Sequence record: MN850645.1
DNA: 64,000 bases
Reading direction: 5' to 3' (one strand)
From: Escherichia phage outra
Shown: positions 1 through 64,000 of the stretch, piece by piece
Position numbering within the stretch: the stretch's first letter is position 1
Layout: every line of letters begins with the position of its first letter
Made by a program: the position numbers and the translations under genes
Notes under the pieces: generated by a model
Seen by the model: the letters and a program-made list of their open reading frames with translations, nothing else
What the model was told of the DNA's origin: nothing
The model's database searches: none

Positions 1-270
1 ATCTTTAAGAGGGAAATGGGTATATTCTAAATGCTCATATTCCTCCAGTCGGTATTCATACTTTCCGTCAGTCTCAACATACGGACGACCATCGAAAAGA
101 TATTTATCACCATCATGGAAAGCAATAATCTCTCCAGTATCATGACTTTCGCACACAATACAGTGCATTGCAAAACTATCTTTTAAACGATATGGACTTG
201 CCAAGTAATCTACACTTTCGTCATTAAGCAAGTTGTTACTTTCAATGTCGAAAGTAAAAGCTCCCATTCT
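1..270 (-). CDS. hypothetical protein, 3' end truncated by window edge
   Basis: ATG at 270 preceded by GGAGGG; ORF runs off the window start. Confidence 0.45.
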
Positions 271-357
271 CCCTCCTTAAAATATTTCTAAAGTCTTAAT
301 TTGTTAATACTGTACCACAAATTAATTGTTTTGTAAAGGGGCTTTCGCCCCTTCTTG

Positions 358-753
358 TTATTTATTGTCAGCACTTAGTTGTACTTTAATAAGGCAATTA
401 GGGACACCATTGGTATTTCTCAAGCCTACACGTTCAATTTTAACAGTGCCTGTCAAACCATTAAAAGTGGAAACAATGTTATTAATGTTTTCATCCTTAC
501 TAGTGATATCAAGAATAACTTTATCACTGACATTTTTCAACATACGATCTACAAGCTCTCCCACAAAACCACTGGTAGTTTGAATGAGAAGGTATAGACA
601 ACCATCCTCAAACCACAAATGTTCACCATAAGCATAACCGTATGGTTCTAATTCTGATCCGTCTTGAAATTTAAACTTAGCAATAGTTTTCGTATAATCA
701 TACGCTAAAGCAGAAGGGCATACCCCATAGAGGATGTTTTCGTTGTCTTTCAT
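358..753 (-). CDS. hypothetical protein
   Basis: ORF-track frame; start moved to internal Met at 753 (GGAG upstream, 11 nt after primase-helicase stop). Confidence 0.45.
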   Translation of the reverse strand: MKDNENILYGVCPSALAYDYTKTIAKFKFQDGSELEPYGYAYGEHLWFEDGCLYLLIQTTSGFVGELVDRMLKNVSDKVILDITSKDENINNIVSTFNGLTGTVKIERVGLRNTNGVPNCLIKVQLSADNK

Positions 754-763
754 ATTTTTCTCC

Positions 764-2536
764 TTAATAAGAACCAGCAGAGATGTTCTCTGGGTTACTT
801 GTGTATTGATCGTAATCGTGAAGTGTAGCTGTTTTAATCTCATAGAAGAAACTACCTGCTGCACCAGTCTCTGAGAACTCACGGTTCTTTAGAATGTAGC
901 AATATGTGCGGTTACGTTCCATAGGATCTTCAGCTTGTTTATCACGCTCCAGCGCAATTGTGATACCAGCACCTTTAGCAAGGAAGCTACTACCCATTGC
1001 ATCATCTTCTACAATATGTTCATTACTATTGTTAGAAGACTTTTTAACGTGTGAAATTACAACAATGGTTATTGCATACTCTTTCATAATGCGTTTCAGC
1101 CACGTCGCAAGTTCCTCTTGTTGTGACACGTCCATACCAGAAAGCAAATCAGAATAAGGGTCGATAACAAGAATGGTTACTCCGAAATAAATAATCATTT
1201 CCAGAACCTTCTCTTTAATCACATCTACGTTAGCTCCACGATCATCACAAACATAGAAACGTGGTGTTCCATCTTCTCGTTCGTAAAAATCACGAATCTT
1301 TTCTTCATTATCTTTTAAAATCTTTTCCTTCTCTTCTTTCGTTTTACGGTGAAGAGGGATATGCAAGAATGAAGACAGTAAGTTACGAGAATACTTCTTA
1401 TACGTTGCCTCCAAAGATAAAATACCAAGAGTATGTTCTGGATGTGCAAGAATAATGTGCTTTGTAATCTCGTTAACCAACAGTGTCTTACCAATACTTG
1501 TTTTTGCAAGTATAACAGTAATTTCTTCTTCTACCAAGCCTCCACCTAACATATTAGAAGCAACACGCATGAATGGAGGAAGGGTGATCATTTTAGCTTC
1601 CAGGCATTCCAAGGCTGCTTCATACAGTACGTTAGAAGCGTAAACACCAGCAGGTGTGTACAATTTAGCTTTGAAAAAGCGATCAATAAAATGATCAATT
1701 TTTCCTTCTACTAGTGCCTGGTTAGGATCTTTAACATCCGTTAGTTCCATCACGTAAACTTTATTACGTGGTAAGATTTTAACACATTTCTCAACTGCTG
1801 CACGTCCAGCTTCATCATTATCCATACATAGAACAATCTTTTTAAATTGATCTAAGAATTTATAACGATGTTGAAGCTGCTTATGCAGAGATGTTTCGCC
1901 ACAAGTACCAGATACTACAGCAGGAACAGGATATTTACCACCCTTGTTATAATCTTTTAGCATCTGTGTTGCAGCCAGCATATCGTGTTCACCACCAACG
2001 ATTAGAATAGTACCGCTGTGGTTACGATATTTAAACTCCCCAAAAAGATCACAATCCTTTCCTGTTTCACCGATAGGATGCGAGAAATCTTTTGGATCGA
2101 TACGTTGTTTATACCCAGCAATATTGTAATCTTTAGTTGTAGGGTATAGTGTTGAAATTACTTCGCCAGTAGCTTCATCGTACATATAACGTACACCGAA
2201 AGGCTTAGAGATATCTTCACGAATACCGCGATAACCTTTTGGATTAGTTCCAGTGCTGGCTTTTAGTTTATCATGTACTTCTGGATTAAACTCACTACCC
2301 AAGATATCCTCCTCTTCAATTTCTTCGCCGTGTGCATTTAACCATTTTTGATCAGGGATAGTAAAGCCACAAGAAAAACAATGTGCGCCTCGATGGTCTT
2401 CATCGGCATCTAAGCCATATACCATCAAATTGTTTTGTGATCGATCACGCCCTCCTTTCATACAACGAGGACACCCAGTATGTCCTTCTTGACTTAGATC
2501 AATGTTATACCCATATTTATTTACAACATAAGACAC
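764..2536 (-). CDS. DNA primase-helicase fusion (zinc-binding primase N-terminus, DnaB-like helicase C-terminus)
   Basis: 590 aa; CPRC...CFSCGF zinc motif, primase-type GGEHD, Walker A AKTSIGKT, Walker B-like VIDPYSDL; GGAGA RBS. Confidence 0.85.
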   Translation of the reverse strand: MSYVVNKYGYNIDLSQEGHTGCPRCMKGGRDRSQNNLMVYGLDADEDHRGAHCFSCGFTIPDQKWLNAHGEEIEEEDILGSEFNPEVHDKLKASTGTNPKGYRGIREDISKPFGVRYMYDEATGEVISTLYPTTKDYNIAGYKQRIDPKDFSHPIGETGKDCDLFGEFKYRNHSGTILIVGGEHDMLAATQMLKDYNKGGKYPVPAVVSGTCGETSLHKQLQHRYKFLDQFKKIVLCMDNDEAGRAAVEKCVKILPRNKVYVMELTDVKDPNQALVEGKIDHFIDRFFKAKLYTPAGVYASNVLYEAALECLEAKMITLPPFMRVASNMLGGGLVEEEITVILAKTSIGKTLLVNEITKHIILAHPEHTLGILSLEATYKKYSRNLLSSFLHIPLHRKTKEEKEKILKDNEEKIRDFYEREDGTPRFYVCDDRGANVDVIKEKVLEMIIYFGVTILVIDPYSDLLSGMDVSQQEELATWLKRIMKEYAITIVVISHVKKSSNNSNEHIVEDDAMGSSFLAKGAGITIALERDKQAEDPMERNRTYCYILKNREFSETGAAGSFFYEIKTATLHDYDQYTSNPENISAGSY

Positions 2537-2548
2537 AGGATTCTCCTA

Positions 2549-2818
2549 CTAAAATGATTCGTTTGTCTCCATAATATATTGCATTTCCAAATCTTCCATA
2601 TGTTTCTTAAATTGGTAAACAATTTCCGATGGGGAAATATCTATATCAAAAAGTTCTTTTGTACCAGAATAAAACCTAATACCATCAACAATAAGACCAC
2701 CATAATAATCCCAATCACTTTCTCGTGAGAAAGGGTTAGGTTCTTCATAATAGTAATCTACTTCAACAATAATAGGTTCTTTATTATCTTGTTTATACTC
2801 AAAATCAAAAGTGTTCAT
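2549..2818 (-). CDS. hypothetical protein
   Basis: 89-aa ORF packed between neighbours. Confidence 0.4.
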   Translation of the reverse strand: MNTFDFEYKQDNKEPIIVEVDYYYEEPNPFSRESDWDYYGGLIVDGIRFYSGTKELFDIDISPSEIVYQFKKHMEDLEMQYIMETNESF

Positions 2819-3762
2819 TATAAATCCTCGATAAGCAGTCTGCGGGTTTCATTTAAATCATCAATATTGTAGTTATCTCTTACATACTTAGCAAGAGCCA
2901 ATCCTTTCTCAATACAAACATCAGGAGATTCGATTAAGTATTCTACAATATCTTTCCACTCTTTAACTGAATCAGCAAAGAAGATTAGATCTTTAAATTC
3001 TTCAGTATAATAGTTCTCTCGTGGCGAACAAACGAGTGGCAAACCTTTAGCACCAGCTTCAAGAATTTTTAAATTACTTTTGGCATTATTAAAATGATTA
3101 TTTACTAATGGAGCTATGGAGATTTGATGACCATCGTATGCTTCCATATAACACTCATAAGGACGAATACCTTCATAAACACAATCTGGTTGAATATCTT
3201 CTTTAATTTGCAACCATTGAGCACTACTTAACTCTTCGTGATCTCTACGAAATCCACATAAAGTTAAATCTTTACCAAAATCAGGAAGAATTGCTAAATC
3301 ATGTTTATGGGTTTCACTTCCCGCCCAAACCAGTGGACTTTTAGAATAACGATCTTTAGTAAGAACAAACTGTCCTTCATCAAAAGGTAGTCCGTTAGGC
3401 ACAATATGTACATTATCATTGTATTGGCTTAATTCAACCTTTAATGCCGGAGTTGTTGTAGTTACAAGATCGCTTCTTTCAAGAAACCATTTTAGGTCAT
3501 CTCGGATTTGATTTTCAAATAGTCCTTCAAGCATATGTCCTTCAGGAATAATTAAAGAATCATCCAGATCCATTACCAATTTAAACCCAAGTTGTTTAAG
3601 AGCCAGGAAACCTGGCTTTCCACGTGTTGGTACACCATTGAACACAAAAATATTATGCTTAGGATTAATGGTCAGTTTGCGTTTATATGGCAAAATGATT
3701 CTATGAAAATCACATACACTATACTTTTCATTTCCGCGTGTGTCAAGAATAATATTAGGCAT
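2818..3762 (-). CDS. glycosyltransferase-like protein (GT-B-like), paralog 1
   Basis: 314 aa; SNLKILEAGAKGLP motif typical of GT1-type donor-binding region; paralogous to 3774..4748; GGAG RBS. Confidence 0.5.
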   Translation of the reverse strand: MPNIILDTRGNEKYSVCDFHRIILPYKRKLTINPKHNIFVFNGVPTRGKPGFLALKQLGFKLVMDLDDSLIIPEGHMLEGLFENQIRDDLKWFLERSDLVTTTTPALKVELSQYNDNVHIVPNGLPFDEGQFVLTKDRYSKSPLVWAGSETHKHDLAILPDFGKDLTLCGFRRDHEELSSAQWLQIKEDIQPDCVYEGIRPYECYMEAYDGHQISIAPLVNNHFNNAKSNLKILEAGAKGLPLVCSPRENYYTEEFKDLIFFADSVKEWKDIVEYLIESPDVCIEKGLALAKYVRDNYNIDDLNETRRLLIEDL

Positions 3763-3773
3763 ATAACTCCTTG

Positions 3774-4748
3774 TTAAAGACTTTCAATAACTTGACGACG
3801 CAGTTCATTGGCATCTGCAAGATTATAATTAAGACGAACGTGTTCTGCAAGCATCATACCACGATCTTCTGTGTATCTAGGGTTCCTCATTAGCTTGACA
3901 ACTTCATAATGCCAAGATGCTTTAGAGTCTGCATAGATAACAGCCTTTGCATCTACCGGATTGAAGTACGGCAGCACAGGAGAACAGATAATAGGAAGAC
4001 CCTTTGCACCTGCTTCCAAAATCTTCAAATTGCTTTTACAGTTGTTGAAGTCATTATCTACCAGGGGAGCAATTGCAATGCTGTGACCGTCATACACAGA
4101 CATATACTCACCTAAATTTTTAATAGCTGGTTTATACTGTGCATTTGGAATTTTACGTTTTATTTTAACCCACTCCGCAGTAGTTAGATACTGACTGTTA
4201 TTTCCAACAGGTGCAGAAGGATACACTTCATACCCTGCAATTGTCAATAGTGTATCATCAAATGTATTAGCTACAAGAGATAAATCAGGCTCGTGGCTTG
4301 CTCCTCCAGCCCAGATAATAGGCGTGTCAGAATTACGGTCTTTTGTCAAAGTAAATTGACCTTCGTCGTAAGGTAGTGCGTTTCTAATTACGACAACATT
4401 ACGATTTAAATGACGAATTTTGTAAGCTAGGTATTCTGTTGTTACAGTAACAACATCTGCTAACTTAACCATCTCTACAATAGTCTTTGAATGATTAGTA
4501 AATACGCCAGCCATATAATGTTCAGGATTAAGTGAATAAAAGTCATCTAAATCAACAATAATCTTAACACCTTGTGCCTTCAGGCGTTTAACCTCGTCTG
4601 CTCCACGAGAATACACTCTATTAAAAACTAAAACGTCTTTCTTAGGTTTAAACGTATTTCCAGCAAATGGCATTACAATACGATGGTAATCACAACCACT
4701 GCCTAACTTATTATCACACTTAAGTACAGGAGTATTAGGATTTACCAT
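3774..4748 (-). CDS. glycosyltransferase-like protein (GT-B-like), paralog 2
   Basis: Shares DGHxIxIAPLVxNxFNNxKSNLKILEAGAKGLP and LTKDR..W motifs with 2818..3762; start set at Met with GGAGG RBS. Confidence 0.5.
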   Translation of the reverse strand: MVNPNTPVLKCDNKLGSGCDYHRIVMPFAGNTFKPKKDVLVFNRVYSRGADEVKRLKAQGVKIIVDLDDFYSLNPEHYMAGVFTNHSKTIVEMVKLADVVTVTTEYLAYKIRHLNRNVVVIRNALPYDEGQFTLTKDRNSDTPIIWAGGASHEPDLSLVANTFDDTLLTIAGYEVYPSAPVGNNSQYLTTAEWVKIKRKIPNAQYKPAIKNLGEYMSVYDGHSIAIAPLVDNDFNNCKSNLKILEAGAKGLPIICSPVLPYFNPVDAKAVIYADSKASWHYEVVKLMRNPRYTEDRGMMLAEHVRLNYNLADANELRRQVIESL

Positions 4749-5421
4749 ATTTTTGAGCCTCCTCATAAGAGATAAAAGTTTTACCATTGCGAAGATCCTC
4801 CAAGGATTGTTTATATTGTTCCCAGTTTACACCAATCCCCTGTTCTTTCTCTTCTTTTGACAGATTCGCAAAAGGTAAAGGATTGTCTCCAAATACATCA
4901 TCAGGATGGATAAACGCCATAATTCGAATAGGACATGGCACGCCTTGAATACCTCGGTTCAAACCTGCCAGTGGAACGCGATGAATCCACTCTGCATCTT
5001 CATATCCATAACCGTGGGTGTATGAGCGGAAATAGCCAGCTTTCTCAATAACTGCACGGGAATACATACCAAACTGGCACATACCTAGTTCCCAAATAAC
5101 CACTTCCCCTTCAATACCTTTTACTTTATCTTTAAAGTATTCAGGCATACCAAAGAAATCCCAACCATTTTCCTTCGCCTGTTTTACAAAATATGTTTCC
5201 CAACCTTGAACAACAGGATAGCAATCATCATCAAAAATAAACCAGTAATCATACCCTTCATCATAAAACTTTTTCATCAGTTCATTACGAGCATATGCAA
5301 CACCTTTTCGCTCCCGATCATACTGTACAACAAAAGTAGCATTAGGATCAGTCACAAGATAATCTTTAAGAGGACGCTTACCTACAGTAATAACACCAAC
5401 ACCAATTTTTGTATTTTCCAA
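4735..5421 (-). CDS. glycosyltransferase-like protein (GT-A-like, DxD motif)
   Basis: 228 aa; WFIFDDDCYPV acidic DxD-type motif; GGAG RBS. Confidence 0.45.
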   Translation of the reverse strand: MENTKIGVGVITVGKRPLKDYLVTDPNATFVVQYDRERKGVAYARNELMKKFYDEGYDYWFIFDDDCYPVVQGWETYFVKQAKENGWDFFGMPEYFKDKVKGIEGEVVIWELGMCQFGMYSRAVIEKAGYFRSYTHGYGYEDAEWIHRVPLAGLNRGIQGVPCPIRIMAFIHPDDVFGDNPLPFANLSKEEKEQGIGVNWEQYKQSLEDLRNGKTFISYEEAQKYGKS

Positions 5422-5430
5422 AATAACTCC

Positions 5431-5994
5431 TTAAATAATTTTATTCATGTCTTGACAATGTAAAAGGTGTGAAATAGCTTTTCTAGGATCATCATTACCT
5501 AAACGGTATGTGTGAAATAAATATAACCCACGTAGTAAACCTAGCCTTTTATTGTTAGCGTGCAATGCTTTAGAGAAAATTATATCAAACTGTATTGATC
5601 TTTCCTCAAAAGGGATTTCATTCCACAGACTCTTACGAAAGAGAAGAAAGAATCCTGCTAAGATAGCATCTGTAGGTACTTCCTCTATTGAGTTTCCCCA
5701 TTCTAGATGTGCTCTTTTTGCAATCTCAATGTGGTGTAGTATATTCGGATCTTCACTTCTTTCATTATTAAATAATTGATATGTTGATCCCAATCTATTA
5801 CAAGATGCACCAAGAACATCAAAATCAGGATTTGAACGGACTATTGATTCCAGCCAAGCAGGTTGTTCTGGAAGAAGAAACATTGTATCAATGTCTCTTA
5901 GGCAAATCCAACTATCTTCTGGTAAGACACTTATTGTGTCATTGATACCTTTTCCAATATCTCCAGAAAGATAGGGAGTTATGTGAAATATCAT
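5431..5994 (-). CDS. hypothetical protein, possible second GT-A-like glycosyltransferase
   Basis: 187 aa; CLRDIDTMF acidic motif; GGAGGG RBS. Confidence 0.35.
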   Translation of the reverse strand: MIFHITPYLSGDIGKGINDTISVLPEDSWICLRDIDTMFLLPEQPAWLESIVRSNPDFDVLGASCNRLGSTYQLFNNERSEDPNILHHIEIAKRAHLEWGNSIEEVPTDAILAGFFLLFRKSLWNEIPFEERSIQFDIIFSKALHANNKRLGLLRGLYLFHTYRLGNDDPRKAISHLLHCQDMNKII

Positions 5995-6051
5995 ACTCCC
6001 TCCGTATTATTACTTTAGCATTTTTAGACTAAAAAGTCTAAATGGTTTTAC

Positions 6052-6246
6052 CTATTGATTACGTTTTGCGAGTTCCATTTGGATAGCTAAACTGTGATCT
6101 CGTGCTTCCATATACTCTTTATACGTTTCATTAAGATGATCACGACAAACATCACGCAGTTTAATCAATTTATCTGTAGGGATACCACTAAGATCATCCC
6201 AAGATTTTACAACTTCGCCAGTATCATTGATCCCAATGGTTTTCAT
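6052..6246 (-). CDS. hypothetical small protein
   Basis: 64-aa ORF in operon context. Confidence 0.35.
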   Translation of the reverse strand: MKTIGINDTGEVVKSWDDLSGIPTDKLIKLRDVCRDHLNETYKEYMEARDHSLAIQMELAKRNQ

Positions 6247-6454
6247 CTACAACCTCCTTAATTGCTACAGCACAGTTTTTGCAGATACACTGCCCTTTAC
6301 CTTTAGAAATCTGGATGTAAGGTTCATTTTCATTTTCGCCCTTACGTGAGTCATATATTACAGAATTGAAGCACACAACGCAAATATTTTTTAAGATTGT
6401 ATACTTATCAACTTTCTTTTTTGTTTTAAAGTTAACTTCAATAACATCAGCCAT
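6224..6454 (-). CDS. small Cys-rich (zinc-ribbon-like) protein
   Basis: CVVCF...CICKNC motif; start at Met overlapping upstream stop (ATGA-type coupling). Confidence 0.4.
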   Translation of the reverse strand: MADVIEVNFKTKKKVDKYTILKNICVVCFNSVIYDSRKGENENEPYIQISKGKGQCICKNCAVAIKEVVDENHWDQ

Positions 6455-6732
6455 CAGTGTAACACTCCCAGTATGTTGCTTTGTGACATAACCATAGAAC
6501 ATTCAACATTATCGTGACTACGTGAAAAACGTTCCCAAACATCTTCATCGACTCGTAAAGCTATACAAGGATAGACGTTATCATTGATCATTTCAATTGA
6601 ATAAACATCCATATTGTCTTCGTCTTCGATGAACATCATTGCAAACTGTTCTAAATGTTTCCTAATGTAATGTACATCCTCTTCTGTAAGACCAATAACA
6701 AGATAACTTGCAACGATAACGCCATCTTTCAT
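6454..6732 (-). CDS. hypothetical protein
   Basis: 92-aa ORF. Confidence 0.4.
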   Translation of the reverse strand: MKDGVIVASYLVIGLTEEDVHYIRKHLEQFAMMFIEDEDNMDVYSIEMINDNVYPCIALRVDEDVWERFSRSHDNVECSMVMSQSNILGVLH

Positions 6733-6742
6733 CTATATCTCC

Positions 6743-7252
6743 TTAGCGATAGAATTGATGTTCTTTGTAGCGGTACACTAGAACCATATCTTTTTCCCAG
6801 TGTGCTCTTATTGTAGATTTTTTAAAGTATAATGCTCCTTTTGTAATATCTAATGCAATTCGTAATTCTGGAAAATGCGTATCGAGATAAAGTAGACGTT
6901 CTGCTATAGTCTTAGCTTCCTTCCACTTATCACGTTCCATAACGTTGAATGTCTTTGTGTAAGAGAATTGTCCTTTTTGAAACAAAACTTCTTTTATAGT
7001 ATCAGGGAAATATGAATCTCTAGCCCTATTCAATACTACATTACCAACAGCAGACATACCTCGCTTTCCTTGATTACGACTTTCTGCATAGATTGCACAA
7101 GCTAATAGATTTTCTTTACTATCACGCTTTGTACACTTGTGAACTACTTTAGCAGTTTTTACGTTTGCAGCTTCGGCTTGCGCCACAACAGGTGTAAATG
7201 TAAAAGCAGTTAAGGATAGTAACGCAATTGCGACAAAGGTTTTTATTGACAA
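6743..7252 (-). CDS. SleB/CwlJ-like cell wall hydrolase with N-terminal signal peptide
   Basis: 169 aa; hydrophobic N-terminus ending AQA; LACAIYAESRNQG...AVGNVVLNRA matches Hydrolase_2 core. Confidence 0.65.
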   Translation of the reverse strand: MSIKTFVAIALLSLTAFTFTPVVAQAEAANVKTAKVVHKCTKRDSKENLLACAIYAESRNQGKRGMSAVGNVVLNRARDSYFPDTIKEVLFQKGQFSYTKTFNVMERDKWKEAKTIAERLLYLDTHFPELRIALDITKGALYFKKSTIRAHWEKDMVLVYRYKEHQFYR

Positions 7253-7344
7253 ACTTGCCTCCTATTTTGTTAAACGAACTTTTATTGTAACACAGAAGAG
7301 GCTGTTTTGCAAGTGGAGGGGGATTATCCCCCTCTTACACCCTG

Positions 7345-7947
7345 TTAGATGTTGTAAACCTTTGTATGAGTTACTACACCATCTTCTACAAAATCAATAC
7401 GTTCTTGATCCGTAACTAGTGCAGACAATACTTTAAATTTAATTGTTACACGTTCAAAAGCTGGTTGACCATCTTTAAGATAATTATGTTCAGTTGTTAC
7501 TGTCTTGTTTACAAAATCAACTTTTGCTTTACCGTTTTCACGCAAGTGGAATGTTTTTCCTGCTTTATACACAATTTCAACATTACCTTCGAGAGTAATT
7601 CCTTCAAAAAGTTCACCCTCTTCTTCATTTTCTTCACTTTTGAACAGACGACGAAACTCTTCCATATCAAGATAAACAACATCTTCAGAATAACTATCAG
7701 TAAGGTATGTCTTACCATCCATTAACCCGAAATATTGCCAGATCGCAGAATAAACATCACTAGTTGATCCAAGGGTTTCTCTGAGTTTAGTTCCACGGAT
7801 TACTTCATAAACTTCAAAATTGAAACCAGACTGCAAAGCATTAAACAGTACATCACTAACTTCTAAAGCATAATCTTCATTGTTGTCAATATCCACAAGA
7901 AAATTACCGCTGCGAATAAGTTTTTGACCTTCTAAAGTAATACCCAT
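7345..7947 (-). CDS. hypothetical protein
   Basis: 200-aa ORF. Confidence 0.45.
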   Translation of the reverse strand: MGITLEGQKLIRSGNFLVDIDNNEDYALEVSDVLFNALQSGFNFEVYEVIRGTKLRETLGSTSDVYSAIWQYFGLMDGKTYLTDSYSEDVVYLDMEEFRRLFKSEENEEEGELFEGITLEGNVEIVYKAGKTFHLRENGKAKVDFVNKTVTTEHNYLKDGQPAFERVTIKFKVLSALVTDQERIDFVEDGVVTHTKVYNI

Positions 7948-7974
7948 TGTTTTCTCCTCTTCTATTTAAAATAT

Positions 7975-7990
7975 GCGCCCCGAAGGGCGC
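7975..7990 (-). terminator. hairpin downstream of terD
   Basis: gcgccccgaagggcgc followed by atatttt on minus strand. Confidence 0.5.
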
Positions 7991-7999
7991 TATGATTTA

Positions 8000-8596
8000 T
8001 TACTCGAACCAATCGTCGCCAGCGCCAAACGCTTTAACTACATCATAAATGTCAAGTCCAGCTTTACCTACACCATATGCTTTCAGTTTCCATTCGCTAT
8101 CTTCCCGCACCAGGGAGGCAACGTGGCAAATGGTATTACCTGCAAGTTCTGGAGCCAAGAAGTCAAAATCCAGCAGTTCAACGTTACGTTCATCATCGAA
8201 GATTTTAAGGAAACCTTCGGTAGCGTGACCAAGGCGTTTCTTACCCGTTTCGTCATCAATAGTGATTACGAATGCAATTTCCTGTGCTTCAGCAGAGATA
8301 TTATCCAGTGTAACATCAATCTGCTCCATTTGTCCTACACCGTCACGAACATCTTCACCTGCAAAAGTAGAACGTTCAGGATCAAATTTCTGTGCGTAGC
8401 ATACCAGGTGGCGAGGAGACAACAGTTCCGGCAGACCAGATGCATTGTGTCGGCAAATCAGAGCACTAACATCCAGATCCAGTTTTTCGTTAGATTTCCA
8501 AGAGAATTCCAGACGAATGCGTTTCAGTGCTGGTGCAATCTTTTTCAGAGAAACTTTTTCGCTAGAACCTTTTTTCAGGGAAATTTTCTGAGTCAT
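8000..8596 (-). CDS. terD: TerD-family protein
   Basis: 198 aa; KISLKKG...VSLKK N-terminus, DLDVSAL, GEDVRDG, EIAFVITI, EWKLKAYG match TerD architecture; AAGGAG RBS. Confidence 0.8.
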   Translation of the reverse strand: MTQKISLKKGSSEKVSLKKIAPALKRIRLEFSWKSNEKLDLDVSALICRHNASGLPELLSPRHLVCYAQKFDPERSTFAGEDVRDGVGQMEQIDVTLDNISAEAQEIAFVITIDDETGKKRLGHATEGFLKIFDDERNVELLDFDFLAPELAGNTICHVASLVREDSEWKLKAYGVGKAGLDIYDVVKAFGAGDDWFE

Positions 8597-8668
8597 AATT
8601 TATTATCTCCTTTGTTGTTAATTTACGTTGTCTATTTTACTAATCTTTTCTACAAAGTCAAGCGTTTT

Positions 8669-9463
8669 TTACGCTTTTGCTCCAAATTTTTTAACCCACT
8701 CGCCAAACTCTTCGGATAGCAGTTTATCGTAAAGTTCTTCGTCAGACAAGGACAAATCTGCAATACCGATAAAATCAACGTTATCGTATTCTTTTGCCAA
8801 GTCTTTCAGGAATTTAAAGTTTGCATTACCTACACCAACCATAAACCAGTAAACAGGAGTGTTGCGGTGTTTGTTCAGCAAACTACGTACTGCTGAAGTA
8901 TCCATGTTCTCCCCGTCAGTTTGGAAGAAAATCATTGCAGGAGTACGATCAACTTGTGCATCAGTATCTACAACCTGTTCTACAACAGTACGTGTAACTT
9001 CTACACGTTCTTTTTTACCAGTTAGTTTAGCAAGGAAACCCTTAGCCGGAACTTCTTCATACTCAACGACTTCGCGTGTAATATTTTTCATAGGTACACT
9101 ACCGAAGTATGTATCATAGATCTCTTGCATTACTGGAGCATAAGCTGTACCACCATTGATGCAAACATTAGACATACAAGAGCCGACATAATCATCATAT
9201 ACATCAGCCGTTGCAGGAGGCAGTTCAAAAGAAGAACTATTGAAAGCCCACATGTCAATCTGTGCATTATCATCAAACTTCATACCAAACGGCAGTAGCT
9301 TACCTACAAAATCACTAACAGTGCCATCACGATACAGCTCACACATACTACCCGAAATATCTAAGGCGCTACCGACACGAAGAACAACATCGTTAATCTT
9401 TTTCTTACGCAGAGATACGGTAAGAGTTTCTTGACGTTTTTTAAGACTGATTTTATTGGACAT
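8669..9463 (-). CDS. vWA-domain protein with TerD-like N-terminal motif (TerY-like)
   Basis: 264 aa; N-terminal KISLKK, DISGSM (DxSxS MIDAS), FFQTDGEN; GGAG RBS. Confidence 0.55.
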   Translation of the reverse strand: MSNKISLKKRQETLTVSLRKKKINDVVLRVGSALDISGSMCELYRDGTVSDFVGKLLPFGMKFDDNAQIDMWAFNSSSFELPPATADVYDDYVGSCMSNVCINGGTAYAPVMQEIYDTYFGSVPMKNITREVVEYEEVPAKGFLAKLTGKKERVEVTRTVVEQVVDTDAQVDRTPAMIFFQTDGENMDTSAVRSLLNKHRNTPVYWFMVGVGNANFKFLKDLAKEYDNVDFIGIADLSLSDEELYDKLLSEEFGEWVKKFGAKA

Positions 9464-9464
9464 A

Positions 9465-9734
9465 TTATTTCTCCTTTCTGAGTGTAATGTTAGTAACTTC
9501 TAAATCCACTTCTACCATTTCTGTATCATACGAAATACAGCTAAGTTGACCTCTTTGCGAACCGTTCAGACACATTGCTTGGTTTGTATTAACTTTAATA
9601 AACACTAAGTTTCTGAACGTATCTAAACCAGAATCTTGATAGGCAACATAATATACAAATGTATCACCTACGTCAAGTTCTCCAAAACATTTAGGTTCAT
9701 CTGATTTGTCGTCTTTGATATTAAATTTAAGCAC
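9465..9734 (-). CDS. hypothetical protein
   Basis: 89-aa ORF. Confidence 0.4.
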   Translation of the reverse strand: MLKFNIKDDKSDEPKCFGELDVGDTFVYYVAYQDSGLDTFRNLVFIKVNTNQAMCLNGSQRGQLSCISYDTEMVEVDLEVTNITLRKEK

Positions 9735-10290
9735 TATCTCCTCCTTTACCTACTTTCCAACCTAAATAGAAAGCCTCTCTAGTGATTTTTTGCAACTCGT
9801 TTAAAGAGATAGTTACAACTAAATCATCTTCAATTTCTAGCTTTGAGTCTTCTTCTGTCTCAATGCAAGTATTATGCACTTTGTGGTAAGGATTGTCAAC
9901 ACGTTTAAATTTATTATTTTCAGTGTTGAAGAAGCAATCTGGATCTTCTTCTCCATCACCCCAACCCTGGTTAGGATCTTCTTCAGATCTTTCTGTTGGG
10001 ATCTCACCTGTAAAGTGCTCTTCTAATACCAGAGCAATCCCATCTCCAAGATCGGAAGAGAACATCAAATTACAAACTTCTTCCCAAGGCATAGACCACT
10101 TAAATCTTTTACGATTGCCATGTTTATCTTCTTCGTTAGAGAAAACACTACCATAGCTATCATAATTCCCATACATCTCTTCGACAACCTTACCACCTTT
10201 CAAAAGAAATAGGTAGCAAGGAGAGCCATCAAAAGAGGTAGAAAGAGCAGCATTACCAGACTCTTTGCACAAGAAACTAAAACACCCCAT
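9727..10290 (-). CDS. hypothetical acidic protein
   Basis: 187-aa ORF; C-terminal ELQKITREAFYLGWK motif also present in 10290..10490. Confidence 0.45.
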   Translation of the reverse strand: MGCFSFLCKESGNAALSTSFDGSPCYLFLLKGGKVVEEMYGNYDSYGSVFSNEEDKHGNRKRFKWSMPWEEVCNLMFSSDLGDGIALVLEEHFTGEIPTERSEEDPNQGWGDGEEDPDCFFNTENNKFKRVDNPYHKVHNTCIETEEDSKLEIEDDLVVTISLNELQKITREAFYLGWKVGKGGDSA

Positions 10291-10490
10291 TATACACCAG
10301 CCTTAAGATCAATTAAAGCCAAAGTTGTTTCAGAGTGTGTTTGCTCGTCTACAGGTGCAGTCATATGATAATACAAAAAATCTTCGGCATCATACCAATC
10401 TGATTCTTGACCTTGTTTCCAACCATCAATGAAAGCATCTTCCATAATGGTTTGCAATTCTTCACGAGTTAAGTGAATATCTTTACTCAT
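10290..10490 (-). CDS. hypothetical protein
   Basis: 66-aa ORF. Confidence 0.4.
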   Translation of the reverse strand: MSKDIHLTREELQTIMEDAFIDGWKQGQESDWYDAEDFLYYHMTAPVDEQTHSETTLALIDLKAGV

Positions 10491-10723
10491 TACACATTCT
10501 CCTCTTTTACCAATTCCATCGTTGAATTGTCAAAACCATCTTTAGAAGAATAGGTATAGACAGAACGTAGTTCTCGCAGGACAGTGAATACATTAGGATC
10601 ATCTAACCAAGCATCCTGGAGGAGAACATAACGATCTTCATTATCATACTGAACAGCAATCATAGAACCAGACAGTTTGTAAATTTTAATATTCATAATA
10701 TATTTCTCCTTAAAGTAGACCAC
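10490..10723 (-). CDS. hypothetical protein
   Basis: 77-aa ORF. Confidence 0.4.
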   Translation of the reverse strand: MVYFKEKYIMNIKIYKLSGSMIAVQYDNEDRYVLLQDAWLDDPNVFTVLRELRSVYTYSSKDGFDNSTMELVKEENV

Positions 10724-11813
10724 GTTTAACAGTTTGAATCATACCATCTTCAAGAGATTGCACTTCTTGAATGTAATCAATACGAGCAGCACGGGCTTCA
10801 GTGTTGATTCGGTTAGTTTCTTCCAACATTTTAACCAAGTTTTCTTGATCACGACGTAATGTTTCAATATCCAATACTTGACGATTAGCAAGTTGTGTAG
10901 CTTCAATTTGGTTTTGTGCAGCCAAATCACTACCCATTGCAATCGCAGCATTAAATTCATTTAGTACATTGTTCTGTGTATCGGCTGCTTTCTTCTGGCG
11001 TAGACTTTCAATATACATAGAAAAGTTTGCAGAGTAAGCAGGGATAACATTATTCACAATATTACGGGCTGATCGCATCAAACTTGCAGATACTTTCTGC
11101 ATACTTTGTACACGTGGCCCCATCTGAACACATAGTAAGCGTAAGGCTTTCAGGTCTGCAATACGAATTTCAAGCAGATCCATAGTATCACGAGTACGTT
11201 GACGCTCTTCTACCTCATTTTCAGGCAGTGTATTAAGGCGAATTTCTTCTTTTTCATAAGTAGCTGTTAGAAGCTCTATATCCCTGTTTAAACTAAGGGC
11301 ATATTTTGCAATAGCCTCTTCTAAACGTTGCAGATATCGTAAAGAATCTTCTTCTTTTTTCAAGTCTGTTTGGAGTGTCTTTACCAAACCTTCAATACGG
11401 TTATTGATGGTGTCAAATTCTCCAAACAAATCTTCTTTCATACCTAAAACTTTCTTAACTAGTTTACCTAAACCTTTAGATTGTTTAATAGAGTTAGGAT
11501 CAAGTTGCTTTGCTTGCTTAATAAGCGCAGTTAAACGTTCACTCATTTCATCTCCCTGAGATGAACGCTGGTGTTTAAGCACTTCAGCATTAAGGTTACG
11601 AAGAGTAAGTCCTGCATCAGCACCAACCTGTTCAATCTCTTCACGAGACATTGGAGGCAGCATTTGTACAGGTCGTGCAACAGCAGGGGCATATACAGGA
11701 CTTGCATCCATAGCAGTTGGAGCAAACAAAGACTTACTTTTTTCTGTTGTTGCCGTGAATACACTCATTTCAGACGGTTTGCTTTTTACGGCACTGATAA
11801 AAGGACTGGACAT
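10710..11813 (-). CDS. TelA-like (toxic anion resistance family) coiled-coil protein
   Basis: 367 aa, size and long coiled-coil profile fit TelA/KlaB; position inside ter-like cluster; GGAGG RBS. Confidence 0.45.
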   Translation of the reverse strand: MSSPFISAVKSKPSEMSVFTATTEKSKSLFAPTAMDASPVYAPAVARPVQMLPPMSREEIEQVGADAGLTLRNLNAEVLKHQRSSQGDEMSERLTALIKQAKQLDPNSIKQSKGLGKLVKKVLGMKEDLFGEFDTINNRIEGLVKTLQTDLKKEEDSLRYLQRLEEAIAKYALSLNRDIELLTATYEKEEIRLNTLPENEVEERQRTRDTMDLLEIRIADLKALRLLCVQMGPRVQSMQKVSASLMRSARNIVNNVIPAYSANFSMYIESLRQKKAADTQNNVLNEFNAAIAMGSDLAAQNQIEATQLANRQVLDIETLRRDQENLVKMLEETNRINTEARAARIDYIQEVQSLEDGMIQTVKRGLL

Positions 11814-11881
11814 TCAATTTCCTCCATATTCTTTAGTAGATGGTGATACTTCTATACCACCATCATAACACAAGTTAAGTA

Positions 11882-12733
11882 TTAAACAAACATATCTAAA
11901 TAATTTGTAGTAATAAATGCTCCATCTGCTTCCAGATTAACATAACCCGTGGTATTAGCAGTTAAGAAATCCAGATCGAAGGACTCTTTAACACCCCGTA
12001 CCTCAACACGAGAGATATCGAATACAGGTAGTGTAACAGCCTCTTCGTGCAATACCGTACCTTTGTAGGTTGCCTTAATGATAAACTTGATATTACCCGT
12101 TCCAGCATCATACAAAACACTTTCAAACCCTTTGAGAGTATATTTATCACCAGAAGTGAAGTGCAAAGTTGCTTTGTTTACAGTACGTTTTTTACGAGGA
12201 GTTCCTTTCACACGTTTATGATCACTACGTTTTTTGTATTTAGGAATGAATACAAACGATACACTCTCAAGAAAGGTATCAACATCAAGGATTTTAATAT
12301 CCTCTGTTGCAGCAAATTTTGAAGTCGTTGCATCAAAATGCTTTTCCCTGCGATCATACATAAAGATATCAAACCGATCTTCTAAATCAAACAAATTATG
12401 TATTTTAATTTCAGAATGCTTGCGCATTGCAGCAACCTTGAACTCTTCAAAACGTGGGTGTTCTACAAGTTCTTCAAGTTTTACACCAAAGACAGTATAT
12501 TGCTTCGAAGTCTTTTCTGGTGTTGGCATTACAGAAGCATAATCACCGATTGCGCTCTTAAAGCAAAATTGTTCTTGACCTGTATTTTTACCAACGAATT
12601 TACAGTATTCGTCATTGTGCATACTTTCCTTGGTAGTACCAACAAACTCAAAACCATCTTTATTCTTCTCAAGAATTTCTTGATTAAAGATCCAACCTTC
12701 CAGGCGATACACTTTACCAACTTCTAGTTTCAT
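11882..12733 (-). CDS. hypothetical protein
   Basis: 283-aa ORF. Confidence 0.45.
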   Translation of the reverse strand: MKLEVGKVYRLEGWIFNQEILEKNKDGFEFVGTTKESMHNDEYCKFVGKNTGQEQFCFKSAIGDYASVMPTPEKTSKQYTVFGVKLEELVEHPRFEEFKVAAMRKHSEIKIHNLFDLEDRFDIFMYDRREKHFDATTSKFAATEDIKILDVDTFLESVSFVFIPKYKKRSDHKRVKGTPRKKRTVNKATLHFTSGDKYTLKGFESVLYDAGTGNIKFIIKATYKGTVLHEEAVTLPVFDISRVEVRGVKESFDLDFLTANTTGYVNLEADGAFITTNYLDMFV

Positions 12734-12768
12734 CTGTTTCTCCTTCTTATTTAATCTGTATTAAATTA

Positions 12769-13374
12769 TTAACGACGACGTGAGCTACTAAAACTACGTT
12801 TCGACGAAGAATAACTTTTCGAAGACTTACTATAAGAGCTAATAGGACTTGAGTAAGACTTACGAGCAGAGTAATCACTATTCACTTTTGTTGTTGATGG
12901 GCGTGAATACGTTTGTACACTTTGCTGCTTAATTGTGTTTTGTTTAGTGGTTGTATATGTATTCCCTTGTTTATCATAAAACCTATGCTTTTGTGTTGTA
13001 TATGCTTTACTATTAGTTGTAGGAGCAGCGTTGTTATTGATAATTGTTGTATTGCTACCGCCATCTCTATAACCACCACCGCCACTATTACCACTCAACA
13101 TATGACCAAGAAGCATACCTGTAGCAAACTCACCTACGCCAGAAGAACCACTGCCGCCTCCTTGCACAACAACTGTTGAAGGTTGTGCAGGTGCTGCTTG
13201 AACAACTTGAGGTGCAGGCTGATTTACATATTGTTCATCTACCATCTGATTTGGTGTTTGTTGGTAACGTTGATTTTGTACATTTTCAGAATCATCACAA
13301 CCTACCAGCAATGCACTACCTAAAACAACTGCAACAATAAAAGATTTAATGTTTTTCATTTGTAACCCTCTCAT
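12769..13374 (-). CDS. lipoprotein with Gly-rich and S/Y/K-rich low-complexity C-terminus
   Basis: Signal peptide plus lipobox LLVGC; GGGSGSSG and SYSSPISSYSKSSKSYSSS tracts. Confidence 0.55.
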   Translation of the reverse strand: MRGLQMKNIKSFIVAVVLGSALLVGCDDSENVQNQRYQQTPNQMVDEQYVNQPAPQVVQAAPAQPSTVVVQGGGSGSSGVGEFATGMLLGHMLSGNSGGGGYRDGGSNTTIINNNAAPTTNSKAYTTQKHRFYDKQGNTYTTTKQNTIKQQSVQTYSRPSTTKVNSDYSARKSYSSPISSYSKSSKSYSSSKRSFSSSRRR

Positions 13375-13567
13375 TTAAAATCTCAACACAATTTTTAAAA
13401 TCCCTAGAGAAACAATACATCTGTTCTCCGTTCCTGTTGATAGTAATTGTATGGTTATCAATATATGTTGTCAAGATAAAAATCAAACAAAACAAACCTA
13501 GAGCAAAACAAATATTTTCAAACAGAATCCAAAGAACACGTAAAACCACCATCAGATCACCTCAATA

Positions 13568-13585
13568 AAGCCCCCGAAGGGGCTT
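13568..13585 (-). terminator. hairpin downstream of terC
   Basis: aagcccccgaaggggctt. Confidence 0.5.
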
Positions 13586-13591
13586 AATGAA

Positions 13592-14569
13592 TTAAGCAAC
13601 AGCCTGGTCTTCTTTTTCAGGGAAGATTAAACTTGCAAGAACACCCAGCCCAAGAGTACCTAACACAATATACATACTGATCGTCGGGTCAATGTGTGCT
13701 GGCAGGAAACTCACTTTTGCGTGCAGAGTTTCTGCAAACGGGTGATACATCAGTTTTACACCCACAAACACCAGGACTACGATAACTGCTTTCTCCAGAT
13801 GAACCAAATACTTCAGTGCAACACTAAGAACAAAGAACAGAGCACGTAAACCTAAGATTGCACAGAGCATCGAAGAGAACACCAGCAGAGGTTCTTGTGT
13901 CACTGCAATTACTGCTGGAACAGAGTCTACTGCAAAGATTACGTCAACCATTTCCATTACAAACACACAAACCAGAGCCGGAGTTGCTACACGAACACCA
14001 TTTTTGATTGTGAAGAACTTCTCACCATCCATCTGATCAGATACAGGGAACAGCTTACGAACAATGCGAGTAGCCCAGTGTTTAGAGTAATCAACTTCTG
14101 CATCATTATCTCCAGCGAATACCATTTTAGCCGCACAGAAAAGGATGACAGCACCGAAGAAGATATTAACATACCAGCCCAAACTCAACAAGTAAGTACC
14201 TACTGCTACAAACACACCTCGGAAGACAATCGCACCTGCAATACCCCAAAGTAGAATCTTGTGCTGCAAGTGTGTGCTTTTAATACCAAAACTTGCGAAT
14301 ACTGCTACAAATACTACTAAGTTATCTACAGAAAGAGATTTCTCCAACACATACCCACTCAAGAACAAGCTCGCAAAATCAGCACCGTGTTGGAAGTATA
14401 CAAAACCATAGTAGGCTAATGATACCCCAATCCAGAAAATTGACCAGCCAATTGCAGATTTAAATGAAATTTCTTTGTTTTCTCTGTGTCCAAAGAAGTC
14501 AATACAAATCGACAAGACTAAAATACCCACTAAAACAACCACATCAATAATTGGGAAACCCAGTTGCAT
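13592..14569 (-). CDS. terC: TerC-family integral membrane protein
   Basis: 325 aa, multiple TM segments, EKSLSVDNL hallmark; GAGGAG RBS. Confidence 0.8.
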   Translation of the reverse strand: MQLGFPIIDVVVLVGILVLSICIDFFGHRENKEISFKSAIGWSIFWIGVSLAYYGFVYFQHGADFASLFLSGYVLEKSLSVDNLVVFVAVFASFGIKSTHLQHKILLWGIAGAIVFRGVFVAVGTYLLSLGWYVNIFFGAVILFCAAKMVFAGDNDAEVDYSKHWATRIVRKLFPVSDQMDGEKFFTIKNGVRVATPALVCVFVMEMVDVIFAVDSVPAVIAVTQEPLLVFSSMLCAILGLRALFFVLSVALKYLVHLEKAVIVVLVFVGVKLMYHPFAETLHAKVSFLPAHIDPTISMYIVLGTLGLGVLASLIFPEKEDQAVA

Positions 14570-14646
14570 TCTTTTCTCCTCTTTAATGCGGAGGACAATC
14601 CTCCGCTCTATGTCTTATACTATAAACTGTTTTTAAAGAAAGTCAA

Positions 14647-14895
14647 CTAGTTCAGTTCTGTAATTTTAAGTTTATCTTCTTTGTTAATGACAGGGAAAGC
14701 TACAGCATCACCTACGTCATCAATAAAGCAAATAGCAAGACCACCTTCCACTTTGCTGATTTGACCATTAAAGGCGTGATACGGGGCAGGAACTTGATCT
14801 CCATCTTCAAGGAGAATAGCCTCGTAAACCTTGCCGATAGTACAATCACGAGTGTTTCTAAATTTTTCAAGCACTTCAACATTTACTTTACGCAT
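14647..14895 (-). CDS. hypothetical protein
   Basis: 82-aa ORF. Confidence 0.4.
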   Translation of the reverse strand: MRKVNVEVLEKFRNTRDCTIGKVYEAILLEDGDQVPAPYHAFNGQISKVEGGLAICFIDDVGDAVAFPVINKEDKLKITELN

Positions 14896-14909
14896 ATAAA
14901 AATCCTCTC

Positions 14910-15116
14910 TTATTTGTTAGATTGAAAGATACCACGAAGTACCGCAAGAATGAACGTCACACAGACTACACTCCAAAACGTTACAGGAACATGATGCCAG
15001 TCTAAGCCGATAATGTCAATCATATAGTTGTATGCTAAAAGCAGTAGCCAACTAGGGATTAACACAATCAAAAACACAACAATAAAACAACCTAATACTG
15101 CTAAAACACCTGCCAT
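14910..15116 (-). CDS. small membrane protein
   Basis: 68 aa, two hydrophobic segments. Confidence 0.4.
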   Translation of the reverse strand: MAGVLAVLGCFIVVFLIVLIPSWLLLLAYNYMIDIIGLDWHHVPVTFWSVVCVTFILAVLRGIFQSNK

Positions 15117-15125
15117 ACTTTCTCC

Positions 15126-15842
15126 TTATTTCAGTTTGTAAACAATTACATTTAAACCTTTGTTTACTAGAGTTTCTTCGATCATAAGTTTTACAATACT
15201 CCAAGAACCTCCAGCCAAACCACAACCAAGCATTGGTAAACCTACAATTTTACCGCCTGAAGATACAACATCGTCTCCCATACTATCTAACGCATTGTAG
15301 ATAGCTTCATAATTCAGGTCACGCTTACCTTCCTCACGACGACTATAACCATATTGTCCATATAAATTATAAATTGTCAAATTGTTTTCTATATATTTGG
15401 TAAACGTACCTAATTTTTTATAATCACCATGTTTAGTGGCACAATCTGCTTTAAACGCACCAGGCCACTTGCTTTTAATTTTTGGTGCAATACCACTACC
15501 CATAGTGCAAAAACAGTTACAGCAGTGTGCTATAGCGTCTATATCGCCTCTCTCGGCTGCTGCTAAAAGATCACCGTATACCTCAATGATACCTGCCGGA
15601 TAACTTGTTACAATTTCATCTTCCCAATACATTTTCTCTACACCACCGATCAGTGCAAAGTTTTGTGTAATGCGATCATCAATATAGTTAAGACCTGAAA
15701 CATACACAGCATATTCATCCTGTGCTGTAATACCTTGTACACGAATTCTTAAGACACCATCTTTATCTGTTGCTACACGCCCAAAATCTTTTTCTGTAAT
15801 ATTGGTGATAGGATCTCCGAAAGTCATTACTTTATTAGACAT
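15126..15842 (-). CDS. macro-domain protein (ADP-ribose binding/processing) with unknown N-terminal extension
   Basis: IAHCCNCFCTMGSGIA and GLPMLGCGLAGG resemble macro-domain glycine-rich loops; start placed at Met just after upstream stop. Confidence 0.55.
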   Translation of the reverse strand: MSNKVMTFGDPITNITEKDFGRVATDKDGVLRIRVQGITAQDEYAVYVSGLNYIDDRITQNFALIGGVEKMYWEDEIVTSYPAGIIEVYGDLLAAAERGDIDAIAHCCNCFCTMGSGIAPKIKSKWPGAFKADCATKHGDYKKLGTFTKYIENNLTIYNLYGQYGYSRREEGKRDLNYEAIYNALDSMGDDVVSSGGKIVGLPMLGCGLAGGSWSIVKLMIEETLVNKGLNVIVYKLK

Positions 15843-16692
15843 AATAATCCCCTTTAACATTAGATTTGTTGATAATGTTGCTTTCAAAAAATTGACGTAG
15901 GAAATCAAAGTTCTCTTTATATTTTTCAATGTTATTGTAGCCTTCTGCAAGGCAACCAAAGAACAGTTGTTCTACATAATACAAAGGAAGCTGTGAAAGT
16001 GCAATTTTAAAATCAACTTCGCTTTGACTCATTAGATACTTAATAGGACGAACCAAACATTTAGCATCAGTTTCTTGTTTAATCATTTTAATAAAAGCTG
16101 CCAGGTTATTGATATAGTTGAAGTTAAGTGCAGCTTCGGTATTGGCTTCTGTACCTTCATACTTTGCAAAGTACAGGAAAAACGTATCGTTTTCAACACC
16201 TTCTTTGTCTAAAATTTCAATAAGTTTTTCTTCGTGCGTTCCTGTAATATTAACATCATCAATGAAAATCAGAGTTTTATTACCCCAGAAATCACGATTG
16301 ATAGAGAAAGTGTCACCATCGATCAAAGCCTTACGATCTTCTTTGCTAAGAAATCCATAATCATTGATATAGCTCACTTTACGATGAACGATATCCCACT
16401 CCACTGCTTTACCTCCTTTGATAGAGATTAGGTAGTTGAGGTGATCTACAAAATGTTCAGATAACACTGTAGCTGCATTTTTCACATAGTTATATGGAGA
16501 TGGAATAACAACAAAACTTTCATTTACCAGTCGTTCTTCATACTTGGAAAAGAAACTTTCAGCCAGAATGCGCCCCATTCTTTTTGCTGCCTGGTTACTA
16601 CCAAACTTTAGCTTGGAATAATCTGCAATGTTAAATTTTGCTTCCTTCAGGTTAGTAAAAGTATTAGCAAAATGTTGAATTTGATTACGCAT
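15835..16692 (-). CDS. phosphoribosyltransferase (PRTase type I)-like protein
   Basis: 285 aa; TLIFIDDVNITGTH resembles the PRPP-binding motif. Confidence 0.5.
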   Translation of the reverse strand: MRNQIQHFANTFTNLKEAKFNIADYSKLKFGSNQAAKRMGRILAESFFSKYEERLVNESFVVIPSPYNYVKNAATVLSEHFVDHLNYLISIKGGKAVEWDIVHRKVSYINDYGFLSKEDRKALIDGDTFSINRDFWGNKTLIFIDDVNITGTHEEKLIEILDKEGVENDTFFLYFAKYEGTEANTEAALNFNYINNLAAFIKMIKQETDAKCLVRPIKYLMSQSEVDFKIALSQLPLYYVEQLFFGCLAEGYNNIEKYKENFDFLRQFFESNIINKSNVKGDYYV

Positions 16693-17341
16693 TAATAAGT
16701 TCCTCTTTTTTAAGTTTAGCCAACAAGTCTTCTGGATTAATAATATGACAGAACTTCATCCCTATGTCAACAGCTTTTCCATCATAGATCAAACTATCTC
16801 CAACGTGTAAGATCTCCTCTGGTGCGAGATCAAACGTTACCATTTCATCAAAAGAGAGTTTAAAAAACCTAGGATCTGGTTTACACAAGCAAAACTCGTC
16901 AGAAAAATGCATAAAGTCGAATGGTAATTTTGTCAAGCCAGAATATACAGCTAAAAAACTACCAGGTACAAAATTAGTATTGCTTTTAATACTCAAAGAA
17001 TAGGTTGAACTTAGCTCTTCCAACTTCTTGCAAAGTTCAGGGTTTAATGTTGGAGGATGTTTTATAAACATTGCTAAACAGTCTCTTTTTAACCCATCTA
17101 CTTTATCAAGATCAATGTTCAAACGAGCAGAAAGTGTTTCCCAAGCATTTCTAGATGTTCCACAAATGCCTTTTTCTGCTTTTAAATCCAGGAGAGTTTT
17201 TACCTCTTTATATACGGTAGCTGCTTCTACCTCAGAACAAGAGGCATACTCGGCAATAACCTTGTTGCGTTCTTCTGCATACAAAGGATTAGCAGTAATA
17301 AGAGTATTCCATACATCAAAAGAAATATGCTTAACAGTCAT
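16685..17341 (-). CDS. HAD-superfamily hydrolase-like protein
   Basis: ISFDVWNTL (motif I-like) and HVGDSLIYDGKAVDIG (motif IV-like); start at Met with GGAGG RBS. Confidence 0.5.
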   Translation of the reverse strand: MTVKHISFDVWNTLITANPLYAEERNKVIAEYASCSEVEAATVYKEVKTLLDLKAEKGICGTSRNAWETLSARLNIDLDKVDGLKRDCLAMFIKHPPTLNPELCKKLEELSSTYSLSIKSNTNFVPGSFLAVYSGLTKLPFDFMHFSDEFCLCKPDPRFFKLSFDEMVTFDLAPEEILHVGDSLIYDGKAVDIGMKFCHIINPEDLLAKLKKEELINA

Positions 17342-17510
17342 TTTTAATCCTCCGTCCAAAAGAATATCATCTGCTTAATTTTATTGATCTCTTGATGTAG
17401 TAACTTTCCAGCATGTGATTGATCTTTAATATTGACAGCAAGAATTTCAAGTTCCGTTAGTTTTTCTTGGATAGCTTTATATTCATCATCTGTAAGCATT
17501 TTCTTCCCCT

Positions 17511-17714
17511 TTAGAATGGTAATCTTTGTATGTCACTTATCCCCACACCAAGAAGTCTAGCAATATCCTTATCTAAAAGCAACTCTTTTTGTTCTAAAAT
17601 GTTAATCAGATCTCCTAATACTTCTTTAATGTCACGATCATTTTTAGCAACGTGACCACCTGCGGTATCAACTTTATCTTTAAAAACAAAATAATGATCC
17701 ATAATACCCTCCAT
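17511..17714 (-). CDS. hypothetical protein
   Basis: 67-aa ORF. Confidence 0.35.
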   Translation of the reverse strand: MEGIMDHYFVFKDKVDTAGGHVAKNDRDIKEVLGDLINILEQKELLLDKDIARLLGVGISDIQRLPF

Positions 17715-17715
17715 A

Positions 17716-17748
17716 CAAATAAAGGAGGCTTTCGCCTCCTTTTATCAC
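17716..17748 (-). terminator. bidirectional-looking hairpin terminator downstream of 17749..18909
   Basis: ggaggctttcgcctcc with T-tracts on both sides. Confidence 0.55.
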
Positions 17749-18909
17749 TTAGTAAGAACGACCACCAAACACATACTCTGTGTAGTTTTTACGTTCTTTG
17801 TTTTTAATAACAACTTCAATGTTGTTACCTTTATCATCGGTGAACATAAAGTGATAACCGTCACCGCCCATTGTACGGATGTGTTTTTCATCATACGTCA
17901 GCAAGATACGGTCTACACCCCAGTAGTAGTCACCTTCTTCGTCTTTATCTTCTACGGTAACGACTCCTTCCATTTCAGGAAGATGCTCTTCTCCTAGCTT
18001 ATGGTCTACAGCTACAACATAACGATTACCGCTAAACAAACCCTGTGCTGTCATACCGTCAATATCGGTATCTGCCGAAACATCTCCTGTACGATCTACA
18101 CCGTTAACTTTCAGAAGTTTAACTTCTTTTGCAGCATAGCGGTGTTCAGTAATACTGATACCCATTAATGCAAGTGCATCAGAGAATTTGTCATTAGGGT
18201 AACGGTTAAGTTCTTCTACTAATGACTGAACAATATCAAAGTTCAAGTCCACGGACAGATTATAAAGCGTTTCAAAATCTGGTAAAAAGGCTTTGTTCTC
18301 CAGATTTTTAGCCAGATAATCATCCATAGTAGCTTTAGGTAGTTTCTTATAGCTAAAGCTGTAGAAAATACGGCTAGGGCGATTACGCAAAAATTCTGAT
18401 ACATAACCATCATTTTTAGTCAATACAAACAGCTTGTCATAGCCACCAACACCATCCAGCAGGGTAAGCAAACCATCCTGTGCATCTTTTTCAGCATACA
18501 GTTTATCAAATTCATCGATCATAATCATCACAGGTTGTGTGATTTTAGACATAAAATTGATAAAGCCTTCACCATTAAAAGCACTACCGATAGAAATAGT
18601 AGGAATACCCATTTCACGAAGAGCAGAAGACAGCATTTTAGCTTGCAAAGTTTTACCGCTACCCTTCGTACCCTCAAGGAGAACACCTGTGTTTTTACCT
18701 TTGCGGCTAAGGAACGTCTTGATAATACGTTCTGATTTATCATCAGTATCACCGTATGTTACTGAAGGGACTTCCATATCGTTTTTAGGATACAGGAAGA
18801 ACTCGCCACTTTGAGTAACACCTACACCAAAAGTTCCTGCTGGAATTTCTTCAATATCTGTACCAGACTTCTGACGCAGGAAGATTTGATTGCCGAATAC
18901 TGTAAACAT
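17749..18909 (-). CDS. AAA+ family ATPase, paralog A
   Basis: 386 aa; Walker A GTKGSGKT, Walker B IMIDEFDKL; paralog of 33477..34604; GGAG RBS. Confidence 0.75.
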   Translation of the reverse strand: MFTVFGNQIFLRQKSGTDIEEIPAGTFGVGVTQSGEFFLYPKNDMEVPSVTYGDTDDKSERIIKTFLSRKGKNTGVLLEGTKGSGKTLQAKMLSSALREMGIPTISIGSAFNGEGFINFMSKITQPVMIMIDEFDKLYAEKDAQDGLLTLLDGVGGYDKLFVLTKNDGYVSEFLRNRPSRIFYSFSYKKLPKATMDDYLAKNLENKAFLPDFETLYNLSVDLNFDIVQSLVEELNRYPNDKFSDALALMGISITEHRYAAKEVKLLKVNGVDRTGDVSADTDIDGMTAQGLFSGNRYVVAVDHKLGEEHLPEMEGVVTVEDKDEEGDYYWGVDRILLTYDEKHIRTMGGDGYHFMFTDDKGNNIEVVIKNKERKNYTEYVFGGRSY

Positions 18910-18929
18910 AGTTTTCTCCTCTATTTAAT

Positions 18930-19400
18930 TTAGTCAGATTCCCAAATGTTGTCTTTCTTAACCCACATTCGTTGATTATCTGAACCTCTATAACGTTTCG
19001 TTGTTGGTTGAGTCATATCATACTTACCATCTATTACTATGTCAACCAGTTTTTTAATTTTCTCTGGAATTTCTTCAAAAAGATATCCTGTATATAAGAC
19101 AATATCTTTTTTGTTTCTAAAACAATCTCTTACCTTCTCAAGAACATACTCTACAGTGTCAATGTTCTCTTTGTCAAGAGGTTCACCACCTAAAACTGTT
19201 AATCCTTTAATGAAAGGTCGAGATAAATCTTTCAAGATAAGATCTAATGTTTCAGTAGTGAACTCTTGTCCGTAGTTATACGACCAGGCTTTCTGGTTAA
19301 AGCAGCCACGGCAACCGTGGCTACAACCGCTCACCCACAAAGAGCATCTTACACCATCACCGTTGAGCATGTCAACAGGTTCATATCCGGCGTAATTCAA
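18930..19400 (-). CDS. nrdG: anaerobic ribonucleotide reductase activating protein (radical SAM)
   Basis: 156 aa; CSHGCRGC radical-SAM cluster motif; overlaps nrdD stop. Confidence 0.85.
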   Translation of the reverse strand: MNYAGYEPVDMLNGDGVRCSLWVSGCSHGCRGCFNQKAWSYNYGQEFTTETLDLILKDLSRPFIKGLTVLGGEPLDKENIDTVEYVLEKVRDCFRNKKDIVLYTGYLFEEIPEKIKKLVDIVIDGKYDMTQPTTKRYRGSDNQRMWVKKDNIWESD

Positions 19401-21196
19401 AAATGTTTCTCCCTTTCTAATACCTCTTGCATTTTACCTTTATTATAAGGGCGAGAGTTAGGGGCAGACAGGTATCCTGACACTCTTCTGATTACAGATA
19501 TAGATTCTTCCTCATGATTGCCACAACTTGGACACTCGAAGCCTTTAGCTGTTGCCTTAAATTCACCATGAAAACCACATTTGAAACACTGATCTACAGG
19601 TTGGTTCACGCCAAAATAAGGAATTTTGTTGTAGGCATAATCTACAAGGGTTTCCAGTGCTTGCAAGTTATTTTTAAGGTTTGGTGTTTCTACATAGCCT
19701 ATGTTCCCACCATTACTGATTTGTGCAAAACCTTCCTCATAATCCCACTTTTGGAACGGGGTAGTGTGCATCCACACAGGTTGATGGAAAGAGTTTGTCA
19801 AGTAGTCACGATCAATAGAACCAGGATAGCGATCATTTAATGCTTTGGCAAATTTATAACACAAGGATTCTGCTGGTGTTCCATACAAACTAAAAGCTAA
19901 ACCAGAACGTTCTTTAAATGTGCCACAGATATCCTTCATATATTGAAGGATGTTTTTACCCATTGCTTTTGGATTGGTGTTACCTGGGTATAAAATCTCC
20001 ATAGCTTCTGCTAAACCTACATAACCGATACTAATAGAGGCATAACCACCTTCGAATAGCTTACCAATCTCTTCATTAGCTTCTAGTCGAGCTAAAGCCC
20101 CTTCCATAAACAATGTAGGGTTTTGAGATGCTTTGGTATGTCTAATACGGTTAACACGTAGCATATGTGCCTTATACGCCATCTCCATATGTTGTTCCAA
20201 CAGTTCAGTAAATAAGATGCCCTTTTCACGGGACTCTGCTGCAATGATAGGTAAGTTTAAAGAAACTACGCCTAAGTTGAAACGACCATCATATTTTTCA
20301 CCTTGCTCTGTTGCATAGTATGACAAGAAGCTACGGCAACCCATGCTTGTGACGCGACCATCTGAAGATCCTGTAACTTCTTTGTTTAAAGGTACAGAGA
20401 TAAAATCAGGATAAATGCGTTCAGCACAACACTCCATTGCCAGTTGCTTCAAATCATAATTTGGATCGCCAGCTTTCATGTTAACACCATCTTCCAAGAA
20501 GAAGATAACTTTAGGAAACACAGGAGTTACCCTATCTTTTCCCAATCCTTGTTTGTGCACCATTAGGTAGTTTTTAGTGATCATTCTACCAAAAGCAGAG
20601 GTATCCAAACCTAAACTAATTGTTATAAAAGGTGACTGACCATTTACACTCATTAGAGTGTTCACCTGGTAGATTAAAGTTTGCATTGCATCATAGACCT
20701 GTTTATCTACCATACGCATAGCAATATCATAATCGCCAACATCGGCATATATTTTATTAAAACTTGCTTTAACGTATTGACTAAGCCCAGTATCAACATG
20801 TGCACAAGTTTGTCCACCATATTGGCTAGAAGCTACTGCTTGAATAATTTGAGTTAGGACAGTAGTCGCTACACCGATAGATTTTGGTTTTTCAATATGT
20901 GCATTACCAATACGGAAACCGTTCTCAAGCATATCTTGGTAATTTACCAGGCAACAATTAGTTAAAGGTGAGAGTAAATAATCTAAATCGTGAATGTGAC
21001 CATACCCACTTTTATGCCATTCTGCCAGATCTTCCGGTAAAATATGGGTCATTGCCATGTGCTTGCTTAGGATACCTGCTAGTAAGTCTCGGTGAGTATT
21101 AACAATCATTGCAGGTTTGTTTGCATTTTCACGAGTAAATTCTTCGGATGTTTGTTCGAGGAATCCGATTACATCCTCATATAGTTTTTGGGTCAT
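19397..21196 (-). CDS. nrdD: anaerobic ribonucleoside-triphosphate reductase
   Basis: About 600 aa; C-terminal CFKCGF...CPSCGN zinc ribbon and glycyl-radical-type RVSGYL; start at Met with GGAGG RBS. Confidence 0.9.
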   Translation of the reverse strand: MTQKLYEDVIGFLEQTSEEFTRENANKPAMIVNTHRDLLAGILSKHMAMTHILPEDLAEWHKSGYGHIHDLDYLLSPLTNCCLVNYQDMLENGFRIGNAHIEKPKSIGVATTVLTQIIQAVASSQYGGQTCAHVDTGLSQYVKASFNKIYADVGDYDIAMRMVDKQVYDAMQTLIYQVNTLMSVNGQSPFITISLGLDTSAFGRMITKNYLMVHKQGLGKDRVTPVFPKVIFFLEDGVNMKAGDPNYDLKQLAMECCAERIYPDFISVPLNKEVTGSSDGRVTSMGCRSFLSYYATEQGEKYDGRFNLGVVSLNLPIIAAESREKGILFTELLEQHMEMAYKAHMLRVNRIRHTKASQNPTLFMEGALARLEANEEIGKLFEGGYASISIGYVGLAEAMEILYPGNTNPKAMGKNILQYMKDICGTFKERSGLAFSLYGTPAESLCYKFAKALNDRYPGSIDRDYLTNSFHQPVWMHTTPFQKWDYEEGFAQISNGGNIGYVETPNLKNNLQALETLVDYAYNKIPYFGVNQPVDQCFKCGFHGEFKATAKGFECPSCGNHEEESISVIRRVSGYLSAPNSRPYNKGKMQEVLEREKHF

Positions 21197-21210
21197 TAAT
21201 CCTCCGTGGA

Positions 21211-21240
21211 AAATAAAAGCCAGCATTAAGCTGGCTTTAG
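21211..21240 (-). terminator. Rho-independent terminator (minus strand) between 21286..22236 and nrdD
   Basis: aaagccagcattaagctggcttt flanked by A/T tract. Confidence 0.6.
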
Positions 21241-21285
21241 GGTGGATCTTTATTTTAAATCTTTTTCGTAAGATTGTCCTTGATC

Positions 21286-22236
21286 TTAGTCAAGGTTTTT
21301 GGTAATACGTGTACAACCATCAGAAGTCAAACCGTCAACTTGAGTTTCCCAAGTGCCATGAATATTTCGGAACAATGTTGTTACACCTTTTGGTTCATTA
21401 ATAATGATTGCCATAACAAGTTTAGGATCGATAACAGACATAATCTTTTCCTCAATACCCTCTGTAATAACATTATTACGCACAATATTAATTACATCTT
21501 CTTGTACAGAAAGGGTACTTACGTTCTTAAGAGTATATACCTGCTGCGTAGTGTAAATGATACGAACATAACTTACAGAACGAGTAGGCACAGGTTTACG
21601 CGGTCGGCGAAAACGTGGTTTTGGTGAAGATTCAGTCTTACTTTCATTTTTTGAATAATACTCCTCAAACAGTTTAGTAAATGTTTTTACATCAACTACA
21701 AACCGATCTTTCCTATATGGAGAATTCTTATGTGCACCATTAATACCACTGTTTTCATCGAAGAAAGTAATGTTTTCTTCAGTTGAATATGTTAGATAAT
21801 GGTCTGCATCTTTCCAATGTGGTTGTGGACAATGCGGATTACAAACGGAAAGCAGATAACTAATATCTTCTTCCGTTGCACTAGTATCCAGGAAACACGT
21901 ATTGTGCACAGTCAGTTGTACTTTTGCAACCATATCCATTTCTTTATCCTCGTTGGCAAGATATTCAGTACGAATAATTTCCAGAAAACCTTCAGGTGTT
22001 ACTTCCATAAATGTGTATTCAGGGTGAAGTTCCATATATTCAAATCCACAACCATCTAATTGCTGTAGGAAGTTAGGATAGAAGAACAAGTCATTAACAC
22101 TATGAATCAGATCATTGATTTCTGCTTCAGATGTGTAACCAAAACTTTTGTGAATTGCTTCATTAAGAATATGCAGGATACCCATCTCTTCTGCTGCTTT
22201 TTTAACTTCCAGTTTATTAGCGTAAAATGCAATCAT
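21286..22236 (-). CDS. hypothetical protein
   Basis: 316-aa ORF followed by hairpin terminator at about 21211-21240. Confidence 0.5.
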   Translation of the reverse strand: MIAFYANKLEVKKAAEEMGILHILNEAIHKSFGYTSEAEINDLIHSVNDLFFYPNFLQQLDGCGFEYMELHPEYTFMEVTPEGFLEIIRTEYLANEDKEMDMVAKVQLTVHNTCFLDTSATEEDISYLLSVCNPHCPQPHWKDADHYLTYSTEENITFFDENSGINGAHKNSPYRKDRFVVDVKTFTKLFEEYYSKNESKTESSPKPRFRRPRKPVPTRSVSYVRIIYTTQQVYTLKNVSTLSVQEDVINIVRNNVITEGIEEKIMSVIDPKLVMAIIINEPKGVTTLFRNIHGTWETQVDGLTSDGCTRITKNLD

Positions 22237-22253
22237 TATGTTCTCCTTCTAAA

Positions 22254-22688
22254 TTAGTTTAAAATTTCTTTGGCAATGGTAGAAGCAAGTTTTCCATCAT
22301 ATTGATTAGGATACTCTGCTTTAAGGTGTTTCATCATATCTGGCATTTTCTTGCCTGTCAAGGCAAATTCTTCAGCAATCGCTCGAAGGTCATCTTCAGA
22401 TAGCATTTCTGGCAAATATTTTTCCAGAGTGGTGATATCACGCATAGCTCGCTCACATTTGCTAATGGAAGCATTAACTTTCTTAAGTGAGTCTAGCTCC
22501 TCTTTAGCGTGTGCAATACCAATCTTAACAATGTTAATCATAATATCATCTTCTGATTTATTTAGATTTGCCTTTTGAGTACGCGCAAGGTCAAACTCAC
22601 CAATAATATTAGTTAACAAAGCAAAAGCACCCTTATCGGTTGTACGTGCTAAGATACGATCTGCTTTCATTTGTGTCACAATAGACAT
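22254..22688 (-). CDS. GatB/YqeY-domain protein
   Basis: 144 aa; YLPEMLSEDDLRAIAEEF...GKKMPDMMKHLKAEY...GKLASTIAKEIL matches the YqeY pattern. Confidence 0.55.
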   Translation of the reverse strand: MSIVTQMKADRILARTTDKGAFALLTNIIGEFDLARTQKANLNKSEDDIMINIVKIGIAHAKEELDSLKKVNASISKCERAMRDITTLEKYLPEMLSEDDLRAIAEEFALTGKKMPDMMKHLKAEYPNQYDGKLASTIAKEILN

Positions 22689-22700
22689 TCTATTCTCCTC

Positions 22701-23273
22701 TTATTTGCTAATGCTTTGAGTCTTGTTTACAACACGGTTTATTGCCAGTGAAGCCCTAGGCTCTGCAATACCTGTTGCATAGATATAAGGATGACCTTTT
22801 GGAGACTCCCTCATACCGAATGAACCTAATTCTAAACCATATTCATCCTCTACGTCAACCCCAATATTAGTGGGTACTAAATATGTTTTAACTCCATAAT
22901 AAGTAGAGAAGAAACAGCGCATAGAGTTAGCATACTCTTCAATTGTAGCATCAGGGTAGAACTCAATCAACTCCAATTTCAAGAAAATATTAAAATGGGT
23001 ATCATCTAAATTTTCTTCTGTGCGGTAACATGGTGTTAGTGCCATATACGGATTACCTACTGCAAATTCAAAACCATCCTTCTCCATTTGCAGGAAAGAT
23101 TGTTCTGCACTAGCTACATAGTATTTACCGTTAGGATGCCCTAATGGGCGATCCTCTTTATTTTCTGGTAGTGTATACGCCAGTATATCAGCATCCACGA
23201 GATATGGAACTTCCAACATTTGTGCAAATCGACCATAGTAATCAATAGCTTGAGCTATTACTGCAACATTCAT
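22701..23273 (-). CDS. hypothetical protein
   Basis: 190-aa ORF; no confident domain. Confidence 0.45.
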   Translation of the reverse strand: MNVAVIAQAIDYYGRFAQMLEVPYLVDADILAYTLPENKEDRPLGHPNGKYYVASAEQSFLQMEKDGFEFAVGNPYMALTPCYRTEENLDDTHFNIFLKLELIEFYPDATIEEYANSMRCFFSTYYGVKTYLVPTNIGVDVEDEYGLELGSFGMRESPKGHPYIYATGIAEPRASLAINRVVNKTQSISK

Positions 23274-23521
23274 GATCGACCTCCATTGCGGAATGCACGT
23301 TTAGTAATGTTTGACATAGTGATCAAATCTTGAAGCGTCATACCAGGAAAATGCTGTTCAAGAACACCTTCAACAGCGCCTACAATATCTGATAACTCAA
23401 TAAGTTGCATCAGCTTGCAATCTTGATCAATAGCATCTTGAAGTTCATAAAGCTCTTCTTGAATCTTAGCAACAGAACCATATTCCTCTTTGCTAATCTC
23501 CTTCAAATGATACCCTGCCAC
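23270..23521 (-). CDS. MazG/HisE-like nucleotide pyrophosphohydrolase-like small protein
   Basis: 83 aa; EELYELQDAI...LIELSDIVGAVEGVLEQH resembles the all-alpha NTP-PPase helix pair. Confidence 0.4.
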   Translation of the reverse strand: MAGYHLKEISKEEYGSVAKIQEELYELQDAIDQDCKLMQLIELSDIVGAVEGVLEQHFPGMTLQDLITMSNITKRAFRNGGRS

Positions 23522-23533
23522 TTTAACCCCCCC

Positions 23534-25270
23534 TTAGTTTACCAGTTTATTTATATCTGGTAAAAGATTTATTTCACCTAAGAAATCACCTTCACCTTCC
23601 TCTAGCCAACTCTCATATGCTTGTGCATGATTATAGTTACCATCAAAAGAATCTGCAACAAATTTTTCTACAGTTTTTCGAGATGTGCCAGCGCCAAATA
23701 CACCAAGTTTAATACCATTGATCGGTAAAGTGGTACTTGTGGGTACTTTCTCTGTTGCAACACGGTTGATATCTATAATCTCCTGTACGGTTGTGTTCCA
23801 TTGTAAGCATTTAACACAACGGGTATGCGCTACATACAGTAGGTTTCGCTCTGCCTCTTCCAGTCCTACCCATTCACCAGTCTTTTTATCATAGTTGGAA
23901 GGAAAATCATTAGCAACAATAACCTGATCCCACTCCAAACCTTTAGACTTGTGTGCTGTAGTCAGTGTGACTTTTGCTGTAGGAGAATTTCTATGCGTTC
24001 TAAGTGTATGTGCTATAGTGTTTGCCTTACCAGAAACTACGATGTTTAACAAGCGTTTAGCATCTGGATCAGCCTCTGCACACTCAACAAATTCATCCCA
24101 GTCTGCGTAAGGTAATACAGTTTCATGTTTTACTTTCTCAATATCTCCTCTCCGAAGAGCATTAACACTATCTACCATAGAGATAAAATCCCTGGTATCT
24201 ACGTTAATAATAATTTCTTCCCCATCTGCAATACGATCCATTGCCTCCATAAGCAAGGTTAAATTCTTGCGAAAGATGATAGTGTAAGGTTTTGTATAGT
24301 CTACAACATCTGATTTGTAGCTACCTACTACAGTATCAAAACCTTTACCAACCAAAGGATGACGCAAAGGTTCTTTATCGCTTAAAATCATATTGGCAAT
24401 GTTTGCCACTTTGGGGCCAAAACGGAAGCAAGCAGTTAATGGAAGCTCTGCCCCATATGTAGAGGTTTCCTTCATCATATTTTGGCTTCCACGGAACTGG
24501 TAGATGCTCTGATATTCGTCACCCACCACTACTACTTGTTTTGCAGATTTAGCATTTCGCAGAATAGACAAGAATGCAGGGTTAACATCCTGGAATTCAT
24601 CACCAAAAATAATATCATAACCAAGATCAGCACCAGATAATTCAAACAATTTTACATAGGTGTCATGCGTCATCAAAGTATCTGTGTTAGGATCGATGCG
24701 CTCTCGCCACAATTGTTTTGCATACTTAACTACTTCTGTAATTAGTTTGTGTTCGTTAATACCTTTTCTTTTAATATCTGCAAGATGTACACTAGGAAAA
24801 TGTTTACGGCTGATAAAAGGATCATCCGAAAATTCAAACTTACCTACGGTTTGCTTGATCATTAAACCGATCATAGCACGAGTTAAAAGTGTTTTCCCTC
24901 GTTTATCAATAAGATTATTAATCTTAAATTTCTTTGCTATCTCACTACCTGTACCTGCAACGTTAACATACTGTCCTTCTGGTCGTGACAGTTTTGCACG
25001 TAAACGATGATCCAGGAATTGATAGCAAATAGAATGCAATGTACGGCATTCTACATTTAGTGGCATCTTACGTCGTGCTTCTTCTGCCATGCTTTTATTG
25101 AAAGCTAAGTAAAGAATGCGATCTTCTGTACTGTTAGCCAGCAAATAAAGTGTTGACGTTTTGCCTGATCCAGATTTAGCTTGGATAGTTAAAAAGCGAT
25201 GGTCTGGAAAAGCCTCCTTAATAGCTGTCTGCTCTTCTGTTGGAGTGAAGCTCAACTCTTTCTTAGCCAT
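23534..25270 (-). CDS. UvrD/Rep-like superfamily 1 DNA helicase
   Basis: Walker A SGSGKTST, VVGDEYQSIYQFRG (SF1 motif III), IFGDEFQD; start at Met overlapping upstream stop. Confidence 0.8.
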   Translation of the reverse strand: MAKKELSFTPTEEQTAIKEAFPDHRFLTIQAKSGSGKTSTLYLLANSTEDRILYLAFNKSMAEEARRKMPLNVECRTLHSICYQFLDHRLRAKLSRPEGQYVNVAGTGSEIAKKFKINNLIDKRGKTLLTRAMIGLMIKQTVGKFEFSDDPFISRKHFPSVHLADIKRKGINEHKLITEVVKYAKQLWRERIDPNTDTLMTHDTYVKLFELSGADLGYDIIFGDEFQDVNPAFLSILRNAKSAKQVVVVGDEYQSIYQFRGSQNMMKETSTYGAELPLTACFRFGPKVANIANMILSDKEPLRHPLVGKGFDTVVGSYKSDVVDYTKPYTIIFRKNLTLLMEAMDRIADGEEIIINVDTRDFISMVDSVNALRRGDIEKVKHETVLPYADWDEFVECAEADPDAKRLLNIVVSGKANTIAHTLRTHRNSPTAKVTLTTAHKSKGLEWDQVIVANDFPSNYDKKTGEWVGLEEAERNLLYVAHTRCVKCLQWNTTVQEIIDINRVATEKVPTSTTLPINGIKLGVFGAGTSRKTVEKFVADSFDGNYNHAQAYESWLEEGEGDFLGEINLLPDINKLVN

Positions 25271-25271
25271 T

Positions 25272-25748
25272 TCAACCTCTCTTAATTTGTTTAACAAGCA
25301 TAGGAACAAAATCTCGTTTTAAAATTTGTTCAATAATGTGATCAGGTAGCTGTTGGAAATTATAATTAAATGCTACTGTCTCACCTTTAGGTGTTTCTAC
25401 CCGCACATATAACATGTTACGAAGTTTATCCACTTGTGCTGTATATTCTAAACCATGTAATTGATGCATTGCAAACATCAAATCATCAGTTTCAGTTTGG
25501 AATCTATCATTTGCTTGCATCAAGGACAAGGTAAAAGGTAGATTTTCCCTAAGAGCCACCTTCTTAGGAACTAGTGAAGGAAAATACTCACCAATAACTT
25601 CCTGTGTAAGCTGGATACACTCTTTTTCAAGTTGGTTTTGTTCCTTGAGTTCACAAACACTTTTTTGTAAAGTGTTAACCTCTTTTTGCAAAGCTGCTAG
25701 TTGAGCACTTAACTTTCTTTTTTGATTACGACCAAAACGTTTAGACAT
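25272..25748 (-). CDS. hypothetical protein
   Basis: 158-aa ORF. Confidence 0.45.
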   Translation of the reverse strand: MSKRFGRNQKRKLSAQLAALQKEVNTLQKSVCELKEQNQLEKECIQLTQEVIGEYFPSLVPKKVALRENLPFTLSLMQANDRFQTETDDLMFAMHQLHGLEYTAQVDKLRNMLYVRVETPKGETVAFNYNFQQLPDHIIEQILKRDFVPMLVKQIKRG

Positions 25749-25757
25749 ATTTCCCCC

Positions 25758-26273
25758 CTAGTAAAACCCTTTAACAATCTGTATTAACTCGGCACAACGG
25801 TTGACCAACTTTTCCTCATACAATACACGTTGTGGCATATGTTGTATAATATACTCCATTTGCTCATGCCATGTCCACTTCTCTTTTTTGTCTGGGATAA
25901 CATCACTAGCACGAGAATTATCTTTTAATGTTTGTATAATCCAATTGCTTGGAAAGTGCTCTCCACCTTTCTTAAATGGTTTATAGTGGCCTAGAGTAAA
26001 TTGAGAATCCCCTGTTAGAGCACCCAATTTATTTAGATGGATAATCAAACTACGAAACACGTAGTATTCATAGATGTTATCCACCGTATAGCAAGCATAA
26101 TATTTCAAGATGCCCTTATCTCGCGGATACTTACCAACATCCAGATTGCACCAGTTAACATTTTCTGGATCATAGTGGTGTTCCTTAAGCCATATTTCTC
26201 TTTCATCAAAGTCTGGATATATTACCGCCCTGCTTACAGAGTCAACAAGTGGAGATTGAGCATCAAAAAACAT
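25758..26273 (-). CDS. hypothetical protein
   Basis: 171-aa ORF. Confidence 0.45.
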   Translation of the reverse strand: MFFDAQSPLVDSVSRAVIYPDFDEREIWLKEHHYDPENVNWCNLDVGKYPRDKGILKYYACYTVDNIYEYYVFRSLIIHLNKLGALTGDSQFTLGHYKPFKKGGEHFPSNWIIQTLKDNSRASDVIPDKKEKWTWHEQMEYIIQHMPQRVLYEEKLVNRCAELIQIVKGFY

Positions 26274-26294
26274 TATATTTTCCTTATTGGTTTG

Positions 26295-26660
26295 TTAAAC
26301 GTTTTCTAAATCTTTTAAGGCATTACCCAACGTTAGAACAATAACATCGTTTGCTGCCTCTTCCCCATTGATATTGGTGAAATTTGGTGTGACAAAAGTA
26401 ACCATATAAAACTCGTCCACCTGGAAGACAGCAATAACACCATCCATCTTAACATCTTGACGAAAGGAAAAACCAATCATCTTCTCTTGCAAAGGCATAT
26501 CCCCTTCCTTCATTACCGCCAGGGAGTTTTCAGGAATGTTATATTTATCTGATCCGATGTAGATGTACGTAATGTTATCTTTATCGTGATGATACAGGGT
26601 TGCTTTTTCCATATCTAAACCTGACAGATCAAATACGTTAATTTCTTGTGTAGTCTTCAT
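26295..26660 (-). CDS. hypothetical protein
   Basis: Start moved to internal Met with GGAGG RBS. Confidence 0.4.
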   Translation of the reverse strand: MKTTQEINVFDLSGLDMEKATLYHHDKDNITYIYIGSDKYNIPENSLAVMKEGDMPLQEKMIGFSFRQDVKMDGVIAVFQVDEFYMVTFVTPNFTNINGEEAANDVIVLTLGNALKDLENV

Positions 26661-27024
26661 AAATATCCTCCCAAATCCAATAATCATCTGTGTAAGTAGG
26701 ATGCCTTTTATCCCACTCTGCTCTAGCCCAAGCAACCGCTGCTACCAACACATCACCATGACAAGGTTGAGGTGCGCAGAAGCAAACTAAGTCTTTCCCT
26801 TCTAATTCTAACAAATCCTCAAGAGTGATTTTACCACAACGAATTTGTTCCCACAACCACTCTTTATATCTTTGTATAGTTGACCCTCGTGGTTCATCAT
26901 CCTTTAACTTAAAAGGATTTGCAAACTTTGAGGCTTTTAACCCCATATGAGGCATAGCTCTGCCAATGTAAACTGCACCTTCAGGTATTACTTTACCTAA
27001 GTGGTAAAAATTTAATACTTTCAT
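26638..27024 (-). CDS. hypothetical protein (DUF4326-like C.C.P..CHGD motif)
   Basis: CFCAPQPCHGDVL motif; start at Met next to upstream stop. Confidence 0.35.
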   Translation of the reverse strand: MKVLNFYHLGKVIPEGAVYIGRAMPHMGLKASKFANPFKLKDDEPRGSTIQRYKEWLWEQIRCGKITLEDLLELEGKDLVCFCAPQPCHGDVLVAAVAWARAEWDKRHPTYTDDYWIWEDIYEDYTRN

Positions 27025-27025
27025 A

Positions 27026-27376
27026 TTAACCCAAACACATCTGTGCAATCAAGCCCTGTATAAATTTATTAGCTTCTTTACTGTCGTAGTCAGTCTCTTC
27101 TGGATATCCATCTTCATCGTACACAACTGTACCTTCAATATACCCTGCCTCAATTAAGGCGCGGATCATATCAAATTGCCAGCATGAGTTACCAAATGGA
27201 CGTTTACCATTAAAACACTCTTCTTCTCTCCATAACGTAGAGAGTAGTTGTCGGAAATATTCCCGTACAGTGACAGTACCAAGATCTGAATCCTCAAACA
27301 TAACATCCAGGGCATCAGGATTGCTTTTCTCTACGTAAGGAATATATTTAACACCATTAATAGTTACATCAAGCAT
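27026..27376 (-). CDS. hypothetical protein
   Basis: 116-aa ORF. Confidence 0.4.
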   Translation of the reverse strand: MLDVTINGVKYIPYVEKSNPDALDVMFEDSDLGTVTVREYFRQLLSTLWREEECFNGKRPFGNSCWQFDMIRALIEAGYIEGTVVYDEDGYPEETDYDSKEANKFIQGLIAQMCLG

Positions 27377-27739
27377 TTATTTCTCCTTATCATCATATTC
27401 TAGGAACATATCTGCACGATATGCTTTACGCTCTTCAAACTTAGCAGGATCTACAACAATAAGCAATACAAGGTTAACATCTAAATACTTTTTAACAAAT
27501 AGAAATAAATCTTTTCCACAGTTAAAACCTACACCAGTATAGGCATCCCCATATTGATCTACTGATTTAATCTTCTTACTAACCGTACATTCTATGCTAT
27601 TCTTTTCTTCTTGGTATAAGGCTTTCCCACCCCAATATGTAAAGAATTTAGTACCGTCAGCACCAAGTTTAAAACCTTCTGTTGCATGTCCAGCAAATGA
27701 AAGTAAACATAACCAAGTAATCATCAGGTACTTTAGCAT
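27377..27739 (-). CDS. secreted protein (signal peptide)
   Basis: MLKYLMITWLCLLSFAGHA hydrophobic leader. Confidence 0.4.
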   Translation of the reverse strand: MLKYLMITWLCLLSFAGHATEGFKLGADGTKFFTYWGGKALYQEEKNSIECTVSKKIKSVDQYGDAYTGVGFNCGKDLFLFVKKYLDVNLVLLIVVDPAKFEERKAYRADMFLEYDDKEK

Positions 27740-27740
27740 T

Positions 27741-28223
27741 TTAACCACCCAATTGCAAATGTTTAGAAAGAACAATATCCCACTGATCACCACAACCATT
27801 ATCTATGCGGAACATAATGTACGTATCATCTTCTTCTACGACATATAATACCTCATAGGAATTACAACAGCCTTCCCAATTTTTAACAGCCTCTGGTGTA
27901 TGATGTGTAAGGATTTCATTACCATCATATGACCAAAACAAAGGGGTAAGGTTTTCGAAGGTCAGTGAAGTAGGGTTTACTTCATCTTTAACTGCTTCCT
28001 CATATTCTTTATGCGTTTGTACTGCTTTAGTTAGTGTACTCATGTCTATCTCCTTTTCTCCTTCTTGACTATGGAGGATAGCGAACTCTCTAAACTCCAC
28101 CTCACGCCATGTTTTCAGGTAGTGCTTTATAATTTGATCAACATCTACCTGTTCAACGTTACTTTTCAAGCAATAGTAGTCATGGTCTTCACCCATTCTA
28201 CCCCATATGCTATACATTGTCAT
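27741..28223 (-). CDS. hypothetical protein
   Basis: 160-aa ORF. Confidence 0.4.
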   Translation of the reverse strand: MTMYSIWGRMGEDHDYYCLKSNVEQVDVDQIIKHYLKTWREVEFREFAILHSQEGEKEIDMSTLTKAVQTHKEYEEAVKDEVNPTSLTFENLTPLFWSYDGNEILTHHTPEAVKNWEGCCNSYEVLYVVEEDDTYIMFRIDNGCGDQWDIVLSKHLQLGG

Positions 28224-28491
28224 CTGATTGATCCTTCACATTGTTCTTGGCATACACAGGAATAACATCATGGTGATCTTTATTACTTTCGTCTGTTAAA
28301 GCCCAAAACAACTTACCTGCCGGATGTTTAAAGATGTAAGCAATAGGTTCCTCTTCCTGTGCTTCTTTGCTACGGATGCCATCCCGCCAGGCAAGCCAAG
28401 TGTAGATCATCATCTCTTGACGTTCTTCTTCATTAGGCCACAGATGGGGTAGAAAGTTTTTATCAAACCATTGCTTAAACTCTTCAGTCAT
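28210..28491 (-). CDS. hypothetical protein
   Basis: 93-aa ORF. Confidence 0.4.
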   Translation of the reverse strand: MTEEFKQWFDKNFLPHLWPNEEERQEMMIYTWLAWRDGIRSKEAQEEEPIAYIFKHPAGKLFWALTDESNKDHHDVIPVYAKNNVKDQSDDNV

Positions 28492-28726
28492 AATCTACTC
28501 CTTAGCGTACAAAGTTAACTTCTGCTTCTTTCAGCTTTGACACTTCTACATAACCACCATGATCATCTTTAATCCATTCTTTTCCTTTTCGGATGATAAC
28601 AGGGTAGGTAGAGTGAGTAAGTTTAGGTACAGATCTTTTTGTTTTAGTGATAGAAATGTTTTGCATAGTAGTCTCCTTAGTAAATTTTACATAGAATCTA
28701 GATTATTTAGTAGGTAGAGTCAATAA

Positions 28727-28993
28727 CTAATTACTGTTAGATCTGTACTCTGTCTTCCATTCACAATGGTAAACTTCAACAGGTTCTAACTTCCAGTGTT
28801 CAGGAACTAGTTCAGGACAATATCTACAAAAGAGAAATAGATAGATAACTAAGACAGGTATTAAATAGTAAAATGGTATACGATCATAACCATACTTACG
28901 AGATAACATGTAGACATATAGATAGGGTATAACAATTAATCCTATAACTATAAGTAAGAAGAGAAGTATAAACCTTAGTGTAGTAACATCCAT
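28727..28993 (-). CDS. small membrane protein
   Basis: 88 aa, two hydrophobic helices. Confidence 0.4.
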   Translation of the reverse strand: MDVTTLRFILLFLLIVIGLIVIPYLYVYMLSRKYGYDRIPFYYLIPVLVIYLFLFCRYCPELVPEHWKLEPVEVYHCEWKTEYRSNSN

Positions 28994-29157
28994 AGTATTC
29001 TCCTATACAGTAATATACTCTGTTCCTGCCCCTCCATGAGTGACAGGAACAATATCTATAGAGAATACTAACTCGCTTCGCTCGTCACCTTTCAGGTTTA
29101 GGGTAGCATGTTTTTCTGAAAAAGTCAATACTCTCCACAAAACTTTACAAAATACTT

Positions 29158-29430
29158 TTACATAGGTACAACAGAGTCTGTTTTGAAGTCGTACATATGA
29201 TTTACACCTGTGATTTTTGACATAGAGATTGCACGTTTAGCACCTGCAATTACCTGGTCTGTCTTCTTAATCTCTTCACGGAACTTACGTACAGTTAAAG
29301 AGAAGAAACGATGATCCATCCATTGACGATTCACACGATCACGCTTGAAGTGACGGAAATCTTCAATCTGCTTATTGCGCAATCGGCGCAGTACATGCAA
29401 TAGTTGATAGTAAGGGTGTTTATTTTTCAT
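29158..29430 (-). CDS. hypothetical basic protein
   Basis: 90-aa ORF. Confidence 0.4.
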   Translation of the reverse strand: MKNKHPYYQLLHVLRRLRNKQIEDFRHFKRDRVNRQWMDHRFFSLTVRKFREEIKKTDQVIAGAKRAISMSKITGVNHMYDFKTDSVVPM

Positions 29431-29433
29431 AAA

Positions 29434-29862
29434 TTATTCTCCAAATCGAAAATCGTCAATATCATCAAACCATACACAATGGCGAGTCCTTTCTTTTTCT
29501 GTTGCAGACATTGTTTCAACAGCTTTAGGACTAAGCACAACAGGAGTGTAACGAATAGGTCGTTCATAATAGTAGCCATACTTTTCTGTATTAGCTGCCT
29601 CAAAGACTTTACGGCGTTCTTCAAGATCTTCTATGGTGAATCCTACCATATAGCCATCATATTTGCTACCCCATCCTTCCTCGCTTTCAACAATCGGGAT
29701 ATAAAAGCCGTTACGCGTCCCTAACGCTGGTTTTTCTTGAGCCTGAAGGCAAGCCTCCCATCCTGCTTTAAAGACGTTATAGAGCGATTTACGCACGTTA
29801 TGAGTGCCGCTTTCGCTTGCTGGATAGAGTTCATTAAATTTATCTTGGATTTGTTGTGTCAT
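29434..29862 (-). CDS. hypothetical protein
   Basis: 142-aa ORF. Confidence 0.45.
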   Translation of the reverse strand: MTQQIQDKFNELYPASESGTHNVRKSLYNVFKAGWEACLQAQEKPALGTRNGFYIPIVESEEGWGSKYDGYMVGFTIEDLEERRKVFEAANTEKYGYYYERPIRYTPVVLSPKAVETMSATEKERTRHCVWFDDIDDFRFGE

Positions 29863-30005
29863 ACTCGCCCCTTAGTGATTATTTGACCAGCTAAACAAAT
29901 AGCTTGTAGTACAATAAAGAAGTAGCCTAATTTTACACTACCCAATACCCAGAATGCAATGTTTGCAAACAAACAAAAAGCAATATTAAGTCTAAAGAAT
30001 AACAT

Positions 30006-30206
30006 TTAATCCCCTTCATATTTAGGTAAAGGCATATATGCCACAATAGGAGGGTAATCAAAGTGAAAATGATGGTTCACCACAATAATCTTACCAGACA
30101 TACTTTTATGCACTTCACAATACCCTTTTTCACCATCTTCCATTACCACCACATACTCACCTAGTGGGATATCGTATGGATCTTCTACTTTTACCCATTC
30201 TGTCAT
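30006..30206 (-). CDS. hypothetical protein
   Basis: 66-aa ORF. Confidence 0.35.
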   Translation of the reverse strand: MTEWVKVEDPYDIPLGEYVVVMEDGEKGYCEVHKSMSGKIIVVNHHFHFDYPPIVAYMPLPKYEGD

Positions 30207-30472
30207 TTTGGAAATACCTCTTGTCCATCTTCATGCATTTGTAGTAAAGTTTCACAGATTTCATACACATCTTGGTATGTTACAACTGAGAGATCAGATT
30301 CTTGATCTTCGACAAGCATAGCACAAAGAGCTTTAATGTCAATACCTTTACAATGTTCCGTAGCTACACGGTACATTTCACCATCCTCCCAAACAATTGG
30401 TTGCGGGAGCAAAACATCTGTACCATCTTCACAAGTTACAATGTAGTCTGCAATATTATCACGAATTTTCAT
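30203..30472 (-). CDS. hypothetical protein
   Basis: 89-aa ORF, overlapping stops/starts with neighbours. Confidence 0.35.
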   Translation of the reverse strand: MKIRDNIADYIVTCEDGTDVLLPQPIVWEDGEMYRVATEHCKGIDIKALCAMLVEDQESDLSVVTYQDVYEICETLLQMHEDGQEVFPK

Positions 30473-30726
30473 TGTACTACCCCCTTAAATCCAGATGTAC
30501 TGCCAGTTTTAACTTTTGCTTTAAGAGGTTCCAACTCTACCATAGGTGTTGCTACTTGTATAGGATTTTCCTCAACCTCATAAATATAATATTCATAATA
30601 AGCATACTTACCAATAGAGTGCAGATACTTAATTGCATGTTCAGGTGAATCTGCTTCAACATACCCCAAATCTTTTGTAGTGCGGCCTTCACAGTCGCCT
30701 TCTGTAGTTACGTGATAAAGTGTCAT
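30469..30726 (-). CDS. hypothetical protein
   Basis: 85-aa ORF. Confidence 0.35.
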   Translation of the reverse strand: MTLYHVTTEGDCEGRTTKDLGYVEADSPEHAIKYLHSIGKYAYYEYYIYEVEENPIQVATPMVELEPLKAKVKTGSTSGFKGVVQ

Positions 30727-31046
30727 AAAACCTCCTTCTTGTTGGCTGCTTCAATCATAGCGTTAAGAGTCTCCATACCACTGTCAACTGCTTGAGCAAT
30801 CTCTTGGAACACCGTTTTCTTAAAGATGTATAAAGATCCTGCCTGTAAGCGTTGCACACAGCATAAGATGGTTTGGTGATCCATAACAAAATCACCATAA
30901 GCACAATCAATTTTCCCTGTGATTGGGTTGTCTCGTGAGCGAGGATCGTATTCTAATGTGATATGCGTTACACCAGGTAAAGTAACAAACTGACAACGGA
31001 TATTGACACGTGGTGCAATTGACACGCTAAACAGACTGTTTGACAT
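30723..31046 (-). CDS. hypothetical protein
   Basis: 107-aa ORF. Confidence 0.35.
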   Translation of the reverse strand: MSNSLFSVSIAPRVNIRCQFVTLPGVTHITLEYDPRSRDNPITGKIDCAYGDFVMDHQTILCCVQRLQAGSLYIFKKTVFQEIAQAVDSGMETLNAMIEAANKKEVL

Positions 31047-31189
31047 TTAAACCTCCTCATAGTAAGGTAAAGCCTTGATCAGTTGTTCTGAAGTGCCATT
31101 TTGCACCCACGTAACACCATTGTCAACAGAAACATACCCTTTTTTGTCAATAAATTTACGCAGACAGCCAGTGAACTTATTTTTGTAGA

Positions 31190-31357
31190 TCATTTCTTCT
31201 TTCCTTTTTGATTACACCCCCCATCACTCCCTTGCCAAACTTCCGATCTGAATTCCATCTCAAACCACTCACCACCGCAAAAACGGTTATGTTCAACACG
31301 TCTATCTTCCTTCATTGCTTCTTTAGCTTCGATAGAAGTTAGTTCGATGTTTTGCAT
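31190..31357 (-). CDS. hypothetical small protein, first gene of the minus-strand block
   Basis: Start at Met with AAAGGAG RBS. Confidence 0.35.
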   Translation of the reverse strand: MQNIELTSIEAKEAMKEDRRVEHNRFCGGEWFEMEFRSEVWQGSDGGCNQKGKKK

Positions 31358-31475
31358 TTGTTTTTCTCCTTTCATTTGGTATGCGCTAATCTTAACAAAA
31401 TAAAAATGTATGTCAATACTTGATTTGAAATTAGTTTCTGGTACTCTGTGGGTATCGTAACAAAAGAGGTTAGAT

Positions 31476-31766
31476 ATGAACATCACACTAGCAACTAAGA
31501 ATATTACAGAAACTTTTGATGGTTTTGGCATTATTATTGCTGTTCATGGGCATAACGAAAAATGGTTAGCCTCTTTTGAAGAGGACAAAGAACGCAATGT
31601 ACGTTTGAATGCACCAATCAAAGTTTTACACCAGGTAGGTGAGAATAAGAAACAATGGAGATCATACAAAGAGTGGAACATTACGAACGAGTTAATACAC
31701 AAACTTGACAAAGTGATAAACATGTTCGACAATGCACCAAGCAGTGCAAAACGTGTTTTACTATAA
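31476..31766 (+). CDS. hypothetical protein, first gene of plus-strand block
   Basis: 96 aa; AGAGG RBS. Confidence 0.45.
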   Translation: MNITLATKNITETFDGFGIIIAVHGHNEKWLASFEEDKERNVRLNAPIKVLHQVGENKKQWRSYKEWNITNELIHKLDKVINMFDNAPSSAKRVLL

Positions 31767-31777
31767 AGGAGAGTGAT

Positions 31778-32131
31778 ATGAAAATTGTACACGATGAAAT
31801 TCAATTTGAAGAGAGTGATCTTCTTGATCTGGATGTGACACTAAGTAAACTGATCTACAACGCACTTTCTGCATATCGTGCAAAAGTGATAGCCACAAAC
31901 AATGTTAAAATTCCTAGCGGGTTACTTCGTCGGATGTACCCACACGCTAAAGGTGACTATCTACCTTATATGGAAGAACGAGCAGCAGAACACTGGTTAG
32001 AAATTCTTGAAAAAATGGAGTCCTCTTTTAAGGATTCAACTCCACCTGAAGAAGTTAATGAAAAACAACGGCAAGAGCGTTTAGAAGGTCGTATTTTGTT
32101 TGCTAAGTATTTCCATAATTTGTGGAGCTAA
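31778..32131 (+). CDS. hypothetical protein
   Basis: 117 aa; GGAGAG RBS. Confidence 0.45.
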   Translation: MKIVHDEIQFEESDLLDLDVTLSKLIYNALSAYRAKVIATNNVKIPSGLLRRMYPHAKGDYLPYMEERAAEHWLEILEKMESSFKDSTPPEEVNEKQRQERLEGRILFAKYFHNLWS

Positions 32132-32229
32132 ACATATCTGGTAAAATCACTTATATGTTCTTAGTATACTTGTGTAAAGAAGTTATCTAACAGGTGTTGA
32201 GTGGACTATTAAATTAGGAGGGCTTTAAT

Positions 32230-32568
32230 ATGTTTAGTAAAGAAATGAGAGAAGTAATTGCCACTTTGGTAGTTGATCATGGTGTTGAAGTTGAGCGTCA
32301 CGTTTGGAACGATGAACCTCCTTTCTTCGATTTGGCATCACGAGCTAAAAGTCATATGCACCTGCTGGAAGACGGTAATGAGTTTGTTCTCCGTATGCGT
32401 TATGATCGAGAGTTTCGAATTCCGCTTGACACTGAACCAGATGGTGTAGTAATGTGGTTGGCAGAACATTTCGCATACGATGCACTACATGGAAGAAGTT
32501 TTGGTAATGAGCGTTGGGATGCCATTTGTCGTAAGCATAATATTGAACCAGAGTACGGAGTTTTATAA
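32230..32568 (+). CDS. hypothetical protein
   Basis: 112 aa; AGGAGGG RBS. Confidence 0.45.
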   Translation: MFSKEMREVIATLVVDHGVEVERHVWNDEPPFFDLASRAKSHMHLLEDGNEFVLRMRYDREFRIPLDTEPDGVVMWLAEHFAYDALHGRSFGNERWDAICRKHNIEPEYGVL

Positions 32569-32819
32569 TGTTAAGTATCAAACCTAAAATGATAACAGCA
32601 GATGAAGCAGACTTTATTTTCAAATGTGGACGTGTATGGAGAGAATTCACAAAAGGGAATGAAGTGGTTGTTGTTGTCGAACACAAGATATCTATCCAGG
32701 ATCTGTTTGGACAATATGTTGATGTTATTAAATTAGGTATTGACAAGGGTTTAGTTGAGGTGTTAACATTAGATCAAGTTGAAGCAGAGCACCTCGATAA
32801 AGTGGTGGTTGAATTTTAA
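32568..32819 (+). CDS. hypothetical protein
   Basis: 83 aa; ATG overlaps upstream stop. Confidence 0.4.
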   Translation: MLSIKPKMITADEADFIFKCGRVWREFTKGNEVVVVVEHKISIQDLFGQYVDVIKLGIDKGLVEVLTLDQVEAEHLDKVVVEF

Positions 32820-32839
32820 AATACAGACGGGAGAAAGGT

Positions 32840-33013
32840 ATGAGTTTCTTTGTTACAGTATTTATGGCTATCTGGATTGTAGTCTCACTCGTTCTTTTCC
32901 TGGTGGGTTGTCTGGAAGAGATTAAGAAAGCGGTTATTTGCGGTTTCTTTGGCTTTATTATCTCTCCTGCCTGGATGTGGTTCTTCATTATGATTGGTTT
33001 CCTTAAAAGGTAA
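32840..33013 (+). CDS. small hydrophobic membrane protein
   Basis: 57 aa hand-translated (MSFFVTVFMAIWIVVSLVLFLVGCLEE...), GGGAGAAAGG RBS. Confidence 0.35.
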   Translation: MSFFVTVFMAIWIVVSLVLFLVGCLEEIKKAVICGFFGFIISPAWMWFFIMIGFLKR

Positions 33014-33027
33014 GTGAGGAATAAAGA

Positions 33028-33465
33028 ATGAGTAAAACAAACGCAATCGCAGATAAAGCAACGGATGTACTTCTGAACATGGTTAACGTCACTATTCAAA
33101 CAATGAGTGATGTTGTAGAGTTTGGAAAACAACAAATTCCAGAAGTAATCCATCAACTATTAGTGTGGAAAGCAGTATCCGCAGGTTTATGGCAACTTTT
33201 TAGTATTTGCTTTATGTTTATTACTTTTATTGCTGTGCGGAACCTCGTAAAAGCAATTAAAGATAAAGAATGCCTGTGGTCACGAGATCGCTATGGTGAA
33301 GTATCTGCTTTACCTATTGTTGGCCTTGTTGTCTGTGCTTTCTTTTTCTTTTTAGGATTTGTTATTTTCTTTTCGAATTTTGATTGGCTAAAAATCATTA
33401 TTGCACCAAAAGTGTATCTGATTGAATTTGCTGCTGATTTAATTCGTTCATCTCAACAAAAATAA
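33028..33465 (+). CDS. membrane protein
   Basis: 145 aa, several hydrophobic helices. Confidence 0.45.
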   Translation: MSKTNAIADKATDVLLNMVNVTIQTMSDVVEFGKQQIPEVIHQLLVWKAVSAGLWQLFSICFMFITFIAVRNLVKAIKDKECLWSRDRYGEVSALPIVGLVVCAFFFFLGFVIFFSNFDWLKIIIAPKVYLIEFAADLIRSSQQK

Positions 33466-33476
33466 AAGGGGTTAAA

Positions 33477-34604
33477 ATGAAATACACGATTTATGGTGAT
33501 ATTGTAAGTGTAAATAAAGATATGGGCGTGGAATCTAACTATCTTCCACCTGGATTCTATACTGTTAGTCGTGATCCCCTTGGCAATTATTTTTTAAGCC
33601 GTGGTAATCTGACAGGTGTACCTGATGTTCTGTATGGTGAAACAGAAAAACGAGCAAATCACGTTATCCGTACATTCCATCGCCGGAGTGCACAAGGTAA
33701 AAATACAGGATTGCTTCTGACAGGAACTAAGGGTAGTGGTAAAACTATGTTAGCCAAACTCATTAGTCGTGACCTTGTAGAAGAAGGTATTCCAACTATT
33801 ATGGTTACTCAAGCCTACAGCGATGCTAATTTCATTGAACTTATTAGCAAGATCACCGACAAAGCAGTGATTATTTTTGACGAGTTTGATAAAGTGTATG
33901 AGAAGAAACAAGATCAAGAAGCACTTCTCACTTTGTTAGATGGTACTGGCAGTGGTAATAAACTGTTTATTCTAACTAAAAACAGTGGCTTTATCTCTGA
34001 ATTCTTTCTAAATCGTCCTAGTCGTGTGTTTTATAATTTTAATTATGATAAAATCTCACTAGAAACTATGATTGACTATTTAGATAAAAACCTGGATAAC
34101 AAAGCACACTTTGATAATTTCCAAAGGCTTTGGGATGTAAGTTTAGAGTTGTCCTTTGATGTGATCCAAGGTATAGTAGAAGAACTTAATTTCTACCCTG
34201 ATTTATCCTTTAAAGAATGCATCTCTATGATGGGCGTTTCTTTGGGTGGTGGTAATAAGTGGGATATCAGCAGCGTTGTTATTAATGGGAAACTTCAGAA
34301 AGTTAGCTGGGTATCTAGTTGGCATAACTTCACACCTGCAATCTTTTTAGGTGGCTCGTGCACACTAGACGTGTACTTGTCATCTCCAAGTGATGCAGAC
34401 TCTAAAGAAGCCCTTGCTAATAGCTCTTACGTGGTTTTTGATGATGAAGGAGATGCTCGAATTCCATTGAATGCGACAAAAATGAAAGCAGATCTTATTA
34501 CAGGCGGTAAAATCGTTGTGTTTAGTGATGATCCAGAAGATTCTTTCCGTATTGTTCTGGAACCAACTATCACCAATGGTGCAACTTTGGCAAGCGTGTT
34601 TTAA
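33477..34604 (+). CDS. AAA+ family ATPase, paralog B
   Basis: 375 aa; Walker A GTKGSGKT, Walker B IIFDEFDKV; LLTLLDG.G...LF.LTKN.G..SEF..NRPSR.FY.F.Y shared with 17749..18909. Confidence 0.75.
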   Translation: MKYTIYGDIVSVNKDMGVESNYLPPGFYTVSRDPLGNYFLSRGNLTGVPDVLYGETEKRANHVIRTFHRRSAQGKNTGLLLTGTKGSGKTMLAKLISRDLVEEGIPTIMVTQAYSDANFIELISKITDKAVIIFDEFDKVYEKKQDQEALLTLLDGTGSGNKLFILTKNSGFISEFFLNRPSRVFYNFNYDKISLETMIDYLDKNLDNKAHFDNFQRLWDVSLELSFDVIQGIVEELNFYPDLSFKECISMMGVSLGGGNKWDISSVVINGKLQKVSWVSSWHNFTPAIFLGGSCTLDVYLSSPSDADSKEALANSSYVVFDDEGDARIPLNATKMKADLITGGKIVVFSDDPEDSFRIVLEPTITNGATLASVF

Positions 34605-34618
34605 GTAAGCCAGCAAAT

Positions 34619-34650
34619 AAAAACCCGCTCCGGCGGGTTTTCTTGTATTG
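34619..34650 (+). terminator. Rho-independent terminator
   Basis: aaacccgctccggcgggttt hairpin followed by a T-tract. Confidence 0.7.
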
Positions 34651-34678
34651 ATGCCAGATTTAATAAGAGGAGTAATAG

Positions 34679-35851
34679 ATGACAGCACCAAAATCATGGG
34701 AACAATATAAAGAAGAATTAACACCCCTTGCTAAAAATCGCAATATTCAAATCCTGGGTTATGTTGGTGAATGGAAAGGGAACAAGACTAAACTTAAGCT
34801 ATCTTGCCCTAAACATGGAGAGTGGAACACCACGAACATTAATGATTTTAAGAAGGGACGTGGTTGTCCTATCTGTTCTGGTAAGAAGCCGTTAACATGG
34901 GAAACAGAATTGCCGATCTTGGAAGAGATAGCACAGAAGAGGGGGTATCAGGTGTTAGGGTACGTGGGAGAATGGAAAGGGAATAAAACAAAACTTGATT
35001 TGTTGTGTCATTGTGGTAATAAATGGGATACTACAAGTATTAACAATTTTAAACGTGGTAGCGGTTGTCCACAATGTAAGAGGGAGAGACAAACAATGTC
35101 CGACGATCAACATATTGCAGATTTCTTTTCTACAGGGGAATTTAAGGAAGGCACTATCTTCACCAATACAGGGAAACGTAACAAGCGTGATGCAGTATGG
35201 ATGGTTGAGTGTCCTGTTTGCTCCCATGATGAATATGTTCAAGCAGGTGTTTGTGATGGTAAATTTTACTCTGCAGGACATAACCTTAAACAAGGGTATA
35301 TTCCGTGTCGTTGTGGGAACTATCAGTATACAGAAGACCAGATCACCTATAGGGTAAAAAAGGAAGTAGAAGGGAAAGGGTATGTCTGGGTAGATTGGAT
35401 TACCAAACCCTCTTCTATAGGTAAGTTTAAATATCTTTGTCTTGTGCATGGTGAGCAGATAGGGAGTGCTCGTAATTTATTAAGCCTCGGTCAAGGTTGT
35501 CCACAGTGTGCTGGTCATAATCAACAGCAATTATATATTAATATTGTTAAAGATAATGATATTATAGTTGCTCTTAAGTTTGGTATATCTAAAGATAGCG
35601 ATAGACGATTAAACGGTCAAAATAGCCGTAATCTGTTTTTTATGGGGCGTATTTGTTTATATGATTTTAGCACAGTGAAACAATGTAGGGCTGCTGAAAG
35701 AGCTATAAAGAAAAAATTAAAAACTGGTATTTTAACGGCAAGAGAGTTGAAAGATGGTTATACAGAAACAGTAAGTGTTTCTGATTTGGAAAATCTTCAA
35801 AAAATTATTACACAATATGGTGGCAAATTAGTATACAGTAAGGAGATGTAA
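34679..35851 (+). CDS. homing-endonuclease-like protein (tandem Zn-ribbon repeats plus C-terminal T5orf172/GIY-YIG-like domain)
   Basis: Two repeats LGYVGEWKGNKTKL...C..G..W.TT.IN.FK.G.GCP.C and a third CPQCAG unit; C-terminal YINIVKDNDIIVALKFGISKDSDRR; GAGGAG RBS. Confidence 0.5.
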   Translation: MTAPKSWEQYKEELTPLAKNRNIQILGYVGEWKGNKTKLKLSCPKHGEWNTTNINDFKKGRGCPICSGKKPLTWETELPILEEIAQKRGYQVLGYVGEWKGNKTKLDLLCHCGNKWDTTSINNFKRGSGCPQCKRERQTMSDDQHIADFFSTGEFKEGTIFTNTGKRNKRDAVWMVECPVCSHDEYVQAGVCDGKFYSAGHNLKQGYIPCRCGNYQYTEDQITYRVKKEVEGKGYVWVDWITKPSSIGKFKYLCLVHGEQIGSARNLLSLGQGCPQCAGHNQQQLYINIVKDNDIIVALKFGISKDSDRRLNGQNSRNLFFMGRICLYDFSTVKQCRAAERAIKKKLKTGILTARELKDGYTETVSVSDLENLQKIITQYGGKLVYSKEM

Positions 35852-36403
35852 ATGCGGATTACTGATAAGTATGTGTTCTTCTTCTCGGCAAAAGATGAAT
35901 TTAGCAACTGGTATCTATCATCTTTTATTGAACCTTTAGCTCCCAAGTATAATAATTCTATTACAAGTTCTGTTGAATTTACTTGTGTGGAACAATATAT
36001 GATGTGGAGAAAAGCATGTTTGTTTTATGATTACAACATTGCATCTTCTATTTTAACCGGAGATCTAAGATATACAGGAGAAAAAGAACAGGCATATTAT
36101 AAGCGACTAGGTAGATTAGTTAAAGATTACGATGAAGCTACTTGGACTTCTTTACGGGAGAAGATTGTCAAGCGTGGTTTGTATCTTAAATACACACAAA
36201 ATGAAGATCTCAAAAATAAACTTATCGCTTACGCAGATAAGGAGTTCGTAGAGGCAAGCCCTTATGATTCTATTTATGGTATCAAAATGGGAATGTGGGA
36301 TCGTGATGTGGAAAATAAGGACTGTTGGAAAGGACAAAATCTTTTAGGAAAATGGCATACAGACCTTGCTGTTTATCTAAAAGCACAATCTGATATTTCC
36401 TGA
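35852..36403 (+). CDS. NADAR (YbiA-like, DUF1768) family protein
   Basis: 183 aa; FFFSAKDEFSNWYLS...FTCVEQYMMWRKA and GQNLLGKWHTDLAVYL fit NADAR conserved blocks; AAGGAG RBS. Confidence 0.55.
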   Translation: MRITDKYVFFFSAKDEFSNWYLSSFIEPLAPKYNNSITSSVEFTCVEQYMMWRKACLFYDYNIASSILTGDLRYTGEKEQAYYKRLGRLVKDYDEATWTSLREKIVKRGLYLKYTQNEDLKNKLIAYADKEFVEASPYDSIYGIKMGMWDRDVENKDCWKGQNLLGKWHTDLAVYLKAQSDIS

Positions 36404-36599
36404 TATTTTGAAAATTTTTATTTTTATAAAAAGGGGTGTGGGTTTCATGTACGGAAATCCACCCTCTGAATAATATATCCAGAGTAAATATTATTCTGTA
36501 CTCTGTTAATAAAGTATTTAATTTGTTTGTTTGACTATGGTATCTGATCTTTAAAAGGCATACTATCTCTTAACTACTACTTATAACAGAACAGTAAAA

Positions 36600-36840
36600 T
36601 CATTTTTATAAAAAGGACAAAATTATTTAAAGTTTTTACAGATTTTTGGGTACAAATTTTGAAAATGAAAAGTTCAAGTTTGGTCAAAATTATTTAAAGT
36701 TTTTGTACGTATTTCTATCCAGATTTTGAAAATGAAAACTTCAATTTTTTAAAAATTCCCCAGTTTATTTAAAGTTTTTTTGCCTTTTTCCGTAGAAAAA
36801 TCAAAAATGAAAAGTTCAATTTCGTGTTTTTATGGGTGTG
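36600..36840. repeat. tandem direct repeats (about 60-70 bp period, 3-4 copies) in a non-coding region
   Basis: Recurring TTTTGAAAATGAAAAGTTCAA and ATTATTTAAAGTTTTT blocks near 36623, 36658-36698, 36724-36777, 36800-36830. Confidence 0.6.
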
Positions 36841-36841
36841 C

Positions 36842-36955
36842 GTATGATAATCATTTTCATTTGTAAATGAGAATCATTATCATTTAAGTATGTAAGTGAT
36901 AATCATTCTCAGTAAGAGAATGAGAATCATTAGCAAATGAGAATTTTCTCATTTA
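36842..36955. promoter_or_regulatory. cluster of AT-rich dyad operator-like sites (AATGA-n3-TCATT, Fur-box-like)
   Basis: gataatcatt, aatgagaatcattatc, gtgataatcattctc, gaatgagaatcattagc and the perfect palindrome aaatgagaattttctcattt. Confidence 0.45.
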
Positions 36956-37595
36956 GAGAATAACGCGCAGGGGCGGTGTTTGTCTCGCGCTCCCGTGTCC
37001 CCTCGCCATACAATAAGAATAGCATAACCAACAACAAAAGCAAGCGATTATTTTTATCTTTACATTTCTTTACAAATTTATTTTAGACGAGCTACCGGCG
37101 ATCAACCTTCCAACCAGTAGTGCCCTGGTATGTTAGCCCCGCCTTTACGCCGTGGGGGTGGCGCTTCCTCTTCTGTATGTAAAACAGTATAAGCCCGATC
37201 CCTGGGCTTGTCAAGATTATTTTTTGTTTTCTTGCCAGGATAGGACACCTAGCCAAAAATACATGTCGCCCCGCGCCCCTGGCGGGATCTTGCTTTCCCC
37301 GCCGCCACTGCAAGCCCATAGATAACCATTTGCGAACGTATCAAAATGATCTATTTCTTCCACCTTATGATCGCCCAGGTTGAGAACGGTTTCAACCTTT
37401 AAGCCCGTTGCGCTTGCTACCTGGTGCACCGTGCCGCCTTGCCAGCCTAATGAGTGCATGAGGTGTAAAGTAGTATTTGTCATGGTATCGCCCTTTCTTT
37501 GATGTGCGCCCTGGTTGGCGCGGTAGAAAGATAATAGCCCCTTTCCTTTATAGATAGCAAGCAAAAAAGAAATGAAAAAAGATTAAAAAAGGGGT

Positions 37596-37624
37596 TGACG
37601 TTCCTCACCTGGTAGCGTATTATT
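37596..37624 (+). promoter_or_regulatory. sigma70-like promoter (TTGACG-17-TATTAT)
   Basis: Read directly; located in a locally GC-richer island. Confidence 0.45.
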
Positions 37625-37854
37625 CATCTTGTCGAGGGGGGCGAGGCACAACGACAATAAACAAAAGGAGGGCGCAATGCAGGACGGGCAAAGGTGAGGA
37701 TCTCCACAATCCACCGTCACAATAACATTACTTATAAAAGGTTGATAACGATGATCAAGAAAGAAAACAGCTTGACGGTTGGAACGATTAACGCTATCAT
37801 TCTAGCCGTTCCATTTTGGATTGTAGTAGCGGTTATTATCTTTTAAAAATATTC

Positions 37855-37912
37855 TTGACAACGTTTTTTAATCTGATAAGATGTATCACATAGGGCGGCA
37901 ATAGTGCCGCTC
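37855..37912 (+). promoter_or_regulatory. early promoter plus stem-loop cassette (TTGACA, TAAGAT, hairpin GGGCGGCAATAGTGCCGCTC)
   Basis: Module directly precedes the RBS and ATG of 37935..38207. Confidence 0.6.
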
Positions 37913-37934
37913 ATAACAGAAGAGAGAAATAATC

Positions 37935-38207
37935 ATGGCATCATATAGCGCATCAATGATCGTAGCTGGCATCACTGGTAAACCTATGCGCGGTGGCGGA
38001 TCTTTCGCTAACATCAATATTGATGGGCGTTTATCCCTGGATGCAGCGATCACCGTGGCACGGGAAACATTTAAAAAAGAATGTAATTTCAATAAACAAG
38101 ATTATCTCGGCTTCGTTATTGAAAAAACCGCGCGCTTTGTGGATTATAAAAGCCCGAAAATGATCGACACTACACTAAAAGCGCAAGATGTAGCGTTTTT
38201 GCTTTAA
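37935..38207 (+). CDS. hypothetical early protein
   Basis: 90 aa; promoter/stem-loop/RBS module upstream. Confidence 0.5.
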   Translation: MASYSASMIVAGITGKPMRGGGSFANINIDGRLSLDAAITVARETFKKECNFNKQDYLGFVIEKTARFVDYKSPKMIDTTLKAQDVAFLL

Positions 38208-38210
38208 GGC

Positions 38211-38271
38211 TTGACACTTAAAAATAATTTTGTAATATATACCACATAAGGCGGGGAAATGGTTTCCCGCC
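38211..38271 (+). promoter_or_regulatory. early promoter plus stem-loop cassette (TTGACA-17-TAATAT, hairpin GGCGGGGAAATGGTTTCCCGCC)
   Basis: Consensus-like spacing; hairpin abuts RBS. Confidence 0.65.
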
Positions 38272-38293
38272 AAATCAAAGAAAGGGTAATGCA

Positions 38294-38656
38294 ATGAGCA
38301 AGCAAATCAATACTATCATGTTAAACCTGGTATCTTTCCGCGACGACGTGAAAAATCTTCCACGTGATGCAGTGGATGCACGGATCGAAAGCTATCGCTC
38401 ACAGATCGCAACGCTACCGCTAAAACGTGATCAACATGCCGCTAATATGATGCTTAATGCTATGCTTAAAAAGATGATTCAATGTGATCTTACCCTGGCT
38501 TATGAATATGCTGGCGATCTCTTTGTAACATATAGCAAGCCCGTACCAGGTATGAGCACAACCGAAGAATTGCATGCCTTAAATCTGCGACAAGATGCAT
38601 GGGATAACATGCGCCGTGTTATGGTATGGGTAGAAAGCGGTAAAATTTACGAATAA
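38294..38656 (+). CDS. hypothetical early protein
   Basis: 120 aa. Confidence 0.5.
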   Translation: MSKQINTIMLNLVSFRDDVKNLPRDAVDARIESYRSQIATLPLKRDQHAANMMLNAMLKKMIQCDLTLAYEYAGDLFVTYSKPVPGMSTTEELHALNLRQDAWDNMRRVMVWVESGKIYE

Positions 38657-38734
38657 AAACGGTTAACATTGCACTAAAACCTGATAAGCTATCTTAAAGC
38701 GGGAACTATTCCCGCTTACATAGGATAAAACTTT

Positions 38735-38884
38735 ATGAAACAATATGTAATGAGTATTCACACCAAAAACGGCGCTACTGTTACAACTCCGGCACGGTTT
38801 GCACTTGTAAACCGTTGCAAGAGACTAAAACGAGAGTTAAAAAATAACCGTGCAACGGGCTGCTTTAAACGCTGGGGAGGATAA
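38735..38884 (+). CDS. hypothetical small basic protein
   Basis: 49 aa hand-translated; preceded by hairpin AAGCGGGAACTATTCCCGCTT. Confidence 0.3.
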   Translation: MKQYVMSIHTKNGATVTTPARFALVNRCKRLKRELKNNRATGCFKRWGG

Positions 38885-38886
38885 TC

Positions 38887-39159
38887 TTGTTTTTTCTAAA
38901 AGTTTTTGATAATGTGATCGCTTTTGAACATGCTACAACGTTCAACCTGGCGAGATACGCTATCAGGTTTAAAGATAATGTTTATCCCCGTGCTGGTGGC
39001 GGTTACACTATCTTTAATCATCGTAACGCTCAATTAACAGATATAACGAATCCAGATCCTGGAGTGTATCGCATAGGCTGGCTACCGTCAAAAGACGCGG
39101 CAAGCATGTTTAAGGTGTGTAAACTACTAACAGAAGAGGCGAACGAACATGGGGCGTGA
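38887..39159 (+). CDS. hypothetical protein (TTG start per ORF track)
   Basis: 90 aa; GGGGAGGA RBS 6 nt upstream. Confidence 0.4.
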   Translation: MFFLKVFDNVIAFEHATTFNLARYAIRFKDNVYPRAGGGYTIFNHRNAQLTDITNPDPGVYRIGWLPSKDAASMFKVCKLLTEEANEHGA

Positions 39160-39703
39160 ATATGTGATCCAGTCATGGGTAAAGCATGACGCTAATGATC
39201 CGCGCATAATACCAGATGACATGATCGATCACATGGTAGGGTACAGCGGGGAGCAGATAGGGAATCGAGCGGCAAAGAGCAACGGGCACACAAAGACGCG
39301 ATCCGTTCGCCCTGGTTGGCTGGCAAATGGTAACGCTGACATTGCAAGCGCCGCAGATCCAAGCGATGACGCTAAAAATAATCCCTTATATAGCATTGAT
39401 CCGGCTTTTAAGGTGTTAGAAGAGTATCCCGCTAAATTAGCCGCACTAGATAAGGCATACGAAGAAAAGCGCATGGCATGGACTGTATACAACACCGCTA
39501 AAATGGTGCTAGATGCAAAATTGATTAAAGCCCAGGAGAAGATCAATAAACTTGTTGCAGTAGCGCAAGAGGAAGACCAGGACGACCAGGAGGAAGAGGA
39601 AGAAATCATGCCTACCCTGGAAGAGGAAGAGATCCAGCCATACATGCCGACGGAAGAGGAAAAAAGACAAGCCCTAAAAAATTATGAAAATTGCATTGTG
39701 TAA
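39149..39703 (+). CDS. hypothetical protein with acidic D/E-rich C-terminus
   Basis: 184 aa. Confidence 0.45.
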   Translation: MGREYVIQSWVKHDANDPRIIPDDMIDHMVGYSGEQIGNRAAKSNGHTKTRSVRPGWLANGNADIASAADPSDDAKNNPLYSIDPAFKVLEEYPAKLAALDKAYEEKRMAWTVYNTAKMVLDAKLIKAQEKINKLVAVAQEEDQDDQEEEEEIMPTLEEEEIQPYMPTEEEKRQALKNYENCIV

Positions 39704-39784
39704 GGCTTGACATATGCAAATAAGCCCCGTAATATGTACCACATAAAGCGGGGCAACGCCCCATAAAGTGAAATAAAAAATCAC

Positions 39785-39812
39785 TTGACACCTGAAATCA
39801 GTAAGCTATAAT
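39785..39812 (+). promoter_or_regulatory. consensus sigma70 promoter (TTGACA-16-TATAAT), second of a tandem pair (first TTGACA near 39707)
   Basis: Read directly. Confidence 0.6.
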
Positions 39813-39849
39813 GCTTATATAGATTGAAACATTACTAAGGAATAAAAGC

Positions 39850-40029
39850 ATGGCTATTATTGCAAAAACTGAGATCGTAGGTTTAGATTCTATCATCCTG
39901 GCATATGAGGAAGCTGTAGAAATGTATGTGGTTTCCTATGGTGATTATATCCGTGAATATAAATCTATTGATCTAGCTTTTGAATGCTATATTCGCCAGG
40001 TCAATAAAGCATATGATGATTATCGTTAA
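39850..40029 (+). CDS. hypothetical small protein
   Basis: 59 aa hand-translated downstream of consensus promoter. Confidence 0.35.
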   Translation: MAIIAKTEIVGLDSIILAYEEAVEMYVVSYGDYIREYKSIDLAFECYIRQVNKAYDDYR

Positions 40030-40124
40030 AAGTTTTAGTCTTGTGCTATTGACAACGAACGATAGTACAAGCATAATAACTTTTATCGGGAATACTCCTA
40101 ACTAATCAAAAGAGATTAAAGACT

Positions 40125-40490
40125 ATGGCTAAAAATATCAATGTTTCTGCTTATGCTACCCTGGCTAACACTGCTAAAATTGAACTATCTAGCATTGAAG
40201 CGGTACATATTAGCGCCCGTCGCTGGTTTCAAAAGTCTTATGGTAACACTTATTTCTCTTTGATGGTTGACGTTGAGATCGGCGGTAAACTGATCGAAGT
40301 CGTTAACGTTCCGTTTCACTATGGCTACGGGGATCATTTTGATACCGTTGCCCTAGAAGAGTTTAGCAAGGTTATCAACCTGGAAGGTAAAGAGTTTTCA
40401 AATTATGCCTACCTTTCCCGTTTTTGCCGTGATAATGGGATCGCTGTATACAGTCATGCAAGCGATGTTAAACGTAAAAAAGATTTATAA
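40125..40490 (+). CDS. hypothetical early protein
   Basis: 121 aa; TTGACA promoter near 40049. Confidence 0.5.
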   Translation: MAKNINVSAYATLANTAKIELSSIEAVHISARRWFQKSYGNTYFSLMVDVEIGGKLIEVVNVPFHYGYGDHFDTVALEEFSKVINLEGKEFSNYAYLSRFCRDNGIAVYSHASDVKRKKDL

Positions 40491-40610
40491 AAAGCATTGA
40501 CAGCACGAATAAAAAGCGTAAAATGTTTCATATCAGGACGGGGAACGAAGTAACACCCCGTTAAGTAGCCCAGGAGTAAGGCACACGAAAAACTCCCCTG
40601 ATAAAATAGT

Positions 40611-40670
40611 TTGACAATGGTTTCTAATAACGTATAATACTTACATCGAGAGCGGGAACACTTCCCGCCT
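40611..40670 (+). promoter_or_regulatory. early promoter plus stem-loop cassette (TTGACA-16-TATAAT, hairpin GAGCGGGAACACTTCCCGCCTC); second TTGACA/TAAAAT promoter with hairpin at about 40497-40562
   Basis: Read directly. Confidence 0.6.
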
Positions 40671-40693
40671 CACTGAAAAAAGAGATTAACATC

Positions 40694-40933
40694 ATGGCTA
40701 AATCTAAAATGTTCTTAGGTCACAAAAACAAAACTCATTGGAATGTAAGCCTTTGGATCAACAACGATGAAGGTTTTTATAATCTTGCGCGTGAATTTAT
40801 CGCAGCTAACACCAATAAGAATGACGCAGCGCGTGATATGATGTTATTTCTTGAAAGTATGGATCAAGATAAAACGCCAGACGGTTACAAGTTCAGTAAA
40901 ACCGCGATCCGTGCCGCTATGGTTGGAATGTAA
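40694..40933 (+). CDS. hypothetical early protein
   Basis: 79 aa. Confidence 0.5.
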   Translation: MAKSKMFLGHKNKTHWNVSLWINNDEGFYNLAREFIAANTNKNDAARDMMLFLESMDQDKTPDGYKFSKTAIRAAMVGM

Positions 40934-41029
40934 AGGAGACATAAAAATGAAACATCGTTCGACCTATCTCACAAAACGTTTTAGCTTAGATCATAAATTG
41001 GGCTATTACGGAAGAAATAGAAAATAATT

Positions 41030-41090
41030 TGACAACGTTTTAAATTAGTGTAAGATATATCACATAGGGCGGGAAATGGTTTCCCGCCAA
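41030..41090 (+). promoter_or_regulatory. early promoter plus stem-loop cassette (hairpin GGGCGGGAAATGGTTTCCCGCC)
   Basis: TTGACA, TAAGAT, hairpin, AAAGAAAGG RBS; near-identical to module at 38211. Confidence 0.65.
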
Positions 41091-41110
41091 ATCAAAGAAA
41101 GGTTATCATT

Positions 41111-41338
41111 ATGGCTATCATTATTGTTCGCGTATCCGGTACGGTTGGAAGCTCCCAGGTAGTAGCAGTTATCACCGAGAAGAAAGGGGATGATCTTCAC
41201 TCTTCCTTGAATAGCTGGGCGGTAGCTAACTTCGGGCAATGGTCGAGCGTTGAGTACATCGAATCCTACCAGGTGCCAACGATTAGCCTAACCGATCTAA
41301 ATGTTGATCGCTTGTTGTGCCTGGATGGATTAAACTAA
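41111..41338 (+). CDS. hypothetical early protein
   Basis: 75 aa. Confidence 0.5.
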   Translation: MAIIIVRVSGTVGSSQVVAVITEKKGDDLHSSLNSWAVANFGQWSSVEYIESYQVPTISLTDLNVDRLLCLDGLN

Positions 41339-41346
41339 AAATAATC

Positions 41347-41405
41347 TTGACAAGATAACTAAAATCAGTAAAATGTAATGCATAGGGCGGCAATAGTGCC
41401 GCTCC
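41347..41405 (+). promoter_or_regulatory. early promoter plus stem-loop cassette (hairpin GGGCGGCAATAGTGCCGCTC)
   Basis: TTGACA, TAAAAT, hairpin. Confidence 0.6.
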
Positions 41406-41425
41406 TAGTGAGAGAGATTATCAAA

Positions 41426-41638
41426 ATGGCTAATATCCGCACACTGTTAAAAAATGCAAAACAAGTTTTATTTTCTGATCACGATCATTTTAATAAAGAT
41501 ATTACAGGCGTGAAGAATATCAAAGAGGTAAAAAGTGTTATGGGTATCTATTGCAATATGAAGCGAGTAGGCACATTTGGTGATAAAGTATTATATCAGG
41601 CAGGTGACTACAATTTTACTTTGACAATTATCAACTAA
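41426..41638 (+). CDS. hypothetical early protein
   Basis: Start at Met after module. Confidence 0.45.
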   Translation: MANIRTLLKNAKQVLFSDHDHFNKDITGVKNIKEVKSVMGIYCNMKRVGTFGDKVLYQAGDYNFTLTIIN

Positions 41639-41649
41639 GGGATCACAAA

Positions 41650-41808
41650 ATGAAAACTTGCCAATGTGGTAAAAAGTCTATCTCTGGTTTAAAACGTGGC
41701 GTTGCTCTTTGTCAATATCACTATAACGCTCAAACGTGGGGTAAGCAGTGGGCGGATCAGGTGGAAGAGGCAAAGAAAGAAAATATAAAAGTAGTTGCAA
41801 AGAAATAA
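41650..41808 (+). CDS. small Cys-containing protein
   Basis: 52 aa hand-translated (MKTCQCGKK...). Confidence 0.3.
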   Translation: MKTCQCGKKSISGLKRGVALCQYHYNAQTWGKQWADQVEEAKKENIKVVAKK

Positions 41809-41879
41809 AAATAGAGTAAACTGTATTCATCAAGGCGGTGGAATAGCTCACCGCCTAACAAAGAGAAGAGGAAAACATC

Positions 41880-42050
41880 ATGATCACTTTCGCTACCCGT
41901 GAAGCCGCTCGCAACGTTGCACGTAAAGTTAATGCCGCCAACCTGGGCGCTACGCTTAAAGCCCCGGTAAAAGATGAATCAGGTAAATGGATCTTTCCTG
42001 GTCTGCGTCACGCTGATAAGCTGGGAACATTAACGTTAAAAAATAAATAA
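41880..42050 (+). CDS. hypothetical small protein
   Basis: 56 aa hand-translated; preceded by hairpin GGCGGTGGAATAGCTCACCGCC. Confidence 0.3.
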   Translation: MITFATREAARNVARKVNAANLGATLKAPVKDESGKWIFPGLRHADKLGTLTLKNK

Positions 42051-42057
42051 TATCCGC

Positions 42058-42117
42058 TTGACAGTAGCATGGTTTATAAGTAAAGTAACAACAACGGCGG
42101 GAAATGGTTTCCCGCCA
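42058..42117 (+). promoter_or_regulatory. early promoter plus stem-loop cassette (hairpin GGCGGGAAATGGTTTCCCGCC)
   Basis: TTGACA plus hairpin abutting RBS. Confidence 0.55.
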
Positions 42118-42136
42118 TCAATAAAGAGATAAGATT

Positions 42137-42496
42137 ATGAAATCAGTAAAAGCAATCAAAACTTACATTGTATCGGCTATTTCTTTTGAAGGTACTACAA
42201 CCGAAAAAGAAAAAATCACCGAACTGATGCGCCGTTTTAATTCTGAATACTGGTATCCCGATAATCAAAAACGTTACAATTATAACGTGATCAAGGCGAT
42301 AGCCTCATGGTTACAAGGTTTACCGTCAGACATTAACATTGCCTTTGATTATAACGAGATTGATCATTTATTAATTGAATGGAAGTACATAAAAGAAACA
42401 AGCAAAGAAACAACCGTTACCCGTGAGCGGGAAAATTATTGGTTATATATTGCAAGCATGATCGTAATCCTGGCAAAACAGCATAACGTGGCGTAA
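42137..42496 (+). CDS. hypothetical early protein
   Basis: 119 aa. Confidence 0.5.
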   Translation: MKSVKAIKTYIVSAISFEGTTTEKEKITELMRRFNSEYWYPDNQKRYNYNVIKAIASWLQGLPSDINIAFDYNEIDHLLIEWKYIKETSKETTVTRERENYWLYIASMIVILAKQHNVA

Positions 42497-42511
42497 TTAA
42501 GAGGAAGAAAC

Positions 42512-42649
42512 ATGAACGCATCACAGCAGATCGAAAAATTCAACCGCAGCAAGGCGCGTAAAGATTGGAACGAAGAGATCACCAAAAAAGGCGACAAGCG
42601 GAACAAAACAAAAAGAGATCGCAGCACAAAAAGATACTGGAACGAATAA
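42512..42649 (+). CDS. small highly basic (K/R-rich) protein
   Basis: 45 aa hand-translated; GAGGAAG RBS; terminator follows. Confidence 0.3.
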   Translation: MNASQQIEKFNRSKARKDWNEEITKKGDKRNKTKRDRSTKRYWNE

Positions 42650-42650
42650 C

Positions 42651-42680
42651 AAAAAAGGGCGCAATAAGCGCCCTTTTAGC
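42651..42680 (+). terminator. Rho-independent terminator
   Basis: aagggcgcaataagcgccctttt. Confidence 0.7.
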
Positions 42681-42768
42681 TTATATAGGGGCTTGTTACC
42701 CATAGGCAATGGTAACGCCAGGGCAAGCCTATAAATCAACGTTAGACGGCTTTACAGGAGCTTTAAAA

Positions 42769-42951
42769 ATGAGATTAGAAGAAATAAGCAAGGCACTAGA
42801 CCAGGAGCAAAGGTTATGCGCCCGATATCGTGATCAATATGGCTTCATAACTAGCGGCGTGATCCTGGGGATGGAAGGCAATAAGATTTTTATTGACACG
42901 TTGAAAAACGTTGTATATAGTGACAATATAATCTCAATAAAACATATATGA
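42769..42951 (+). CDS. hypothetical protein
   Basis: Start at Met with CAGGAG RBS. Confidence 0.4.
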   Translation: MRLEEISKALDQEQRLCARYRDQYGFITSGVILGMEGNKIFIDTLKNVVYSDNIISIKHI

Positions 42952-42959
42952 GGCAAGAA

Positions 42960-43361
42960 ATGAAAAACTTATTGATCGCTGGTTTAATCTCTTTTGGCAT
43001 GGTTGGAACATCTAGCGCGGCGATATCCTCCACAGTAGCAGAATTAAGCGCCGTTGATGCAATGGAAAACGTCATGCTTATTAATAATGCGATCCCCGAT
43101 GAAATCATGGAGGATTCACACATGATCGCTTATGGTGCTGTTACACAACTAACGGCAAAAATAGATAAATCTATTGTTAATGGCTTAAATGAAGATGTAC
43201 CATGTGAAATTATTACCAGTGTGCTGACTACTCAAAATTTTACGCCGTGGTTAAAAAGTATTCAAAAAGTACACAGTACAGCCGCAGATCGTAGCAATGA
43301 AAAACTAGTGTCAGCACTTGCAACGTATACCCTAGCAAAATGCACTGAGATAAAAGATTGA
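42960..43361 (+). CDS. secreted protein (signal peptide)
   Basis: MKNLLIAGLISFGMVGTSSAAIS leader. Confidence 0.45.
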   Translation: MKNLLIAGLISFGMVGTSSAAISSTVAELSAVDAMENVMLINNAIPDEIMEDSHMIAYGAVTQLTAKIDKSIVNGLNEDVPCEIITSVLTTQNFTPWLKSIQKVHSTAADRSNEKLVSALATYTLAKCTEIKD

Positions 43362-43408
43362 CAACATAGAAAGCACGTTATAAGATACACACAACAAAGG
43401 AGAACTAC

Positions 43409-43711
43409 ATGAACGGCATAGCTAAAACGTTTTTTCTTTTTTCTGGTGTAAATGATCCATCAATAAAAGTCGATAGTGTAAAAGAAAAAAATACTATCAC
43501 CGCTAAATTGTTTCAAGATGAAACAAATAACGTGCTAATCATTAATCTTAAAGAAGTAACGAAAGGTTATTATACTATTGCTTACCATGCGATCTATCAT
43601 GCTGGTACTGGTGAGGAAGTGCAAACAAGCAACAACGAAAGCGCGGCGCTACCTGGTGATCTGGTGCTGGGCGTTATCAGTTTAATTGTCAATGATTTTT
43701 TTAAGGAGTAA
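43409..43711 (+). CDS. hypothetical protein
   Basis: 100 aa. Confidence 0.45.
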   Translation: MNGIAKTFFLFSGVNDPSIKVDSVKEKNTITAKLFQDETNNVLIINLKEVTKGYYTIAYHAIYHAGTGEEVQTSNNESAALPGDLVLGVISLIVNDFFKE

Positions 43712-44040
43712 AACCATGCCCTATTTACATTTATTTTTCGGTATCTTATTAACAGGATCTTTTTTCTTCTGTATGCTTGTTTCTATTGTAAACCACGTTT
43801 TAAGACATTAAGGAAACAGCATGAAAATTATTCCCGTACAATATAGCGTAATAAATCCAGCATATGAGGAAGGAAGGAAAACAAGCATGGCTTTATGTTG
43901 TATTGCTACTATAGCCATGTTGTTATACATTGTGTTTTAATAGGTTTTATAGTTGTACGCTTTAAAGGCTTGACAATTTTTTGTTATGCTTTAAACTATA
44001 TCTTGAAAACGGCAAAGGCCGCAAACAAAAGGGTAAAATT

Positions 44041-44364
44041 ATGAAATCTGTGATCGGTGTTTATTTGGATAACTCTGATTTTTTCTATCATCGCGCGCGT
44101 TTACTTGATGCTATTGAAATGATAGAATCAGGCTTTAAAGAGTATCGCCTTGCACATGATGACCTGGAAGCATTACAGGGCAATAGTGTTTTTACATTGC
44201 AAGCGAAAGCACTATGCAAAAGCCGGATCGAGATTGCAAGTAAAAAGATAGAGCGCGGCATGTCCTGGTTGCGCACCGCAGAAATCAACATGGGGCAATG
44301 GTACGGCGAAAACTTAGAAAATAAACATGCTTTTGTCAATGTAGAAAATATTGAAGATTATTGA
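44041..44364 (+). CDS. hypothetical early protein
   Basis: TTGACA near 43970; start at Met after short hairpin. Confidence 0.45.
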   Translation: MKSVIGVYLDNSDFFYHRARLLDAIEMIESGFKEYRLAHDDLEALQGNSVFTLQAKALCKSRIEIASKKIERGMSWLRTAEINMGQWYGENLENKHAFVNVENIEDY

Positions 44365-44427
44365 TTGACAGCACACCGAACGGGGAGTATATTGTATCTC
44401 ATAGAGCGGGGAAATGGTTTCCCCGCC
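44365..44427 (+). promoter_or_regulatory. early promoter plus stem-loop cassette (TTGACA-17-TATATT, hairpin GAGCGGGGAAATGGTTTCCCCGCC)
   Basis: Read directly. Confidence 0.6.
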
Positions 44428-44446
44428 TTAAAAGAAGAGATAAGCT

Positions 44447-44731
44447 ATGAAGATCACAAAAGCACTTTCCAACTATGCAGCACGTCGCGGCTTATGTTTA
44501 ACCGTTGAAAACCTGGGGAAAGAAGATTTTTTGTGCTTTTGGGAGCTTGAGAATGATAATGAGTGGATCTTCTCTTATTCTATCTGCGAAGATCAAAACG
44601 GTTGTTTATTAGCCTGGCGCGGTAATATCTATCTACCGGAAGAAATCAAAGAAGAATTACCAGGCACGATCATGACTGAGAAACAGCTTAAGGAAGTGAT
44701 CAATTTTGTAGGGCAAAACATTAAAAAATAA
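44447..44731 (+). CDS. hypothetical early protein
   Basis: 94 aa. Confidence 0.5.
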   Translation: MKITKALSNYAARRGLCLTVENLGKEDFLCFWELENDNEWIFSYSICEDQNGCLLAWRGNIYLPEEIKEELPGTIMTEKQLKEVINFVGQNIKK

Positions 44732-44732
44732 T

Positions 44733-44790
44733 TTGACACTAGGCAAACAACGTAGTAAAGTTTATCACATAGGGCGGCAATAGTGCCGCT
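44733..44790 (+). promoter_or_regulatory. early promoter plus stem-loop cassette (hairpin GGGCGGCAATAGTGCCGCTC)
   Basis: The stretch from the hairpin to the RBS is almost identical to the module at 37855. Confidence 0.6.
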
Positions 44791-44812
44791 CATAACAGAA
44801 GAGAAACAAATC

Positions 44813-44983
44813 ATGATCCCAACTATGTTTTATGTATCGCGCAAAGGTCACAATATTTTTTGGTCTGAAGATTTAAATGAAGCCATGACGTTTGCCCGTG
44901 ATCGTGTCGCTATCGGTGGCGTTAACATTACCGTAACCGATGAAAATGGCATTGAATACTATAACGGCGACGATGAAGAGTAA
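44813..44983 (+). CDS. hypothetical small protein
   Basis: Start at Met after module. Confidence 0.4.
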   Translation: MIPTMFYVSRKGHNIFWSEDLNEAMTFARDRVAIGGVNITVTDENGIEYYNGDDEE

Positions 44984-45030
44984 TTAATGAGGCGGGGGAA
45001 TATTCCCCGCCGTCAATAAAGAGGTAAATC

Positions 45031-45300
45031 ATGAAAATATCATTGGACGTTGCAATCAAGGCCATCGAATCCGGTTACACCCTGGTAAAAGATGATAAGG
45101 CTAAAATAGTGCATCATGTTAACAAGGAAACAGGCGAAAGCATGATCACATATAAAGCCGCCTACTTTCTCCAATCAGTAGCAGATCCGCGCGTACAACG
45201 CCAGGTTACGGCGGCTATTGCTAAAAAAGTATGTGCTTTACAGGGTACAAGTTTTAACGAGATCGCCCCGTGTTTTGACTGGTCGAGCTTGAAAAAATAG
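45031..45300 (+). CDS. hypothetical protein
   Basis: 89 aa; preceded by hairpin GGCGGGGGAATATTCCCCGCC. Confidence 0.45.
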   Translation: MKISLDVAIKAIESGYTLVKDDKAKIVHHVNKETGESMITYKAAYFLQSVADPRVQRQVTAAIAKKVCALQGTSFNEIAPCFDWSSLKK

Positions 45301-45496
45301 TTTGACAATATGCGGTTATCTGGTAAAGTGTACGACATAGGGCGGGGCAATAAGGCAACGCCCACTAATGAGGGTAAAATCATGTTAGAGAAAATTTTCA
45401 CGGTTGTAGTAGTGGGCCTGGCGTTATCGGTTGGAGTGATTGCAACTATGGCTAACATGATCCTATCTTCCCACGGTATTGGATAAGGTGAATCAA

Positions 45497-45712
45497 ATGA
45501 TCACGAATAAGACAGGTAAAACAGAATTTTTACGCGGCTTGCAAATTGGTAAACCTGAAATATGGCATTGCACTAAATCCGCGCATAATGAGATGAAAGA
45601 CTTTACCGCCACGTTACAACGTGTTAAAATATCTATTACGCAGAAAAAAGCCTTATTAGTAGTAGAAAACGAGATACCGCAAACCATTATTATTGTCGAG
45701 CGTACAGCATGA
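45497..45712 (+). CDS. hypothetical protein
   Basis: Start at first ATG; a 34-aa hydrophobic micro-ORF lies upstream (about 45382-45486) after a TTGACA promoter at 45302. Confidence 0.4.
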   Translation: MITNKTGKTEFLRGLQIGKPEIWHCTKSAHNEMKDFTATLQRVKISITQKKALLVVENEIPQTIIIVERTA

Positions 45713-46095
45713 AAACTGAAATCATTATTGAAATCATCAACGGTTATAAAGAAGCCTTTATTTTTGCTGAATCAGCCAGGGATCATGAAGGTAATTTTGT
45801 AAACGACATGACTGACTATGATTTTTCAGATCAAGCCCATCAGCGGATCATTCATGACGTAGCGGCTTATTGTGATGCCAATGATGCTGCTATCTCTGAG
45901 GCAATGAGCGACGGCGCAACAGCAAACCAGATCGGGAATGACTTACATTTCACCCGTAACGGTCACGGCGTAGGCTTTTGGGATCGCCCTGAAATATACA
46001 CTACTAACACCGCCAACCGCCTAACAAATGCAGCTAAATTAATGCCATCGGTGCATGCTTACATTGGTGAAGATAATTTGATTTATATTGAATAA
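45709..46095 (+). CDS. hypothetical protein
   Basis: 128 aa; ATGA overlap with upstream gene. Confidence 0.45.
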   Translation: MKTEIIIEIINGYKEAFIFAESARDHEGNFVNDMTDYDFSDQAHQRIIHDVAAYCDANDAAISEAMSDGATANQIGNDLHFTRNGHGVGFWDRPEIYTTNTANRLTNAAKLMPSVHAYIGEDNLIYIE

Positions 46096-46101
46096 AAAGT
46101 A

Positions 46102-46160
46102 TTGACACCGATCCCCGATATGTTATTATTTACCACGTAGGCGGGAAATGGTTTCCCGCC
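46102..46160 (+). promoter_or_regulatory. early promoter plus stem-loop cassette (hairpin GGCGGGAAATGGTTTCCCGCC)
   Basis: TTGACA, TATTAT-like -10, hairpin. Confidence 0.6.
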
Positions 46161-46184
46161 AGGTAATCAAAAAAGGTAAATACT

Positions 46185-46574
46185 ATGCGCAACCTGGTTT
46201 CTGTTTCTAACGTTGAAAAATTTCAATCCTTGCAGGGTATCGTTAACAACGTAGCGCCTTTTCTAGTCAATGGCTTGATTGCAAAGATGAAAAATAAACA
46301 TCATGCAGCATGGTCTGCTTACTGCTTTGATAATGATGAAAAAGCGGCTGAAATGATGTTAAATATGCTGTTAGATAGTGTAGAATCATCTTTACCGGAA
46401 AACATCGCAGAAGAGATCACCTATCGTTATAATATGGCGATCACCTATCAGGAGGTTGCGCAATTCAATATGATGGACGATGACGAACAACAGGATCAGG
46501 AAATGTTTTGGGAATATGCAGATCGTCAATCGGCTTTTGATGAAAAGTTAGCGATGTATTATAACGAATATTAA
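46185..46574 (+). CDS. hypothetical acidic protein
   Basis: 129 aa. Confidence 0.5.
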   Translation: MRNLVSVSNVEKFQSLQGIVNNVAPFLVNGLIAKMKNKHHAAWSAYCFDNDEKAAEMMLNMLLDSVESSLPENIAEEITYRYNMAITYQEVAQFNMMDDDEQQDQEMFWEYADRQSAFDEKLAMYYNEY

Positions 46575-46587
46575 TACACGGTAAAAG

Positions 46588-46618
46588 AAAGGGGCGCACT
46601 AAGCGCCCTTTTTTGTAT
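46588..46618 (+). terminator. Rho-independent terminator
   Basis: ggggcgcactaagcgcccctttttt. Confidence 0.7.
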
Positions 46619-46959
46619 TCTTTTTCACGATGGAAGTAACACGTAAAGAATAAACGTAAGAGGTGGCGTAAAACAGCCTAAAACCGATTATAACCGCTTA
46701 AACAAGGTAGTAATGACTAATCACCTTGCCAGGATGAAAAAGCTGTTATAAAGCTATCTAGAGCGTTTAAAGCACATAGGAAATAATTTGCTTTTTATCT
46801 TGCCTTTTATCCTGCTTTTGATTATTATTATGGAACGGGCGGCACCTGGGGACAGGGGAAGATAATCACCGGAAGATCCCGCTATATATTAATAGCTAAT
46901 ACCTATCAAACAACAAAACATCAAAGGAATAAACTATCAAATCTTTACAATCCTACCTA

Positions 46960-47019
46960 TTGACACAGGATCACCCTTATACTAATATGTATCCCGTAGG
47001 GCGGGAAATGGTTTCCCGC
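46960..47019 (+). promoter_or_regulatory. early promoter plus stem-loop cassette (hairpin GGGCGGGAAATGGTTTCCCGC)
   Basis: TTGACA, TATACT/TAATAT, hairpin. Confidence 0.6.
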
Positions 47020-47038
47020 TTGATATAGGAATCATACC

Positions 47039-47272
47039 ATGATCGAACAAATTAAAAGCACTACACCAAATGTTAACGGCAATGTTTCACACTTTATCGG
47101 TGATAATGAAAGGGGCACACCATACGCCGCCGTAACCGTGCAACCTAACGGGGATTATTGGTTTACCGTGTACGGATCATACTCTTTCGGACGCCCGGCA
47201 CATGATAAGATCTTGCAAGCGGTTAAACCTGCGGGGAAGAATATCACAGTAGAAAAATTCTATGAAAAATAA
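47039..47272 (+). CDS. hypothetical protein
   Basis: 77 aa. Confidence 0.5.
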   Translation: MIEQIKSTTPNVNGNVSHFIGDNERGTPYAAVTVQPNGDYWFTVYGSYSFGRPAHDKILQAVKPAGKNITVEKFYEK

Positions 47273-47347
47273 CTTGCTTTATAGCCTCTGTTAATTTATA
47301 GTTATCGTGTAGGGCAAACAATTTTAAACGGTAAACGAGGAATCACC

Positions 47348-47731
47348 ATGAGCAATATCATCAACCTGGCAGCGACTGTAAACGGTAAAGATTTTAACGG
47401 CGCTGTAGATCATGATCCTATGTGGTGCTTATCAGTGTTTAAAGGTGACTTGGTTGAAGTTAGAACAACCGAAGGTTATAGCGACGATTATAAATGCGAG
47501 ATTCATTTACACAACTGGTACACGGGTAAAACTTATGCGCTGAATCATGCGTTTATCGGCAAGGTTGAATATAGGGAAATGATCGACGAAGAAACGGGGC
47601 AAGATTTTAGCGATTATGTTTATATTCGTTCCGAGACATTAGCCGAACGTTTGATCGAGAAAATGAAAGCAAAAAATAAAATTAATTTAGCTCATTGGAT
47701 TGATATAACAAACGATCCTGCTTATCAGTAA
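47348..47731 (+). CDS. hypothetical protein
   Basis: 127 aa; followed by terminator. Confidence 0.5.
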   Translation: MSNIINLAATVNGKDFNGAVDHDPMWCLSVFKGDLVEVRTTEGYSDDYKCEIHLHNWYTGKTYALNHAFIGKVEYREMIDEETGQDFSDYVYIRSETLAERLIEKMKAKNKINLAHWIDITNDPAYQ

Positions 47732-47744
47732 ATAACATTTCAAA

Positions 47745-47773
47745 CAAGGGCGCTTATTGCGCCCTTTCTTTTT
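47745..47773 (+). terminator. Rho-independent terminator
   Basis: aagggcgcttattgcgcccttt plus T-tract. Confidence 0.7.
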
Positions 47774-47977
47774 ACCTAAATAAAGATGATAGCTTTTACC
47801 TATCAAAAACGTTCACCGAAAAAAGTGAATAGATCGCGGTATCGAGCTAATCAGGGAGCAGATGAACAACCATACCATGAAGATCATAAGGCGCTTACAA
47901 CGGCTTTTAGACCGCTTATTTTTAATTTCTTCATGCAACTATCTGGCAAAAACAGCCTTTTTCTTGTCTTTCCTCTT

Positions 47978-48052
47978 AAATGATAATCATTCTTATTTAT
48001 AGCTGATTATTTATGCAATAAACTGCATAATGCAATAATGATAATCATTCTT
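47978..48052. promoter_or_regulatory. two Fur-box-like dyads (AATGATAATCATTCTT), 55 bp apart
   Basis: Read directly. Confidence 0.4.
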
Positions 48053-48906
48053 AACTTATGACCATCTAACCTATAAAATAATAAGCTATCTAACTAAATT
48101 AAAACTAATTATCTCACCTTTATTTATAACTTACTGTTACTATCTCATTGATAACCTTATATTAAACAACAATAACTAATATAAATCATTACTAAGCTAA
48201 ATATAATCTATCTAACCTTTAAAACTATAACTATAATCTATCGAATTGTTGCACAAAGTAACTATTAAATTGTTAGTAACATTGCTAAATAATTAATATC
48301 CTATCTATTTATGATCTAATCTTTACCTTCCTATTTATTACCTAAATAACCATTTCATATAGTAATTATTTCATACAATAACTATAACAAGAAACATAAT
48401 TCGCAAGCGTATCATTAGCAGCCTATGCCGGACACATAGGCGGCTAATAATAACGCAACTACACACCCCACATAATAACCATCACCGATAGTTATTATTT
48501 GTGCTTATGTAGCTTGCAACAATTGCAAGCGCAACAATATACTAAGGTATATTGTATCCCTTACATTGTTGCGGTGCGTTATTATTAGCTAATGTTTAGA
48601 ACATTGGCTATAATATAAGCTGCATATAATAAGCTATTCAATAATAAACATCGTGAATAATGACATTGATGATCATAATGCGCCACCCTCCAGGGGGCGC
48701 TATGTGAACACAAAGAAATCTTTCTTATCAAGAAAATATTATCACTATTGCGCAAAATTATTTACATCTGAATAGATGATTTTTCATACTATTATTGTTA
48801 TTTGTTGAGCATAGTTATAGCCTATTTGTTGAGCCTACTTTCTTAAAAGCGCAATAAATCAGAATTATCTTGATTTTTAGTGCGTTTTATAGTATAGAAA
48901 ATATGC

Positions 48907-48923
48907 AAATGATAATCATTATC
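48907..48923. promoter_or_regulatory. near-perfect Fur-box-like site (AAATGATAATCATTATC) just downstream of a TTGATT-N17-TATAGA promoter-like element
   Basis: 15-nt identity with positions 5-19 of the E. coli Fur consensus GATAATGATAATCATTATC. Confidence 0.45.
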
Positions 48924-49480
48924 AGCTATCTTCCACGGGTAGCACTATTTCACGCCAGATCATTTCATTTGGCAAGGTGTATATAGATGTTTAGACTTGC
49001 CAAGTTATTGATTTACTTAGAATTTATCTATTTTGTTGTGAGTAGTACCTTTCTTGCTTAGAAAATAATCAAAAGTCTTATAAGTCATTGAATGATAATA
49101 CAAATGATAATTATTCTCATTGATATTTGAGGGGGACGGTCGGCAGAAATCGGGGGGTGCTGAAAATCGCGTTAAGCACCTCTCGCAAGCGAGCAGTATT
49201 TTGCGGCAAGTTATTGATATTATTGGCTTTACGCTTATGAAAAGGGGGTGTGTCGAAATAAAGCGGGTATACCGGAAAATTTTTGTGGCATAGATATTTA
49301 TTTGTCTATATTATGTACAAAGGGGTGTGTTAAAAATATTAGGTATATATAGAATAATTGATAGGGAAATCCTATACTAATCCCTCCATTAATGATGTTT
49401 CTATGTTACTGTTCTTGTAATAGATGAAAAGACGCTGTATGATGTGTGGCATGAAACGTAAACTTATAAAGGAGTCTGAT

Positions 49481-49858
49481 ATGTGTGTTCCTCTTAGCAG
49501 TCCACTGCTGTTAGAATTTTATAAAGCATGGATGCAAGATCATTCCTCAATGCATCGTGAGAATGTTGGTTTGTGTATTTGCCTTATGGATTATCTGGCA
49601 ACCACTATGTCAAAGAAAAAACCTACGCGAGAAGATATAGAACATTTCAAGATGGTTCGTAGTAAAACGCTGGAAGAGATGAAATTGCAATTCACGTGTG
49701 CTGGGCTATCCTCCTTCCTGCCCTTTAATGATGATCTTCTGTGTTATGAAGATGAAGGTAAGAAACATTCTTGCCATACTAACCCAGAGAGATTGCAGTG
49801 GGTGAAAGATCGTATTGCCGATTCGTGTTTGGTGTTAGGGGGTGACAATGAAAAGTAA
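49481..49858 (+). CDS. hypothetical protein, paralog family member 1
   Basis: LLLEFYKAW...GLCICLMDYL...QFTCAGL...LPFN...CHTN..RLQWVKDRI; AAAGGAG RBS. Confidence 0.5.
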   Translation: MCVPLSSPLLLEFYKAWMQDHSSMHRENVGLCICLMDYLATTMSKKKPTREDIEHFKMVRSKTLEEMKLQFTCAGLSSFLPFNDDLLCYEDEGKKHSCHTNPERLQWVKDRIADSCLVLGGDNEK

Positions 49859-50216
49859 TATTCCGTTGAGTAGTGCAGCTTTAATACGATTCTATAAAGC
49901 ATGGATTGCCAACCATCCGGCAATGAATCGCACAACGAGTGGCTTGTGTGGTTGTCTGGTAGATTATGTAGATGATTTTGTTGGTGAGGTAACTAGAGAA
50001 GAAGATAAAAGATGGCGTGATCGTTTGTTGGATAGTTTGAAATACGAAATGAGGAAACAATTTACATGTGCAGGACTGGACTACAATCTTCCGTTCAATG
50101 CAGATTGCATGGATTACCTTTCAGAATGTATAGACTTGGCGTGTCATACCAACACGTTACGTCTTCAATGGGTGAAAAACAGAATCGAAGATGCAAATAA
50201 TGCTTGCATTGAATAG
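49848..50216 (+). CDS. hypothetical protein, paralog family member 2
   Basis: Same motif set as 49481..49858; tandem duplicate. Confidence 0.5.
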   Translation: MKSNIPLSSAALIRFYKAWIANHPAMNRTTSGLCGCLVDYVDDFVGEVTREEDKRWRDRLLDSLKYEMRKQFTCAGLDYNLPFNADCMDYLSECIDLACHTNTLRLQWVKNRIEDANNACIE

Positions 50217-50286
50217 AAATGCCTGTACACTGTGTTCCATAAGATATGCAATATCGCGCATAACAAACTACTAATGAGAGGTGTAA

Positions 50287-50745
50287 ATGAAAACTGTATC
50301 TTTGTATCTTGCTAACACGGAGCGTGTACATAATCTTGTAAAAGAATGTGGTGTGAGTGTTCAATTTAACACAGGAAAGCCTTCTGTGGTGATAGGCAGT
50401 GAGATGTGTGTTATTGATTTCATCAATGAATATTTTCGTGGGAAGCCTATTGCTCGTCACTTCATCCGAGAAATGCGAGATGTACAACAGGATTATGAAT
50501 TCTACCCAGAAATTTGTGAACGCTATGAAACTATTCTTAGTTCTGTAGAAGATCCAGATACCAGTGAAACAGGTGCTTCCCACTTACTGTGGATGTTGAA
50601 TGAAATTCAGGATGGGTGTAATGGTATGTCTGAAACCAAACGCCATCGTTGGCTAGGTTATATTCAGGGTGTTATGGTTATGAAAAACCTTATTACAGTG
50701 AATGACGAACGTAATGCTACACGCCCCGTCTTTAATGGAGCATAA
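50287..50745 (+). CDS. hypothetical protein
   Basis: 152 aa. Confidence 0.45.
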   Translation: MKTVSLYLANTERVHNLVKECGVSVQFNTGKPSVVIGSEMCVIDFINEYFRGKPIARHFIREMRDVQQDYEFYPEICERYETILSSVEDPDTSETGASHLLWMLNEIQDGCNGMSETKRHRWLGYIQGVMVMKNLITVNDERNATRPVFNGA

Positions 50746-50746
50746 C

Positions 50747-50962
50747 ATGAAAAGGATTCAGGTGTGTATTGAAAATAATTGTGGTTATCTGGGGTTGACA
50801 CACGTTGCTTTCCCTCTTATATTAGATGCTGATATCGCTTACAGCGGAGTTGCTTATGTGTCATTCAAGACAATGAGCCAAGTACCTGGCTGGAAGTGGG
50901 AAGTAGTTGATGTTGTTGAAGGAGAAGATTATGTTTTCCTTCCACACGAATATACTGTTTAA
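50747..50962 (+). CDS. hypothetical protein
   Basis: Start at ATG next to upstream stop. Confidence 0.4.
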   Translation: MKRIQVCIENNCGYLGLTHVAFPLILDADIAYSGVAYVSFKTMSQVPGWKWEVVDVVEGEDYVFLPHEYTV

Positions 50963-50977
50963 AGAGAGGAAAAGAAG

Positions 50978-51154
50978 ATGGATAAACAAACTACTGTGTA
51001 CTTAGTAACAAAGAATACCCCAGGCTGGAGCCAATGCAGCACTGTCCCTTACAAGATCTGTGCAACATTAGAACTAGCACAACGTGCAGAAGCAGAAGTG
51101 AATGCCATGCAATACAGCTATGGTGAAATCATTCCTTTTACTCTTGAACAATAA
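50978..51154 (+). CDS. hypothetical small protein
   Basis: 58 aa hand-translated; GAGAGGAAAAG RBS. Confidence 0.3.
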   Translation: MDKQTTVYLVTKNTPGWSQCSTVPYKICATLELAQRAEAEVNAMQYSYGEIIPFTLEQ

Positions 51155-51165
51155 GGAGTTGTGTA

Positions 51166-51618
51166 ATGTTTGAAATTGGTAAAGTGTATCGTTTTAAAAA
51201 CCCATCTTATATCCGTAAGTTTGCTAACATGTCTGAGTGCAATAGCAGGATTGCTTCTTTTTTAGGTGATTCCTATTTTCGTGTATTAGATGTGGATGAT
51301 TGGTATGGTGTCACTGCTTTGCAATCCTTAGCAGGAGAACAAGAAATTATCGCTCAAAATGAAGGAGACTTTCTTCAGTGTTACACGTTGCTTGCAAAAA
51401 GTGAGTTTGAGTATTTTGTAGAAGTCTTAGAGGAAGCACCAAAAAGTAAACACGAAGAGAAATACCTGCTTGTAGTGGATGGAGTTCCGATCATGGAAAC
51501 CATCTCCCGTGAGGAAGTTGAAAAAGAGGCGAAACGTTACAAGCTGGATCGTACACAGAGTGTAGTTGAAGTCTATTCTCTTGTTGGTGTTGCAGATATT
51601 AGTGTGAACATCGTATAA
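51166..51618 (+). CDS. hypothetical protein
   Basis: 150 aa. Confidence 0.45.
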   Translation: MFEIGKVYRFKNPSYIRKFANMSECNSRIASFLGDSYFRVLDVDDWYGVTALQSLAGEQEIIAQNEGDFLQCYTLLAKSEFEYFVEVLEEAPKSKHEEKYLLVVDGVPIMETISREEVEKEAKRYKLDRTQSVVEVYSLVGVADISVNIV

Positions 51619-51621
51619 TAT

Positions 51622-51834
51622 ATGTGTAATGACAGATACATTCTTCGTGTATCTGATAAGTCTCCTATGTTTGACTGGCGGGGCTGGTGGCTACTAGCTC
51701 CGATGCAAGGTCTGACAGACGTGGAAAAGGAGGCTTATGTGTATACAAAAGAAGAGATAGAAGATAGTCTTTATTTGACAGATAACATTAAGAATGGTAT
51801 CTTTGAGTGTAAATTGAAAGGAGAGGAAGAATGA
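51622..51834 (+). CDS. hypothetical protein
   Basis: 70 aa. Confidence 0.4.
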   Translation: MCNDRYILRVSDKSPMFDWRGWWLLAPMQGLTDVEKEAYVYTKEEIEDSLYLTDNIKNGIFECKLKGEEE

Positions 51835-52130
51835 CTGTTACAGAAAAACTGCGTTGTATTGCAAAGCAAAGTGGAGAAGGTTTATGGTTTCCTATTGAGG
51901 AAATTATTCAGGACTGTTATGATCAGGCTAAGACTGGCAAATATTCCAAAGCATTTAAACCATCTGTTTTCGGTTTGGATGACTATCCAAAAAATGAACA
52001 AGCAAAGAAACGACAAGTTGATTTGATTGATCTTGCTATGGAAGCACTACGAGAGCATGGACTTAGTAAGGTGTATGCTTTAAACACCAAAGAGGGCTTT
52101 GTAGATTCAGTGATCGTAGACTGGTATTAA
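51831..52130 (+). CDS. hypothetical protein
   Basis: 99 aa; ATGA coupling. Confidence 0.45.
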   Translation: MTVTEKLRCIAKQSGEGLWFPIEEIIQDCYDQAKTGKYSKAFKPSVFGLDDYPKNEQAKKRQVDLIDLAMEALREHGLSKVYALNTKEGFVDSVIVDWY

Positions 52131-52139
52131 GGAGAAGTC

Positions 52140-52508
52140 ATGCAAGAGAATACTAAAGTGTGTAGCATGAAAAGCAGCCCCTATTTGCTACAATTTTATG
52201 CGTGGTGGTTAGAACAAGAAGATACAAACTTTAGCAAAAAGCATTATGGTCTTTGCACGTGTCTTGTAGACTTCTTATACAATATTGCTTGGATAAAAGA
52301 TGTTGAGAATGTAGCAAACCTCCAATCCTCTGTACGAGAGGAAATGAAGGAACAATTTAAGAAAGCGGGTTTGAACCATTTACATCCGTTTAATACGGAT
52401 TTCTCGCACTACTTTACGGAAACAGAGTTAGGCATTGCACACCTTAATAAAGAACGTGTACAATGGGTGATTGATCGTATTCGTGATATGGAGGAATACA
52501 ATGGTTAA
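52140..52508 (+). CDS. hypothetical protein, paralog family member 3
   Basis: YLLQFYAWW...GLCTCLVDFL...QFKKAGL...HPFN...ERVQWVIDRI. Confidence 0.5.
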   Translation: MQENTKVCSMKSSPYLLQFYAWWLEQEDTNFSKKHYGLCTCLVDFLYNIAWIKDVENVANLQSSVREEMKEQFKKAGLNHLHPFNTDFSHYFTETELGIAHLNKERVQWVIDRIRDMEEYNG

Positions 52509-52719
52509 GTTTAAAACTTTCTGTGCAATCACTGTTTGTCTTATTCTTGCATACGTGTTATTCTCTGGTATCGTTCGTTTAGGTGAGTATATGGCAAGAG
52601 AAGCTCGTGAAAGTGCAGCTAAAAAAGAACAGTGTATTGTGTTCAAGCATCAAAGAGATGCTGAAAAGTTTCTCGCACTTGATTGCAATCGTTATGTATC
52701 TTATCAAATGTATGAGTAA
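52501..52719 (+). CDS. small membrane-anchored protein (paralog of 57210..57434)
   Basis: N-terminal TM helix; KEQCIVFKHQRDAEKFL motif shared with 57210..57434. Confidence 0.4.
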   Translation: MVKFKTFCAITVCLILAYVLFSGIVRLGEYMAREARESAAKKEQCIVFKHQRDAEKFLALDCNRYVSYQMYE

Positions 52720-52728
52720 GGAGGGTTT

Positions 52729-52953
52729 ATGGTAAAACGTCTGGAATGGGATGCGTGTACTGCTCACGCTTGTCACTGTGATATTGTTGAAGATCCTAAT
52801 GGAGAAATGGTGTATTATGAAGATTACGAAGCATTGCATAATGCTGTGATCGCTTTACTGGATGATATTAGCTCACGCTATCCAGGACAACAGTTTACGT
52901 GTCCACATATTCAACTGTTAGCCAAACTTACGGAGTATCCAAGTGTTCCATAA
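52729..52953 (+). CDS. hypothetical protein (CDIV.DP.GE motif, paralog of 58086..58358)
   Basis: 74 aa. Confidence 0.4.
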   Translation: MVKRLEWDACTAHACHCDIVEDPNGEMVYYEDYEALHNAVIALLDDISSRYPGQQFTCPHIQLLAKLTEYPSVP

Positions 52954-53131
52954 TATGGGTGTCCCTGAACAACTCCTCTTTATTGTAGGACTAGTAGGCT
53001 TATTGGCGGCTGGCGCTAAAGCCGCTTCTCACACGCATCACATAATGTTAAGATTTCTATTCCTGCTCCCTTCTATCCTCGTGTTATTAGTCATACTGAT
53101 CGATAATATTTTGCACAATTAAGGAGAGGTT

Positions 53132-53716
53132 ATGAGTAAAATTATACCAAGCAGTTATGAATTATTGCAGTTTTATGTCTATTATATAGACTGGGTTACT
53201 AGATCGAATGTTAAAGACAATGCGATGTTTAGTAAAAACATCTGTTTAACAGAAAGTATCTTCCGTTACTGGCACACAGGCAGAAAGTGTACACACAGTG
53301 AAGCTATGCGCATTGTAGGAGAATATCTGGAGCAATTGCAAAAAGCAGAGTTACCTGTCCTTCACCCATTCAACGAATCTAAAGAAGAATTAGAACAAGA
53401 GTGTAGAGAAGGTAAGTGCCATTTGAATGAAAAACGTATCGAATGGGTGAGGCAACGTTTAGCCGATACAGGAAAGCCTCCTAGTGACTCTGACTATACG
53501 TGGTATGATGTAGAGGGTTTAGTTCAAGGTTTTGAGGCTTGTGCTATAGATAATACCAACTTTGCCAAAGTTTTATGCGAGGCTTATGATCTGGCAGATA
53601 AAATCCGAAATCAAGGATGGAAACAAGAGCATAAAGAATCATATGAACGTCTTGACAAGATTTTCAAACAGATCTATTCTAACCACAAAGAGATGTTCCA
53701 AATGGAGGATGTGTAA
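53132..53716 (+). CDS. hypothetical protein, paralog family member 4 (divergent, with C-terminal extension)
   Basis: YELLQFYVYY...LHPFN...CHLNEKRIEWVRQRLAD. Confidence 0.45.
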   Translation: MSKIIPSSYELLQFYVYYIDWVTRSNVKDNAMFSKNICLTESIFRYWHTGRKCTHSEAMRIVGEYLEQLQKAELPVLHPFNESKEELEQECREGKCHLNEKRIEWVRQRLADTGKPPSDSDYTWYDVEGLVQGFEACAIDNTNFAKVLCEAYDLADKIRNQGWKQEHKESYERLDKIFKQIYSNHKEMFQMEDV

Positions 53717-54399
53717 TGAAAGAGATTATGTTTGAAGGTCATCGTTACGAAGTTCCAGACAATGCAAATTTCATGGCTCGTGATATCACTGGAGATGTGT
53801 TCTGGTTTGAAGATGAACCTGTGTTTTCGAACAAACACTGGTTTTCACAACAATCTTCTTCGGAAAATATGACTTTTGGTTATGTAGAACCTAAAGTACG
53901 TTGCAAAGCAGCTTCTTCTTTGGTAAAAATTTCCCAAGATGACCAAGAAAATACTCAAGATGTTGTTAGTGCGCTACTGAAGTACATTGCAGAACTTGAG
54001 AAGAAAATTAAAGAAGCAGAAACTAAGGTGGAAGCACGATCAGCAATCATCGAAGCTATGTCTGAACGTATTTTAGAACTAGAAGATTTGTGTGGAGAGG
54101 CTTATCAAGTGGTTGGTGCACTGGCTTGTGAAGCACAAATGTTTGAAACTTCAGAACAAGTTTCACATATGTTAGATAATTTGAGTGAATGTAAAATGAT
54201 TCATGATGATGTGTTACCATTTTGTTGCAATGTTAACAAAACAGAGCAAACACAAGATTCAGAAACAGTTTATGTTCCGCTAATGTGTGTTCCAGATCAT
54301 CTAAAAGGTGTATTCTCTTGTAAATGGTCGCTGTTGAGCGTTACTAATTGTGGTGAAAACTATTCTGCTAACATTGAATTGCTAAAACACGTTAAATAA
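53716..54399 (+). CDS. hypothetical protein with central coiled coil
   Basis: 227 aa. Confidence 0.45.
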   Translation: MKEIMFEGHRYEVPDNANFMARDITGDVFWFEDEPVFSNKHWFSQQSSSENMTFGYVEPKVRCKAASSLVKISQDDQENTQDVVSALLKYIAELEKKIKEAETKVEARSAIIEAMSERILELEDLCGEAYQVVGALACEAQMFETSEQVSHMLDNLSECKMIHDDVLPFCCNVNKTEQTQDSETVYVPLMCVPDHLKGVFSCKWSLLSVTNCGENYSANIELLKHVK

Positions 54400-54409
54400 G
54401 GAGAGTAAG

Positions 54410-54814
54410 ATGTGGTCTGTTAAAATCAAATATAATGCACAGTATTATGGTGGACAACCTTATGAAGTTGTTATTTGTGACTGTATCTCTAAAGAAGTTG
54501 CACAGCTTTGTGGCACTGGTGTTAGTGAAGCTATGAACAAAATGCATAACTCGACTGTGCGTTACCTGGATCAAGATATTCCAGAAGATGTAAATGATTA
54601 TGGTTACGAAATTATTTACAGTGAAGGTAAGAAGCTCTCTATTGAAGATGCACTTAAAGCACTACCTGCTATGTGCAATCCAACACCAGAAGCAGTTAAA
54701 AAGATTTTACCAGAATCCAACCCCGATGAATATGCTGCTATGGTTGCTTCAGACATGTGGAATCTCTGTCGAGAAACTATGATTAAAAATCTGGTGGAAA
54801 TGGCGCATGAGTAA
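54410..54814 (+). CDS. hypothetical protein
   Basis: 134 aa. Confidence 0.45.
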   Translation: MWSVKIKYNAQYYGGQPYEVVICDCISKEVAQLCGTGVSEAMNKMHNSTVRYLDQDIPEDVNDYGYEIIYSEGKKLSIEDALKALPAMCNPTPEAVKKILPESNPDEYAAMVASDMWNLCRETMIKNLVEMAHE

Positions 54815-55025
54815 AACGCACTTTATACATCCATTTGATCCAAAGAACAAGGCGGTTATACACCGCCGTTGGACTGAAACGCGCATTACAAAATGTCCTG
54901 TGCCAGCAGCAGAGGAATATAACAAAACATATAAAGCAGAATTTGTGGAGTACACCTTTGTGAATAACAAAGGGAAAGAGGTTTATGTTCCAGAATACTG
55001 CCTTTGGATAAAATGGGAGGAATAA
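54807..55025 (+). CDS. hypothetical protein
   Basis: 72 aa. Confidence 0.4.
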   Translation: MSKTHFIHPFDPKNKAVIHRRWTETRITKCPVPAAEEYNKTYKAEFVEYTFVNNKGKEVYVPEYCLWIKWEE

Positions 55026-55193
55026 TGCAAACATTTTTTATCGACAAGTTCAATAAAAATATGAACACGTGGATGGCAACATTCACTATGCAATTTGCAT
55101 CGTTTAAAGAAGCTCAAGAATGGTGCGATCAACACAAGGATTTTGATTTTTACTATCAAATCAATCCGAATCTCTCTCCAGAGGAGAAATAAT

Positions 55194-55538
55194 ATGTTGG
55201 CTGATATTGAAATCCTTATGTACCGACAAGGTATGATCAAAATGTGGCTAGATTCTTTTAGCAACATATACTGCACAGTGCGATCAGCAGAGGAGCGTAA
55301 AACGCTTATTTTATCTGCTATTGTTGATAAACAACGTTTCTTCAAAGAAGTTTTGCAAACAGGCTTCTCCGATGCAGGAGTAGAAATTGCAACTCTTAGT
55401 CTTGGGGTGCTGTCTTACTTGGAATCCGTTGTTTTATATGTCTTCTCTTTAGAAGAACACTTGCAATTTGAAGCATTAAAACTTATCTTAGATGCTGCAA
55501 TTGACATAGAACAAAATCGAATTGATTCTTTTGAATAA
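55194..55538 (+). CDS. hypothetical protein
   Basis: Start at Met with GGAGA RBS. Confidence 0.4.
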   Translation: MLADIEILMYRQGMIKMWLDSFSNIYCTVRSAEERKTLILSAIVDKQRFFKEVLQTGFSDAGVEIATLSLGVLSYLESVVLYVFSLEEHLQFEALKLILDAAIDIEQNRIDSFE

Positions 55539-55554
55539 AAATAAGGAGGAAACT

Positions 55555-56013
55555 ATGCAAGAGGTTAAACATTATCCACATGGTCGTAGTTTTGTAGCTG
55601 TATGGCATGTTCCTGCTCGTAATGAACTATTTTGTGCATCTTTTCATTACAAAGATGGACAATATTTCACCTATGACGAGACAATGGATGATTTTATCCC
55701 AGAGTGCGATCACGGGTATACACCAATGTTCTTTAAACGTATGAAAGCTCGTTTCTTCGTTACAGATGTTGATGGTGAACCTACTTGGCATATCGAAGAA
55801 GATTGGCAAGATTCTGTAGATATTAAAGAAGCCCCAGAATGGGCTACATTACTGGTACACGTCAAAACCCCTACTCTTGACGTTATGGCGTGGGTTAATC
55901 ATGATGATACCCATTACCAATACATAAATGGTAGCACAGAGATTTCTGGTGAGATTATTGGTCGTTGGAAGCCTACGAATCAGGTTGCCATTGTCGGGTA
56001 TAAGACAGTATAA
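55555..56013 (+). CDS. hypothetical protein
   Basis: Start at Met with AAGGAGG RBS. Confidence 0.45.
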   Translation: MQEVKHYPHGRSFVAVWHVPARNELFCASFHYKDGQYFTYDETMDDFIPECDHGYTPMFFKRMKARFFVTDVDGEPTWHIEEDWQDSVDIKEAPEWATLLVHVKTPTLDVMAWVNHDDTHYQYINGSTEISGEIIGRWKPTNQVAIVGYKTV

Positions 56014-56199
56014 TATGAAAAATAGTGTAGACTGGGATGATTTATCCGATTTTGAAAAATGGTTCTTAGGTAGTGGTTGTTATGCAGATGGGGATCTCGA
56101 AAGAGATCCTTCTGGAAATTACACTATGCCATTAACCCAAGGTTTTTATGAGTGCTGGTGCGCAGCACAAAACAACGTACTGAATAAGGAGACAACACA

Positions 56200-56439
56200 A
56201 TGCAATTAAACATCGGACAACCAATTTTTGATGCAGATACTGGTCAATATGCAGTGATTGTTGCTCGTATGAGCGGTGATGACCTTATTGTTTCAGAACT
56301 ACTCGGATCAGATCCGCAACTGCGCGTAGTATGTGACCTATATCTTCGAGACGAAAGTGATCGCATTGCACTGAAAGAAGATGGTATGCTCTACTACACC
56401 TGGACTAGAGATCCTGGGGTAACGGAGGTAGAGGTATAA
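56200..56439 (+). CDS. hypothetical protein
   Basis: 79 aa. Confidence 0.4.
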   Translation: MQLNIGQPIFDADTGQYAVIVARMSGDDLIVSELLGSDPQLRVVCDLYLRDESDRIALKEDGMLYYTWTRDPGVTEVEV

Positions 56440-56738
56440 TGGTAAGGAATAGGGGTTTACATAAAAGAAGACACCTTACTTACTGGCATCGTAAAGTACA
56501 TGAACCTGTATCAAAGAAAGAATGGCAATATCTGCCTTATGGGAAGGAGCGAAGAAAGTATTTGTTAGCTCATTTAAGGGTACATGGTTCTCTTCCTGTT
56601 AACAGTAAGTGGCAATTGCAAACAGCTTATGACGAAGATATGAAATATCTGTTAAAGAGAGGCATTATTTGCCTTGTTAAGATAGGACGATGGAAATCTC
56701 GTCAATCTTATATCGTACTTAAACAGGAGAAACGATGA
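56439..56738 (+). CDS. hypothetical basic protein (possible nucleic-acid binding)
   Basis: 99 aa, R/K/H-rich N-terminus. Confidence 0.4.
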   Translation: MVRNRGLHKRRHLTYWHRKVHEPVSKKEWQYLPYGKERRKYLLAHLRVHGSLPVNSKWQLQTAYDEDMKYLLKRGIICLVKIGRWKSRQSYIVLKQEKR

Positions 56739-56986
56739 ATATCAAAGATGTTGTAGCATACGTAGAAGATGAAGTTAAAAACCATACAAGTTTACTGAAA
56801 GTAATGGTTGTGGTTAAAGATGGTATTGGACAAGTAAACGTACAACATGTCTTATCTGACACTGTATATAATGTGTTTGAATGTAAAGAAACACCTCATG
56901 GAGTACGTGTGGTTTATATTGATAACAATTTCAAAGAATGTGTGAGACATACCTTAGAAAATGAACTAAGGATCACAATCTTATGA
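56735..56986 (+). CDS. hypothetical protein
   Basis: 83 aa. Confidence 0.4.
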   Translation: MNIKDVVAYVEDEVKNHTSLLKVMVVVKDGIGQVNVQHVLSDTVYNVFECKETPHGVRVVYIDNNFKECVRHTLENELRITIL

Positions 56987-57209
56987 GTTATTATGTTGTA
57001 CCTTATGCCAATAAGTGGAGAGTAAGAGAAACTTGTTTTCTATTCTCCTGGTGGGCTACGTTCGGAGATGGTTGTGGAAATGATACAGGAAAGCCTGTAG
57101 AGTACGACACAAAAGAAGAATGTGAACAGTGGATAAAATTAACACAAAGATGTTGACACGATCTTAACTTCTTGTTAGTATCAATGTGTACTAACGATAA
57201 GGAGGGTTT

Positions 57210-57434
57210 ATGAAGTCTGTAAACAAGTTGCAACAATTTTTGTTATCAACAGCAATCTTTTTGCTTTTGTTAATTGGTATTCTGTATGGTGCATCTAACT
57301 TATACAATCTACATAATGATGTAGAACAGAATAAAGAGAAGTGCATCATTCTAAAACACAAGAAACAAGCAGAAGATTTCTTAAAGAATAAGTGTTACAA
57401 CTACATTGATTATGAGGAGACAAACAATGATTAA
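57210..57434 (+). CDS. small membrane-anchored protein (paralog of 52501..52719)
   Basis: TM helix plus KEKCIILKHKKQAEDFL. Confidence 0.4.
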   Translation: MKSVNKLQQFLLSTAIFLLLLIGILYGASNLYNLHNDVEQNKEKCIILKHKKQAEDFLKNKCYNYIDYEETNND

Positions 57435-57669
57435 AGAATTAGGTATGCGAGTATACAGTGAGTGGACTCCAAGCAATGGCCCAGGAGTTGTTGCAGCTAA
57501 ATGTATCAATGGTCGTATTGAGTACCTGGAAGGGTATGAAGATAATGAAGAGTTAGTAGATTATGCTAAATCTTTTATTGAAGATGATACAGACTTTATT
57601 GTATTATATGATACAGGAGAGTTAGAGTATGGATATGATGGAGATGGGGATATCTTTGAACTTCAATAA
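57427..57669 (+). CDS. hypothetical acidic protein
   Basis: Start at Met. Confidence 0.4.
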   Translation: MIKELGMRVYSEWTPSNGPGVVAAKCINGRIEYLEGYEDNEELVDYAKSFIEDDTDFIVLYDTGELEYGYDGDGDIFELQ

Positions 57670-57876
57670 GAGTAGTAAGTAAGGTATAAAGAGTATATAG
57701 TTAGTTATAGAGTTAGTAACATTACATATACTCTTTCCATGTATAACATGGAATATTCTCTACCTCGCTATCGCTCGGTATATAAGATTAGGGTAGCATG
57801 TTTTTTACGAAAAGTAAAACTGTTTATACCGATTGATAGCAGGTTTTTAATAGATTCTATCTATGAGGAGTAGAAA

Positions 57877-58095
57877 GTGTACAAATTATATAAAGGAAAA
57901 GATAAGTTTACGGGTAATACATCTGGTTTCTATGTAACACCACGTGGCGTTGCTGTATTTGACTGGATTCCTGGTACTCCAGATCGTGAAATGATCTCTC
58001 TTGTAAAACTGTCGGAACAAGAGTACACTTACGGTGACATTACAACATTCTATTCTCGTGCAGAAAATCCAAAACTGATTGCGGAGTGGGAATAA
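57877..58095 (+). CDS. hypothetical protein
   Basis: 72 aa; GAGGAG RBS. Confidence 0.45.
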   Translation: MYKLYKGKDKFTGNTSGFYVTPRGVAVFDWIPGTPDREMISLVKLSEQEYTYGDITTFYSRAENPKLIAEWE

Positions 58096-58358
58096 TGGTT
58101 ACACGATATGATTTAGAGGTGTACAGCCAAGGTGCTGCTGGTCAATGTGATATTGTACCAGATCCAGAAGGAGACTATGTTCTTCTTGCTGATTACAATA
58201 AGCTAGAAGAAAGGCTTCGGGCTGTGTATGCTAAAGAGAACAAAACAATCTGTCCTTATTGCAGTGGAATGGGTTGGGTGGTTGCAGATGTTGGACAAAT
58301 GTATGAATGTGTACCTTGTAAAACCACAGGCTTTATTGAAAAGGATACTGACAAATGA
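58086..58358 (+). CDS. hypothetical protein (CDIV.DP.G motif plus C-terminal Cys pairs)
   Basis: CPYCSG...CVPC. Confidence 0.4.
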   Translation: MGIMVTRYDLEVYSQGAAGQCDIVPDPEGDYVLLADYNKLEERLRAVYAKENKTICPYCSGMGWVVADVGQMYECVPCKTTGFIEKDTDK

Positions 58359-58603
58359 CTGTAGCAGATAAAATGAGAGAACTGGCAGAAAACGCAGAAC
58401 TTAACAAAGCAAAAGAGAGTTTACAAAGCATCTACGCGTATATTGAAAGAGCAGCTAAAGATGGAGACAGAGAAGCTGCTATATACACGCTTTATCCAAC
58501 TTTCGTAAAAGTTAGCTTGGATGCTGAAGGTTTTTCAACTTTTATTGATACAGAAACATCTCATTACGATGAAAACTTTACTCGAATAGTTATTCGATGG
58601 TAA
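58355..58603 (+). CDS. hypothetical protein
   Basis: 82 aa. Confidence 0.4.
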   Translation: MTVADKMRELAENAELNKAKESLQSIYAYIERAAKDGDREAAIYTLYPTFVKVSLDAEGFSTFIDTETSHYDENFTRIVIRW

Positions 58604-58708
58604 ATTTCTGATATTTATGCGCCCTGGCTACCTGGGCGTAATAAATTCAGCTTATATTTGATCCGCGCCTTCGGCGCTTAGGCAAAGCCACGCCACATAG
58701 GAGAGTTT

Positions 58709-59119
58709 ATGTTCAAATGGTTAAAAGGGTTTCTAACATCTTTGGCAGAACCTAAGCAAGATGTTATTAAAAGCTCTATCACAGGAAAACCGCTTGTTAT
58801 AGTTACAGGCGGCTTTGGTCATGGGTTTTCTCTTAAACAAACAGATATAGGTTTACAGGGATGCTTGATTAGCTTTAGAATCACTCAATTAGGAGATAAT
58901 AGACAAACAATCTTAGACCTTTTCAATGGGGAATTTGATGATTATTTATCTAAGAGTGGTAAAGAACGTCTGATCGAACATATAAAACACCGCTATGAGC
59001 ATGGTGGTTACTACTTAGATACAAAACGTAATGCACAAGGTGATCTTGACATAGTTCGTATAGCGTGGGATAATGAATTTAAAACTAAACTTGGTAAACT
59101 TCTGGAGGAGTTATGGTAA
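58709..59119 (+). CDS. hypothetical protein
   Basis: 136 aa; AGGAGAG RBS; preceded by GC-rich hairpins at 58620-58690. Confidence 0.45.
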   Translation: MFKWLKGFLTSLAEPKQDVIKSSITGKPLVIVTGGFGHGFSLKQTDIGLQGCLISFRITQLGDNRQTILDLFNGEFDDYLSKSGKERLIEHIKHRYEHGGYYLDTKRNAQGDLDIVRIAWDNEFKTKLGKLLEELW

Positions 59120-59295
59120 ATATTAAAACAGGTGATATTGTACGTCTTGCCAGTGAAGAAATGTTAATGACTGTAATGGTATCTACCTATGATACTTGCG
59201 AAGTGGTATGGTTTGATGTTAATGAACAACTACAGAAAGCTACATTTGATAAACGTATGCTTCGTAAAGTTGAAGAAGTGAAGGAGGAAGAATAA
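59113..59295 (+). CDS. hypothetical protein
   Basis: 60 aa. Confidence 0.35.
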   Translation: MVNIKTGDIVRLASEEMLMTVMVSTYDTCEVVWFDVNEQLQKATFDKRMLRKVEEVKEEE

Positions 59296-59296
59296 T

Positions 59297-59509
59297 ATGA
59301 CAATGTTGCTTCGTATGTTTGTGTTTCTTATGTTCTGGATTATCGTTGGTAACGGTATTGTATTTTTGATTTTTCCTGAAGTAATGACAGGTAATGAAAA
59401 TAAGGCAGTGCCTTACATTATGCTTATCGGTTACGGTATTGGTACACTTGGATTACTGTTTGCTGACTGGTTAGTCAATACCTTGTTCTCTAAGTACAGG
59501 AACAACTAA
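59297..59509 (+). CDS. small membrane protein
   Basis: 70 aa, two TM helices. Confidence 0.4.
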   Translation: MTMLLRMFVFLMFWIIVGNGIVFLIFPEVMTGNENKAVPYIMLIGYGIGTLGLLFADWLVNTLFSKYRNN

Positions 59510-59510
59510 T

Positions 59511-59783
59511 ATGTCGGAAAAATTACCTAATGTTTTCTTTTGTTTTGTAGATTGTGTTACACAAGAAATTATAGTTGACGAAGAAGGTATGTTTACTTAT
59601 TTTGCATCTGAAGAAGAGGCAAAACTATCAGCTATGAAATGTATAAGCCAATTGTCAGTACCTGCTGTCAACAGGTTCGGTATTGCACAGGTGTATAAAA
59701 CAGTAACAGAGTTTACACCAGATCGAAAACTAACTTTTCTTAACGTTCACTTTGTTTGTAAGTTTAGTGAACTACGACATTAA
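59511..59783 (+). CDS. hypothetical protein
   Basis: 90 aa. Confidence 0.4.
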   Translation: MSEKLPNVFFCFVDCVTQEIIVDEEGMFTYFASEEEAKLSAMKCISQLSVPAVNRFGIAQVYKTVTEFTPDRKLTFLNVHFVCKFSELRH

Positions 59784-59796
59784 AGCAGGAGTAAAA

Positions 59797-60396
59797 ATGA
59801 AAGAATATTGGAGTGGTGAGAAGGGCTTACTAAAGCCAGGAATGCTTTTGCGAGTAAAGAACATGTTGATCACACAAGATTACATAATGCCTAATCCTGG
59901 AGCATTAGTAGAATTCCTTACTGCGCGAGATCAACCTGGGGTTGGTGAAATGTGGATTGTAACGTGGATATCTCTCGATAGTAAATTGCGCGTTGCTCCT
60001 ATTGACCCAAAACACCTAGAATCTCCTTACGCCAGTATTGATCCTCGGATCATAGATTTGGCTAGAGTTTATAAGGCTAGGACTGGTGTAGAATTAGATG
60101 TAGAAATTTTAAATCAATGTATTGACTTCTTACCTGAAAAAGTGCATAATGCACAACAAGAAGATAGCAGTTTAGAAGTTATTCTTCTGAATGATGGGAT
60201 GTTCTCTGGTTTGGCATCTGTAGATTTTCCAATAACATTAAGATTGTTACCTGGAGAATACGTACTGGATGAAGATACTATTGCTATATCCTCTAAAATT
60301 TTAGAACTCATTCCAGGTGCAAGGTGTGTTGGTGATACATCTTCCTTGCTGTTTACTCTGAATGAAGAAGCCATTATAGTTAAAAAGGAGAAGTAA
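59797..60396 (+). CDS. hypothetical protein
   Basis: Start at Met with GCAGGAG RBS. Confidence 0.45.
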   Translation: MKEYWSGEKGLLKPGMLLRVKNMLITQDYIMPNPGALVEFLTARDQPGVGEMWIVTWISLDSKLRVAPIDPKHLESPYASIDPRIIDLARVYKARTGVELDVEILNQCIDFLPEKVHNAQQEDSSLEVILLNDGMFSGLASVDFPITLRLLPGEYVLDEDTIAISSKILELIPGARCVGDTSSLLFTLNEEAIIVKKEK

Positions 60397-60552
60397 ATGA
60401 TGACGTTTATTGTTGGTGTTGTTGTTGGTTATTTTGGTCACAAGTACCAAGATGTTATCATCGCTAAAGTTGACGAAGTAATCGAAAAATTTAAACACTA
60501 ATTTTCTAAAAGGCTGTACTATTGTGCAGCCTATCTTTCAAAGGAGAGTAAA

Positions 60553-60726
60553 ATGTTCAAAGATACCAATTATAAATGTGTACATTGTGGTAAATCTTTT
60601 GGTGATCACCAAGCTAAAACATTCAATTGTCCACGAAAAGGGCGAGGTAGCTTTAAAGGTTTTAATCCATCCCACGTTTATTCTCCCAACTACGAGAAAC
60701 CAGAAGAAGAAAAATTTGTAATCTGA
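60553..60726 (+). CDS. small zinc-ribbon-like protein
   Basis: 57 aa hand-translated; CVHCGK...FNCPRKG; AAGGAGAG RBS. Confidence 0.35.
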   Translation: MFKDTNYKCVHCGKSFGDHQAKTFNCPRKGRGSFKGFNPSHVYSPNYEKPEEEKFVI

Positions 60727-60735
60727 GGAGGCAAT

Positions 60736-61023
60736 ATGGAACTAGTGCAAGAAGTTTATGAAAAACTGAAAGAAGAGAATCTTGATTGGCCTGAACATGC
60801 TCTTATTGTCGTCAAAGATACTAATGGTGAAATAAAATTCTCAAGTGTAAGTGAAGATGATGTTGTCTTAAGTCCTACAGGATATTATATGAGAGGTGTT
60901 ACGTGTCTATTCAACACCAAAGTGTATCCTGAAATTAAACTTAGTTACGGTGAACCTGATCATCCAGAAATCGTTACACGTAATGAATATGAAAATTATT
61001 ATTTTGCTCGTGAAAGCAAATAA
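60736..61023 (+). CDS. hypothetical protein
   Basis: 95 aa. Confidence 0.45.
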   Translation: MELVQEVYEKLKEENLDWPEHALIVVKDTNGEIKFSSVSEDDVVLSPTGYYMRGVTCLFNTKVYPEIKLSYGEPDHPEIVTRNEYENYYFARESK

Positions 61024-61031
61024 GGAAAACT

Positions 61032-61355
61032 ATGCAAAAAATAAACACTGGTTCTCGTCCTAAACAGAAGCAAACAAAAGCAAGGGTATCTTATGTTGAC
61101 AACTCTTGTTATAATTTCAAAAATGTTAAAGAAGTTATCATTGATGAAAAAGAAGGTTTGATTCACATTTCATCTGAACGTTTGAAAGGTAGTGTTACTC
61201 TTCGTGAGAATGTATCTATACCTATGAAAGTTGTGGCTACACTCTGTGTTGATAAACCAGATGTTGTTAACTACTATGTGTTCCGTGATAGTTGTATTTC
61301 ATTACATAATAAGATTTTTAAATCTTCGCACGTTAAAACAAAACACATTGTATAA
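61032..61355 (+). CDS. hypothetical protein
   Basis: 107 aa; followed by terminator. Confidence 0.45.
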   Translation: MQKINTGSRPKQKQTKARVSYVDNSCYNFKNVKEVIIDEKEGLIHISSERLKGSVTLRENVSIPMKVVATLCVDKPDVVNYYVFRDSCISLHNKIFKSSHVKTKHIV

Positions 61356-61360
61356 CACAT

Positions 61361-61390
61361 AAACCCGCTTCGGCGGGTTTTCTTGTATGT
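61361..61390 (+). terminator. Rho-independent terminator (near-identical copy of the one at 34619)
   Basis: aaacccgcttcggcgggttttcttgtat. Confidence 0.7.
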
Positions 61391-61440
61391 GTGTTCTTTA
61401 TTTGTTATAAGTATTCTTAGCATAAACAATAGGAGGTATT

Positions 61441-61662
61441 ATGTCTGTAGTTGTAGAAGGTAGTATTGGTTTCTTAGTAGATAACCCTCACCCTTTCGTG
61501 GTTAAGGTTCATATTCAAGAAAAGGTAAGCAACAATACGTGGTTGTGCTTGTTAGATAGTAAGATACACTCTTATACAGAGGTTTATCTTCACACTTGGC
61601 AAATTGGTACGATAACAGCAGAGGATGAATTGATAATTGAATTATATGAACGAGATCTATAG
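61441..61662 (+). CDS. hypothetical protein, last plus-strand gene
   Basis: 73 aa; AGGAGG RBS; terminator 61741-61775. Confidence 0.45.
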   Translation: MSVVVEGSIGFLVDNPHPFVVKVHIQEKVSNNTWLCLLDSKIHSYTEVYLHTWQIGTITAEDELIIELYERDL

Positions 61663-61740
61663 ATGACTTTACTAGAGAGTATCGTAGTGTTAATCATCTT
61701 TATCATTGTTGTCATAGGATATTTTACAGAAGACTAAAAT

Positions 61741-61775
61741 AAAGCCCCTAGAAGCGATTCTAGGGGCTTTTGTTT
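61741..61775 (+). terminator. Rho-independent terminator at convergent strand switch
   Basis: aaagcccctagaagcgattctaggggcttttgtttg. Confidence 0.65.
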
Positions 61776-61837
61776 GCATTAGATAGGGAAACGTATTACT
61801 AAAATAAAAAGTGCGTTAGAATGCGTTACAGGAGGTT

Positions 61838-62095
61838 TTAAGAATGCATAAAATCTTCTTCAGGGCAGGTTGAGAGATAAGAGATGCACGTTGGGACAAC
61901 AACAACATTATCTTTAAGGTTTGCAACCAAGCCTTTTGTAATTCCAGCCACTGCCCCGTTAATATCTGCTTGACGGATACCAAAACCTTGTTGTGCGGAT
62001 AGATAACAAAATCCCTCACCTTTCTGTTGATTATTATTGAAGTAATAAACGTAGTGCATCATAAAATGGTCTTTAACGATTTGTTCTGTGGTCAT
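61838..62095 (-). CDS. hypothetical protein
   Basis: 85 aa; GGAG RBS. Confidence 0.4.
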   Translation of the reverse strand: MTTEQIVKDHFMMHYVYYFNNNQQKGEGFCYLSAQQGFGIRQADINGAVAGITKGLVANLKDNVVVVPTCISYLSTCPEEDFMHS

Positions 62096-62139
62096 AATAT
62101 TCTCCTATAAGAAAAGGGGCTTTCGCCCCCTTGGTCAAG

Positions 62140-62952
62140 TTACTTAGTCAAATGATCTTCTATCATTTTTATGAAAGCAGGATTGCTAAAAGCCTCTGCT
62201 GCCTTTTCTCTATAAACAAAGACTCCTCTATCTTCGTAAAGAAGAGTTTCTTCGTAATTAATTCCTGGGTTAACAACAATCATTTTTGTACCCATATTAA
62301 GTGCAGGAAATAATTCCCAATTAAAATTGATAACTTGGTTTGAACATCCTACTACAACAACCAAATCTTGCATGGTCAGAGTATCAAACAAGTAAGCCAT
62401 ATCTGCATACAAAGGTGCAGCCTCGCCAAAAAATACAACATTAGGCTTCACCCAGTTATAATCATCTATGTTTATACTATTGTAACCAATGTCTACCAGT
62501 GTTTTGTAATCTCCAGGATGCATACGGTAAACTACTTCAGGAAGATACCCGTGCACGTGAATAACAGAATCCCTGTCCACACCTGCTCGCTCTAGTAGAT
62601 CATCAACGTTTGTTGTCAAGTTTACTACTTGGTTAGGATATTCCTTAAACCACTTTGCTATTTGAATATGTGCAGCATTAGGTTGTACATCTTTAAGCTC
62701 AACACGTCTTTTGTTATAAAATTCGTGTGTTTTGGCATACAAATCCATACCGTTCTCGTCTACACCACCGACCACTGGAAGATCTGGAGATGTTCTAACA
62801 CGATAACCTGCTTGGAAAGCTCCAATATCGCAGACCTCTTCTAAATCATATTCTTCCCATAAGGCACGACCACTATCTGTGTCTGTTCGGAATGTTCGAA
62901 TCCCACTGTCTGCACTTAAACCTGCGCCACTAACAAAAATTACTCTTCGCAT
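62140..62952 (-). CDS. Sir2-family (sirtuin-like) NAD-dependent protein
   Basis: 270 aa; VIFVSGAGLSADSGIRTFR (GAG..SG.P.FR), NLTTNVDDLLERAG, IHVHG, KPNVVFFGE, LVVVVGCS; terminator hairpin downstream at about 62112-62132. Confidence 0.75.
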   Translation of the reverse strand: MRRVIFVSGAGLSADSGIRTFRTDTDSGRALWEEYDLEEVCDIGAFQAGYRVRTSPDLPVVGGVDENGMDLYAKTHEFYNKRRVELKDVQPNAAHIQIAKWFKEYPNQVVNLTTNVDDLLERAGVDRDSVIHVHGYLPEVVYRMHPGDYKTLVDIGYNSINIDDYNWVKPNVVFFGEAAPLYADMAYLFDTLTMQDLVVVVGCSNQVINFNWELFPALNMGTKMIVVNPGINYEETLLYEDRGVFVYREKAAEAFSNPAFIKMIEDHLTK

Positions 62953-63509
62953 TCAATATCCTCTTCGTAATCATCATCCCAAGAAGATGCGTCGTAACGC
63001 TCTTCCTCTTCGAAATCCCAATTAATTTCTACTCCAAAATCTAAAAACAATTTAACAATGTTTTCTGTAGAATAGTATTTATCATAAGCGTTAGCTAGTT
63101 CCCAATACTTGTCACTCAATTTTTTATAAATAGGATCATTATAGTCATAATCTACTTTATAACCATAGTCATACATCTCTTGTTCAGCTTTAAGCATAGC
63201 TTCTGGTGTAAGAAGATTAGGGAACGGACGATTTCTTTCTTTTAACTTAGAAGCGATCCAGTTTGCAACATTCGCCACTTCACCATCTCGATTATCACCT
63301 AAACAACTTGCATAATCTCCATCTTGGTAAGTGCCTAAATCCCCACTAACTTCATGTACAATACTTGAATACGATCCACACGTTTCACAATCTGAAAAAG
63401 TGTCTACTGTTGTAATATCAATAGATAAAACTGGTAAAGCCATAGCTTCTTTCACACAAGCCTCCTCATATAATAACATATCATCAAAACCCATATATCC
63501 TCCACACAA
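62940..63509 (-). CDS. hypothetical acidic protein
   Basis: 189 aa with D/E/Y-rich C-terminus. Confidence 0.45.
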   Translation of the reverse strand: MCGGYMGFDDMLLYEEACVKEAMALPVLSIDITTVDTFSDCETCGSYSSIVHEVSGDLGTYQDGDYASCLGDNRDGEVANVANWIASKLKERNRPFPNLLTPEAMLKAEQEMYDYGYKVDYDYNDPIYKKLSDKYWELANAYDKYYSTENIVKLFLDFGVEINWDFEEEERYDASSWDDDYEEDIECEE

Positions 63510-63548
63510 ATAAAGCCCCTGATTGGGGCTTTGGTTAAGTTTTACGGA

Positions 63549-63968
63549 TTATACCAGACTTTTAAGGTACTTGTCAAGGGCTTCTTGATCACCTTGACAA
63601 ACATAGCAACGGAAATCTTGAGCCGAGGGTTCTTTGTCCTCGTCCCAATCCCAATAAACAGTACCTTTATAACGTGAACCTGGGAACTCGAAATATGCTG
63701 TATGAGTGATATGATGTGGGCCACCCCAAAACTGTATAAAAGTAAATTGAGGATATGCTGCTTTAACTGTATTTTCAAACCAAGTTTTACGATCTAATGC
63801 TTCGTTTATAAAATAAGCATGGCGTTCCATTTCATCCCAGTTTTTCCAAACGCATTTTTCATCCAGAGAAAAAACAAAATCTTCACTGTTGAATTCATCT
63901 GTATCTTCCAAAATATCATAATCATGTGCACTAGGTATCCACCATCCAGCTTCTAATAGTGCTTTCAC
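63549..63968 (-). CDS. hypothetical protein
   Basis: 139 aa; terminator hairpin downstream at about 63512-63533. Confidence 0.45.
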   Translation of the reverse strand: MKALLEAGWWIPSAHDYDILEDTDEFNSEDFVFSLDEKCVWKNWDEMERHAYFINEALDRKTWFENTVKAAYPQFTFIQFWGGPHHITHTAYFEFPGSRYKGTVYWDWDEDKEPSAQDFRCYVCQGDQEALDKYLKSLV

Positions 63969-64000
63969 GGGTACAAAACCTTTTTCAGCATATTGATCAA

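What the first reader, a model, noticed from the sequence alone, without database searches (positions are those of the whole stretch)
36842..36955. Cluster of Fur-box-like AT-rich dyads (AATGA-n3-TCATT), repeated in the second non-coding region
Five overlapping dyads including the perfect palindrome AAATGAGAATTTTCTCATTT occur at 36842-36955, and related sites at 47978-48052 (two copies of AATGATAATCATTCTT), 48907-48923 (AAATGATAATCATTATC, identical over 15 nt to the E. coli Fur consensus) and 49088-49125. They flank the early cassette array on both sides. They could be operators for host Fur (iron-responsive control or Fur titration) or for a phage-encoded dimeric regulator that governs the switch into and out of early transcription.
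Basis: seen in the sequence. Interest (0 to 1): 0.6.

Follow-up and report, generated by a model that had tools for sequence, protein, structure and literature searches.

The report
Host Fur-box arrays in phage non-coding DNA
A virulent phi92-like coliphage carries nine textbook-quality binding sites for the host iron sensor Fur, placed not at promoters but at the inner border of its early-gene block and inside its 343-bp terminal repeat, which suggests that the phage uses Fur as a DNA-organising host factor.

Summary
The window is a Justusliebigvirus (phi92-like) genome. I built a Fur weight matrix from 14 E. coli K-12 Fur-controlled promoters, which score 11-22 bits under leave-one-out. It gives 16-24.5 bits for sites at 36840, 36863, 36892, 36916, 47976, 48034, 48905 and 49100. 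Ten of the 11 sites of at least 16 bits in the window lie in the two non-coding regions, and no AT-matched shuffle reaches the observed counts.

Each site is a 21-25 bp palindrome made of two Fur 19-mers 6 bp apart, the known two-dimer arrangement.

- **Conservation:** the 36.8-kb array is kept at the same position in Phapecoctavirus, a Klebsiella phage, Seunavirus and Certrevirus.
- **Parallels:** similar arrays sit in the T5 injection-stop region, and one site lies 31 nt from lambda's right cohesive end.
- **New here:** sites 48905 and 49100 lie inside the direct terminal repeat (window 48832-49174).
- **Negatives:** no site overlaps a strong, conserved promoter, and the phage encodes no Fur homologue.

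Host Fur binding is very likely. The function is unproven. I favour an architectural, iron-gated role at cis-acting DNA sites over classical operator control or Fur titration. I found no prior description.

The parts
36840..36864 (.). Fur site S1: two overlapping 19-mers 6 bp apart (GCGTATGATAATCATTTTCATTTGT)
   Evidence: Matrix scores 17.9 bits (36840) and 16.4 bits (36846). The site is kept in inny, phiWec187 and phi92, with substitutions that preserve the score.
36863..36887 (.). Fur site S2, an F-F-x-R-R type palindrome (GTAAATGAGAATCATTATCATTTAA)
   Evidence: 21.9 bits (36863) and 16.7 bits (36869). It has 3 mismatches to the 19-bp consensus.
36892..36916 (.). Fur site S3 (GTAAGTGATAATCATTCTCAGTAAG)
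   Evidence: 18.1 bits (36892) and 12.1 bits (36898).
36916..36934 (.). Fur site S4 (GAGAATGAGAATCATTAGC)
   Evidence: 21.3 bits; 3 mismatches to the consensus.
36936..36955 (.). Variant site S5: perfect 20-bp palindrome AAATGAGAATTTTCTCATTT with half-sites one base closer than the canonical spacing
   Evidence: The sequence is and the matrix score is below 12 bits. The orthologous position carries a canonical 22.1-bit site in Mt1B1_P17 and a 21-bp version in IMG/VR locus L113.
47976..48000 (.). Fur site S6, about 210 bp after the terminator that closes the early block
   Evidence: 16.4 bits (47976) and 14.3 bits (47982). The site is present in phi92, inny and phiWec187.
48034..48052 (.). Fur site S7
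   Evidence: 20.9 bits.
48905..48923 (.). Fur site S8, the best in the genome, with a perfect 7-1-7 core TGATAATCATTATCA. It starts 74 nt inside the left boundary of the terminal repeat.
   Evidence: 24.5 bits; 2 mismatches to the consensus. The phi92 equivalent is at record position 74 of the annotated 343-bp DTR-L.
49094..49124 (.). Fur site S9, made of overlapping registers. It ends 50 nt inside the right boundary of the terminal repeat.
   Evidence: 12.2, 17.4 and 15.7 bits at 49094, 49100 and 49106. In phi92 the scores are 20.5 and 15.7 bits at record positions 269 and 275. Mt1B1_P17 has a site 54 nt from the corresponding boundary of its repeat.
48832..49174 (+). Direct terminal repeat of the virion DNA, present as one copy in this circularised representation. 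The physical left end of the genome is at 48832.
   Evidence: The phi92 record starts at window 48832, and its annotated DTR-L (1-343) and DTR-R (148270-148612) map here at 97% identity. At least seven other records start at the same base. The BME3 record ends at 48832, and its repeat of 342 bp was determined with PhageTerm. Mt1B1_P17 has a 328-bp terminal duplication at the homologous place.
36602..36822 (+). Three iteron-like direct repeats of 67-75 bp, immediately left of the Fur array
   Evidence: the repeat finder family D1 and TRF period 67. Repeats in the same position also precede the Fur sites in KP2025, Mt1B1_P17, SSE121 and CR9; in SSE121 and CR9 their sequence differs.
36957..37005 (.). 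Conserved GC-rich element with the invariant core CGGTGTTTGTCTC, abutting the last Fur palindrome
   Evidence: The element occupies the same position relative to the last Fur site in Mt1B1_P17, KP2025, SSE121 and CR9.
37186..37214 (-). Best sigma-70-like promoter in NCR1 (TTGACA-17-TATACT). It points leftward, towards the GC-rich element and the Fur array.
   Evidence: 11 of 12 consensus matches. The TTGACA hexamer is conserved in Mt1B1_P17 and KP2025. No transcript data exist.
37595..47766 (+). Early block of small ORFs with near-consensus sigma-70 promoters, closed by an intrinsic terminator at 47746-47766. It is bracketed by the Fur sites.
   Evidence: Promoters at 37595-37623, 37772-37800 and 37855-37882 score 10 of 12.

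Best explanation
The dyads are authentic high-affinity binding sites for the host ferric uptake regulator Fur in its Fe2+-loaded form. Each is a 21-25 bp palindrome, (G)YAAATGAKAATCATTMTCATTTR. It equals two overlapping 19-bp Fur boxes offset by 6 bp, which is the arrangement known to load two or three Fur dimers on opposite faces of the helix.

The phage places them in three positions:
1. A five-site array with 23-29 bp spacing. It sits inside a deeply conserved non-coding module (iteron-like repeats, then Fur boxes, then a GC-rich element) at the inner border of the terminal early-gene block. In phi92 this is 11.5-11.6 kb, or 7.8% of the genome, from the right physical end.
2. A pair of sites just past the last early terminator.
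3. One site 50-75 bp inside each boundary of the 343-bp direct terminal repeat.

Because they do not overlap strong or conserved promoters, I infer that they act in cis. On this reading they load Fur as an architectural host factor on DNA-processing sites: the genome ends and packaging junction, and a candidate origin or boundary module. IHF plays a comparable role at lambda cosB and at replication origins. Occupancy, and so these steps, would depend on the iron status of the host.

Shown here: the sites exist, they match Fur as well as validated sites do, they are concentrated in the non-coding regions, they are conserved, and they lie within the terminal repeat. Inferred: that Fur actually binds them, and what that binding does.
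For: **Match to Fur.** Matrix scores of 16-24.5 bits equal or exceed the 11-22 bits of 14 E. coli training sites under leave-one-out. The sites come as pairs exactly 6 bp apart. That is the cluster signature reported for footprinted Fur sites, and the F-F-x-R-R oligonucleotide was the tightest binder, with an apparent Kd of 0.78 nM (PMC2189734).

**Enrichment.** There are 5 consensus matches against 0.08 expected. None of 1000 AT-matched shuffles reached the observed counts. Ten of the 12 sites of at least 16 bits in the 149-kb genome lie in about 3 kb of non-coding DNA.

**Conservation.**
- Arrays sit at the syntenic place in Phapecoctavirus Mt1B1_P17, Klebsiella phage KP2025, Seunavirus SSE121 (1 site) and Certrevirus CR9 (4 sites). 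They always abut the same GC-rich element.
- At the observed divergence of about 22%, neutral drift would leave about 0.6 sites of at least 16 bits. Two are observed in Mt1B1_P17 and three in KP2025 (P about 0.1 and about 0.01-0.02).

**A host factor rather than a phage factor.**
- The same palindromes occur in T5-like phages (Gostya9; T5 9549-9720).
- They occur in at least 120 IMG/VR loci, 19 of which hold 3 or more sites within 400 bp.
- T5 pre-early proteins have no homologue here, and the phage has no Fur or Zur gene.

**A cis-acting role.**
- S8 and S9 are inside the terminal repeat, at distances from its boundaries that are conserved between genera: 74 and 50 nt in phi92 against 71 and 54 nt in Mt1B1_P17.
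- Lambda has an 18.8-bit site 31 nt from its right cohesive end, and DLP12 has one 32 bp left of cosN. Fur shifted an oligonucleotide carrying the predicted site upstream of nohA, the equivalent gene of another cryptic prophage (PMC2189734).
- No site overlaps a promoter scoring 10 of 12 or better.
Against: - There is no binding or expression data for any of these phages. Everything about function is inferred from sequence.
- The simple promoter scan cannot see phage-specific middle or late promoters or weak promoters, so an operator role is not excluded. In phi92 a TTGACA-17-TAGACT promoter-like site lies between S8 and S9 in the repeat. It is weaker in this window (TTGGCA), and I could not find a counterpart by eye in Mt1B1_P17.
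- The main array is 11-12 kb from the terminus, so a role at the ends does not explain it directly.
- That NCR1 is an origin rests only on iteron-like repeats and on an AAA+ ATPase with weak helicase-loader-like matches two genes upstream. There are no DnaA boxes.
- My matrix was seeded with the consensus, which is partly circular.
- Fur is not known, to my knowledge, to act as a packaging or replication cofactor anywhere.
Confidence: 0.42

Rival explanations
1. Classical iron-responsive operators. Fe2+-Fur represses, or blocks as a roadblock, phage transcription units that start in or run through the non-coding regions. Candidates are the leftward unit from the promoter at 37214-37186, read-through out of the early block, and the first left-end genes downstream of the terminal repeat. 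Early and middle expression would then be tuned to host iron.
For: The sites are of operator quality. They bracket the early block. S6 and S7 lie just after the early terminator, and the NCR1 array lies just beyond the putative end of a leftward unit, so a roadblock or insulator role fits the geometry. In phi92 a 10-of-12 promoter-like site lies between S8 and S9. The phage encodes an iron-dependent class I ribonucleotide reductase and a glutaredoxin. A 21.5-bit site sits on the glutaredoxin start codon.
Against: No box overlaps the -35 or -10 hexamer of a strong promoter. The near-consensus early promoters are 640-900 bp away. The promoter-like site in the repeat is weaker in this window, and I could not find a counterpart by eye in Mt1B1_P17. 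Arrays of four or five double sites exceed what simple repression needs. T5 and lambda carry the same boxes at sites known for DNA transactions rather than for transcription.
Confidence: 0.22
2. Fur sponge. As the genome replicates, about 9 double sites per copy titrate the cellular Fur pool. This is the principle of the Fur titration assay. It would derepress host iron uptake and RyhB-mediated iron sparing, to supply iron for the phage ribonucleotide reductase.
For: There are many very strong sites with no promoter attached. Multicopy Fur boxes are known to derepress the Fur regulon; this assay selected the nohA and fhuF fragments cited in PMC2189734. The phage encodes NrdA and NrdB.
Against: The position of the array is fixed next to a conserved GC-rich element across two subfamilies, and copy number falls to one in SSE121. 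A sponge needs number, not position. Two sites keep conserved distances from the repeat boundaries. The T5 record annotates A1 as involved in degradation of host DNA and shutoff of host gene expression, which leaves little to gain from derepressing host genes, yet T5 keeps such an array.
Confidence: 0.15
3. The palindromes are bound by another protein that happens to share the Fur-box specificity, either a phage-encoded dimer or another host protein of the Fur family such as Zur.
For: The outer arms AAATG...CATTT are more regular than the Fur consensus requires and, from memory, resemble the outer arms of the Zur box. A highly conserved 88-aa ORF of unknown function (37217-37483, minus strand) sits beside the array.
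Against: The inner 7-1-7 core is TGAKAAT-N-ATTMTCA, which is Fur-type. From memory the Zur core is TGTTATA-N-TATAACA. The phage has no Fur or Zur homologue. The 88-aa ORF is absent from the KP2025, SSE121, CR9 and T5 loci that carry the palindromes. T5 A1 and A2 have no homologue here. Native E. coli Fur sites such as ryhB, gpmA and fhuA carry the same ATCATTCTCATT form.
Confidence: 0.08
4. There is no function. The sites are chance AT-rich dyads, or a locally duplicated repeat that merely resembles the Fur box.
For: The regions are AT-rich (30-38% GC). The sites within each cluster resemble one another, so some arose by duplication.
Against: None of 1000 AT-matched shuffles reaches the observed counts. 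The sites are conserved in position across two subfamilies while their flanks diverge. Arrays occur independently in T5-like phages and in many IMG/VR contigs.
Confidence: 0.03

Closest known systems
E. coli Fur operator clusters (iucA, fepD-entS, fhuF, ryhB and others; model of Chen et al. 2007, PMC2189734)
   Same: They share the same 19-bp motif and the same overlapping sites 6 bp apart, in the two-dimer F-F-x-R-R arrangement. The information scores are comparable or higher.
   Different: Host clusters overlap the promoter they repress. These sites are not tied to any recognisable promoter. They lie in a virulent phage, in arrays of up to five double sites with 23-29 bp spacing, and partly inside a terminal repeat.
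Fur site beside cos of lambdoid phages (lambda 48447-48471; cryptic prophages DLP12 upstream of nohD, formerly nohB, and Qin upstream of nohA)
   Same: This is a strong Fur box a few tens of bases from a genome end or packaging cut site. It is 31 nt from lambda's right end and 32 bp left of cosN in DLP12. Fur shifted an oligonucleotide carrying the predicted nohA-upstream site in a gel-shift assay (PMC2189734). S8 and S9 here are 74 and 50 nt from the repeat boundaries.
   Different: Lambda has a single site, cohesive ends rather than direct terminal repeats, and is temperate. No function has been assigned to its site. I found no paper that mentions both Fur and cosQ.
Phage T5 injection-stop-signal (iss) repeat region in the left terminal repeat
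   Same: It is a large non-coding region at the inner edge of a terminal block of first-expressed genes, about 7.9% of the genome in T5 and 7.8% in phi92. It contains an array of the same palindromes with about 23-bp periodicity.
   Different: The T5-like region also has DnaA boxes (seen in Gostya9; eight per phage according to the Davison preprint), a 10-kb repeat, and the A1 and A2 genes. None of these is present here. Two-step DNA transfer is not known for phi92-like phages. The T5 literature I could read calls these elements palindromes and DRD repeats and does not mention Fur.
IHF as host accessory factor at lambda cosB and at replication origins
   Same: This is the proposed logic: an abundant host DNA-binding protein is recruited to a cis-acting phage DNA site to shape it. 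An IHF-like core also lies between S8 and S9 in the repeat.
   Different: The protein is different. Fur adds a metal-dependent switch. No experiment links Fur to packaging or replication. This comparison rests on established knowledge of lambda, not on a test done here.

Membership tests
Fur box (binding site of enterobacterial Fur) | Match to the 19-bp consensus or weight matrix at the level of experimentally supported sites | tested here: met
   Sites score 16-24.5 bits against 11.1-21.9 bits for 14 E. coli promoter sites under leave-one-out. They have 2-3 mismatches to the consensus.
Fur box (binding site of enterobacterial Fur) | Overlapping sites offset by 6 bp (7-1-7 or hexamer F-F-x-R-R architecture that loads two or more dimers) | tested here: met
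   Pairs occur at 36840/36846, 36863/36869, 36892/36898, 47976/47982 and 49100/49106. The architecture is described in PMC2189734.
Fur box (binding site of enterobacterial Fur) | Occurrence above the background expected for AT-rich DNA | tested here: met
   None of 1000 dinucleotide shuffles of each non-coding region reached the observed counts.
Fur box (binding site of enterobacterial Fur) | Binding by Fe2+- or Mn2+-Fur in vitro or in vivo | not testable with these tools
   This needs EMSA, footprinting or ChIP.
Fur-repressed operator of the Fur regulon | The site overlaps the -35/-10 region of the regulated sigma-70 promoter | tested here: not met
   Only 9-of-12 promoter-like matches, made from the boxes themselves, overlap the sites. 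The strong promoters lie at 37186-37214 (minus strand) and at 37595 onward on the plus strand.
Fur-repressed operator of the Fur regulon | Iron- and fur-dependent expression of the adjacent gene | not testable with these tools
   No transcript data exist for these phages.
Operator set of a phage-encoded repressor | A cognate DNA-binding protein is encoded by the phage and co-occurs with the sites | tested here: not met
   The phage has no Fur or Zur homologue. The adjacent 88-aa ORF is missing from KP2025, SSE121, CR9 and T5 loci that carry the sites. No T5 pre-early protein has a homologue here. Other small early ORFs were not examined one by one.
T5-type injection stop signal region | Array of the palindromes in a large non-coding region bordering the terminal early genes | tested here: met
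T5-type injection stop signal region | DnaA boxes and A1/A2 DNA-transfer genes | tested here: not met
   No DnaA box with at most one mismatch lies in either non-coding region. There is no A1 or A2 homologue.
T5-type injection stop signal region | Two-step DNA transfer that pauses at the site | not testable with these tools
   This needs interrupted-infection experiments.
Iteron-type replication origin | Tandem iterons next to an AT-rich stretch and host-factor sites | tested here: inconclusive
   Three repeats of 67-75 bp lie at 36602-36822 next to the Fur array. There are no DnaA boxes. An AAA+ ATPase with weak helicase-loader-like matches lies two genes upstream. No origin has been mapped.
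Direct terminal repeat of Stephanstirmvirinae | Sequence identical to the annotated or PhageTerm-determined repeat of close relatives, with records starting at the same base | tested here: met
   The phi92 DTR-L 1-343 equals window 48832-49174 at 97% identity. At least seven other records start at 48832. The BME3 record ends there and has a 342-bp repeat.

The most novel reading that the evidence does not exclude
Host Fur is a required, iron-gated architectural cofactor for cis-acting DNA transactions in several unrelated coliphage families. In phi92- and rV5-like phages it would organise the terminal repeat and a border or origin module. In T5 the long-sought injection stop signal would be, at least in part, a Fur array. 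In lambda Fur would assist events at the cosQ end. Phage DNA entry, replication or packaging would then be coupled to the iron status of the host.
Probability: 0.15. Interest if true: 0.9.

Novelty: new variant of a known kind. Interest (0 to 1): 0.66.

Why it matters
Fur boxes are among the best-understood bacterial operators, but they are thought of as promoter switches for iron genes. Here they appear with no promoter attached, as conserved arrays in virulent phages. They sit inside a terminal repeat and beside a deeply conserved non-coding module. Counterparts lie in the T5 injection-stop region and next to lambda cos.

If Fur binds and matters, three things follow:
- It would add a new class of host factor to phage DNA metabolism.
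- It would link phage infection to host iron status, which is relevant to phage therapy in iron-limited tissues.
- It would give a concrete, testable candidate for the T5 injection stop signal, whose molecular nature has been open for more than 50 years.

If Fur only gets titrated, that would still be a new host-manipulation strategy.

Tried and rejected
- **Known RNA genes.** Rfam at gathering thresholds and ARAGORN found nothing in the window, so no known RNA gene explains the non-coding regions.
- **Conserved segment 36950-37180 as an RNA.** Folded on the minus strand it is no more stable than shuffles (z = 0.67). A four-genome alignment gave only 3 compensatory pairs. I did not pursue an sRNA.
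- **DnaA boxes.** Neither non-coding region has one, so the oriC-like reading made for T5 does not transfer.
- **Published Fur site lists.** The supplement of PMC2189734 is not held. I therefore rebuilt a matrix from 14 K-12 promoter regions fetched from NC_000913.3. The site choice was seeded with the consensus, which is a limitation.
- **phiWec187 record.** It has a 148-bp end overlap at window 43696-43843, which would put the terminus inside the early block. I set this aside as a probable assembly overlap, because phi92, UAB_1, BME3 (PhageTerm), Mt1B1_P17 and several other records agree on 48832.
- **BME3 repeat annotation.** The annotated repeat feature is shifted 73 bp from that of phi92, although the record end agrees.
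- **My own idea about T5.** I supposed that the T5 array sits right at the repeat boundary. This proved wrong: it is 500-670 bp inside.
- **Literature.** Searches for Fur together with phage genomes, phi92, T5-like phages or cosQ found no prior description.
Full report
**What the window is.** Positions 36000-38000 are 100% identical to Escherichia phage vB_EcoM_ESCO8 and 97-98% identical to many Justusliebigvirus genomes (phi92-like myoviruses, subfamily Stephanstirmvirinae). The window is the reverse complement of ESCO8 record positions about 47.1-111.1 kb. There are two large non-coding regions. NCR1 (36404-37934) follows a rightward gene cluster that ends with an AAA+ ATPase, a homing-endonuclease-like gene and a NADAR gene. 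NCR2 (47732-49423) follows the last early gene, which is gp30.8-like, and its terminator at 47746-47766. Between them lies about 10 kb of small ORFs with near-consensus sigma-70 promoters.

**Checking the observation.** The 19-bp Fur consensus with at most 3 mismatches occurs 5 times against 0.08 expected, and always in the two non-coding regions.

The stated refutation criterion was a weight-matrix test against AT-matched controls, so I built a matrix. The supplement with the published site list was not available. I therefore fetched 14 promoter regions of Fur-controlled or Fur-bound E. coli K-12 genes: yoeA, gpmA, ryhB, sodA, fecI, fhuF, cirA, sufA, ydiE, fhuA, nohD, fepA-fes, fepD-entS and fepB-entC. 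These were guided by Table 4 of Chen et al. 2007 (PMC2189734). I refined a symmetric 19-bp matrix from them. Under leave-one-out, the E. coli sites score 11.1-21.9 bits.

The phage sites score as follows:

| Start | Bits |
|---|---|
| 48905 | 24.5 |
| 36863 | 21.9 |
| 36916 | 21.3 |
| 48034 | 20.9 |
| 36892 | 18.1 |
| 36840 | 17.9 |
| 49100 | 17.4 |
| 47976 | 16.4 |

Second registers 6 bp to the right lie at 36846, 36869, 36898, 47982 and 49106. Ten of the 11 positions of at least 16 bits in the window are in the non-coding regions. Whole-window shuffles give 0.6 such positions. In 1000 dinucleotide shuffles of each non-coding region alone, none reached the observed counts at any threshold. 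The other 85 kb of the genome has a single further site, 21.5 bits on the start codon of a glutaredoxin gene. The only correction is that the 'perfect palindrome' 36936-36955 is a spacing variant that the matrix does not score.

**Anatomy of a site.** The recurrent unit is (G)YAAATGAKAATCATTMTCATTTR. Its centre lies midway between two Fur 19-mers 6 bp apart. By symmetry each palindrome is therefore a double site. This is the hexamer arrangement F-F-x-R-R, which was the tightest Fur binder among the oligonucleotides summarised in Table 1 of PMC2189734 (apparent Kd 0.78 nM, three dimers). It is also the 6-bp cluster spacing that paper reports for footprinted promoters. Native E. coli sites at ryhB, gpmA and fhuA contain the same ATCATTCTCATT form. 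In NCR1 the units are spaced 23, 29 and 24 bp apart.

**Conservation.**
- Within the genus, the sites persist with substitutions that keep the score. Site 1 is GCGTATGATAATCATTTTC here, GTTAATGAGAATCATTTTC in inny and GCGGATGATAATCATTCTC in phi92.
- Across genera, the array sits at the same place in Phapecoctavirus Mt1B1_P17 (16.2, 22.1 and 11.9 bits) and in Klebsiella phage KP2025 (17.2/20.1, 16.4, 16.3 and 13.3 bits).
- A simulation of neutral divergence at the observed 22% predicts about 0.6 surviving sites of at least 16 bits. Two and three are observed. This is moderate evidence taken alone.
- Stronger evidence comes from subfamily Vequintavirinae. Salmonella phage SSE121 has one perfect palindrome and Cronobacter phage CR9 has four. 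In both they lie directly upstream of the same GC-rich element (core CGGTGTTTGTCTC) and downstream of iteron-like repeats, although the iteron sequences themselves differ entirely.

The unit of conservation is therefore a module: iteron-like repeats, then Fur palindromes, then the GC-rich element, then the conserved blocks CTTTAC..TTTACAAA..CTACCGGCGATC.

**Host factor or phage factor.** A distant BLAST of NCR1 unexpectedly hit T5-like phages through the Fur array itself.
[quoted passage not shown] One 25-mer is identical to a site in Mt1B1_P17. They are followed by 23-bp repeats with weaker half-sites and lie next to DnaA boxes.
- In T5 itself, sites of 19.3, 19.3 and 21.1 bits lie at 9653-9712, inside the feature annotated 'injection stop signal'.
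Nineteen of them hold three or more sites within 400 bp.
- T5 pre-early proteins, A1 and A2 included, have no homologue in this phage.
- The phage has no Fur or Zur gene.
- The 88-aa ORF beside the array has no known domain and is missing from other module-bearing phages.

The simplest factor common to all these phages is the host protein.

**Position relative to transcription.** The promoter scan finds near-consensus rightward early promoters at 37595, 37772 and 37855. It also finds an 11-of-12 leftward promoter at 37214-37186, which is conserved in Mt1B1_P17 and KP2025. The only promoter-like matches over the Fur array are 9-of-12 hits built from the boxes themselves. The array therefore lies between the end of the left gene cluster and the probable end of a leftward unit. 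That is not an operator position. NCR2 has no promoter better than 9 of 12.

**The terminal repeat.** A search with window 48800-49200 showed that the phi92 reference record starts exactly at window 48832. It carries an annotated 343-bp left terminal repeat and a matching right repeat at 148270-148612. Records of VEcB, W22, UAB_1 (also annotated), PHB05, PD114 and PD06 start or end at the same base. BME3 has a 342-bp repeat determined with PhageTerm (PMC12210895), and its record ends at 48832. Mt1B1_P17 has a 328-bp terminal duplication at the homologous place. A recent paper states that Stephanstirmvirinae genomes end in direct terminal repeats (PMC12695924).

Window 48832-49174 is therefore the terminal repeat. 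It contains S8, the best Fur site in the genome, starting 74 nt from the left boundary. It also contains S9, ending 50 nt from the right boundary. In Mt1B1_P17 the corresponding distances are 71 and 54 nt. An IHF-like core lies between the two sites, and by eye a match to the same core is kept in the Mt1B1_P17 repeat.

On the physical map, the early block is the right-terminal segment of the genome. In phi92 the NCR1 array lies 11.5-11.6 kb from the right end. That is 7.8% of the genome, close to the 7.9% first-step-transfer fraction of T5. This may be a coincidence.

**A third parallel.** While collecting E. coli sites, I saw that the strong Fur site upstream of nohD in the cryptic prophage DLP12 lies 32 bp left of the lambda-type cohesive-end sequence GGGCGGCGACCT. 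Lambda itself has TGATAATCATTATCA at 48452-48466, scoring 18.8 and 18.2 bits, 31 nt from its right end. Fur shifted an oligonucleotide carrying the predicted site upstream of nohA, the equivalent gene of another cryptic prophage (PMC2189734). No paper in the library mentions both Fur and cosQ.

**Interpretation.** That Fur binds these sites is very likely, about 0.85 by my estimate. This is inferred from sequence equivalence to validated sites. What binding does is open.

I favour an architectural, iron-gated role at cis-acting DNA sites (0.42 for the whole statement), for four reasons:
- The sites avoid promoters.
- The main array is locked to a conserved non-coding module.
- Two sites keep fixed distances from the repeat boundaries.
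- The parallels in T5 and lambda are at sites known for DNA transactions.

The rivals are as follows:
- Transcriptional operator or roadblock control (0.22) fits the way the sites bracket the early block, but lacks promoters.
- A Fur sponge (0.15) must occur to some degree if Fur binds. It does not explain the positional conservation, the single site in SSE121, or the T5 case.
- A different binding protein (0.08) and chance (0.03) are unlikely.

**Novelty and limits.** Searches of the held literature found Fur boxes in phages only upstream of prophage cargo such as sitABCD (PMC6969025). They found nothing for phi92-like phages, T5-like phages or lambda cos. The Davison preprint on T5 describes the elements as palindromes and repeats and invokes DnaA. 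The library omits much subscription literature, so prior mention elsewhere cannot be excluded.

All functional statements are inferences. The matrix was seeded with the consensus. The promoter scan recognises only sigma-70-type sites. No experiment could be run.

Noticed in passing
L143 (T5 NC_005859.1 record 9549-9720): Fur-type sites of 19.3, 19.3 and 21.1 bits lie inside the annotated T5 'injection stop signal', at about 7.9% of the genome. The T5 preprint I read lists these elements as palindromes and DRD repeats without naming Fur.
   Followed up: partly
L142 (lambda NC_001416.1 record 48447-48471); L005 1590-1614 (DLP12): A perfect 7-1-7 Fur core, TGATAATCATTATCA, lies 31 nt from lambda's right cohesive end. 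The DLP12 prophage has the equivalent site 32 bp left of its cosN sequence.
   Followed up: partly
window 36957-37200: Blocks of non-coding sequence are nearly invariant across Justusliebigvirus, Phapecoctavirus and a Klebsiella phage. A 44-bp piece (37057-37100) is 88.6% identical in Certrevirus and other Vequintavirinae-like phages. Folding is no better than shuffles (z = 0.67), so the function is unknown.
   Followed up: partly
window 37217-37483 (minus strand): This 88-aa ORF of unknown function (phi92 gp224) is 100% identical at the amino-acid level in Mt1B1_P17, a different genus. It is absent from KP2025, SSE121, CR9 and the T5 loci.
   Followed up: partly
window 36602-36822: Three iteron-like direct repeats of 67-75 bp precede the Fur array. 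Repeats in the same position but with unrelated sequence precede the Fur sites in SSE121 and CR9. This could be an origin or a binding array for a phage protein.
   Followed up: partly
window 48055-48400 and 48443-48589: A stretch of about 300 bp, roughly 80% AT and almost free of G on the plus strand, is followed by nested inverted repeats (a 15-bp perfect arm pair 117 nt apart). It lies just left of the terminal-repeat boundary and could be a packaging recognition region.
   Followed up: no
window 49001-49013 and 49207-49219: IHF-like cores (WATCAANNNNTTR) sit within a repeated GCAAGTTATTGAT. One is in the middle of the terminal repeat and one is 33 bp beyond it. By eye, a match to the same core is kept in the Mt1B1_P17 repeat.
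   Followed up: partly
L015 36797-36815 (ESCO8 record, outside the window): A 21.5-bit Fur-type site overlaps the start codon of the phage glutaredoxin gene, downstream of the nrdA and nrdB genes and separated from them by several ORFs that include four dTDP-sugar genes. It may be chance, since whole-window shuffles reach 21 bits.
   Followed up: no
window 36430, 49242, 49319: The motif AAAGGGGTGTG occurs only three times in 64 kb. One copy is at the start of NCR1 and two are between the terminal repeat and the first left-end gene. Five of 100 shuffles reach three matches, so this is marginal.
   Followed up: partly
L137/L138 (phiWec187 LC739536.1), window 43696-43843: The record has a 148-bp identical overlap between its two ends inside the early block. 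This conflicts with the repeat position in phi92, UAB_1, BME3 and Mt1B1_P17 and looks like an assembly overlap.
   Followed up: partly
L149 (BME3 PP239276.1 record 146957-147298): The annotated repeat feature maps to window 48905-49246, shifted 73 bp from the phi92 repeat, although the record end coincides with window 48832.
   Followed up: partly
records MG065639, MG065645, MG065656 and MG065689: Four records labelled 'Campylobacter phage' (A150, A145, C3, A110a) are 95-97% identical to this coliphage over both non-coding regions. Mislabelling or contamination is likely.
   Followed up: no
window 34679-35851: A homing-endonuclease-like gene (CapR and T5orf172 domains, PHROG 'endonuclease') sits two genes before NCR1, next to an AAA+ ATPase with weak helicase-loader-like matches.
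   Followed up: partly
IMG/VR loci L035, L070, L103, L095: Unrelated viral contigs carry arrays of 4-5 near-perfect Fur palindromes with 22-30 bp spacing. Several contigs end exactly at such a site (L021, L038, L072), which could reflect true termini or assembly breaks at repeats.
   Followed up: partly

Follow-up and report, generated by a model that had tools for sequence, protein, structure and literature searches.

Genes and signals of the GC-rich island

The window analysed is a stretch of 64,000 nt from Escherichia phage outra (record MN850645.1), and the segment considered here spans positions 37090-37850. A shift to higher GC in this segment, originally judged by eye, is borne out by a windowed calculation: GC is 0.469 compared with a window mean of 0.374 (sd 0.026, 761-nt windows), and a value of 0.469 or more is reached by 0.13% of the 761-nt windows. 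The maximum among these, 0.484, belongs to the one that begins at 36961. GC is 0.253 in the adjoining AT-rich repeat region (36400-36960) and ∼0.42 in the early region downstream of the segment. Over the surrounding 1.4 kb, identity is 100% to Escherichia phage vB_EcoM_ESCO8 (OM386653.1; Justusliebigvirus, Stephanstirmvirinae; phi92-like) and 96-98% to phi92 and some 55 further phages. A tRNA/tmRNA scan of the window returned none.

A single gene is annotated inside 37090-37850 in the records of ESCO8, phi92 and Paula, a leftward coding sequence of 267 nt. This is Phi92_gp224 (37217..37483, minus strand; phrog_19316), which encodes a helical protein of 88 amino acids with a conserved N-terminal motif, LMxxLGWQGGTVHQVAxATGL. 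The original prediction listed an overlapping minus-strand open reading frame at 37217..37564 without an obvious ribosome binding site. This maximal frame does exist, opening at a TTG upstream of the gp224 start, but the lack of a binding site pertains only to the TTG, because the annotated gene starts at the ATG at 37483, which has AAGGG about 8 nt upstream; a ribosome binding site is annotated there in phi92. Judged by its conservation, the minus-strand frame is a genuine gene, gp224. A candidate promoter for it, TTGCTA-18-TATTAT (37531..37560, minus strand, 9/12 consensus), is conserved in relatives and lies back to back with the rightward early promoter described below. The leftward unit would consist of a promoter near 37560 that transcribes gp224 and a message that ends at a GC hairpin, which is also the spacer of a further leftward promoter, P1. 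In a sensitive search with the 761-nt interval, gp224 and the promoter region were limited to close relatives. A 61-amino-acid DUF7170 protein occupies the same slot in Mydovirus and Seunavirus, but no homology to gp224 is apparent (16-17% identity in a forced alignment).

On the opposite strand, an early sigma-70 promoter, TTGACG-17-TATTAT, matches 10 of 12 consensus positions at 37595..37623, one base off the 37596-37624 originally proposed. The site is kept in Justusliebigvirus and Phapecoctavirus (Stephanstirmvirinae) and in the Vequintavirinae phage A7_1, and in the phAPEC8 record a promoter predicted by PHIRE is annotated a short way downstream of the corresponding position. By these comparisons it is an ordinary conserved early promoter. 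The 5′ leader that follows (37629..37750, plus strand) begins with a 5′ hairpin (37629-37657) and continues with ∼90 nt that include GGAGG (37667-37671) and a 6-codon open reading frame, ATG CAG GAC GGG CAA AGG TGA (37677-37697), both of them present as first described (37667-37697). An extra leader insert of ∼90 nt is found in Justusliebigvirus, including ESCO8 and phi92, and in PD06, ZCKP1 and L011. It is absent in phAPEC8, where the promoter is followed by the usual 5′ hairpin and ribosome binding site and then directly by the first early gene. The micro-open reading frame is broken in ZCKP1 by a stop at codon 2 (ATG-TAG), and its Shine-Dalgarno sequence is weakened in PD06, which has GGCGG instead of GGAGG.

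The leader is followed by an open reading frame of 31 codons at 37751..37846 (plus strand), as the prediction had described, which is not annotated in the ESCO8 record. The translated sequence, MIKKENSLTVGTINAIILAVPFWIVVAVIIF, displays a short charged N-terminus, MIKKENSLTVGT, and a hydrophobic segment of 19 residues that would form one helix. A tblastn search recovers the frame from 113 phage records, and in 108 of these the match covers 80% or more; about half of the records annotate it, as a hypothetical protein. Nine distinct alleles all retain an intact frame of 31-35 amino acids, and variable sites are distributed 5:3:14 over the three codon positions. In Phapecoctavirus the gene lies ∼1.7 kb further downstream in a cassette with its own promoter, 5′ hairpin and AAGAGG ribosome binding site. 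No family match was found in Pfam or PHROGs. This pattern of conservation is that of a real gene, and its product is a predicted single-pass membrane peptide.

The original prediction took the promoter, micro-open reading frame and 31-codon frame together for an attenuator with a leader peptide, or else for a module encoding a small membrane toxin. The strong Shine-Dalgarno sequence and the 6-codon frame do exist, but the latter is not conserved, and between the promoter and the 31-codon frame no terminator-like hairpin is present on the plus strand. The 136-nt leader folds with no excess structure relative to shuffled sequences (z = +0.74) and has no match in Rfam. Together these results do not support an attenuator or a structured leader; the conserved short reading frame and alternative hairpins of a leader-peptide transcription attenuator are not found here, given the stop in ZCKP1, the altered Shine-Dalgarno sequence in PD06 and the missing terminator site. 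As to a toxin, small early membrane peptides are known from large virulent phages, and Ibs and Sho are type I toxin peptides. The conserved product resembles both groups in its charged N-terminus and single hydrophobic helix. It differs from toxins of the Ibs/Sho type in that its gene forms a routine early cassette, which in Phapecoctavirus includes a dedicated promoter and a good ribosome binding site, and in that it has no convincing antisense RNA: a weak antisense promoter-like site (9/12) is present at 37847..37820, but 17 such sites occur in the 3.5-kb region where 9.7 are expected from shuffles. None of the observations points to toxicity, and the attenuator or toxin module is improbable. 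The rightward unit would instead comprise the promoter, a poorly structured leader and the membrane peptide gene, after which the early cassettes start, the next of them with a promoter TTGACA-16-TAAGAT with TG (37855..37882, plus strand) that drives a gp226 homologue (37935-38207).

To the left of gp224 lies a rightward gene block that has an endonuclease and a NADAR-domain protein at its end, and to the right a long rightward series of small early genes. The island would represent the switch point between two rightward blocks and contain two back-to-back transcription units. The promoter, leader, peptide gene and gp224 are routine features and mainly call for a correction of the annotation. 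The locus as a whole is probably explained by leftward gp224 together with a P1-driven unit producing a pseudoknot RNA, and by the rightward unit of promoter, leader and peptide.

The pseudoknot RNA, its promoter and its variants

A structured non-coding RNA element of ∼90 nt, here termed type A, is found on the minus strand at 37088..37177. A covariance model of the family, R1, has exactly one match in the window, at this position, with a score of 91.9 bits. The element is the most widely conserved piece of the region and was absent from the original prediction. That prediction had offered a structured non-coding RNA as one possibility; the kind of element was right, but its place is the minus strand at the left edge of the interval and not the plus-strand leader.

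Only the first ∼94 nt of the interval (37090-37183) are kept widely in the sensitive search, with 80-87% identity in distant genera. Relatives are found in Vequintavirinae phages of Klebsiella, Cronobacter, Salmonella, Pectobacterium, Raoultella, Enterobacter and Serratia, and R1 matches 48 loci from six or more genera. Altogether the family extends across Stephanstirmvirinae and most Vequintavirinae, roughly 200 large phages. The rV5-like phage MiataMamis does not have the element, which is therefore dispensable in some lineages. The alignment displays a sharply bounded core with diverged flanks. Most of the distant copies fall in unannotated DNA, and the public records fetched either leave the RNA unannotated or mis-call small open reading frames in it. 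Among the non-coding elements of the locus, the RNA is the most conserved one over two subfamilies of large phages of Enterobacterales, which include many candidates for therapy.

Copies gathered from GenBank phages, IMG/VR and metagenomes gave 51 distinct sequences. These have 13 different lengths, from 81 to 93 nt, and many of them contain stops in every frame, so by the alignment the element is non-coding. A conserved tiny open reading frame inside the RNA was considered, but an AUG is present only in phiTE and FKP3. In bacterial genomes only chance-level pattern matches were found besides one phage contig binned in a metagenome-assembled genome, and R1 finds nothing in the chance matches. 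In Rfam, the type A copy gave no match either in a scan of 5 kb of the region at E ≤ 1 or within a 191-nt segment (37040-37230) at E ≤ 10. A ToxI or pseudo-ToxI identity was considered for phiTE; there is no match at the locus.

From 5′ to 3′ the element consists of a purine-rich leader of ∼13 nt, helix S1, an A-rich linker, the second strand of helix S2, a junction CUARC, hairpin P3 and a 3′ segment. S1 is formed by CGCC...GGCG and closes a loop of 6-8 nt. The loop sequence CCCC(C) pairs with GGGG beyond the A-rich linker to form S2, resulting in an H-type pseudoknot. P3 is variable in length and has a bulged U; in the window copy it reads UACCAGG...CUGGU around a variable loop. The 3′ segment is near-invariant, GGAAGGUUGAUCGCCGGUAGCUCG in the window and (G)GAAGGU-R-R-AUCGCCGGUAG when written over the family. 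The tail CGCCGGUAGC is nearly invariant in the 51 distinct copies, and the near-invariant 3′ stretch GGAAGGUUGAUCGCCGGUAG is probably single-stranded.

Compensatory changes argue for this fold. S2 occurs as CCCC:GGGG, CCAA:UUGG and CCAG:CUGG, and also as CUCC:GGGG with a G-U pair. Among distinct S2 combinations of loop and strand, pairing with the own partner is perfect in 7 of 10, compared with 3 of 58 for foreign partners. Five P3 pairs change on both sides; at columns 47:69, for example, A-U and G-C are found in 29 and 17 sequences. The covariation score of the whole structure, on a model-fitted alignment, is 0.143, compared with 0.053 ± 0.007 in shuffles (0/500 as high), and controls in which the partners were slid by 1-3 columns give at most 0.060. 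G-U pairs fit the minus strand only, which marks it as the RNA strand. S1 never varies and so has no covariation support within the family. Folding of single sequences, on either strand, gives z of about 0 (0.04 for the element) in a calculation that cannot model pseudoknots. A pairing of the junction GCUA with UAGC in the tail was inspected by eye and is not consistent across lineages. Structure prediction with covariation in relatives had been proposed as a check on the original prediction, and it supports P3 and the pseudoknot, on the minus-strand element. Comparative evidence thus indicates that the element folds as an H-type pseudoknot plus a hairpin, each supported by covariation.

The promoter of the RNA, P1, has the sequence TTGACA-17-TATACT (37186..37214, minus strand, 11/12 consensus). 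The 17-nt spacer holds a GC hairpin (37191-37209), after which the sequence is rich in U. The same bases are also called as a terminator-like site, and the gp224 message stops at 37217. The one hairpin can thus both end gp224 and space P1, and it is likely to be the intrinsic terminator of gp224. This arrangement is general in the family. All 44 distinct upstream contexts contain a sigma-70-type promoter that matches 9-12 of 12 consensus positions and whose -10 lies 18-22 nt (from its end) ahead of S1; in all 44 the spacer of 17-18 nt is a GC-rich hairpin whose sequence differs by lineage while its pairing is kept, as in AGCCCAGGGATCGGGCT, CGCCCCAGGGAACGGGGC, GCCCGGCGAAAGCTGGGC and AGCGCCCGACAAGGGCG. 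P1 would start an RNA of ∼90 nt at about 37179. Both the production of this RNA, presumably early and by the host polymerase, and the position of its ends are inferred. A literature and transcriptome search for these phage genera returned no expression data. In none of the ∼44 contexts is the RNA followed by an intrinsic terminator or by another feature that would define its 3′ end, and no terminator-like site is found leftward of the element on the same strand within 10 kb.

About 10 variable bases 3′ of the RNA there are two direct TGTAAAGA repeats (37057-37074, minus strand), which are unique in the window and conserved across subfamilies. Conserved together with them, immediately 3′ of the RNA, is a -35 sequence, GCTTGCAA. 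A putative second leftward early-type promoter, P2, TTGCTT-16-TATTCT (37043..37016, minus strand), matches 8/12 consensus positions and is assigned by homology to its counterpart in Vequintavirinae, TTGCAA-17-TATATT; like the repeats, this promoter is kept in both subfamilies. Beyond P2 are a conserved hairpin, whose loop sequence is kept, a group of palindromes resembling Fur boxes (36845-36935) and three AT-rich direct repeats of 67-75 bp (36602-36822). Leftward transcription would run past the RNA through all of these: P2, the hairpin, the palindromes and the repeats.

A second form of the RNA, termed type B, differs in P3, whereas S1, the tail and the pseudoknot topology (with CCAA:UUGG) are retained. 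In phages A7_1 and FKP3, type B replaces type A directly after the gp224 homologue. Both types are present in Raoultella phage Ro1 (Vequintavirinae) and Escherichia phage cardinal (Stephanstirmvirinae), where type A is interrupted in its tail at an identical junction, ATCGCTGGTACAACG|TATTTACAAAGGAGG. The insert carries a gene for a 197-amino-acid HNH endonuclease (phrog_953, 7.6e-79), a promoter and an intact type B copy, which precedes the TGTAAAGA repeats. Such a pattern is characteristic of a free-standing homing endonuclease with a constrained sequence as its target.

Probable relation to Proteo-phage-1

Proteo-phage-1 (RF03044) reportedly belongs to a set of 224 candidate structured RNAs (Weinberg et al. 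2017). Rfam types it as an sRNA gene. Type B of Ro1 aligns over the full RF03044 model with 21.6 bits (E of 0.044 when 161 nt were searched and 0.26 for 961 nt), whereas the curated gathering cutoff is 42 bits. The Erwinia-phage variant has no match to the model. With its best relative at 21.6 bits and with no match of its own at E ≤ 10, the window RNA is not a member of RF03044 as defined by the cutoff.

Genuine RF03044 members were fetched with a pattern derived from the consensus, and 16 of 17 loci pass the Rfam cutoff, with 55-86 bits. These canonical members have a 4-bp helix S1 interleaved with a 5-bp S2, both perfect in 72 of 90 distinct sequences (in an optimising scan) and both with many covarying pair types. 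They have a hairpin loop, GAUAGCCGG, like the type B loop, and then a CCGGCAGCC tail. Their conservation extends at least 110 nt past the Rfam model. Of the 16 copies examined, most have an intrinsic terminator directly upstream. The copies lie on lambdoid-like contigs of ∼40-55 kb, after NinG/Rap and a gene of ∼190 amino acids and before holin, terS and terL, and are sometimes found among tRNA genes.

The two families have a common order: a 4-bp S1 interleaved with an S2 of 4-5 bp, a hairpin, and a single-stranded tail CCGG(C/U)AGC. The interleaved helices of RF03044 are found in the window family, with S2 covarying and S1 invariant, and the CCGGCAGCC tail has its equivalent in CGCCGGUAGC here and in CCGGCAGC of type B in Ro1. 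The P3 loop differs. The RF03044 loop, AUAGCCGG..AGUG, is not found in the window type A, and only type B keeps GAUAGCCG, its loop GAU(A)AGCCG being common to Proteo-phage-1. A mini-hairpin in the linker is present in Proteo-phage-1 but not in the window family. Both RNAs occur in phages of Proteobacteria, although the hosts are ∼145-kb virulent myoviruses in the one case and ∼40-55-kb lambdoid-like contigs in the other. The settings differ as well, in that the window RNA comes after gp224 and faces non-coding repeats, whereas Proteo-phage-1 heads lysis and packaging genes.

In the reverse search, R1 does not retrieve canonical RF03044 members significantly, and the relationship is therefore taken as probable but unproven: the window RNA family would be a diverged branch, or distant relative, of Proteo-phage-1. 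Such a relationship would connect the RNA with an orphan Rfam motif abundant in temperate phages, through the shared pseudoknot, hairpin and fixed tail and, mostly, an upstream terminator. A literature search yielded no functional study of Proteo-phage-1 and nothing usable for the RNA sequence.

Possible roles of the RNA

The mechanism tentatively preferred is that of a promoter-proximal RNA that acts in cis. The element would act, as put-type leader RNAs do, on the host RNA polymerase that is transcribing it or else on the transcript to which it belongs, so that leftward early transcription could continue into the repeat region; alternatively, the leftward transcript that reaches the repeats would require it in some other way. 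The put RNAs of phage HK022 are leader RNAs of this kind: located just after an early promoter, they enable the polymerase that makes them to pass terminators further on, in cis only. The window RNA resembles put in being a structured RNA of ∼70-90 nt immediately downstream of an early sigma-70 promoter, without a terminator of its own and conserved among phages dependent on the host polymerase. It differs in that put consists of two stem-loops and no pseudoknot, that there is no sequence similarity, and that neither genes nor recognisable terminators are found downstream here. The absence of a gene to be expressed downstream of the RNA is also an observation against the cis idea.

A trans-acting role is about equally likely. 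It may be that the element is a stable small RNA, made early and cut from a longer transcript, which binds or titrates a conserved protein or RNA of host or phage by way of its pseudoknot and the invariant 3′ segment. A strong promoter of its own in every lineage is consistent with this, as are unpaired segments that have changed very little among phages of Escherichia, Klebsiella, Cronobacter, Salmonella, Pectobacterium, Erwinia and Serratia. The Proteo-phage-1 copies point the same way, with their Rfam type and their occasional position among tRNA genes, where stable RNAs are processed. A freely acting small RNA is harder to reconcile with the missing 3′ end in the ∼44 contexts, and no complementary target of the invariant tail is found elsewhere in the window. 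In addition, where a second copy exists, the intact one is always kept directly before TGTAAAGA and P2, which suggests that position matters. This retention, together with the lack of a defined 3′ end and with canonical relatives that head an operon, gives the cis reading a slight edge. An effect on transcription or replication would make the RNA a control device new to phages, and an action in trans would make it a new host-directed phage sRNA.

An unlikely though broader extension of the cis mechanism is that the pseudoknot RNA and Proteo-phage-1 form one widespread superfamily of promoter-proximal RNAs with a cis action on the host RNA polymerase, and with it a new class of RNA-based elements for processive antitermination or anti-pausing. 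These would serve the start of late transcription in temperate phages and, in large virulent phages, early transcription into the origin-like repeats with their Fur-box-like palindromes.

Origin-priming and purely DNA-level roles rank below the cis and trans RNA readings. R-loop or primer RNAs are known at the origins of ColE1, T7 and T4. Here a transcript from P1 or P2 might likewise prime or activate a replication origin in the AT-rich repeats, with the G-rich RNA aiding the hybrid. The three repeats of 67-75 bp, in a region of 0.25 GC, and the palindrome cluster are indeed directly downstream, Klebsiella phage BIS47 has the same order of repeats, palindromes, P2 and RNA, and two tandem promoters aim into a region without genes on that strand. 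Origin priming is nevertheless unlikely, as DnaA boxes near the repeats are not enriched, the cumulative GC skew displays a local dip at the leftward genes with no lasting switch, and the Proteo-phage-1 copies head the lysis and packaging region and are not near replication genes.

It is very unlikely that the conserved sequence works as DNA, as a protein site, a single-strand initiation signal or a homing-endonuclease recognition site, given that two helices show compensatory changes, including G-U pairs that only one strand permits, and given a promoter kept at a fixed distance in every lineage despite sequence turnover, and a hairpin free to vary in length, even though the invariant S1 and tail give no RNA-specific evidence, the tail holds the short palindromes GATC, CCGG and AGCT, and the HNH cassette inserts exactly in it. 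The precision of this insertion shows that selfish elements treat the RNA as a dependable, constrained target.

Tandem copies of the RNA and its probable distant relatives

The RNA, a pseudoknotted element of ∼90 nt predicted from sequence, occurs in the window as type A, and a type B form carries a different hairpin P3. Both types are found in tandem in Raoultella phage Ro1 (locus L055, 1290-2119), Escherichia phage cardinal (L051, 793-1618) and Pectobacterium phage P7_Pc (L052, 1294-1571). In Ro1 and cardinal, a gene encoding a 197-amino-acid HNH endonuclease lies between the type A and type B copies, and the insertion point, in the 3′ tail of the RNA, is the same junction in both phages. 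The arrangement looks like the result of homing between two phage subfamilies.

Genuine copies of Proteo-phage-1 (RF03044), an orphan phage RNA motif and probable distant relative, were sampled from IMG/VR contigs (L128-L147). Here the conserved sequence extends at least 110 nt past the 3′ end of the RF03044 model, with conserved stretches such as GGTGGCGCGAGAC...GCGAGATCGATGCA...GGGCGTCGACG, and most copies have an intrinsic terminator directly upstream. The Rfam family probably covers only part of the functional unit of Proteo-phage-1.

Repeats and palindromes beside the RNA

On the minus strand, 3′ of the RNA, two TGTAAAGA direct repeats are situated directly upstream of the second leftward early-type promoter. 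The predicted transcript of this promoter starts with a hairpin, and the loop of this hairpin, GAGACAAACACC, is kept in phage ESCO8, Klebsiella phage BIS47 and the rV5-like phage MiataMamis. The segment of repeats, promoter and hairpin (36962-37074) may represent a further conserved element, of RNA or of DNA.

Fur-box-like 7-1-7 palindromes (TGAKAATCATTMTCA) form two clusters, at 36845-36935 and 47981-49119. The first has four palindromes in 90 bp, with one or two mismatches to TGATAATNATTATCA, and a perfect TGATAATCATTATCA lies in the second, at 48910. Sites with three or fewer mismatches number 32 in all, compared with 11.2 expected. Similar boxes are found at the same location in BIS47 and MiataMamis.

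Three AT-rich direct repeats of ∼79 nt each, spaced 67 and 75 bp apart, are present at 36602-36822, flanked by the NADAR gene on one side and the first palindrome cluster on the other. The G + C content of this region is 0.25, and it could be a replication origin; no enrichment of DnaA boxes was found near the repeats. BIS47 displays iteron-like repeats at the equivalent position, and these differ from those of the window.

Neighboring genes and matching records

Two genes upstream of the locus (34679-36403) carry no more than a hypothetical label in ESCO8. One product, of 390 amino acids, has four CapR-type zinc-ribbon repeats in addition to a T5orf172 domain, its PHROG assignment being endonuclease; the other, of 183 amino acids, has a NADAR domain.

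Five records labeled “Campylobacter phage” in the phages collection, for example A145 (MG065645.1, 146 kb), match the locus at ∼97% identity. Their host label is probably wrong; alternatively, the records are contaminated.

The early genes, at 37855-38290 and onward, are arranged as repeated cassettes in which a sigma-70 promoter is followed by the start of the transcript, CACATAGGGCGG, which folds into a 5′ hairpin, and then by a ACAGAAGAG-type RBS sequence. The 5′ leader of the RNA (CAUACAGAAGAGGAA) is similar to this RBS segment.

What the first reader, a model, noticed from the sequence alone, without database searches (positions are those of the whole stretch)
37850..47780. Array of promoter / stem-loop / RBS cassettes driving about 25 small early genes
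At least 12 times a near-consensus sigma70 promoter (TTGACA, 16-18 nt, TAtAaT-like) is followed about 10 nt later by a conserved GC-rich hairpin (variants of GGCGGGAAATGGTTTCCCGCC or GGGCGGCAATAGTGCCGCTC), then an A-rich RBS and the ATG of a 50-130 codon ORF. Some modules are near-identical (37855 versus 44733; 38211 versus 41030), which suggests cassette duplication or recombinational shuffling of regulatory units. The hairpin in the 5' UTR could be an RNase III or RNase E site, a translational control element or a transcript-stabilising structure. The small ORFs have no recognisable domains, the typical location of host-takeover and anti-defence genes.
Basis: seen in the sequence. Interest (0 to 1): 0.75.

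Follow-up and report, generated by a model that had tools for sequence, protein, structure and literature searches.

The report
Repeated promoter–hairpin–RBS cassettes in phage
The last ~10 kb of this phi92-like coliphage genome is a row of about 30 tiny genes of unknown function, most preceded by the same portable unit of strong host-type promoter, small RNA hairpin and ribosome site; related phages gain, lose and swap these genes at the units, as in the "PeSL" cassettes of T4-like phages.

Summary
Window 37.85–47.8 kb, from a phi92-like Stephanstirmvirinae myophage, holds 18 near-consensus sigma70 promoters on the + strand (2.4 expected). Thirteen are followed 9–13 nt after the -10 by a GC hairpin, then an A-rich SD and ATG. 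Three more hairpins sit behind weak or absent promoters. The hairpins lack U-tracts and differ from the three true terminators in the block.

A covariance model finds them only in this block, plus one copy before a TerC gene. The helix is conserved with compensatory changes across Stephanstirmvirinae and Vequintavirinae.

Comparison with nine relatives shows cassette-bounded gene gain, loss and replacement. One window cassette is an exact chimera of two neighbouring cassettes of a relative. The hairpin tip of one gene is swapped among close relatives.

The closest known thing is the PeSL cassette of T4-like phages. This array differs in phage lineage, has no detectable sequence similarity, and places the hairpin at a fixed site in the transcribed 5' leader. 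The hairpin is therefore most likely an RNA leader element (stabiliser or insulator), not a terminator. That role and the "early" timing are inferred, not shown.

I rate it a new variant of a known kind, of moderate interest.

The parts
37855..37937 (+). Cassette 1: TTGACA-16-TAAGAT, hairpin 37893-37912 (GGGCGGCAATAGTGCCGCTC), SD, ATG 37935 (90-aa ORF 37935-38207)
   Evidence: MFE -14.4, z -4.0
38211..38296 (+). Cassette 2: TTGACA-16-TAATAT, hairpin 38250-38271 (GGCGGGGAAATGGTTTCCCGCC), ATG 38294 (120 aa)
   Evidence: (42.2 bits)
38663..38737 (+). Cassette 3 with a degenerate promoter (TTAACA-16-TAAGCT), hairpin 38697-38717 (AAGCGGGAACTATTCCCGCTT), ATG 38735. It drives ORFs 38735-38884, 38887-39159 and 39149-39703.
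   Evidence: 31.4 bits; z -5.9. Relatives keep a better promoter here.
39707..39784 (+). Orphan cassette: TTGACA-17-TAATAT, hairpin 39750-39762 (GGGGCAACGCCCC), no ORF; the next promoter follows directly
   Evidence: 15.1 bits
39785..39852 (+). Hairpin-less cassette: perfect TTGACA-16-TATAAT, ATG 39850 (59 aa)
   Evidence: no structure. The ESCO13 ortholog carries a hairpin.
40049..40127 (+). Cassette with only a 4-bp stem: TTGACA-17-CATAAT, ATG 40125 (121 aa)
40497..40610 (+). Orphan cassette: TTGACA-16-TAAAAT, hairpin 40537-40562 (ACGGGG...CCCCGT, 12-nt loop), no ORF
   Evidence: It is absent from most relatives (junction 40534/40633). Phage muut has a 91-aa gene behind the equivalent promoter.
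40611..40696 (+). Cassette: perfect TTGACA-16-TATAAT, hairpin 40648-40671 (core GCGGGAACACTTCCCGC), ATG 40694 (79 aa, DUF7249)
41029..41113 (+). Cassette: TTGACA-16-TAAGAT, hairpin 41068-41088 (GGCGGGAAATGGTTTCCCGCC), ATG 41111 (75 aa)
   Evidence: (45.5 bits, the best in the window)
41347..41428 (+). Cassette: TTGACA-16-TAAAAT, hairpin 41385-41404, ATG 41426 (70 aa), followed by ORF 41650-41808
41795..41882 (+). Cassette with a weaker -35 (TTGCAA-16-TAAACT), hairpin 41833-41856 (AGGCGGTGGAATAGCTCACCGCCT), ATG 41880 (56 aa)
   Evidence: z -4.1
42058..42139 (+). Cassette: TTGACA-17-TAAAGT, hairpin 42096-42116, ATG 42137 (119 aa), followed by the T7 gp1.1-like ORF 42512-42649
42653..42677 (.). 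True bidirectional intrinsic terminator (AAAAGGGCGCAATAAGCGCCCTTTT), a different class from the cassette hairpins
   Evidence: family D6
42893..42962 (+). Hairpin-less cassette: TTGACA-17-TATAGT, ATG 42960 (133 aa; phi92 gp239 ortholog, annotated there with a signal peptide)
43358..43411 (+). Hairpin-less cassette with a short UTR: TTGACA-17-TAAGAT, ATG 43409 (100 aa), followed by small ORFs up to 43940
43970..44043 (+). Cassette with only a 4-bp stem (CGGCAAAGGCCG): TTGACA-16-TAAACT, ATG 44041 (107 aa)
44365..44449 (+). Cassette: TTGACA-17-TATATT, hairpin 44406-44426 (GCGGGGAAATGGTTTCCCCGC), ATG 44447 (94 aa)
44733..44815 (+). Cassette: TTGACA-17-TAAAGT, hairpin 44772-44791 (GGGCGGCAATAGTGCCGCTC), ATG 44813 (56 aa). 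The hairpin tip differs among close relatives.
44984..45033 (+). Promoter-less half cassette: hairpin 44991-45011 (GGCGGGGGAATATTCCCCGCC), SD, ATG 45031 (89 aa)
   Evidence: (32.4 bits)
45302..45384 (+). Cassette: TTGACA-16-TAAAGT, hairpin 45340-45363 (GGGCG...CGCCC), ATG 45382. It drives ORFs 45382-45486, 45497-45712 and 45709-46095, and is a chimera of two Paula cassettes.
46102..46187 (+). Cassette: TTGACA-16-TATTAT (TG-extended), hairpin 46140-46160, ATG 46185 (129 aa)
46586..46614 (.). True intrinsic terminator (AGAAAGGGGCGCACTAAGCGCCCTTTTTT)
46960..47041 (+). Cassette: TTGACA-17-TAATAT, hairpin 47000-47020 (GGCGGGAAATGGTTTCCCGCT, G.U at the base), ATG 47039 (77 aa), followed by the T4 gp30.8-like ORF 47348-47731
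   Evidence: (43.3 bits)
47746..47766 (.). True intrinsic terminator that closes the array, about 1.07 kb before the terminal repeat (48832-49148)
14568..14646 (-). The one cassette outside the array: TTGACT-16-TATAGT, leader ataagaCATAGA, hairpin GCGGAGGATTGTCCTCCGC, SD, ATG of a TerC-family membrane protein (ORF 13592-14569)
   Evidence: (21.3 bits)

Best explanation
The block is a hyperplastic accessory-gene region. It occupies the last ~10 kb before the right terminal repeat of a phi92-like myophage and is built from about 20 copies of a portable expression cassette.

The cassette order is: AT-rich upstream region, near-consensus sigma70 promoter, 'CAyATAG' start region, GC hairpin with an invariant GCGG...CCGC core, A-rich unstructured SD, ATG.

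Shown by sequence:
- The promoters are host-type and need no phage factor.
- Each hairpin starts 9-13 nt after the -10, so it is transcribed as the first structured element of a 43-51 nt leader. The predicted start is the A of cATAG, which leaves 1-4 unpaired 5' nucleotides. The SD stays unpaired.
- The helix is kept by compensatory changes.
- The cassettes are the places where related genomes differ by whole-gene insertions, deletions, replacements and a translocation.
- At least one crossover lies inside the shared UP/-35 sequence of two cassettes.

Inferred:
- The genes are transcribed early by unmodified host RNA polymerase.
- The hairpin works in the + strand mRNA as a 5'-leader element. 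It would hinder 5'-end-dependent decay (RppH / RNase E). As a self-contained fold, it would also keep the adjacent RBS open whatever coding sequence is joined to it.
- It does not act as a terminator.
- The 60-90 bp of repeated cassette sequence gives the homology for recombination and patchy gene conversion, so genes move as ready-to-express modules. This is the PeSL principle.
For: Identity and context.
- The region is 96-97% identical to Justusliebigvirus phages Nernie, ESCO8 and Paula.
- The phi92 right terminal repeat maps to 48832-49148. The phi92 annotation places gp225-gp248 just before that repeat.

Cassette statistics.
- 18 promoters versus 2.4 +/- 1.7 expected; 9 promoter plus perfect-hairpin pairs versus 0.005 expected.
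- The layout is the same from copy to copy.

Structure.
- UTR MFE is -14 to -19 kcal/mol, with z down to -5.9.
- A CM search of all 64 kb without filters finds + strand hits only in 37885-47026, plus one cassette at 14.6 kb.
- Across 82 distinct sequences, 92% of cells are paired versus 48-72% when the partners are slid.
- 4 of 9 pairs show double-sided changes.
- The covariation score is 0.198 versus 0.135 +/- 0.007, and 0 of 500 shuffles reach it.
- The anchored table shows the core invariant and positions +4, +5, -1 and -2 covarying.
- The same leader and hairpin occur at the same offset in FV3 (Vequintavirus), Citrobacter Tr1 and Enterobacter F2M1E (Certrevirus).

Not a terminator.
- The 8 nt after the hairpin average 1.4 T and 4.65 A.
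- The scan calls none of them on the + strand, while three canonical A/T-flanked terminators lie in the same block.
- A terminator at about +4 to +25 of its own strong promoter would abort its own transcripts (logic).

+ strand RNA.
- 32 G.U-type versus 11 A.C-type cells in 61 distinct + strand rows.
- The + strand fold is better in 63 segments versus 26.

Shuffling.
- The same ortholog sits behind different hairpin types in different phages, and gene content and order differ.
- 19 of 29 unique homology breakpoints fall in cassettes, which make up 19.5% of the sequence (p = 8e-8).
- The window cassette at 45302 equals the left half of one Paula cassette plus the right half of the next, joined in the shared AAAAAATAGTTTGACAA.
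- In the g23 cassette only the hairpin tip between GCGG and CCGC is exchanged, with both arms changing together.

5'-end biology. RppH and RNase E need at least 2 unpaired 5' nucleotides and prefer 3 or more, and a 5'-terminal stem-loop blocks RppH (PMC8833179). Classical 5' stem-loop stabilisers are listed in PMC3997798.
Against: - No transcription start, half-life or timing data exist for this phage group in the searched library.
- With the predicted start, 3-4 nucleotides are usually unpaired. That is enough for RppH and RNase E to engage, so 5' protection may be only partial unless transcription starts 2 nt further downstream.
- Five promoters in the same array work without a real hairpin, so the hairpin is not obligatory.
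- The invariant GCGG/CCGC core and the recurrent apical AAT(G/A)G are more conserved than a purely thermodynamic role requires. This could reflect a trans-acting factor or simply homogenisation by gene conversion.
- The strand tests use related sequences and a model-fitted alignment. A naive count was not significant (16 versus 13).
- Cassettes fill almost all the intergenic space. Breakpoint enrichment in them is partly what purifying selection alone would give.
Confidence: 0.6

Rival explanations
1. The stem-loops are transcription terminators or attenuators, as proposed for canonical PeSLs. They would either stop read-through from the upstream unit on the + strand or terminate antisense transcription on the - strand, which is how the Paula record annotates them.
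For: - In RB49/phi1 a PeSL stem-loop reduced lacZ expression as much as rrnB T1, and one PeSL subclass has the stem-loop downstream of the -10 (PMC2839356).
- Eight of the 12 'terminator' features in the Paula record sit on the cassette hairpins, on the - strand relative to the genes.
- The consensus scan calls two of them on the - strand, at 42120 and 39763.
Against: - There is no U-tract on the + strand: 1.4 T and 4.65 A in the 8 nt after the stem.
- The sequence after the stem on the - strand is CTATGTG, which is only weakly T-rich.
- No genes or strong promoters face the array on the - strand.
- Genuine A/T-flanked terminators of a different sequence family are used at 42653, 46586 and 47746.
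- The hairpin lies at about +4 to +25 of its own promoter, so efficient termination would kill the cassette's own transcript.
Confidence: 0.1
2. The hairpin is a cis-acting RNA signal read by a dedicated trans-acting factor. Candidates are a phage or host RNA-binding protein that coordinately represses, stabilises or antiterminates all cassette transcripts, in the way lambda N acts on boxB or T4 RegA acts on early mRNAs.
For: - The GCGG...CCGC core is invariant in 26 distinct hairpins.
- The apical AAT(G/A)G motif recurs across hairpin types and genera.
- The hairpin sits at a fixed position near the 5' end of every transcript.
- A very basic 45-aa T7 gp1.1-like protein is encoded in the array. 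This is only a loose lead.
Against: - No Rfam family matches, and no candidate RNA-binding protein was identified.
- Loops and upper stems do vary (CAC, TTG, AAAAC, and 8-12-nt loops) without loss of the element.
- The conservation can be explained by common descent plus gene conversion.
- Each unit has its own promoter, so antitermination is not obviously needed.
Confidence: 0.15
3. The 'hairpin' is a palindromic double-stranded DNA operator, centred about +14, for a dimeric repressor that shuts off the early promoters. This is the position lacO occupies.
For: - It is a near-perfect 19-22-bp palindrome immediately downstream of the start site at more than a dozen promoters.
- The outer half-sites GCGG/CCGC are invariant.
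Against: - The distance between the conserved GCGG and CCGC half-sites varies from 8 to 12 bp among cassettes. A rigid dimer on duplex DNA would not tolerate that, but a stem-loop would.
- The inner stem sequences differ completely between types while staying complementary.
- G.T positions are tolerated preferentially in the sense that gives G.U in the mRNA.
Confidence: 0.07
4. The hairpin has no function of its own. It is a hitch-hiking part of a repeat that spreads and is homogenised by recombination, or its only role is as recombination substrate (linker homology or a cruciform).
For: - Cassettes are recombination and conversion sites.
- Some promoters do without the hairpin.
- PeSL authors speculated that the stem-loop might be a target for recombination proteins (PMC2839356).
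Against: - Pairing is maintained by double-sided changes across two subfamilies whose cassette flanks have diverged.
- The hairpin keeps a fixed offset from the -10 and from the SD.
- When the tip is exchanged, both arms change together.
- These patterns indicate selection on the structure itself.
Confidence: 0.08

Closest known systems
PeSL (promoter-early stem-loop) cassettes of T4-like phages: RB49/phi1, T4/PST, KVP40/nt-1 (Arbiol et al. 2010, PMC2839356; Comeau et al. 2014, PMC4122927)
   Same: - Composite unit of AT-rich region, strong sigma70-like promoter, G/C-rich stem-loop, SD and ATG.
- Many copies are concentrated in a hyperplastic region of small ORFans.
- Indels and replacements between close relatives are bounded by the units, with crossovers inside them.
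- 'Half' and degraded units occur.
- One of the five RB49 subclasses also has the stem-loop downstream of the -10.
   Different: - Different phage lineage: Stephanstirmvirinae / Vequintavirinae, not T4-like.
- No detectable sequence similarity. Among the 142 phage records hit by the cassette, the organism tally and listed rows show no T4-like phage.
- The stem-loop position is fixed, always 9-13 nt after the -10 and therefore inside the transcript. In PeSLs it is variable and mostly upstream of or overlapping the promoter.
- There is no U/T-rich tail, so a terminator role is unlikely.
- The hairpin has a conserved core and leader motif (CAyATAGG-GCGG).
- Mini-circles and promoter or terminator activities have not been tested here.
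5'-terminal stem-loop mRNA stabilisers of E. coli (ompA, papA; Emory, Bouvet & Belasco 1992; Bricker & Belasco 1999; cited in PMC3997798)
   Same: A stable hairpin close to the 5' end of the mRNA, followed by an unstructured leader with the RBS. This is the geometry known to hinder RppH and RNase E 5'-end-dependent decay (PMC8833179).
   Different: - The predicted 5' overhang here is 1-4 nt, mostly 3-4, which may be too long for full protection.
- The start sites are unmapped.
- The element is repeated at more than a dozen genes rather than occurring in a single mRNA.
Lambda-type nut/boxB hairpins
   Same: A small hairpin near the 5' end of early transcripts initiated at strong sigma70 promoters.
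   Different: - No boxA, no GNRA-like pentaloop, no N-like gene identified and no Rfam hit.
- Present at nearly every gene rather than once per operon.
Rho-independent terminators
   Same: A GC-rich stem of 7-10 bp with a short loop. The Paula record annotates these hairpins as terminators.
   Different: - They lack the U-tract.
- They are located between a promoter and its RBS.
- The real terminators in the same block belong to another sequence family.

Membership tests
PeSL cassettes (T4-like phages) | Strong sigma70-like promoter with an AT-rich upstream region | tested here: met
   18 sites with at least 10/12 matches versus 2.4 expected. TTGACA is exact in 20 cassettes. The upstream regions are A/T-rich.
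PeSL cassettes (T4-like phages) | Stable G/C-rich stem-loop as part of the unit | tested here: met
   16 hairpins of -14 to -19 kcal/mol, with covariation support.
PeSL cassettes (T4-like phages) | SD and start codon of the downstream gene at the 3' edge of the unit | tested here: met
   A-rich AAAGAGA-type SD 20-27 nt after the hairpin, then the ATG.
PeSL cassettes (T4-like phages) | Many copies clustered in a hyperplastic region of small genes of unknown function | tested here: met
   About 20 units in 10 kb. The CM finds them nowhere else in the 64 kb except one site. All ORFs are of unknown function.
PeSL cassettes (T4-like phages) | Indels and replacements between close relatives bounded by the units, with crossovers inside them | tested here: met
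   19 of 29 breakpoints lie in cassettes. A chimeric cassette has its crossover in the shared UP/-35 sequence. A hairpin-tip conversion is seen.
PeSL cassettes (T4-like phages) | The stem-loop acts as terminator or attenuator of upstream transcription (position upstream of or overlapping the promoter; lacZ assay) | tested here: not met
   Only the sequence features could be tested. The stem-loop is always downstream of the -10 and inside the transcript, with no U-tract. Terminator activity itself cannot be tested with these tools.
PeSL cassettes (T4-like phages) | Occurrence in T4-like phages, or sequence relatedness to the RB49/T4/KVP40 PeSLs | tested here: not met
   The host genome is phi92-like. 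A blastn search (word size 11) with a cassette hits 142 phage records. The organism tally and the 40 listed rows show only Stephanstirmvirinae, Vequintavirinae and mislabelled relatives.
PeSL cassettes (T4-like phages) | Formation of mini-circles by recombination between neighbouring units | not testable with these tools
   Needs inverse PCR on infected cells or virion DNA.
5'-terminal stabilising stem-loop (ompA type) | Stem-loop within 0-1 (at most 2) unpaired nucleotides of the 5' end | tested here: inconclusive
   The predicted start (A of cATAG, 8th nt after the -10) leaves 1-4 unpaired nucleotides. The start sites are unmapped.
5'-terminal stabilising stem-loop (ompA type) | Prolongs mRNA half-life in an RNase E / RppH-dependent way | not testable with these tools
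   Needs rifampicin-chase experiments.
Intrinsic (Rho-independent) terminator | GC-rich hairpin immediately followed by a U-tract on the transcribed strand | tested here: not met
   Mean 1.4 T in the 8 nt after the stem on the + strand. None is called on the + strand.
Any curated RNA family (Rfam 15) | Match to a covariance model | tested here: not met
   The only hit is a sub-threshold one on the 42653 terminator (E = 0.48). Nothing hits the cassette hairpins.

The most novel reading that the evidence does not exclude
The leader hairpin (CAyAUAG + GCGG...CCGC stem with apical AAU(G/A)G) is a lineage-wide RNA 'tag', conserved across Stephanstirmvirinae and Vequintavirinae, that marks accessory-gene mRNAs for a dedicated trans-acting factor. 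Such a factor might exempt them from phage-induced mRNA decay, or allow one phage protein to switch the whole cassette regulon off or on. That would make this a post-transcriptional regulon carried on mobile cassettes.
Probability: 0.18. Interest if true: 0.7.

Novelty: new variant of a known kind. Interest (0 to 1): 0.45.

Why it matters
- It extends the PeSL principle to an unrelated group of large coliphages that are widely isolated for therapy (phi92-, phAPEC8- and rV5-like). In PeSLs, accessory genes travel as self-expressing modules that recombine at their shared regulatory sequence. Finding the same design here suggests it is a convergent, general solution for phage accessory-gene turnover.
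- It flags a likely annotation error: at least one GenBank record (phage Paula) annotates these hairpins as reverse-strand terminators.
- It supplies a compact natural set of promoter, 5'-hairpin and RBS parts, with built-in variants and hairpin-less controls. These can be used to test what a 5' leader hairpin does for mRNA stability and context-independent translation during infection.
- The roughly 30 cassette-driven ORFs are the obvious candidates for host-takeover or anti-defence screens.

Tried and rejected
- MAFFT plus RNAalifold on raw cassette segments gave only a 4-bp stub, because the loops of variable length were misaligned. I replaced this with a register anchored on GCGG/CCGC and a covariance model.
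- Alignment A2 was discarded. It was out of register, and one seed had been typed by hand rather than taken from a sequence.
- A naive strand test gave 16 G.T versus 13 A.C interruptions, which is not significant. The CM-aligned count of 32 versus 11 and the MFE comparison lean towards the + strand. Both use related sequences and a model-fitted alignment, so I treat this as suggestive only.
- Rfam has no family for the hairpins. There are no tRNAs in the window.
- Literature searches found PeSLs only in T4-like and cyanophage contexts, and no transcriptome for this subfamily. The searches covered promoter-hairpin cassettes and TSS data in phi92-, phAPEC8-, rV5- and PVP-SE1-like phages. The rV5 paper lists promoters and T-tract terminators separately and does not link them to a hairpin.
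- The Srd lead came from the rV5 paper, which calls gp11 'Srd-like'. From my own knowledge, T4 Srd is reported to stimulate RNase E. There is no tblastn hit in this 64-kb window. The rest of the genome was not examined.
- RNase III site rejected: the stems are 7-10 bp.
- Duplex-DNA operator rejected as the main reading, because the half-site spacing varies from 8 to 12 bp.
- The classic papers on 5' stem-loops (PMC1369620, PMC93829) are not held.

Full report
**What the window is.**
The region 37,850-47,780 is 96-97% identical over 93-99% of its length to Escherichia phages Nernie, ESCO8, Paula and others, which are Justusliebigvirus (phi92-like) myophages of the subfamily Stephanstirmvirinae. 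In phi92 the orthologous genes gp225-gp248 lie immediately before the right direct terminal repeat. That repeat maps to window 48,832-49,148 at 96.8% identity. The array is therefore the last ~10 kb of unique sequence at the right end of a linear ~146-kb genome. All annotated genes of the block in five relatives are on the same strand as in the window.

**Checking the observation.**
- *Promoters.* On the + strand of 37.8-47.1 kb there are 18 promoter-like sites with at least 10 of 12 consensus matches. In 200 dinucleotide-preserving shuffles the mean is 2.4 +/- 1.7 and the maximum is 9.
- *Hairpins.* Nine promoters are followed within 20 nt by a perfect GC-rich hairpin of at least 6 bp, against a mean of 0.005 in the shuffles. 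Allowing a bulge or a long loop, 13 of 18 carry a hairpin whose first paired base is 9-13 nt after the -10 hexamer. Three more hairpins of the same family follow a degenerate promoter or none (38697, 41833, 44991).
- *Layout.* The units are strikingly uniform: A/T-rich upstream region, TTGACA, 16-17 nt, TAnnnT, 'GTAyCACATAG', hairpin, A-rich stretch with an AAAGAGA-type SD, ATG.
- *Folding.* The predicted leaders fold at -14 to -19 kcal/mol. Thirteen of 14 have z between -2.8 and -5.9 and one has z -1.9. In all 14 the SD stays unpaired, although in two (45337, 46137) a weak downstream helix reaches the start codon. The four hairpin-less leaders that were folded look like their shuffles.
- *Genes.* I count about 29-31 ORFs of 31-184 aa. 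Pfam recognises only DUF7249, T7 gp1.1-like and T4 gp30.8-like families, and every PHROG hit is 'unknown function'.

**Two classes of hairpin.**
A census of perfect hairpins in all 64 kb separates two classes.
- A-run/T-run-flanked stems such as AAAAGGGCGC...GCGCCCTTTT. These are canonical bidirectional terminators, scattered through the window and present three times in the block (42653, 46586, 47746).
- The cassette hairpins, which lack any T-run and occur only between 37.9 and 47.0 kb.

In the 8 nt after the cassette stems there are on average 1.4 T and 4.65 A. The terminator scan calls none of them on the + strand. Phage Paula's GenBank record nevertheless annotates eight of them as terminators on the opposite strand. 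I consider this an artefact of terminator prediction.

**Is the structure conserved?**
- *Anchored table.* Anchoring 26 distinct hairpins from ten genomes on their common GCGG...CCGC core shows the core invariant. The pairs above and below it covary: position +4 is G-C x19, C-G x6 and U-A x1; positions +5, -1 and -2 alternate between G-C, A-U and G.U.
- *Covariance model.* A model built from 17 real copies and run without filters over the whole window finds + strand matches only in 37,885-47,026. The - strand hits are weaker mirror images of the same near-palindromes. There is one independent copy on the - strand at 14.6 kb. That copy is a complete cassette with a different stem (GCGGAGGA/UCCUCCGC) in front of a TerC-family gene.
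- *Pair counts.* Over the window and 12 fetched loci the model aligns 82 distinct sequences. 92% of cells are paired, versus 48-72% when the partners are slid. Four of nine pairs show double-sided changes. There are 37 double-changed cells versus 15 +/- 4.5 in shuffles, and the covariation score is 0.198 versus 0.135 +/- 0.007; for both measures 0 of 500 shuffles reach the observed value. The alignment is fitted to the model and the sequences are related, so these numbers overstate independence.
- *Distant relatives.* The same unit recurs in FV3 (Vequintavirus), Citrobacter phage Tr1 and Enterobacter phage F2M1E (Certrevirus): -10, 'CAyATAGG', and a GCGG-type hairpin starting about 10 nt after the -10, with differing but complementary stems.

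**Shuffling.**
I laid the cassettes and ORF clusters of the window and five relatives side by side.
- *Same gene, different hairpin.* The ortholog at 44813 carries a GCGGCAATAGTGCCGC hairpin in the window, muut and ESCO8. It carries a GCGGGAAATGGTTTCCCGC hairpin in Paula and Nernie, and a third type in ESCO13.
- *Gene content and order.* Whole genes are present or absent (41650; 39850; a 64-aa gene in relatives at 45.3 kb; a 91-aa gene in muut at 40.5 kb). ESCO13 also has a different gene order.
- *Breakpoints.* Against nine relatives, 19 of 29 unique homology breakpoints fall inside cassettes, which make up 19.5% of the sequence (binomial p = 8e-8). The caveat is that cassettes are nearly all of the intergenic space.
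- *A chimeric cassette.* The window cassette at 45302 is identical on its left to the cassette upstream of the extra Paula gene. It is identical on its right to the cassette downstream of that gene. The switch lies within the shared 17-18-nt AAAAAATAGTTTGACAA. This is the signature of unit loss or gain by recombination between neighbouring cassettes.
- *A hairpin-tip exchange.* In the 44733 cassette the flanks are identical among relatives. Only the segment between GCGG and CCGC is exchanged, with both arms changing together. This looks like a conversion patch that preserves pairing.
- *Scars.* Two 'orphan' cassettes without ORFs (39707, 40497) and a promoter-less half cassette (44991) look like scars of such events.

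**How it most likely works.**
- *Transcription.* The promoters are host-type and near-consensus, so host RNA polymerase can use them without phage factors. Early expression is the parsimonious inference but is not shown. The rV5 paper notes that sigma70-type promoters occur genome-wide in these phages.
- *Position of the hairpin.* The consensus 'cAT' start places +1 at the 8th nucleotide after the -10. This gives leaders of 43-51 nt that begin 5'-AUAG, then the hairpin, then an unpaired A-rich RBS. The hairpin is thus transcribed at about +4 to +25 of its own promoter.
- *Not a terminator.* That placement, together with the missing U-tract and the separate use of real terminators, argues against a terminator role. 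A terminator there would abort the cassette's own transcript.
- *+ strand RNA.* G.U-type pairs outnumber A.C-type mismatches 32 to 11 in + strand rows. The + strand folds better in 63 segments versus 26. A naive count was not significant, so this is suggestive only.
- *Not a duplex operator.* The distance between the conserved half-sites varies from 8 to 12 bp, which argues against a duplex-DNA operator for a dimeric protein.
- *Best reading.* The hairpin is most likely an mRNA 5'-leader element. It would be a stabiliser against 5'-end-dependent decay and/or a self-contained fold that keeps the neighbouring RBS open in any gene context.
- *Weak point.* RppH and RNase E need at least 2 unpaired 5' nucleotides and prefer 3 or more (PMC8833179). 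The predicted overhang is mostly 3-4 nt, so protection would be partial unless initiation is 2 nt further downstream.
- *What stays open.* The invariant core and the recurrent apical AAU(G/A)G leave room for a trans-acting factor.

**Comparison with what is known.**
The closest precedent is the PeSL cassette of T4-like phages. A PeSL combines a strong sigma70 promoter, a G/C stem-loop and an SD/ATG. PeSLs are repeated in hyperplastic regions and mediate modular shuffling and mini-circle formation (PMC2839356, PMC4122927).

Five of the PeSL features are met here: promoter, stem-loop, SD/ATG, clustering among ORFans, and indels bounded by units with crossovers inside them.

The differences are as follows.
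- *Lineage and sequence.* The phage lineage is unrelated and there is no detectable sequence similarity.
- *Hairpin position.* The hairpin is always transcribed and sits at a fixed site downstream of the -10. In RB49/phi1 the stem-loop position varies among five subclasses and is most often between or over the promoter hexamers. In PST and nt-1 it lies upstream of the promoter. One minor RB49 subclass does have the stem-loop downstream of the -10, so the geometry is not unprecedented.
- *No U-tract.* The terminator role assigned to PeSL stem-loops probably does not apply here.

I found no description of these cassettes in phi92-, phAPEC8-, rV5- or PVP-SE1-type phages in the searchable literature. 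That library lacks most subscription journals.

**Verdict.**
It is best classed as a new variant of a known kind, PeSL-like mobile regulatory cassettes in a second phage lineage, with the hairpin moved into the 5' leader. Interest is moderate at 0.45. The evolutionary mechanism is already established elsewhere. The conserved leader hairpin is an untested and easily testable RNA element shared by two subfamilies of therapeutically popular coliphages.

Noticed in passing
window 36843-36931 and 47979-49121: The Fur-box-like palindrome AATGATAATCATT is the core of the E. coli Fur consensus. It has 28 matches with up to 2 mismatches, versus 6.7 +/- 2.9 in shuffles (0 of 100 shuffles reach 28). The matches form two groups that bracket the cassette array. 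One is four sites 23-29 bp apart at 36.84-36.93 kb. The other is sites at 47979, 48037, 48908 and 49103, the last two inside the terminal repeat. Function unknown.
   Followed up: partly
window 48832-49148: The right direct terminal repeat of phi92 maps here at 96.8% identity. The window therefore runs through the physical genome end into left-end genes, and the assembly is permuted or concatenated.
   Followed up: partly
window 14568-14646 (- strand) and ORF 13592-14569 (-): A single complete promoter-hairpin-SD cassette lies outside the array, with a different stem (GCGGAGGATTGTCCTCCGC). It drives a 325-aa TerC-family integral membrane protein (Pfam E = 1e-38).
   Followed up: yes
window 39707-39784 and 40497-40610: These are orphan cassettes: a promoter plus hairpin with no ORF, followed directly by the next promoter. 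They are probably scars of gene loss. Phage muut has a 91-aa gene behind the 40497-type promoter.
   Followed up: partly
window 42680-42730: An imperfect long hairpin (GGGGCTTG...CAAGCCT) lies right after the 42653 terminator and upstream of ORF 42769-42951, which has no recognisable sigma70 promoter. There is no Rfam match.
   Followed up: no
window 46615-46960: This is a 345-nt stretch without an ORF between a terminator and the last cassette. ESCO13 and PD06 carry 1.1-1.6 kb of extra genes at this position. Nernie annotates small reverse-strand CDSs here.
   Followed up: no
window 39850, 40125, 40694, 41111, 41426: Five array genes begin with the same ATGGCTA (Met-Ala). One gene-unit indel (junction 39856/40125) has exactly this 7-nt microhomology at its junction, so cassette homology may extend into the first codons.
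   Followed up: partly
L001 (phage Paula, LR865361) features PAULA_TERMINATOR_012-020: Eight 'terminator' features annotated on the strand opposite to the genes coincide with the cassette hairpins. This is probably mis-annotation.
   Followed up: yes
hits H6, H21, H33, H53: Several GenBank records named 'Campylobacter phage' (A150, C3, B15; host C. jejuni) are about 94% identical to this coliphage region. They look like mislabelled or contaminating phi92/phAPEC8-like coliphages.
   Followed up: no
window 42512-42649: A 45-aa, very basic protein matches Pfam Phage_1_1 (T7 gp1.1; E = 6.5e-12). It lies immediately before the terminator at 42653. A T7 early-region family thus turns up in a myophage accessory array.
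   Followed up: no
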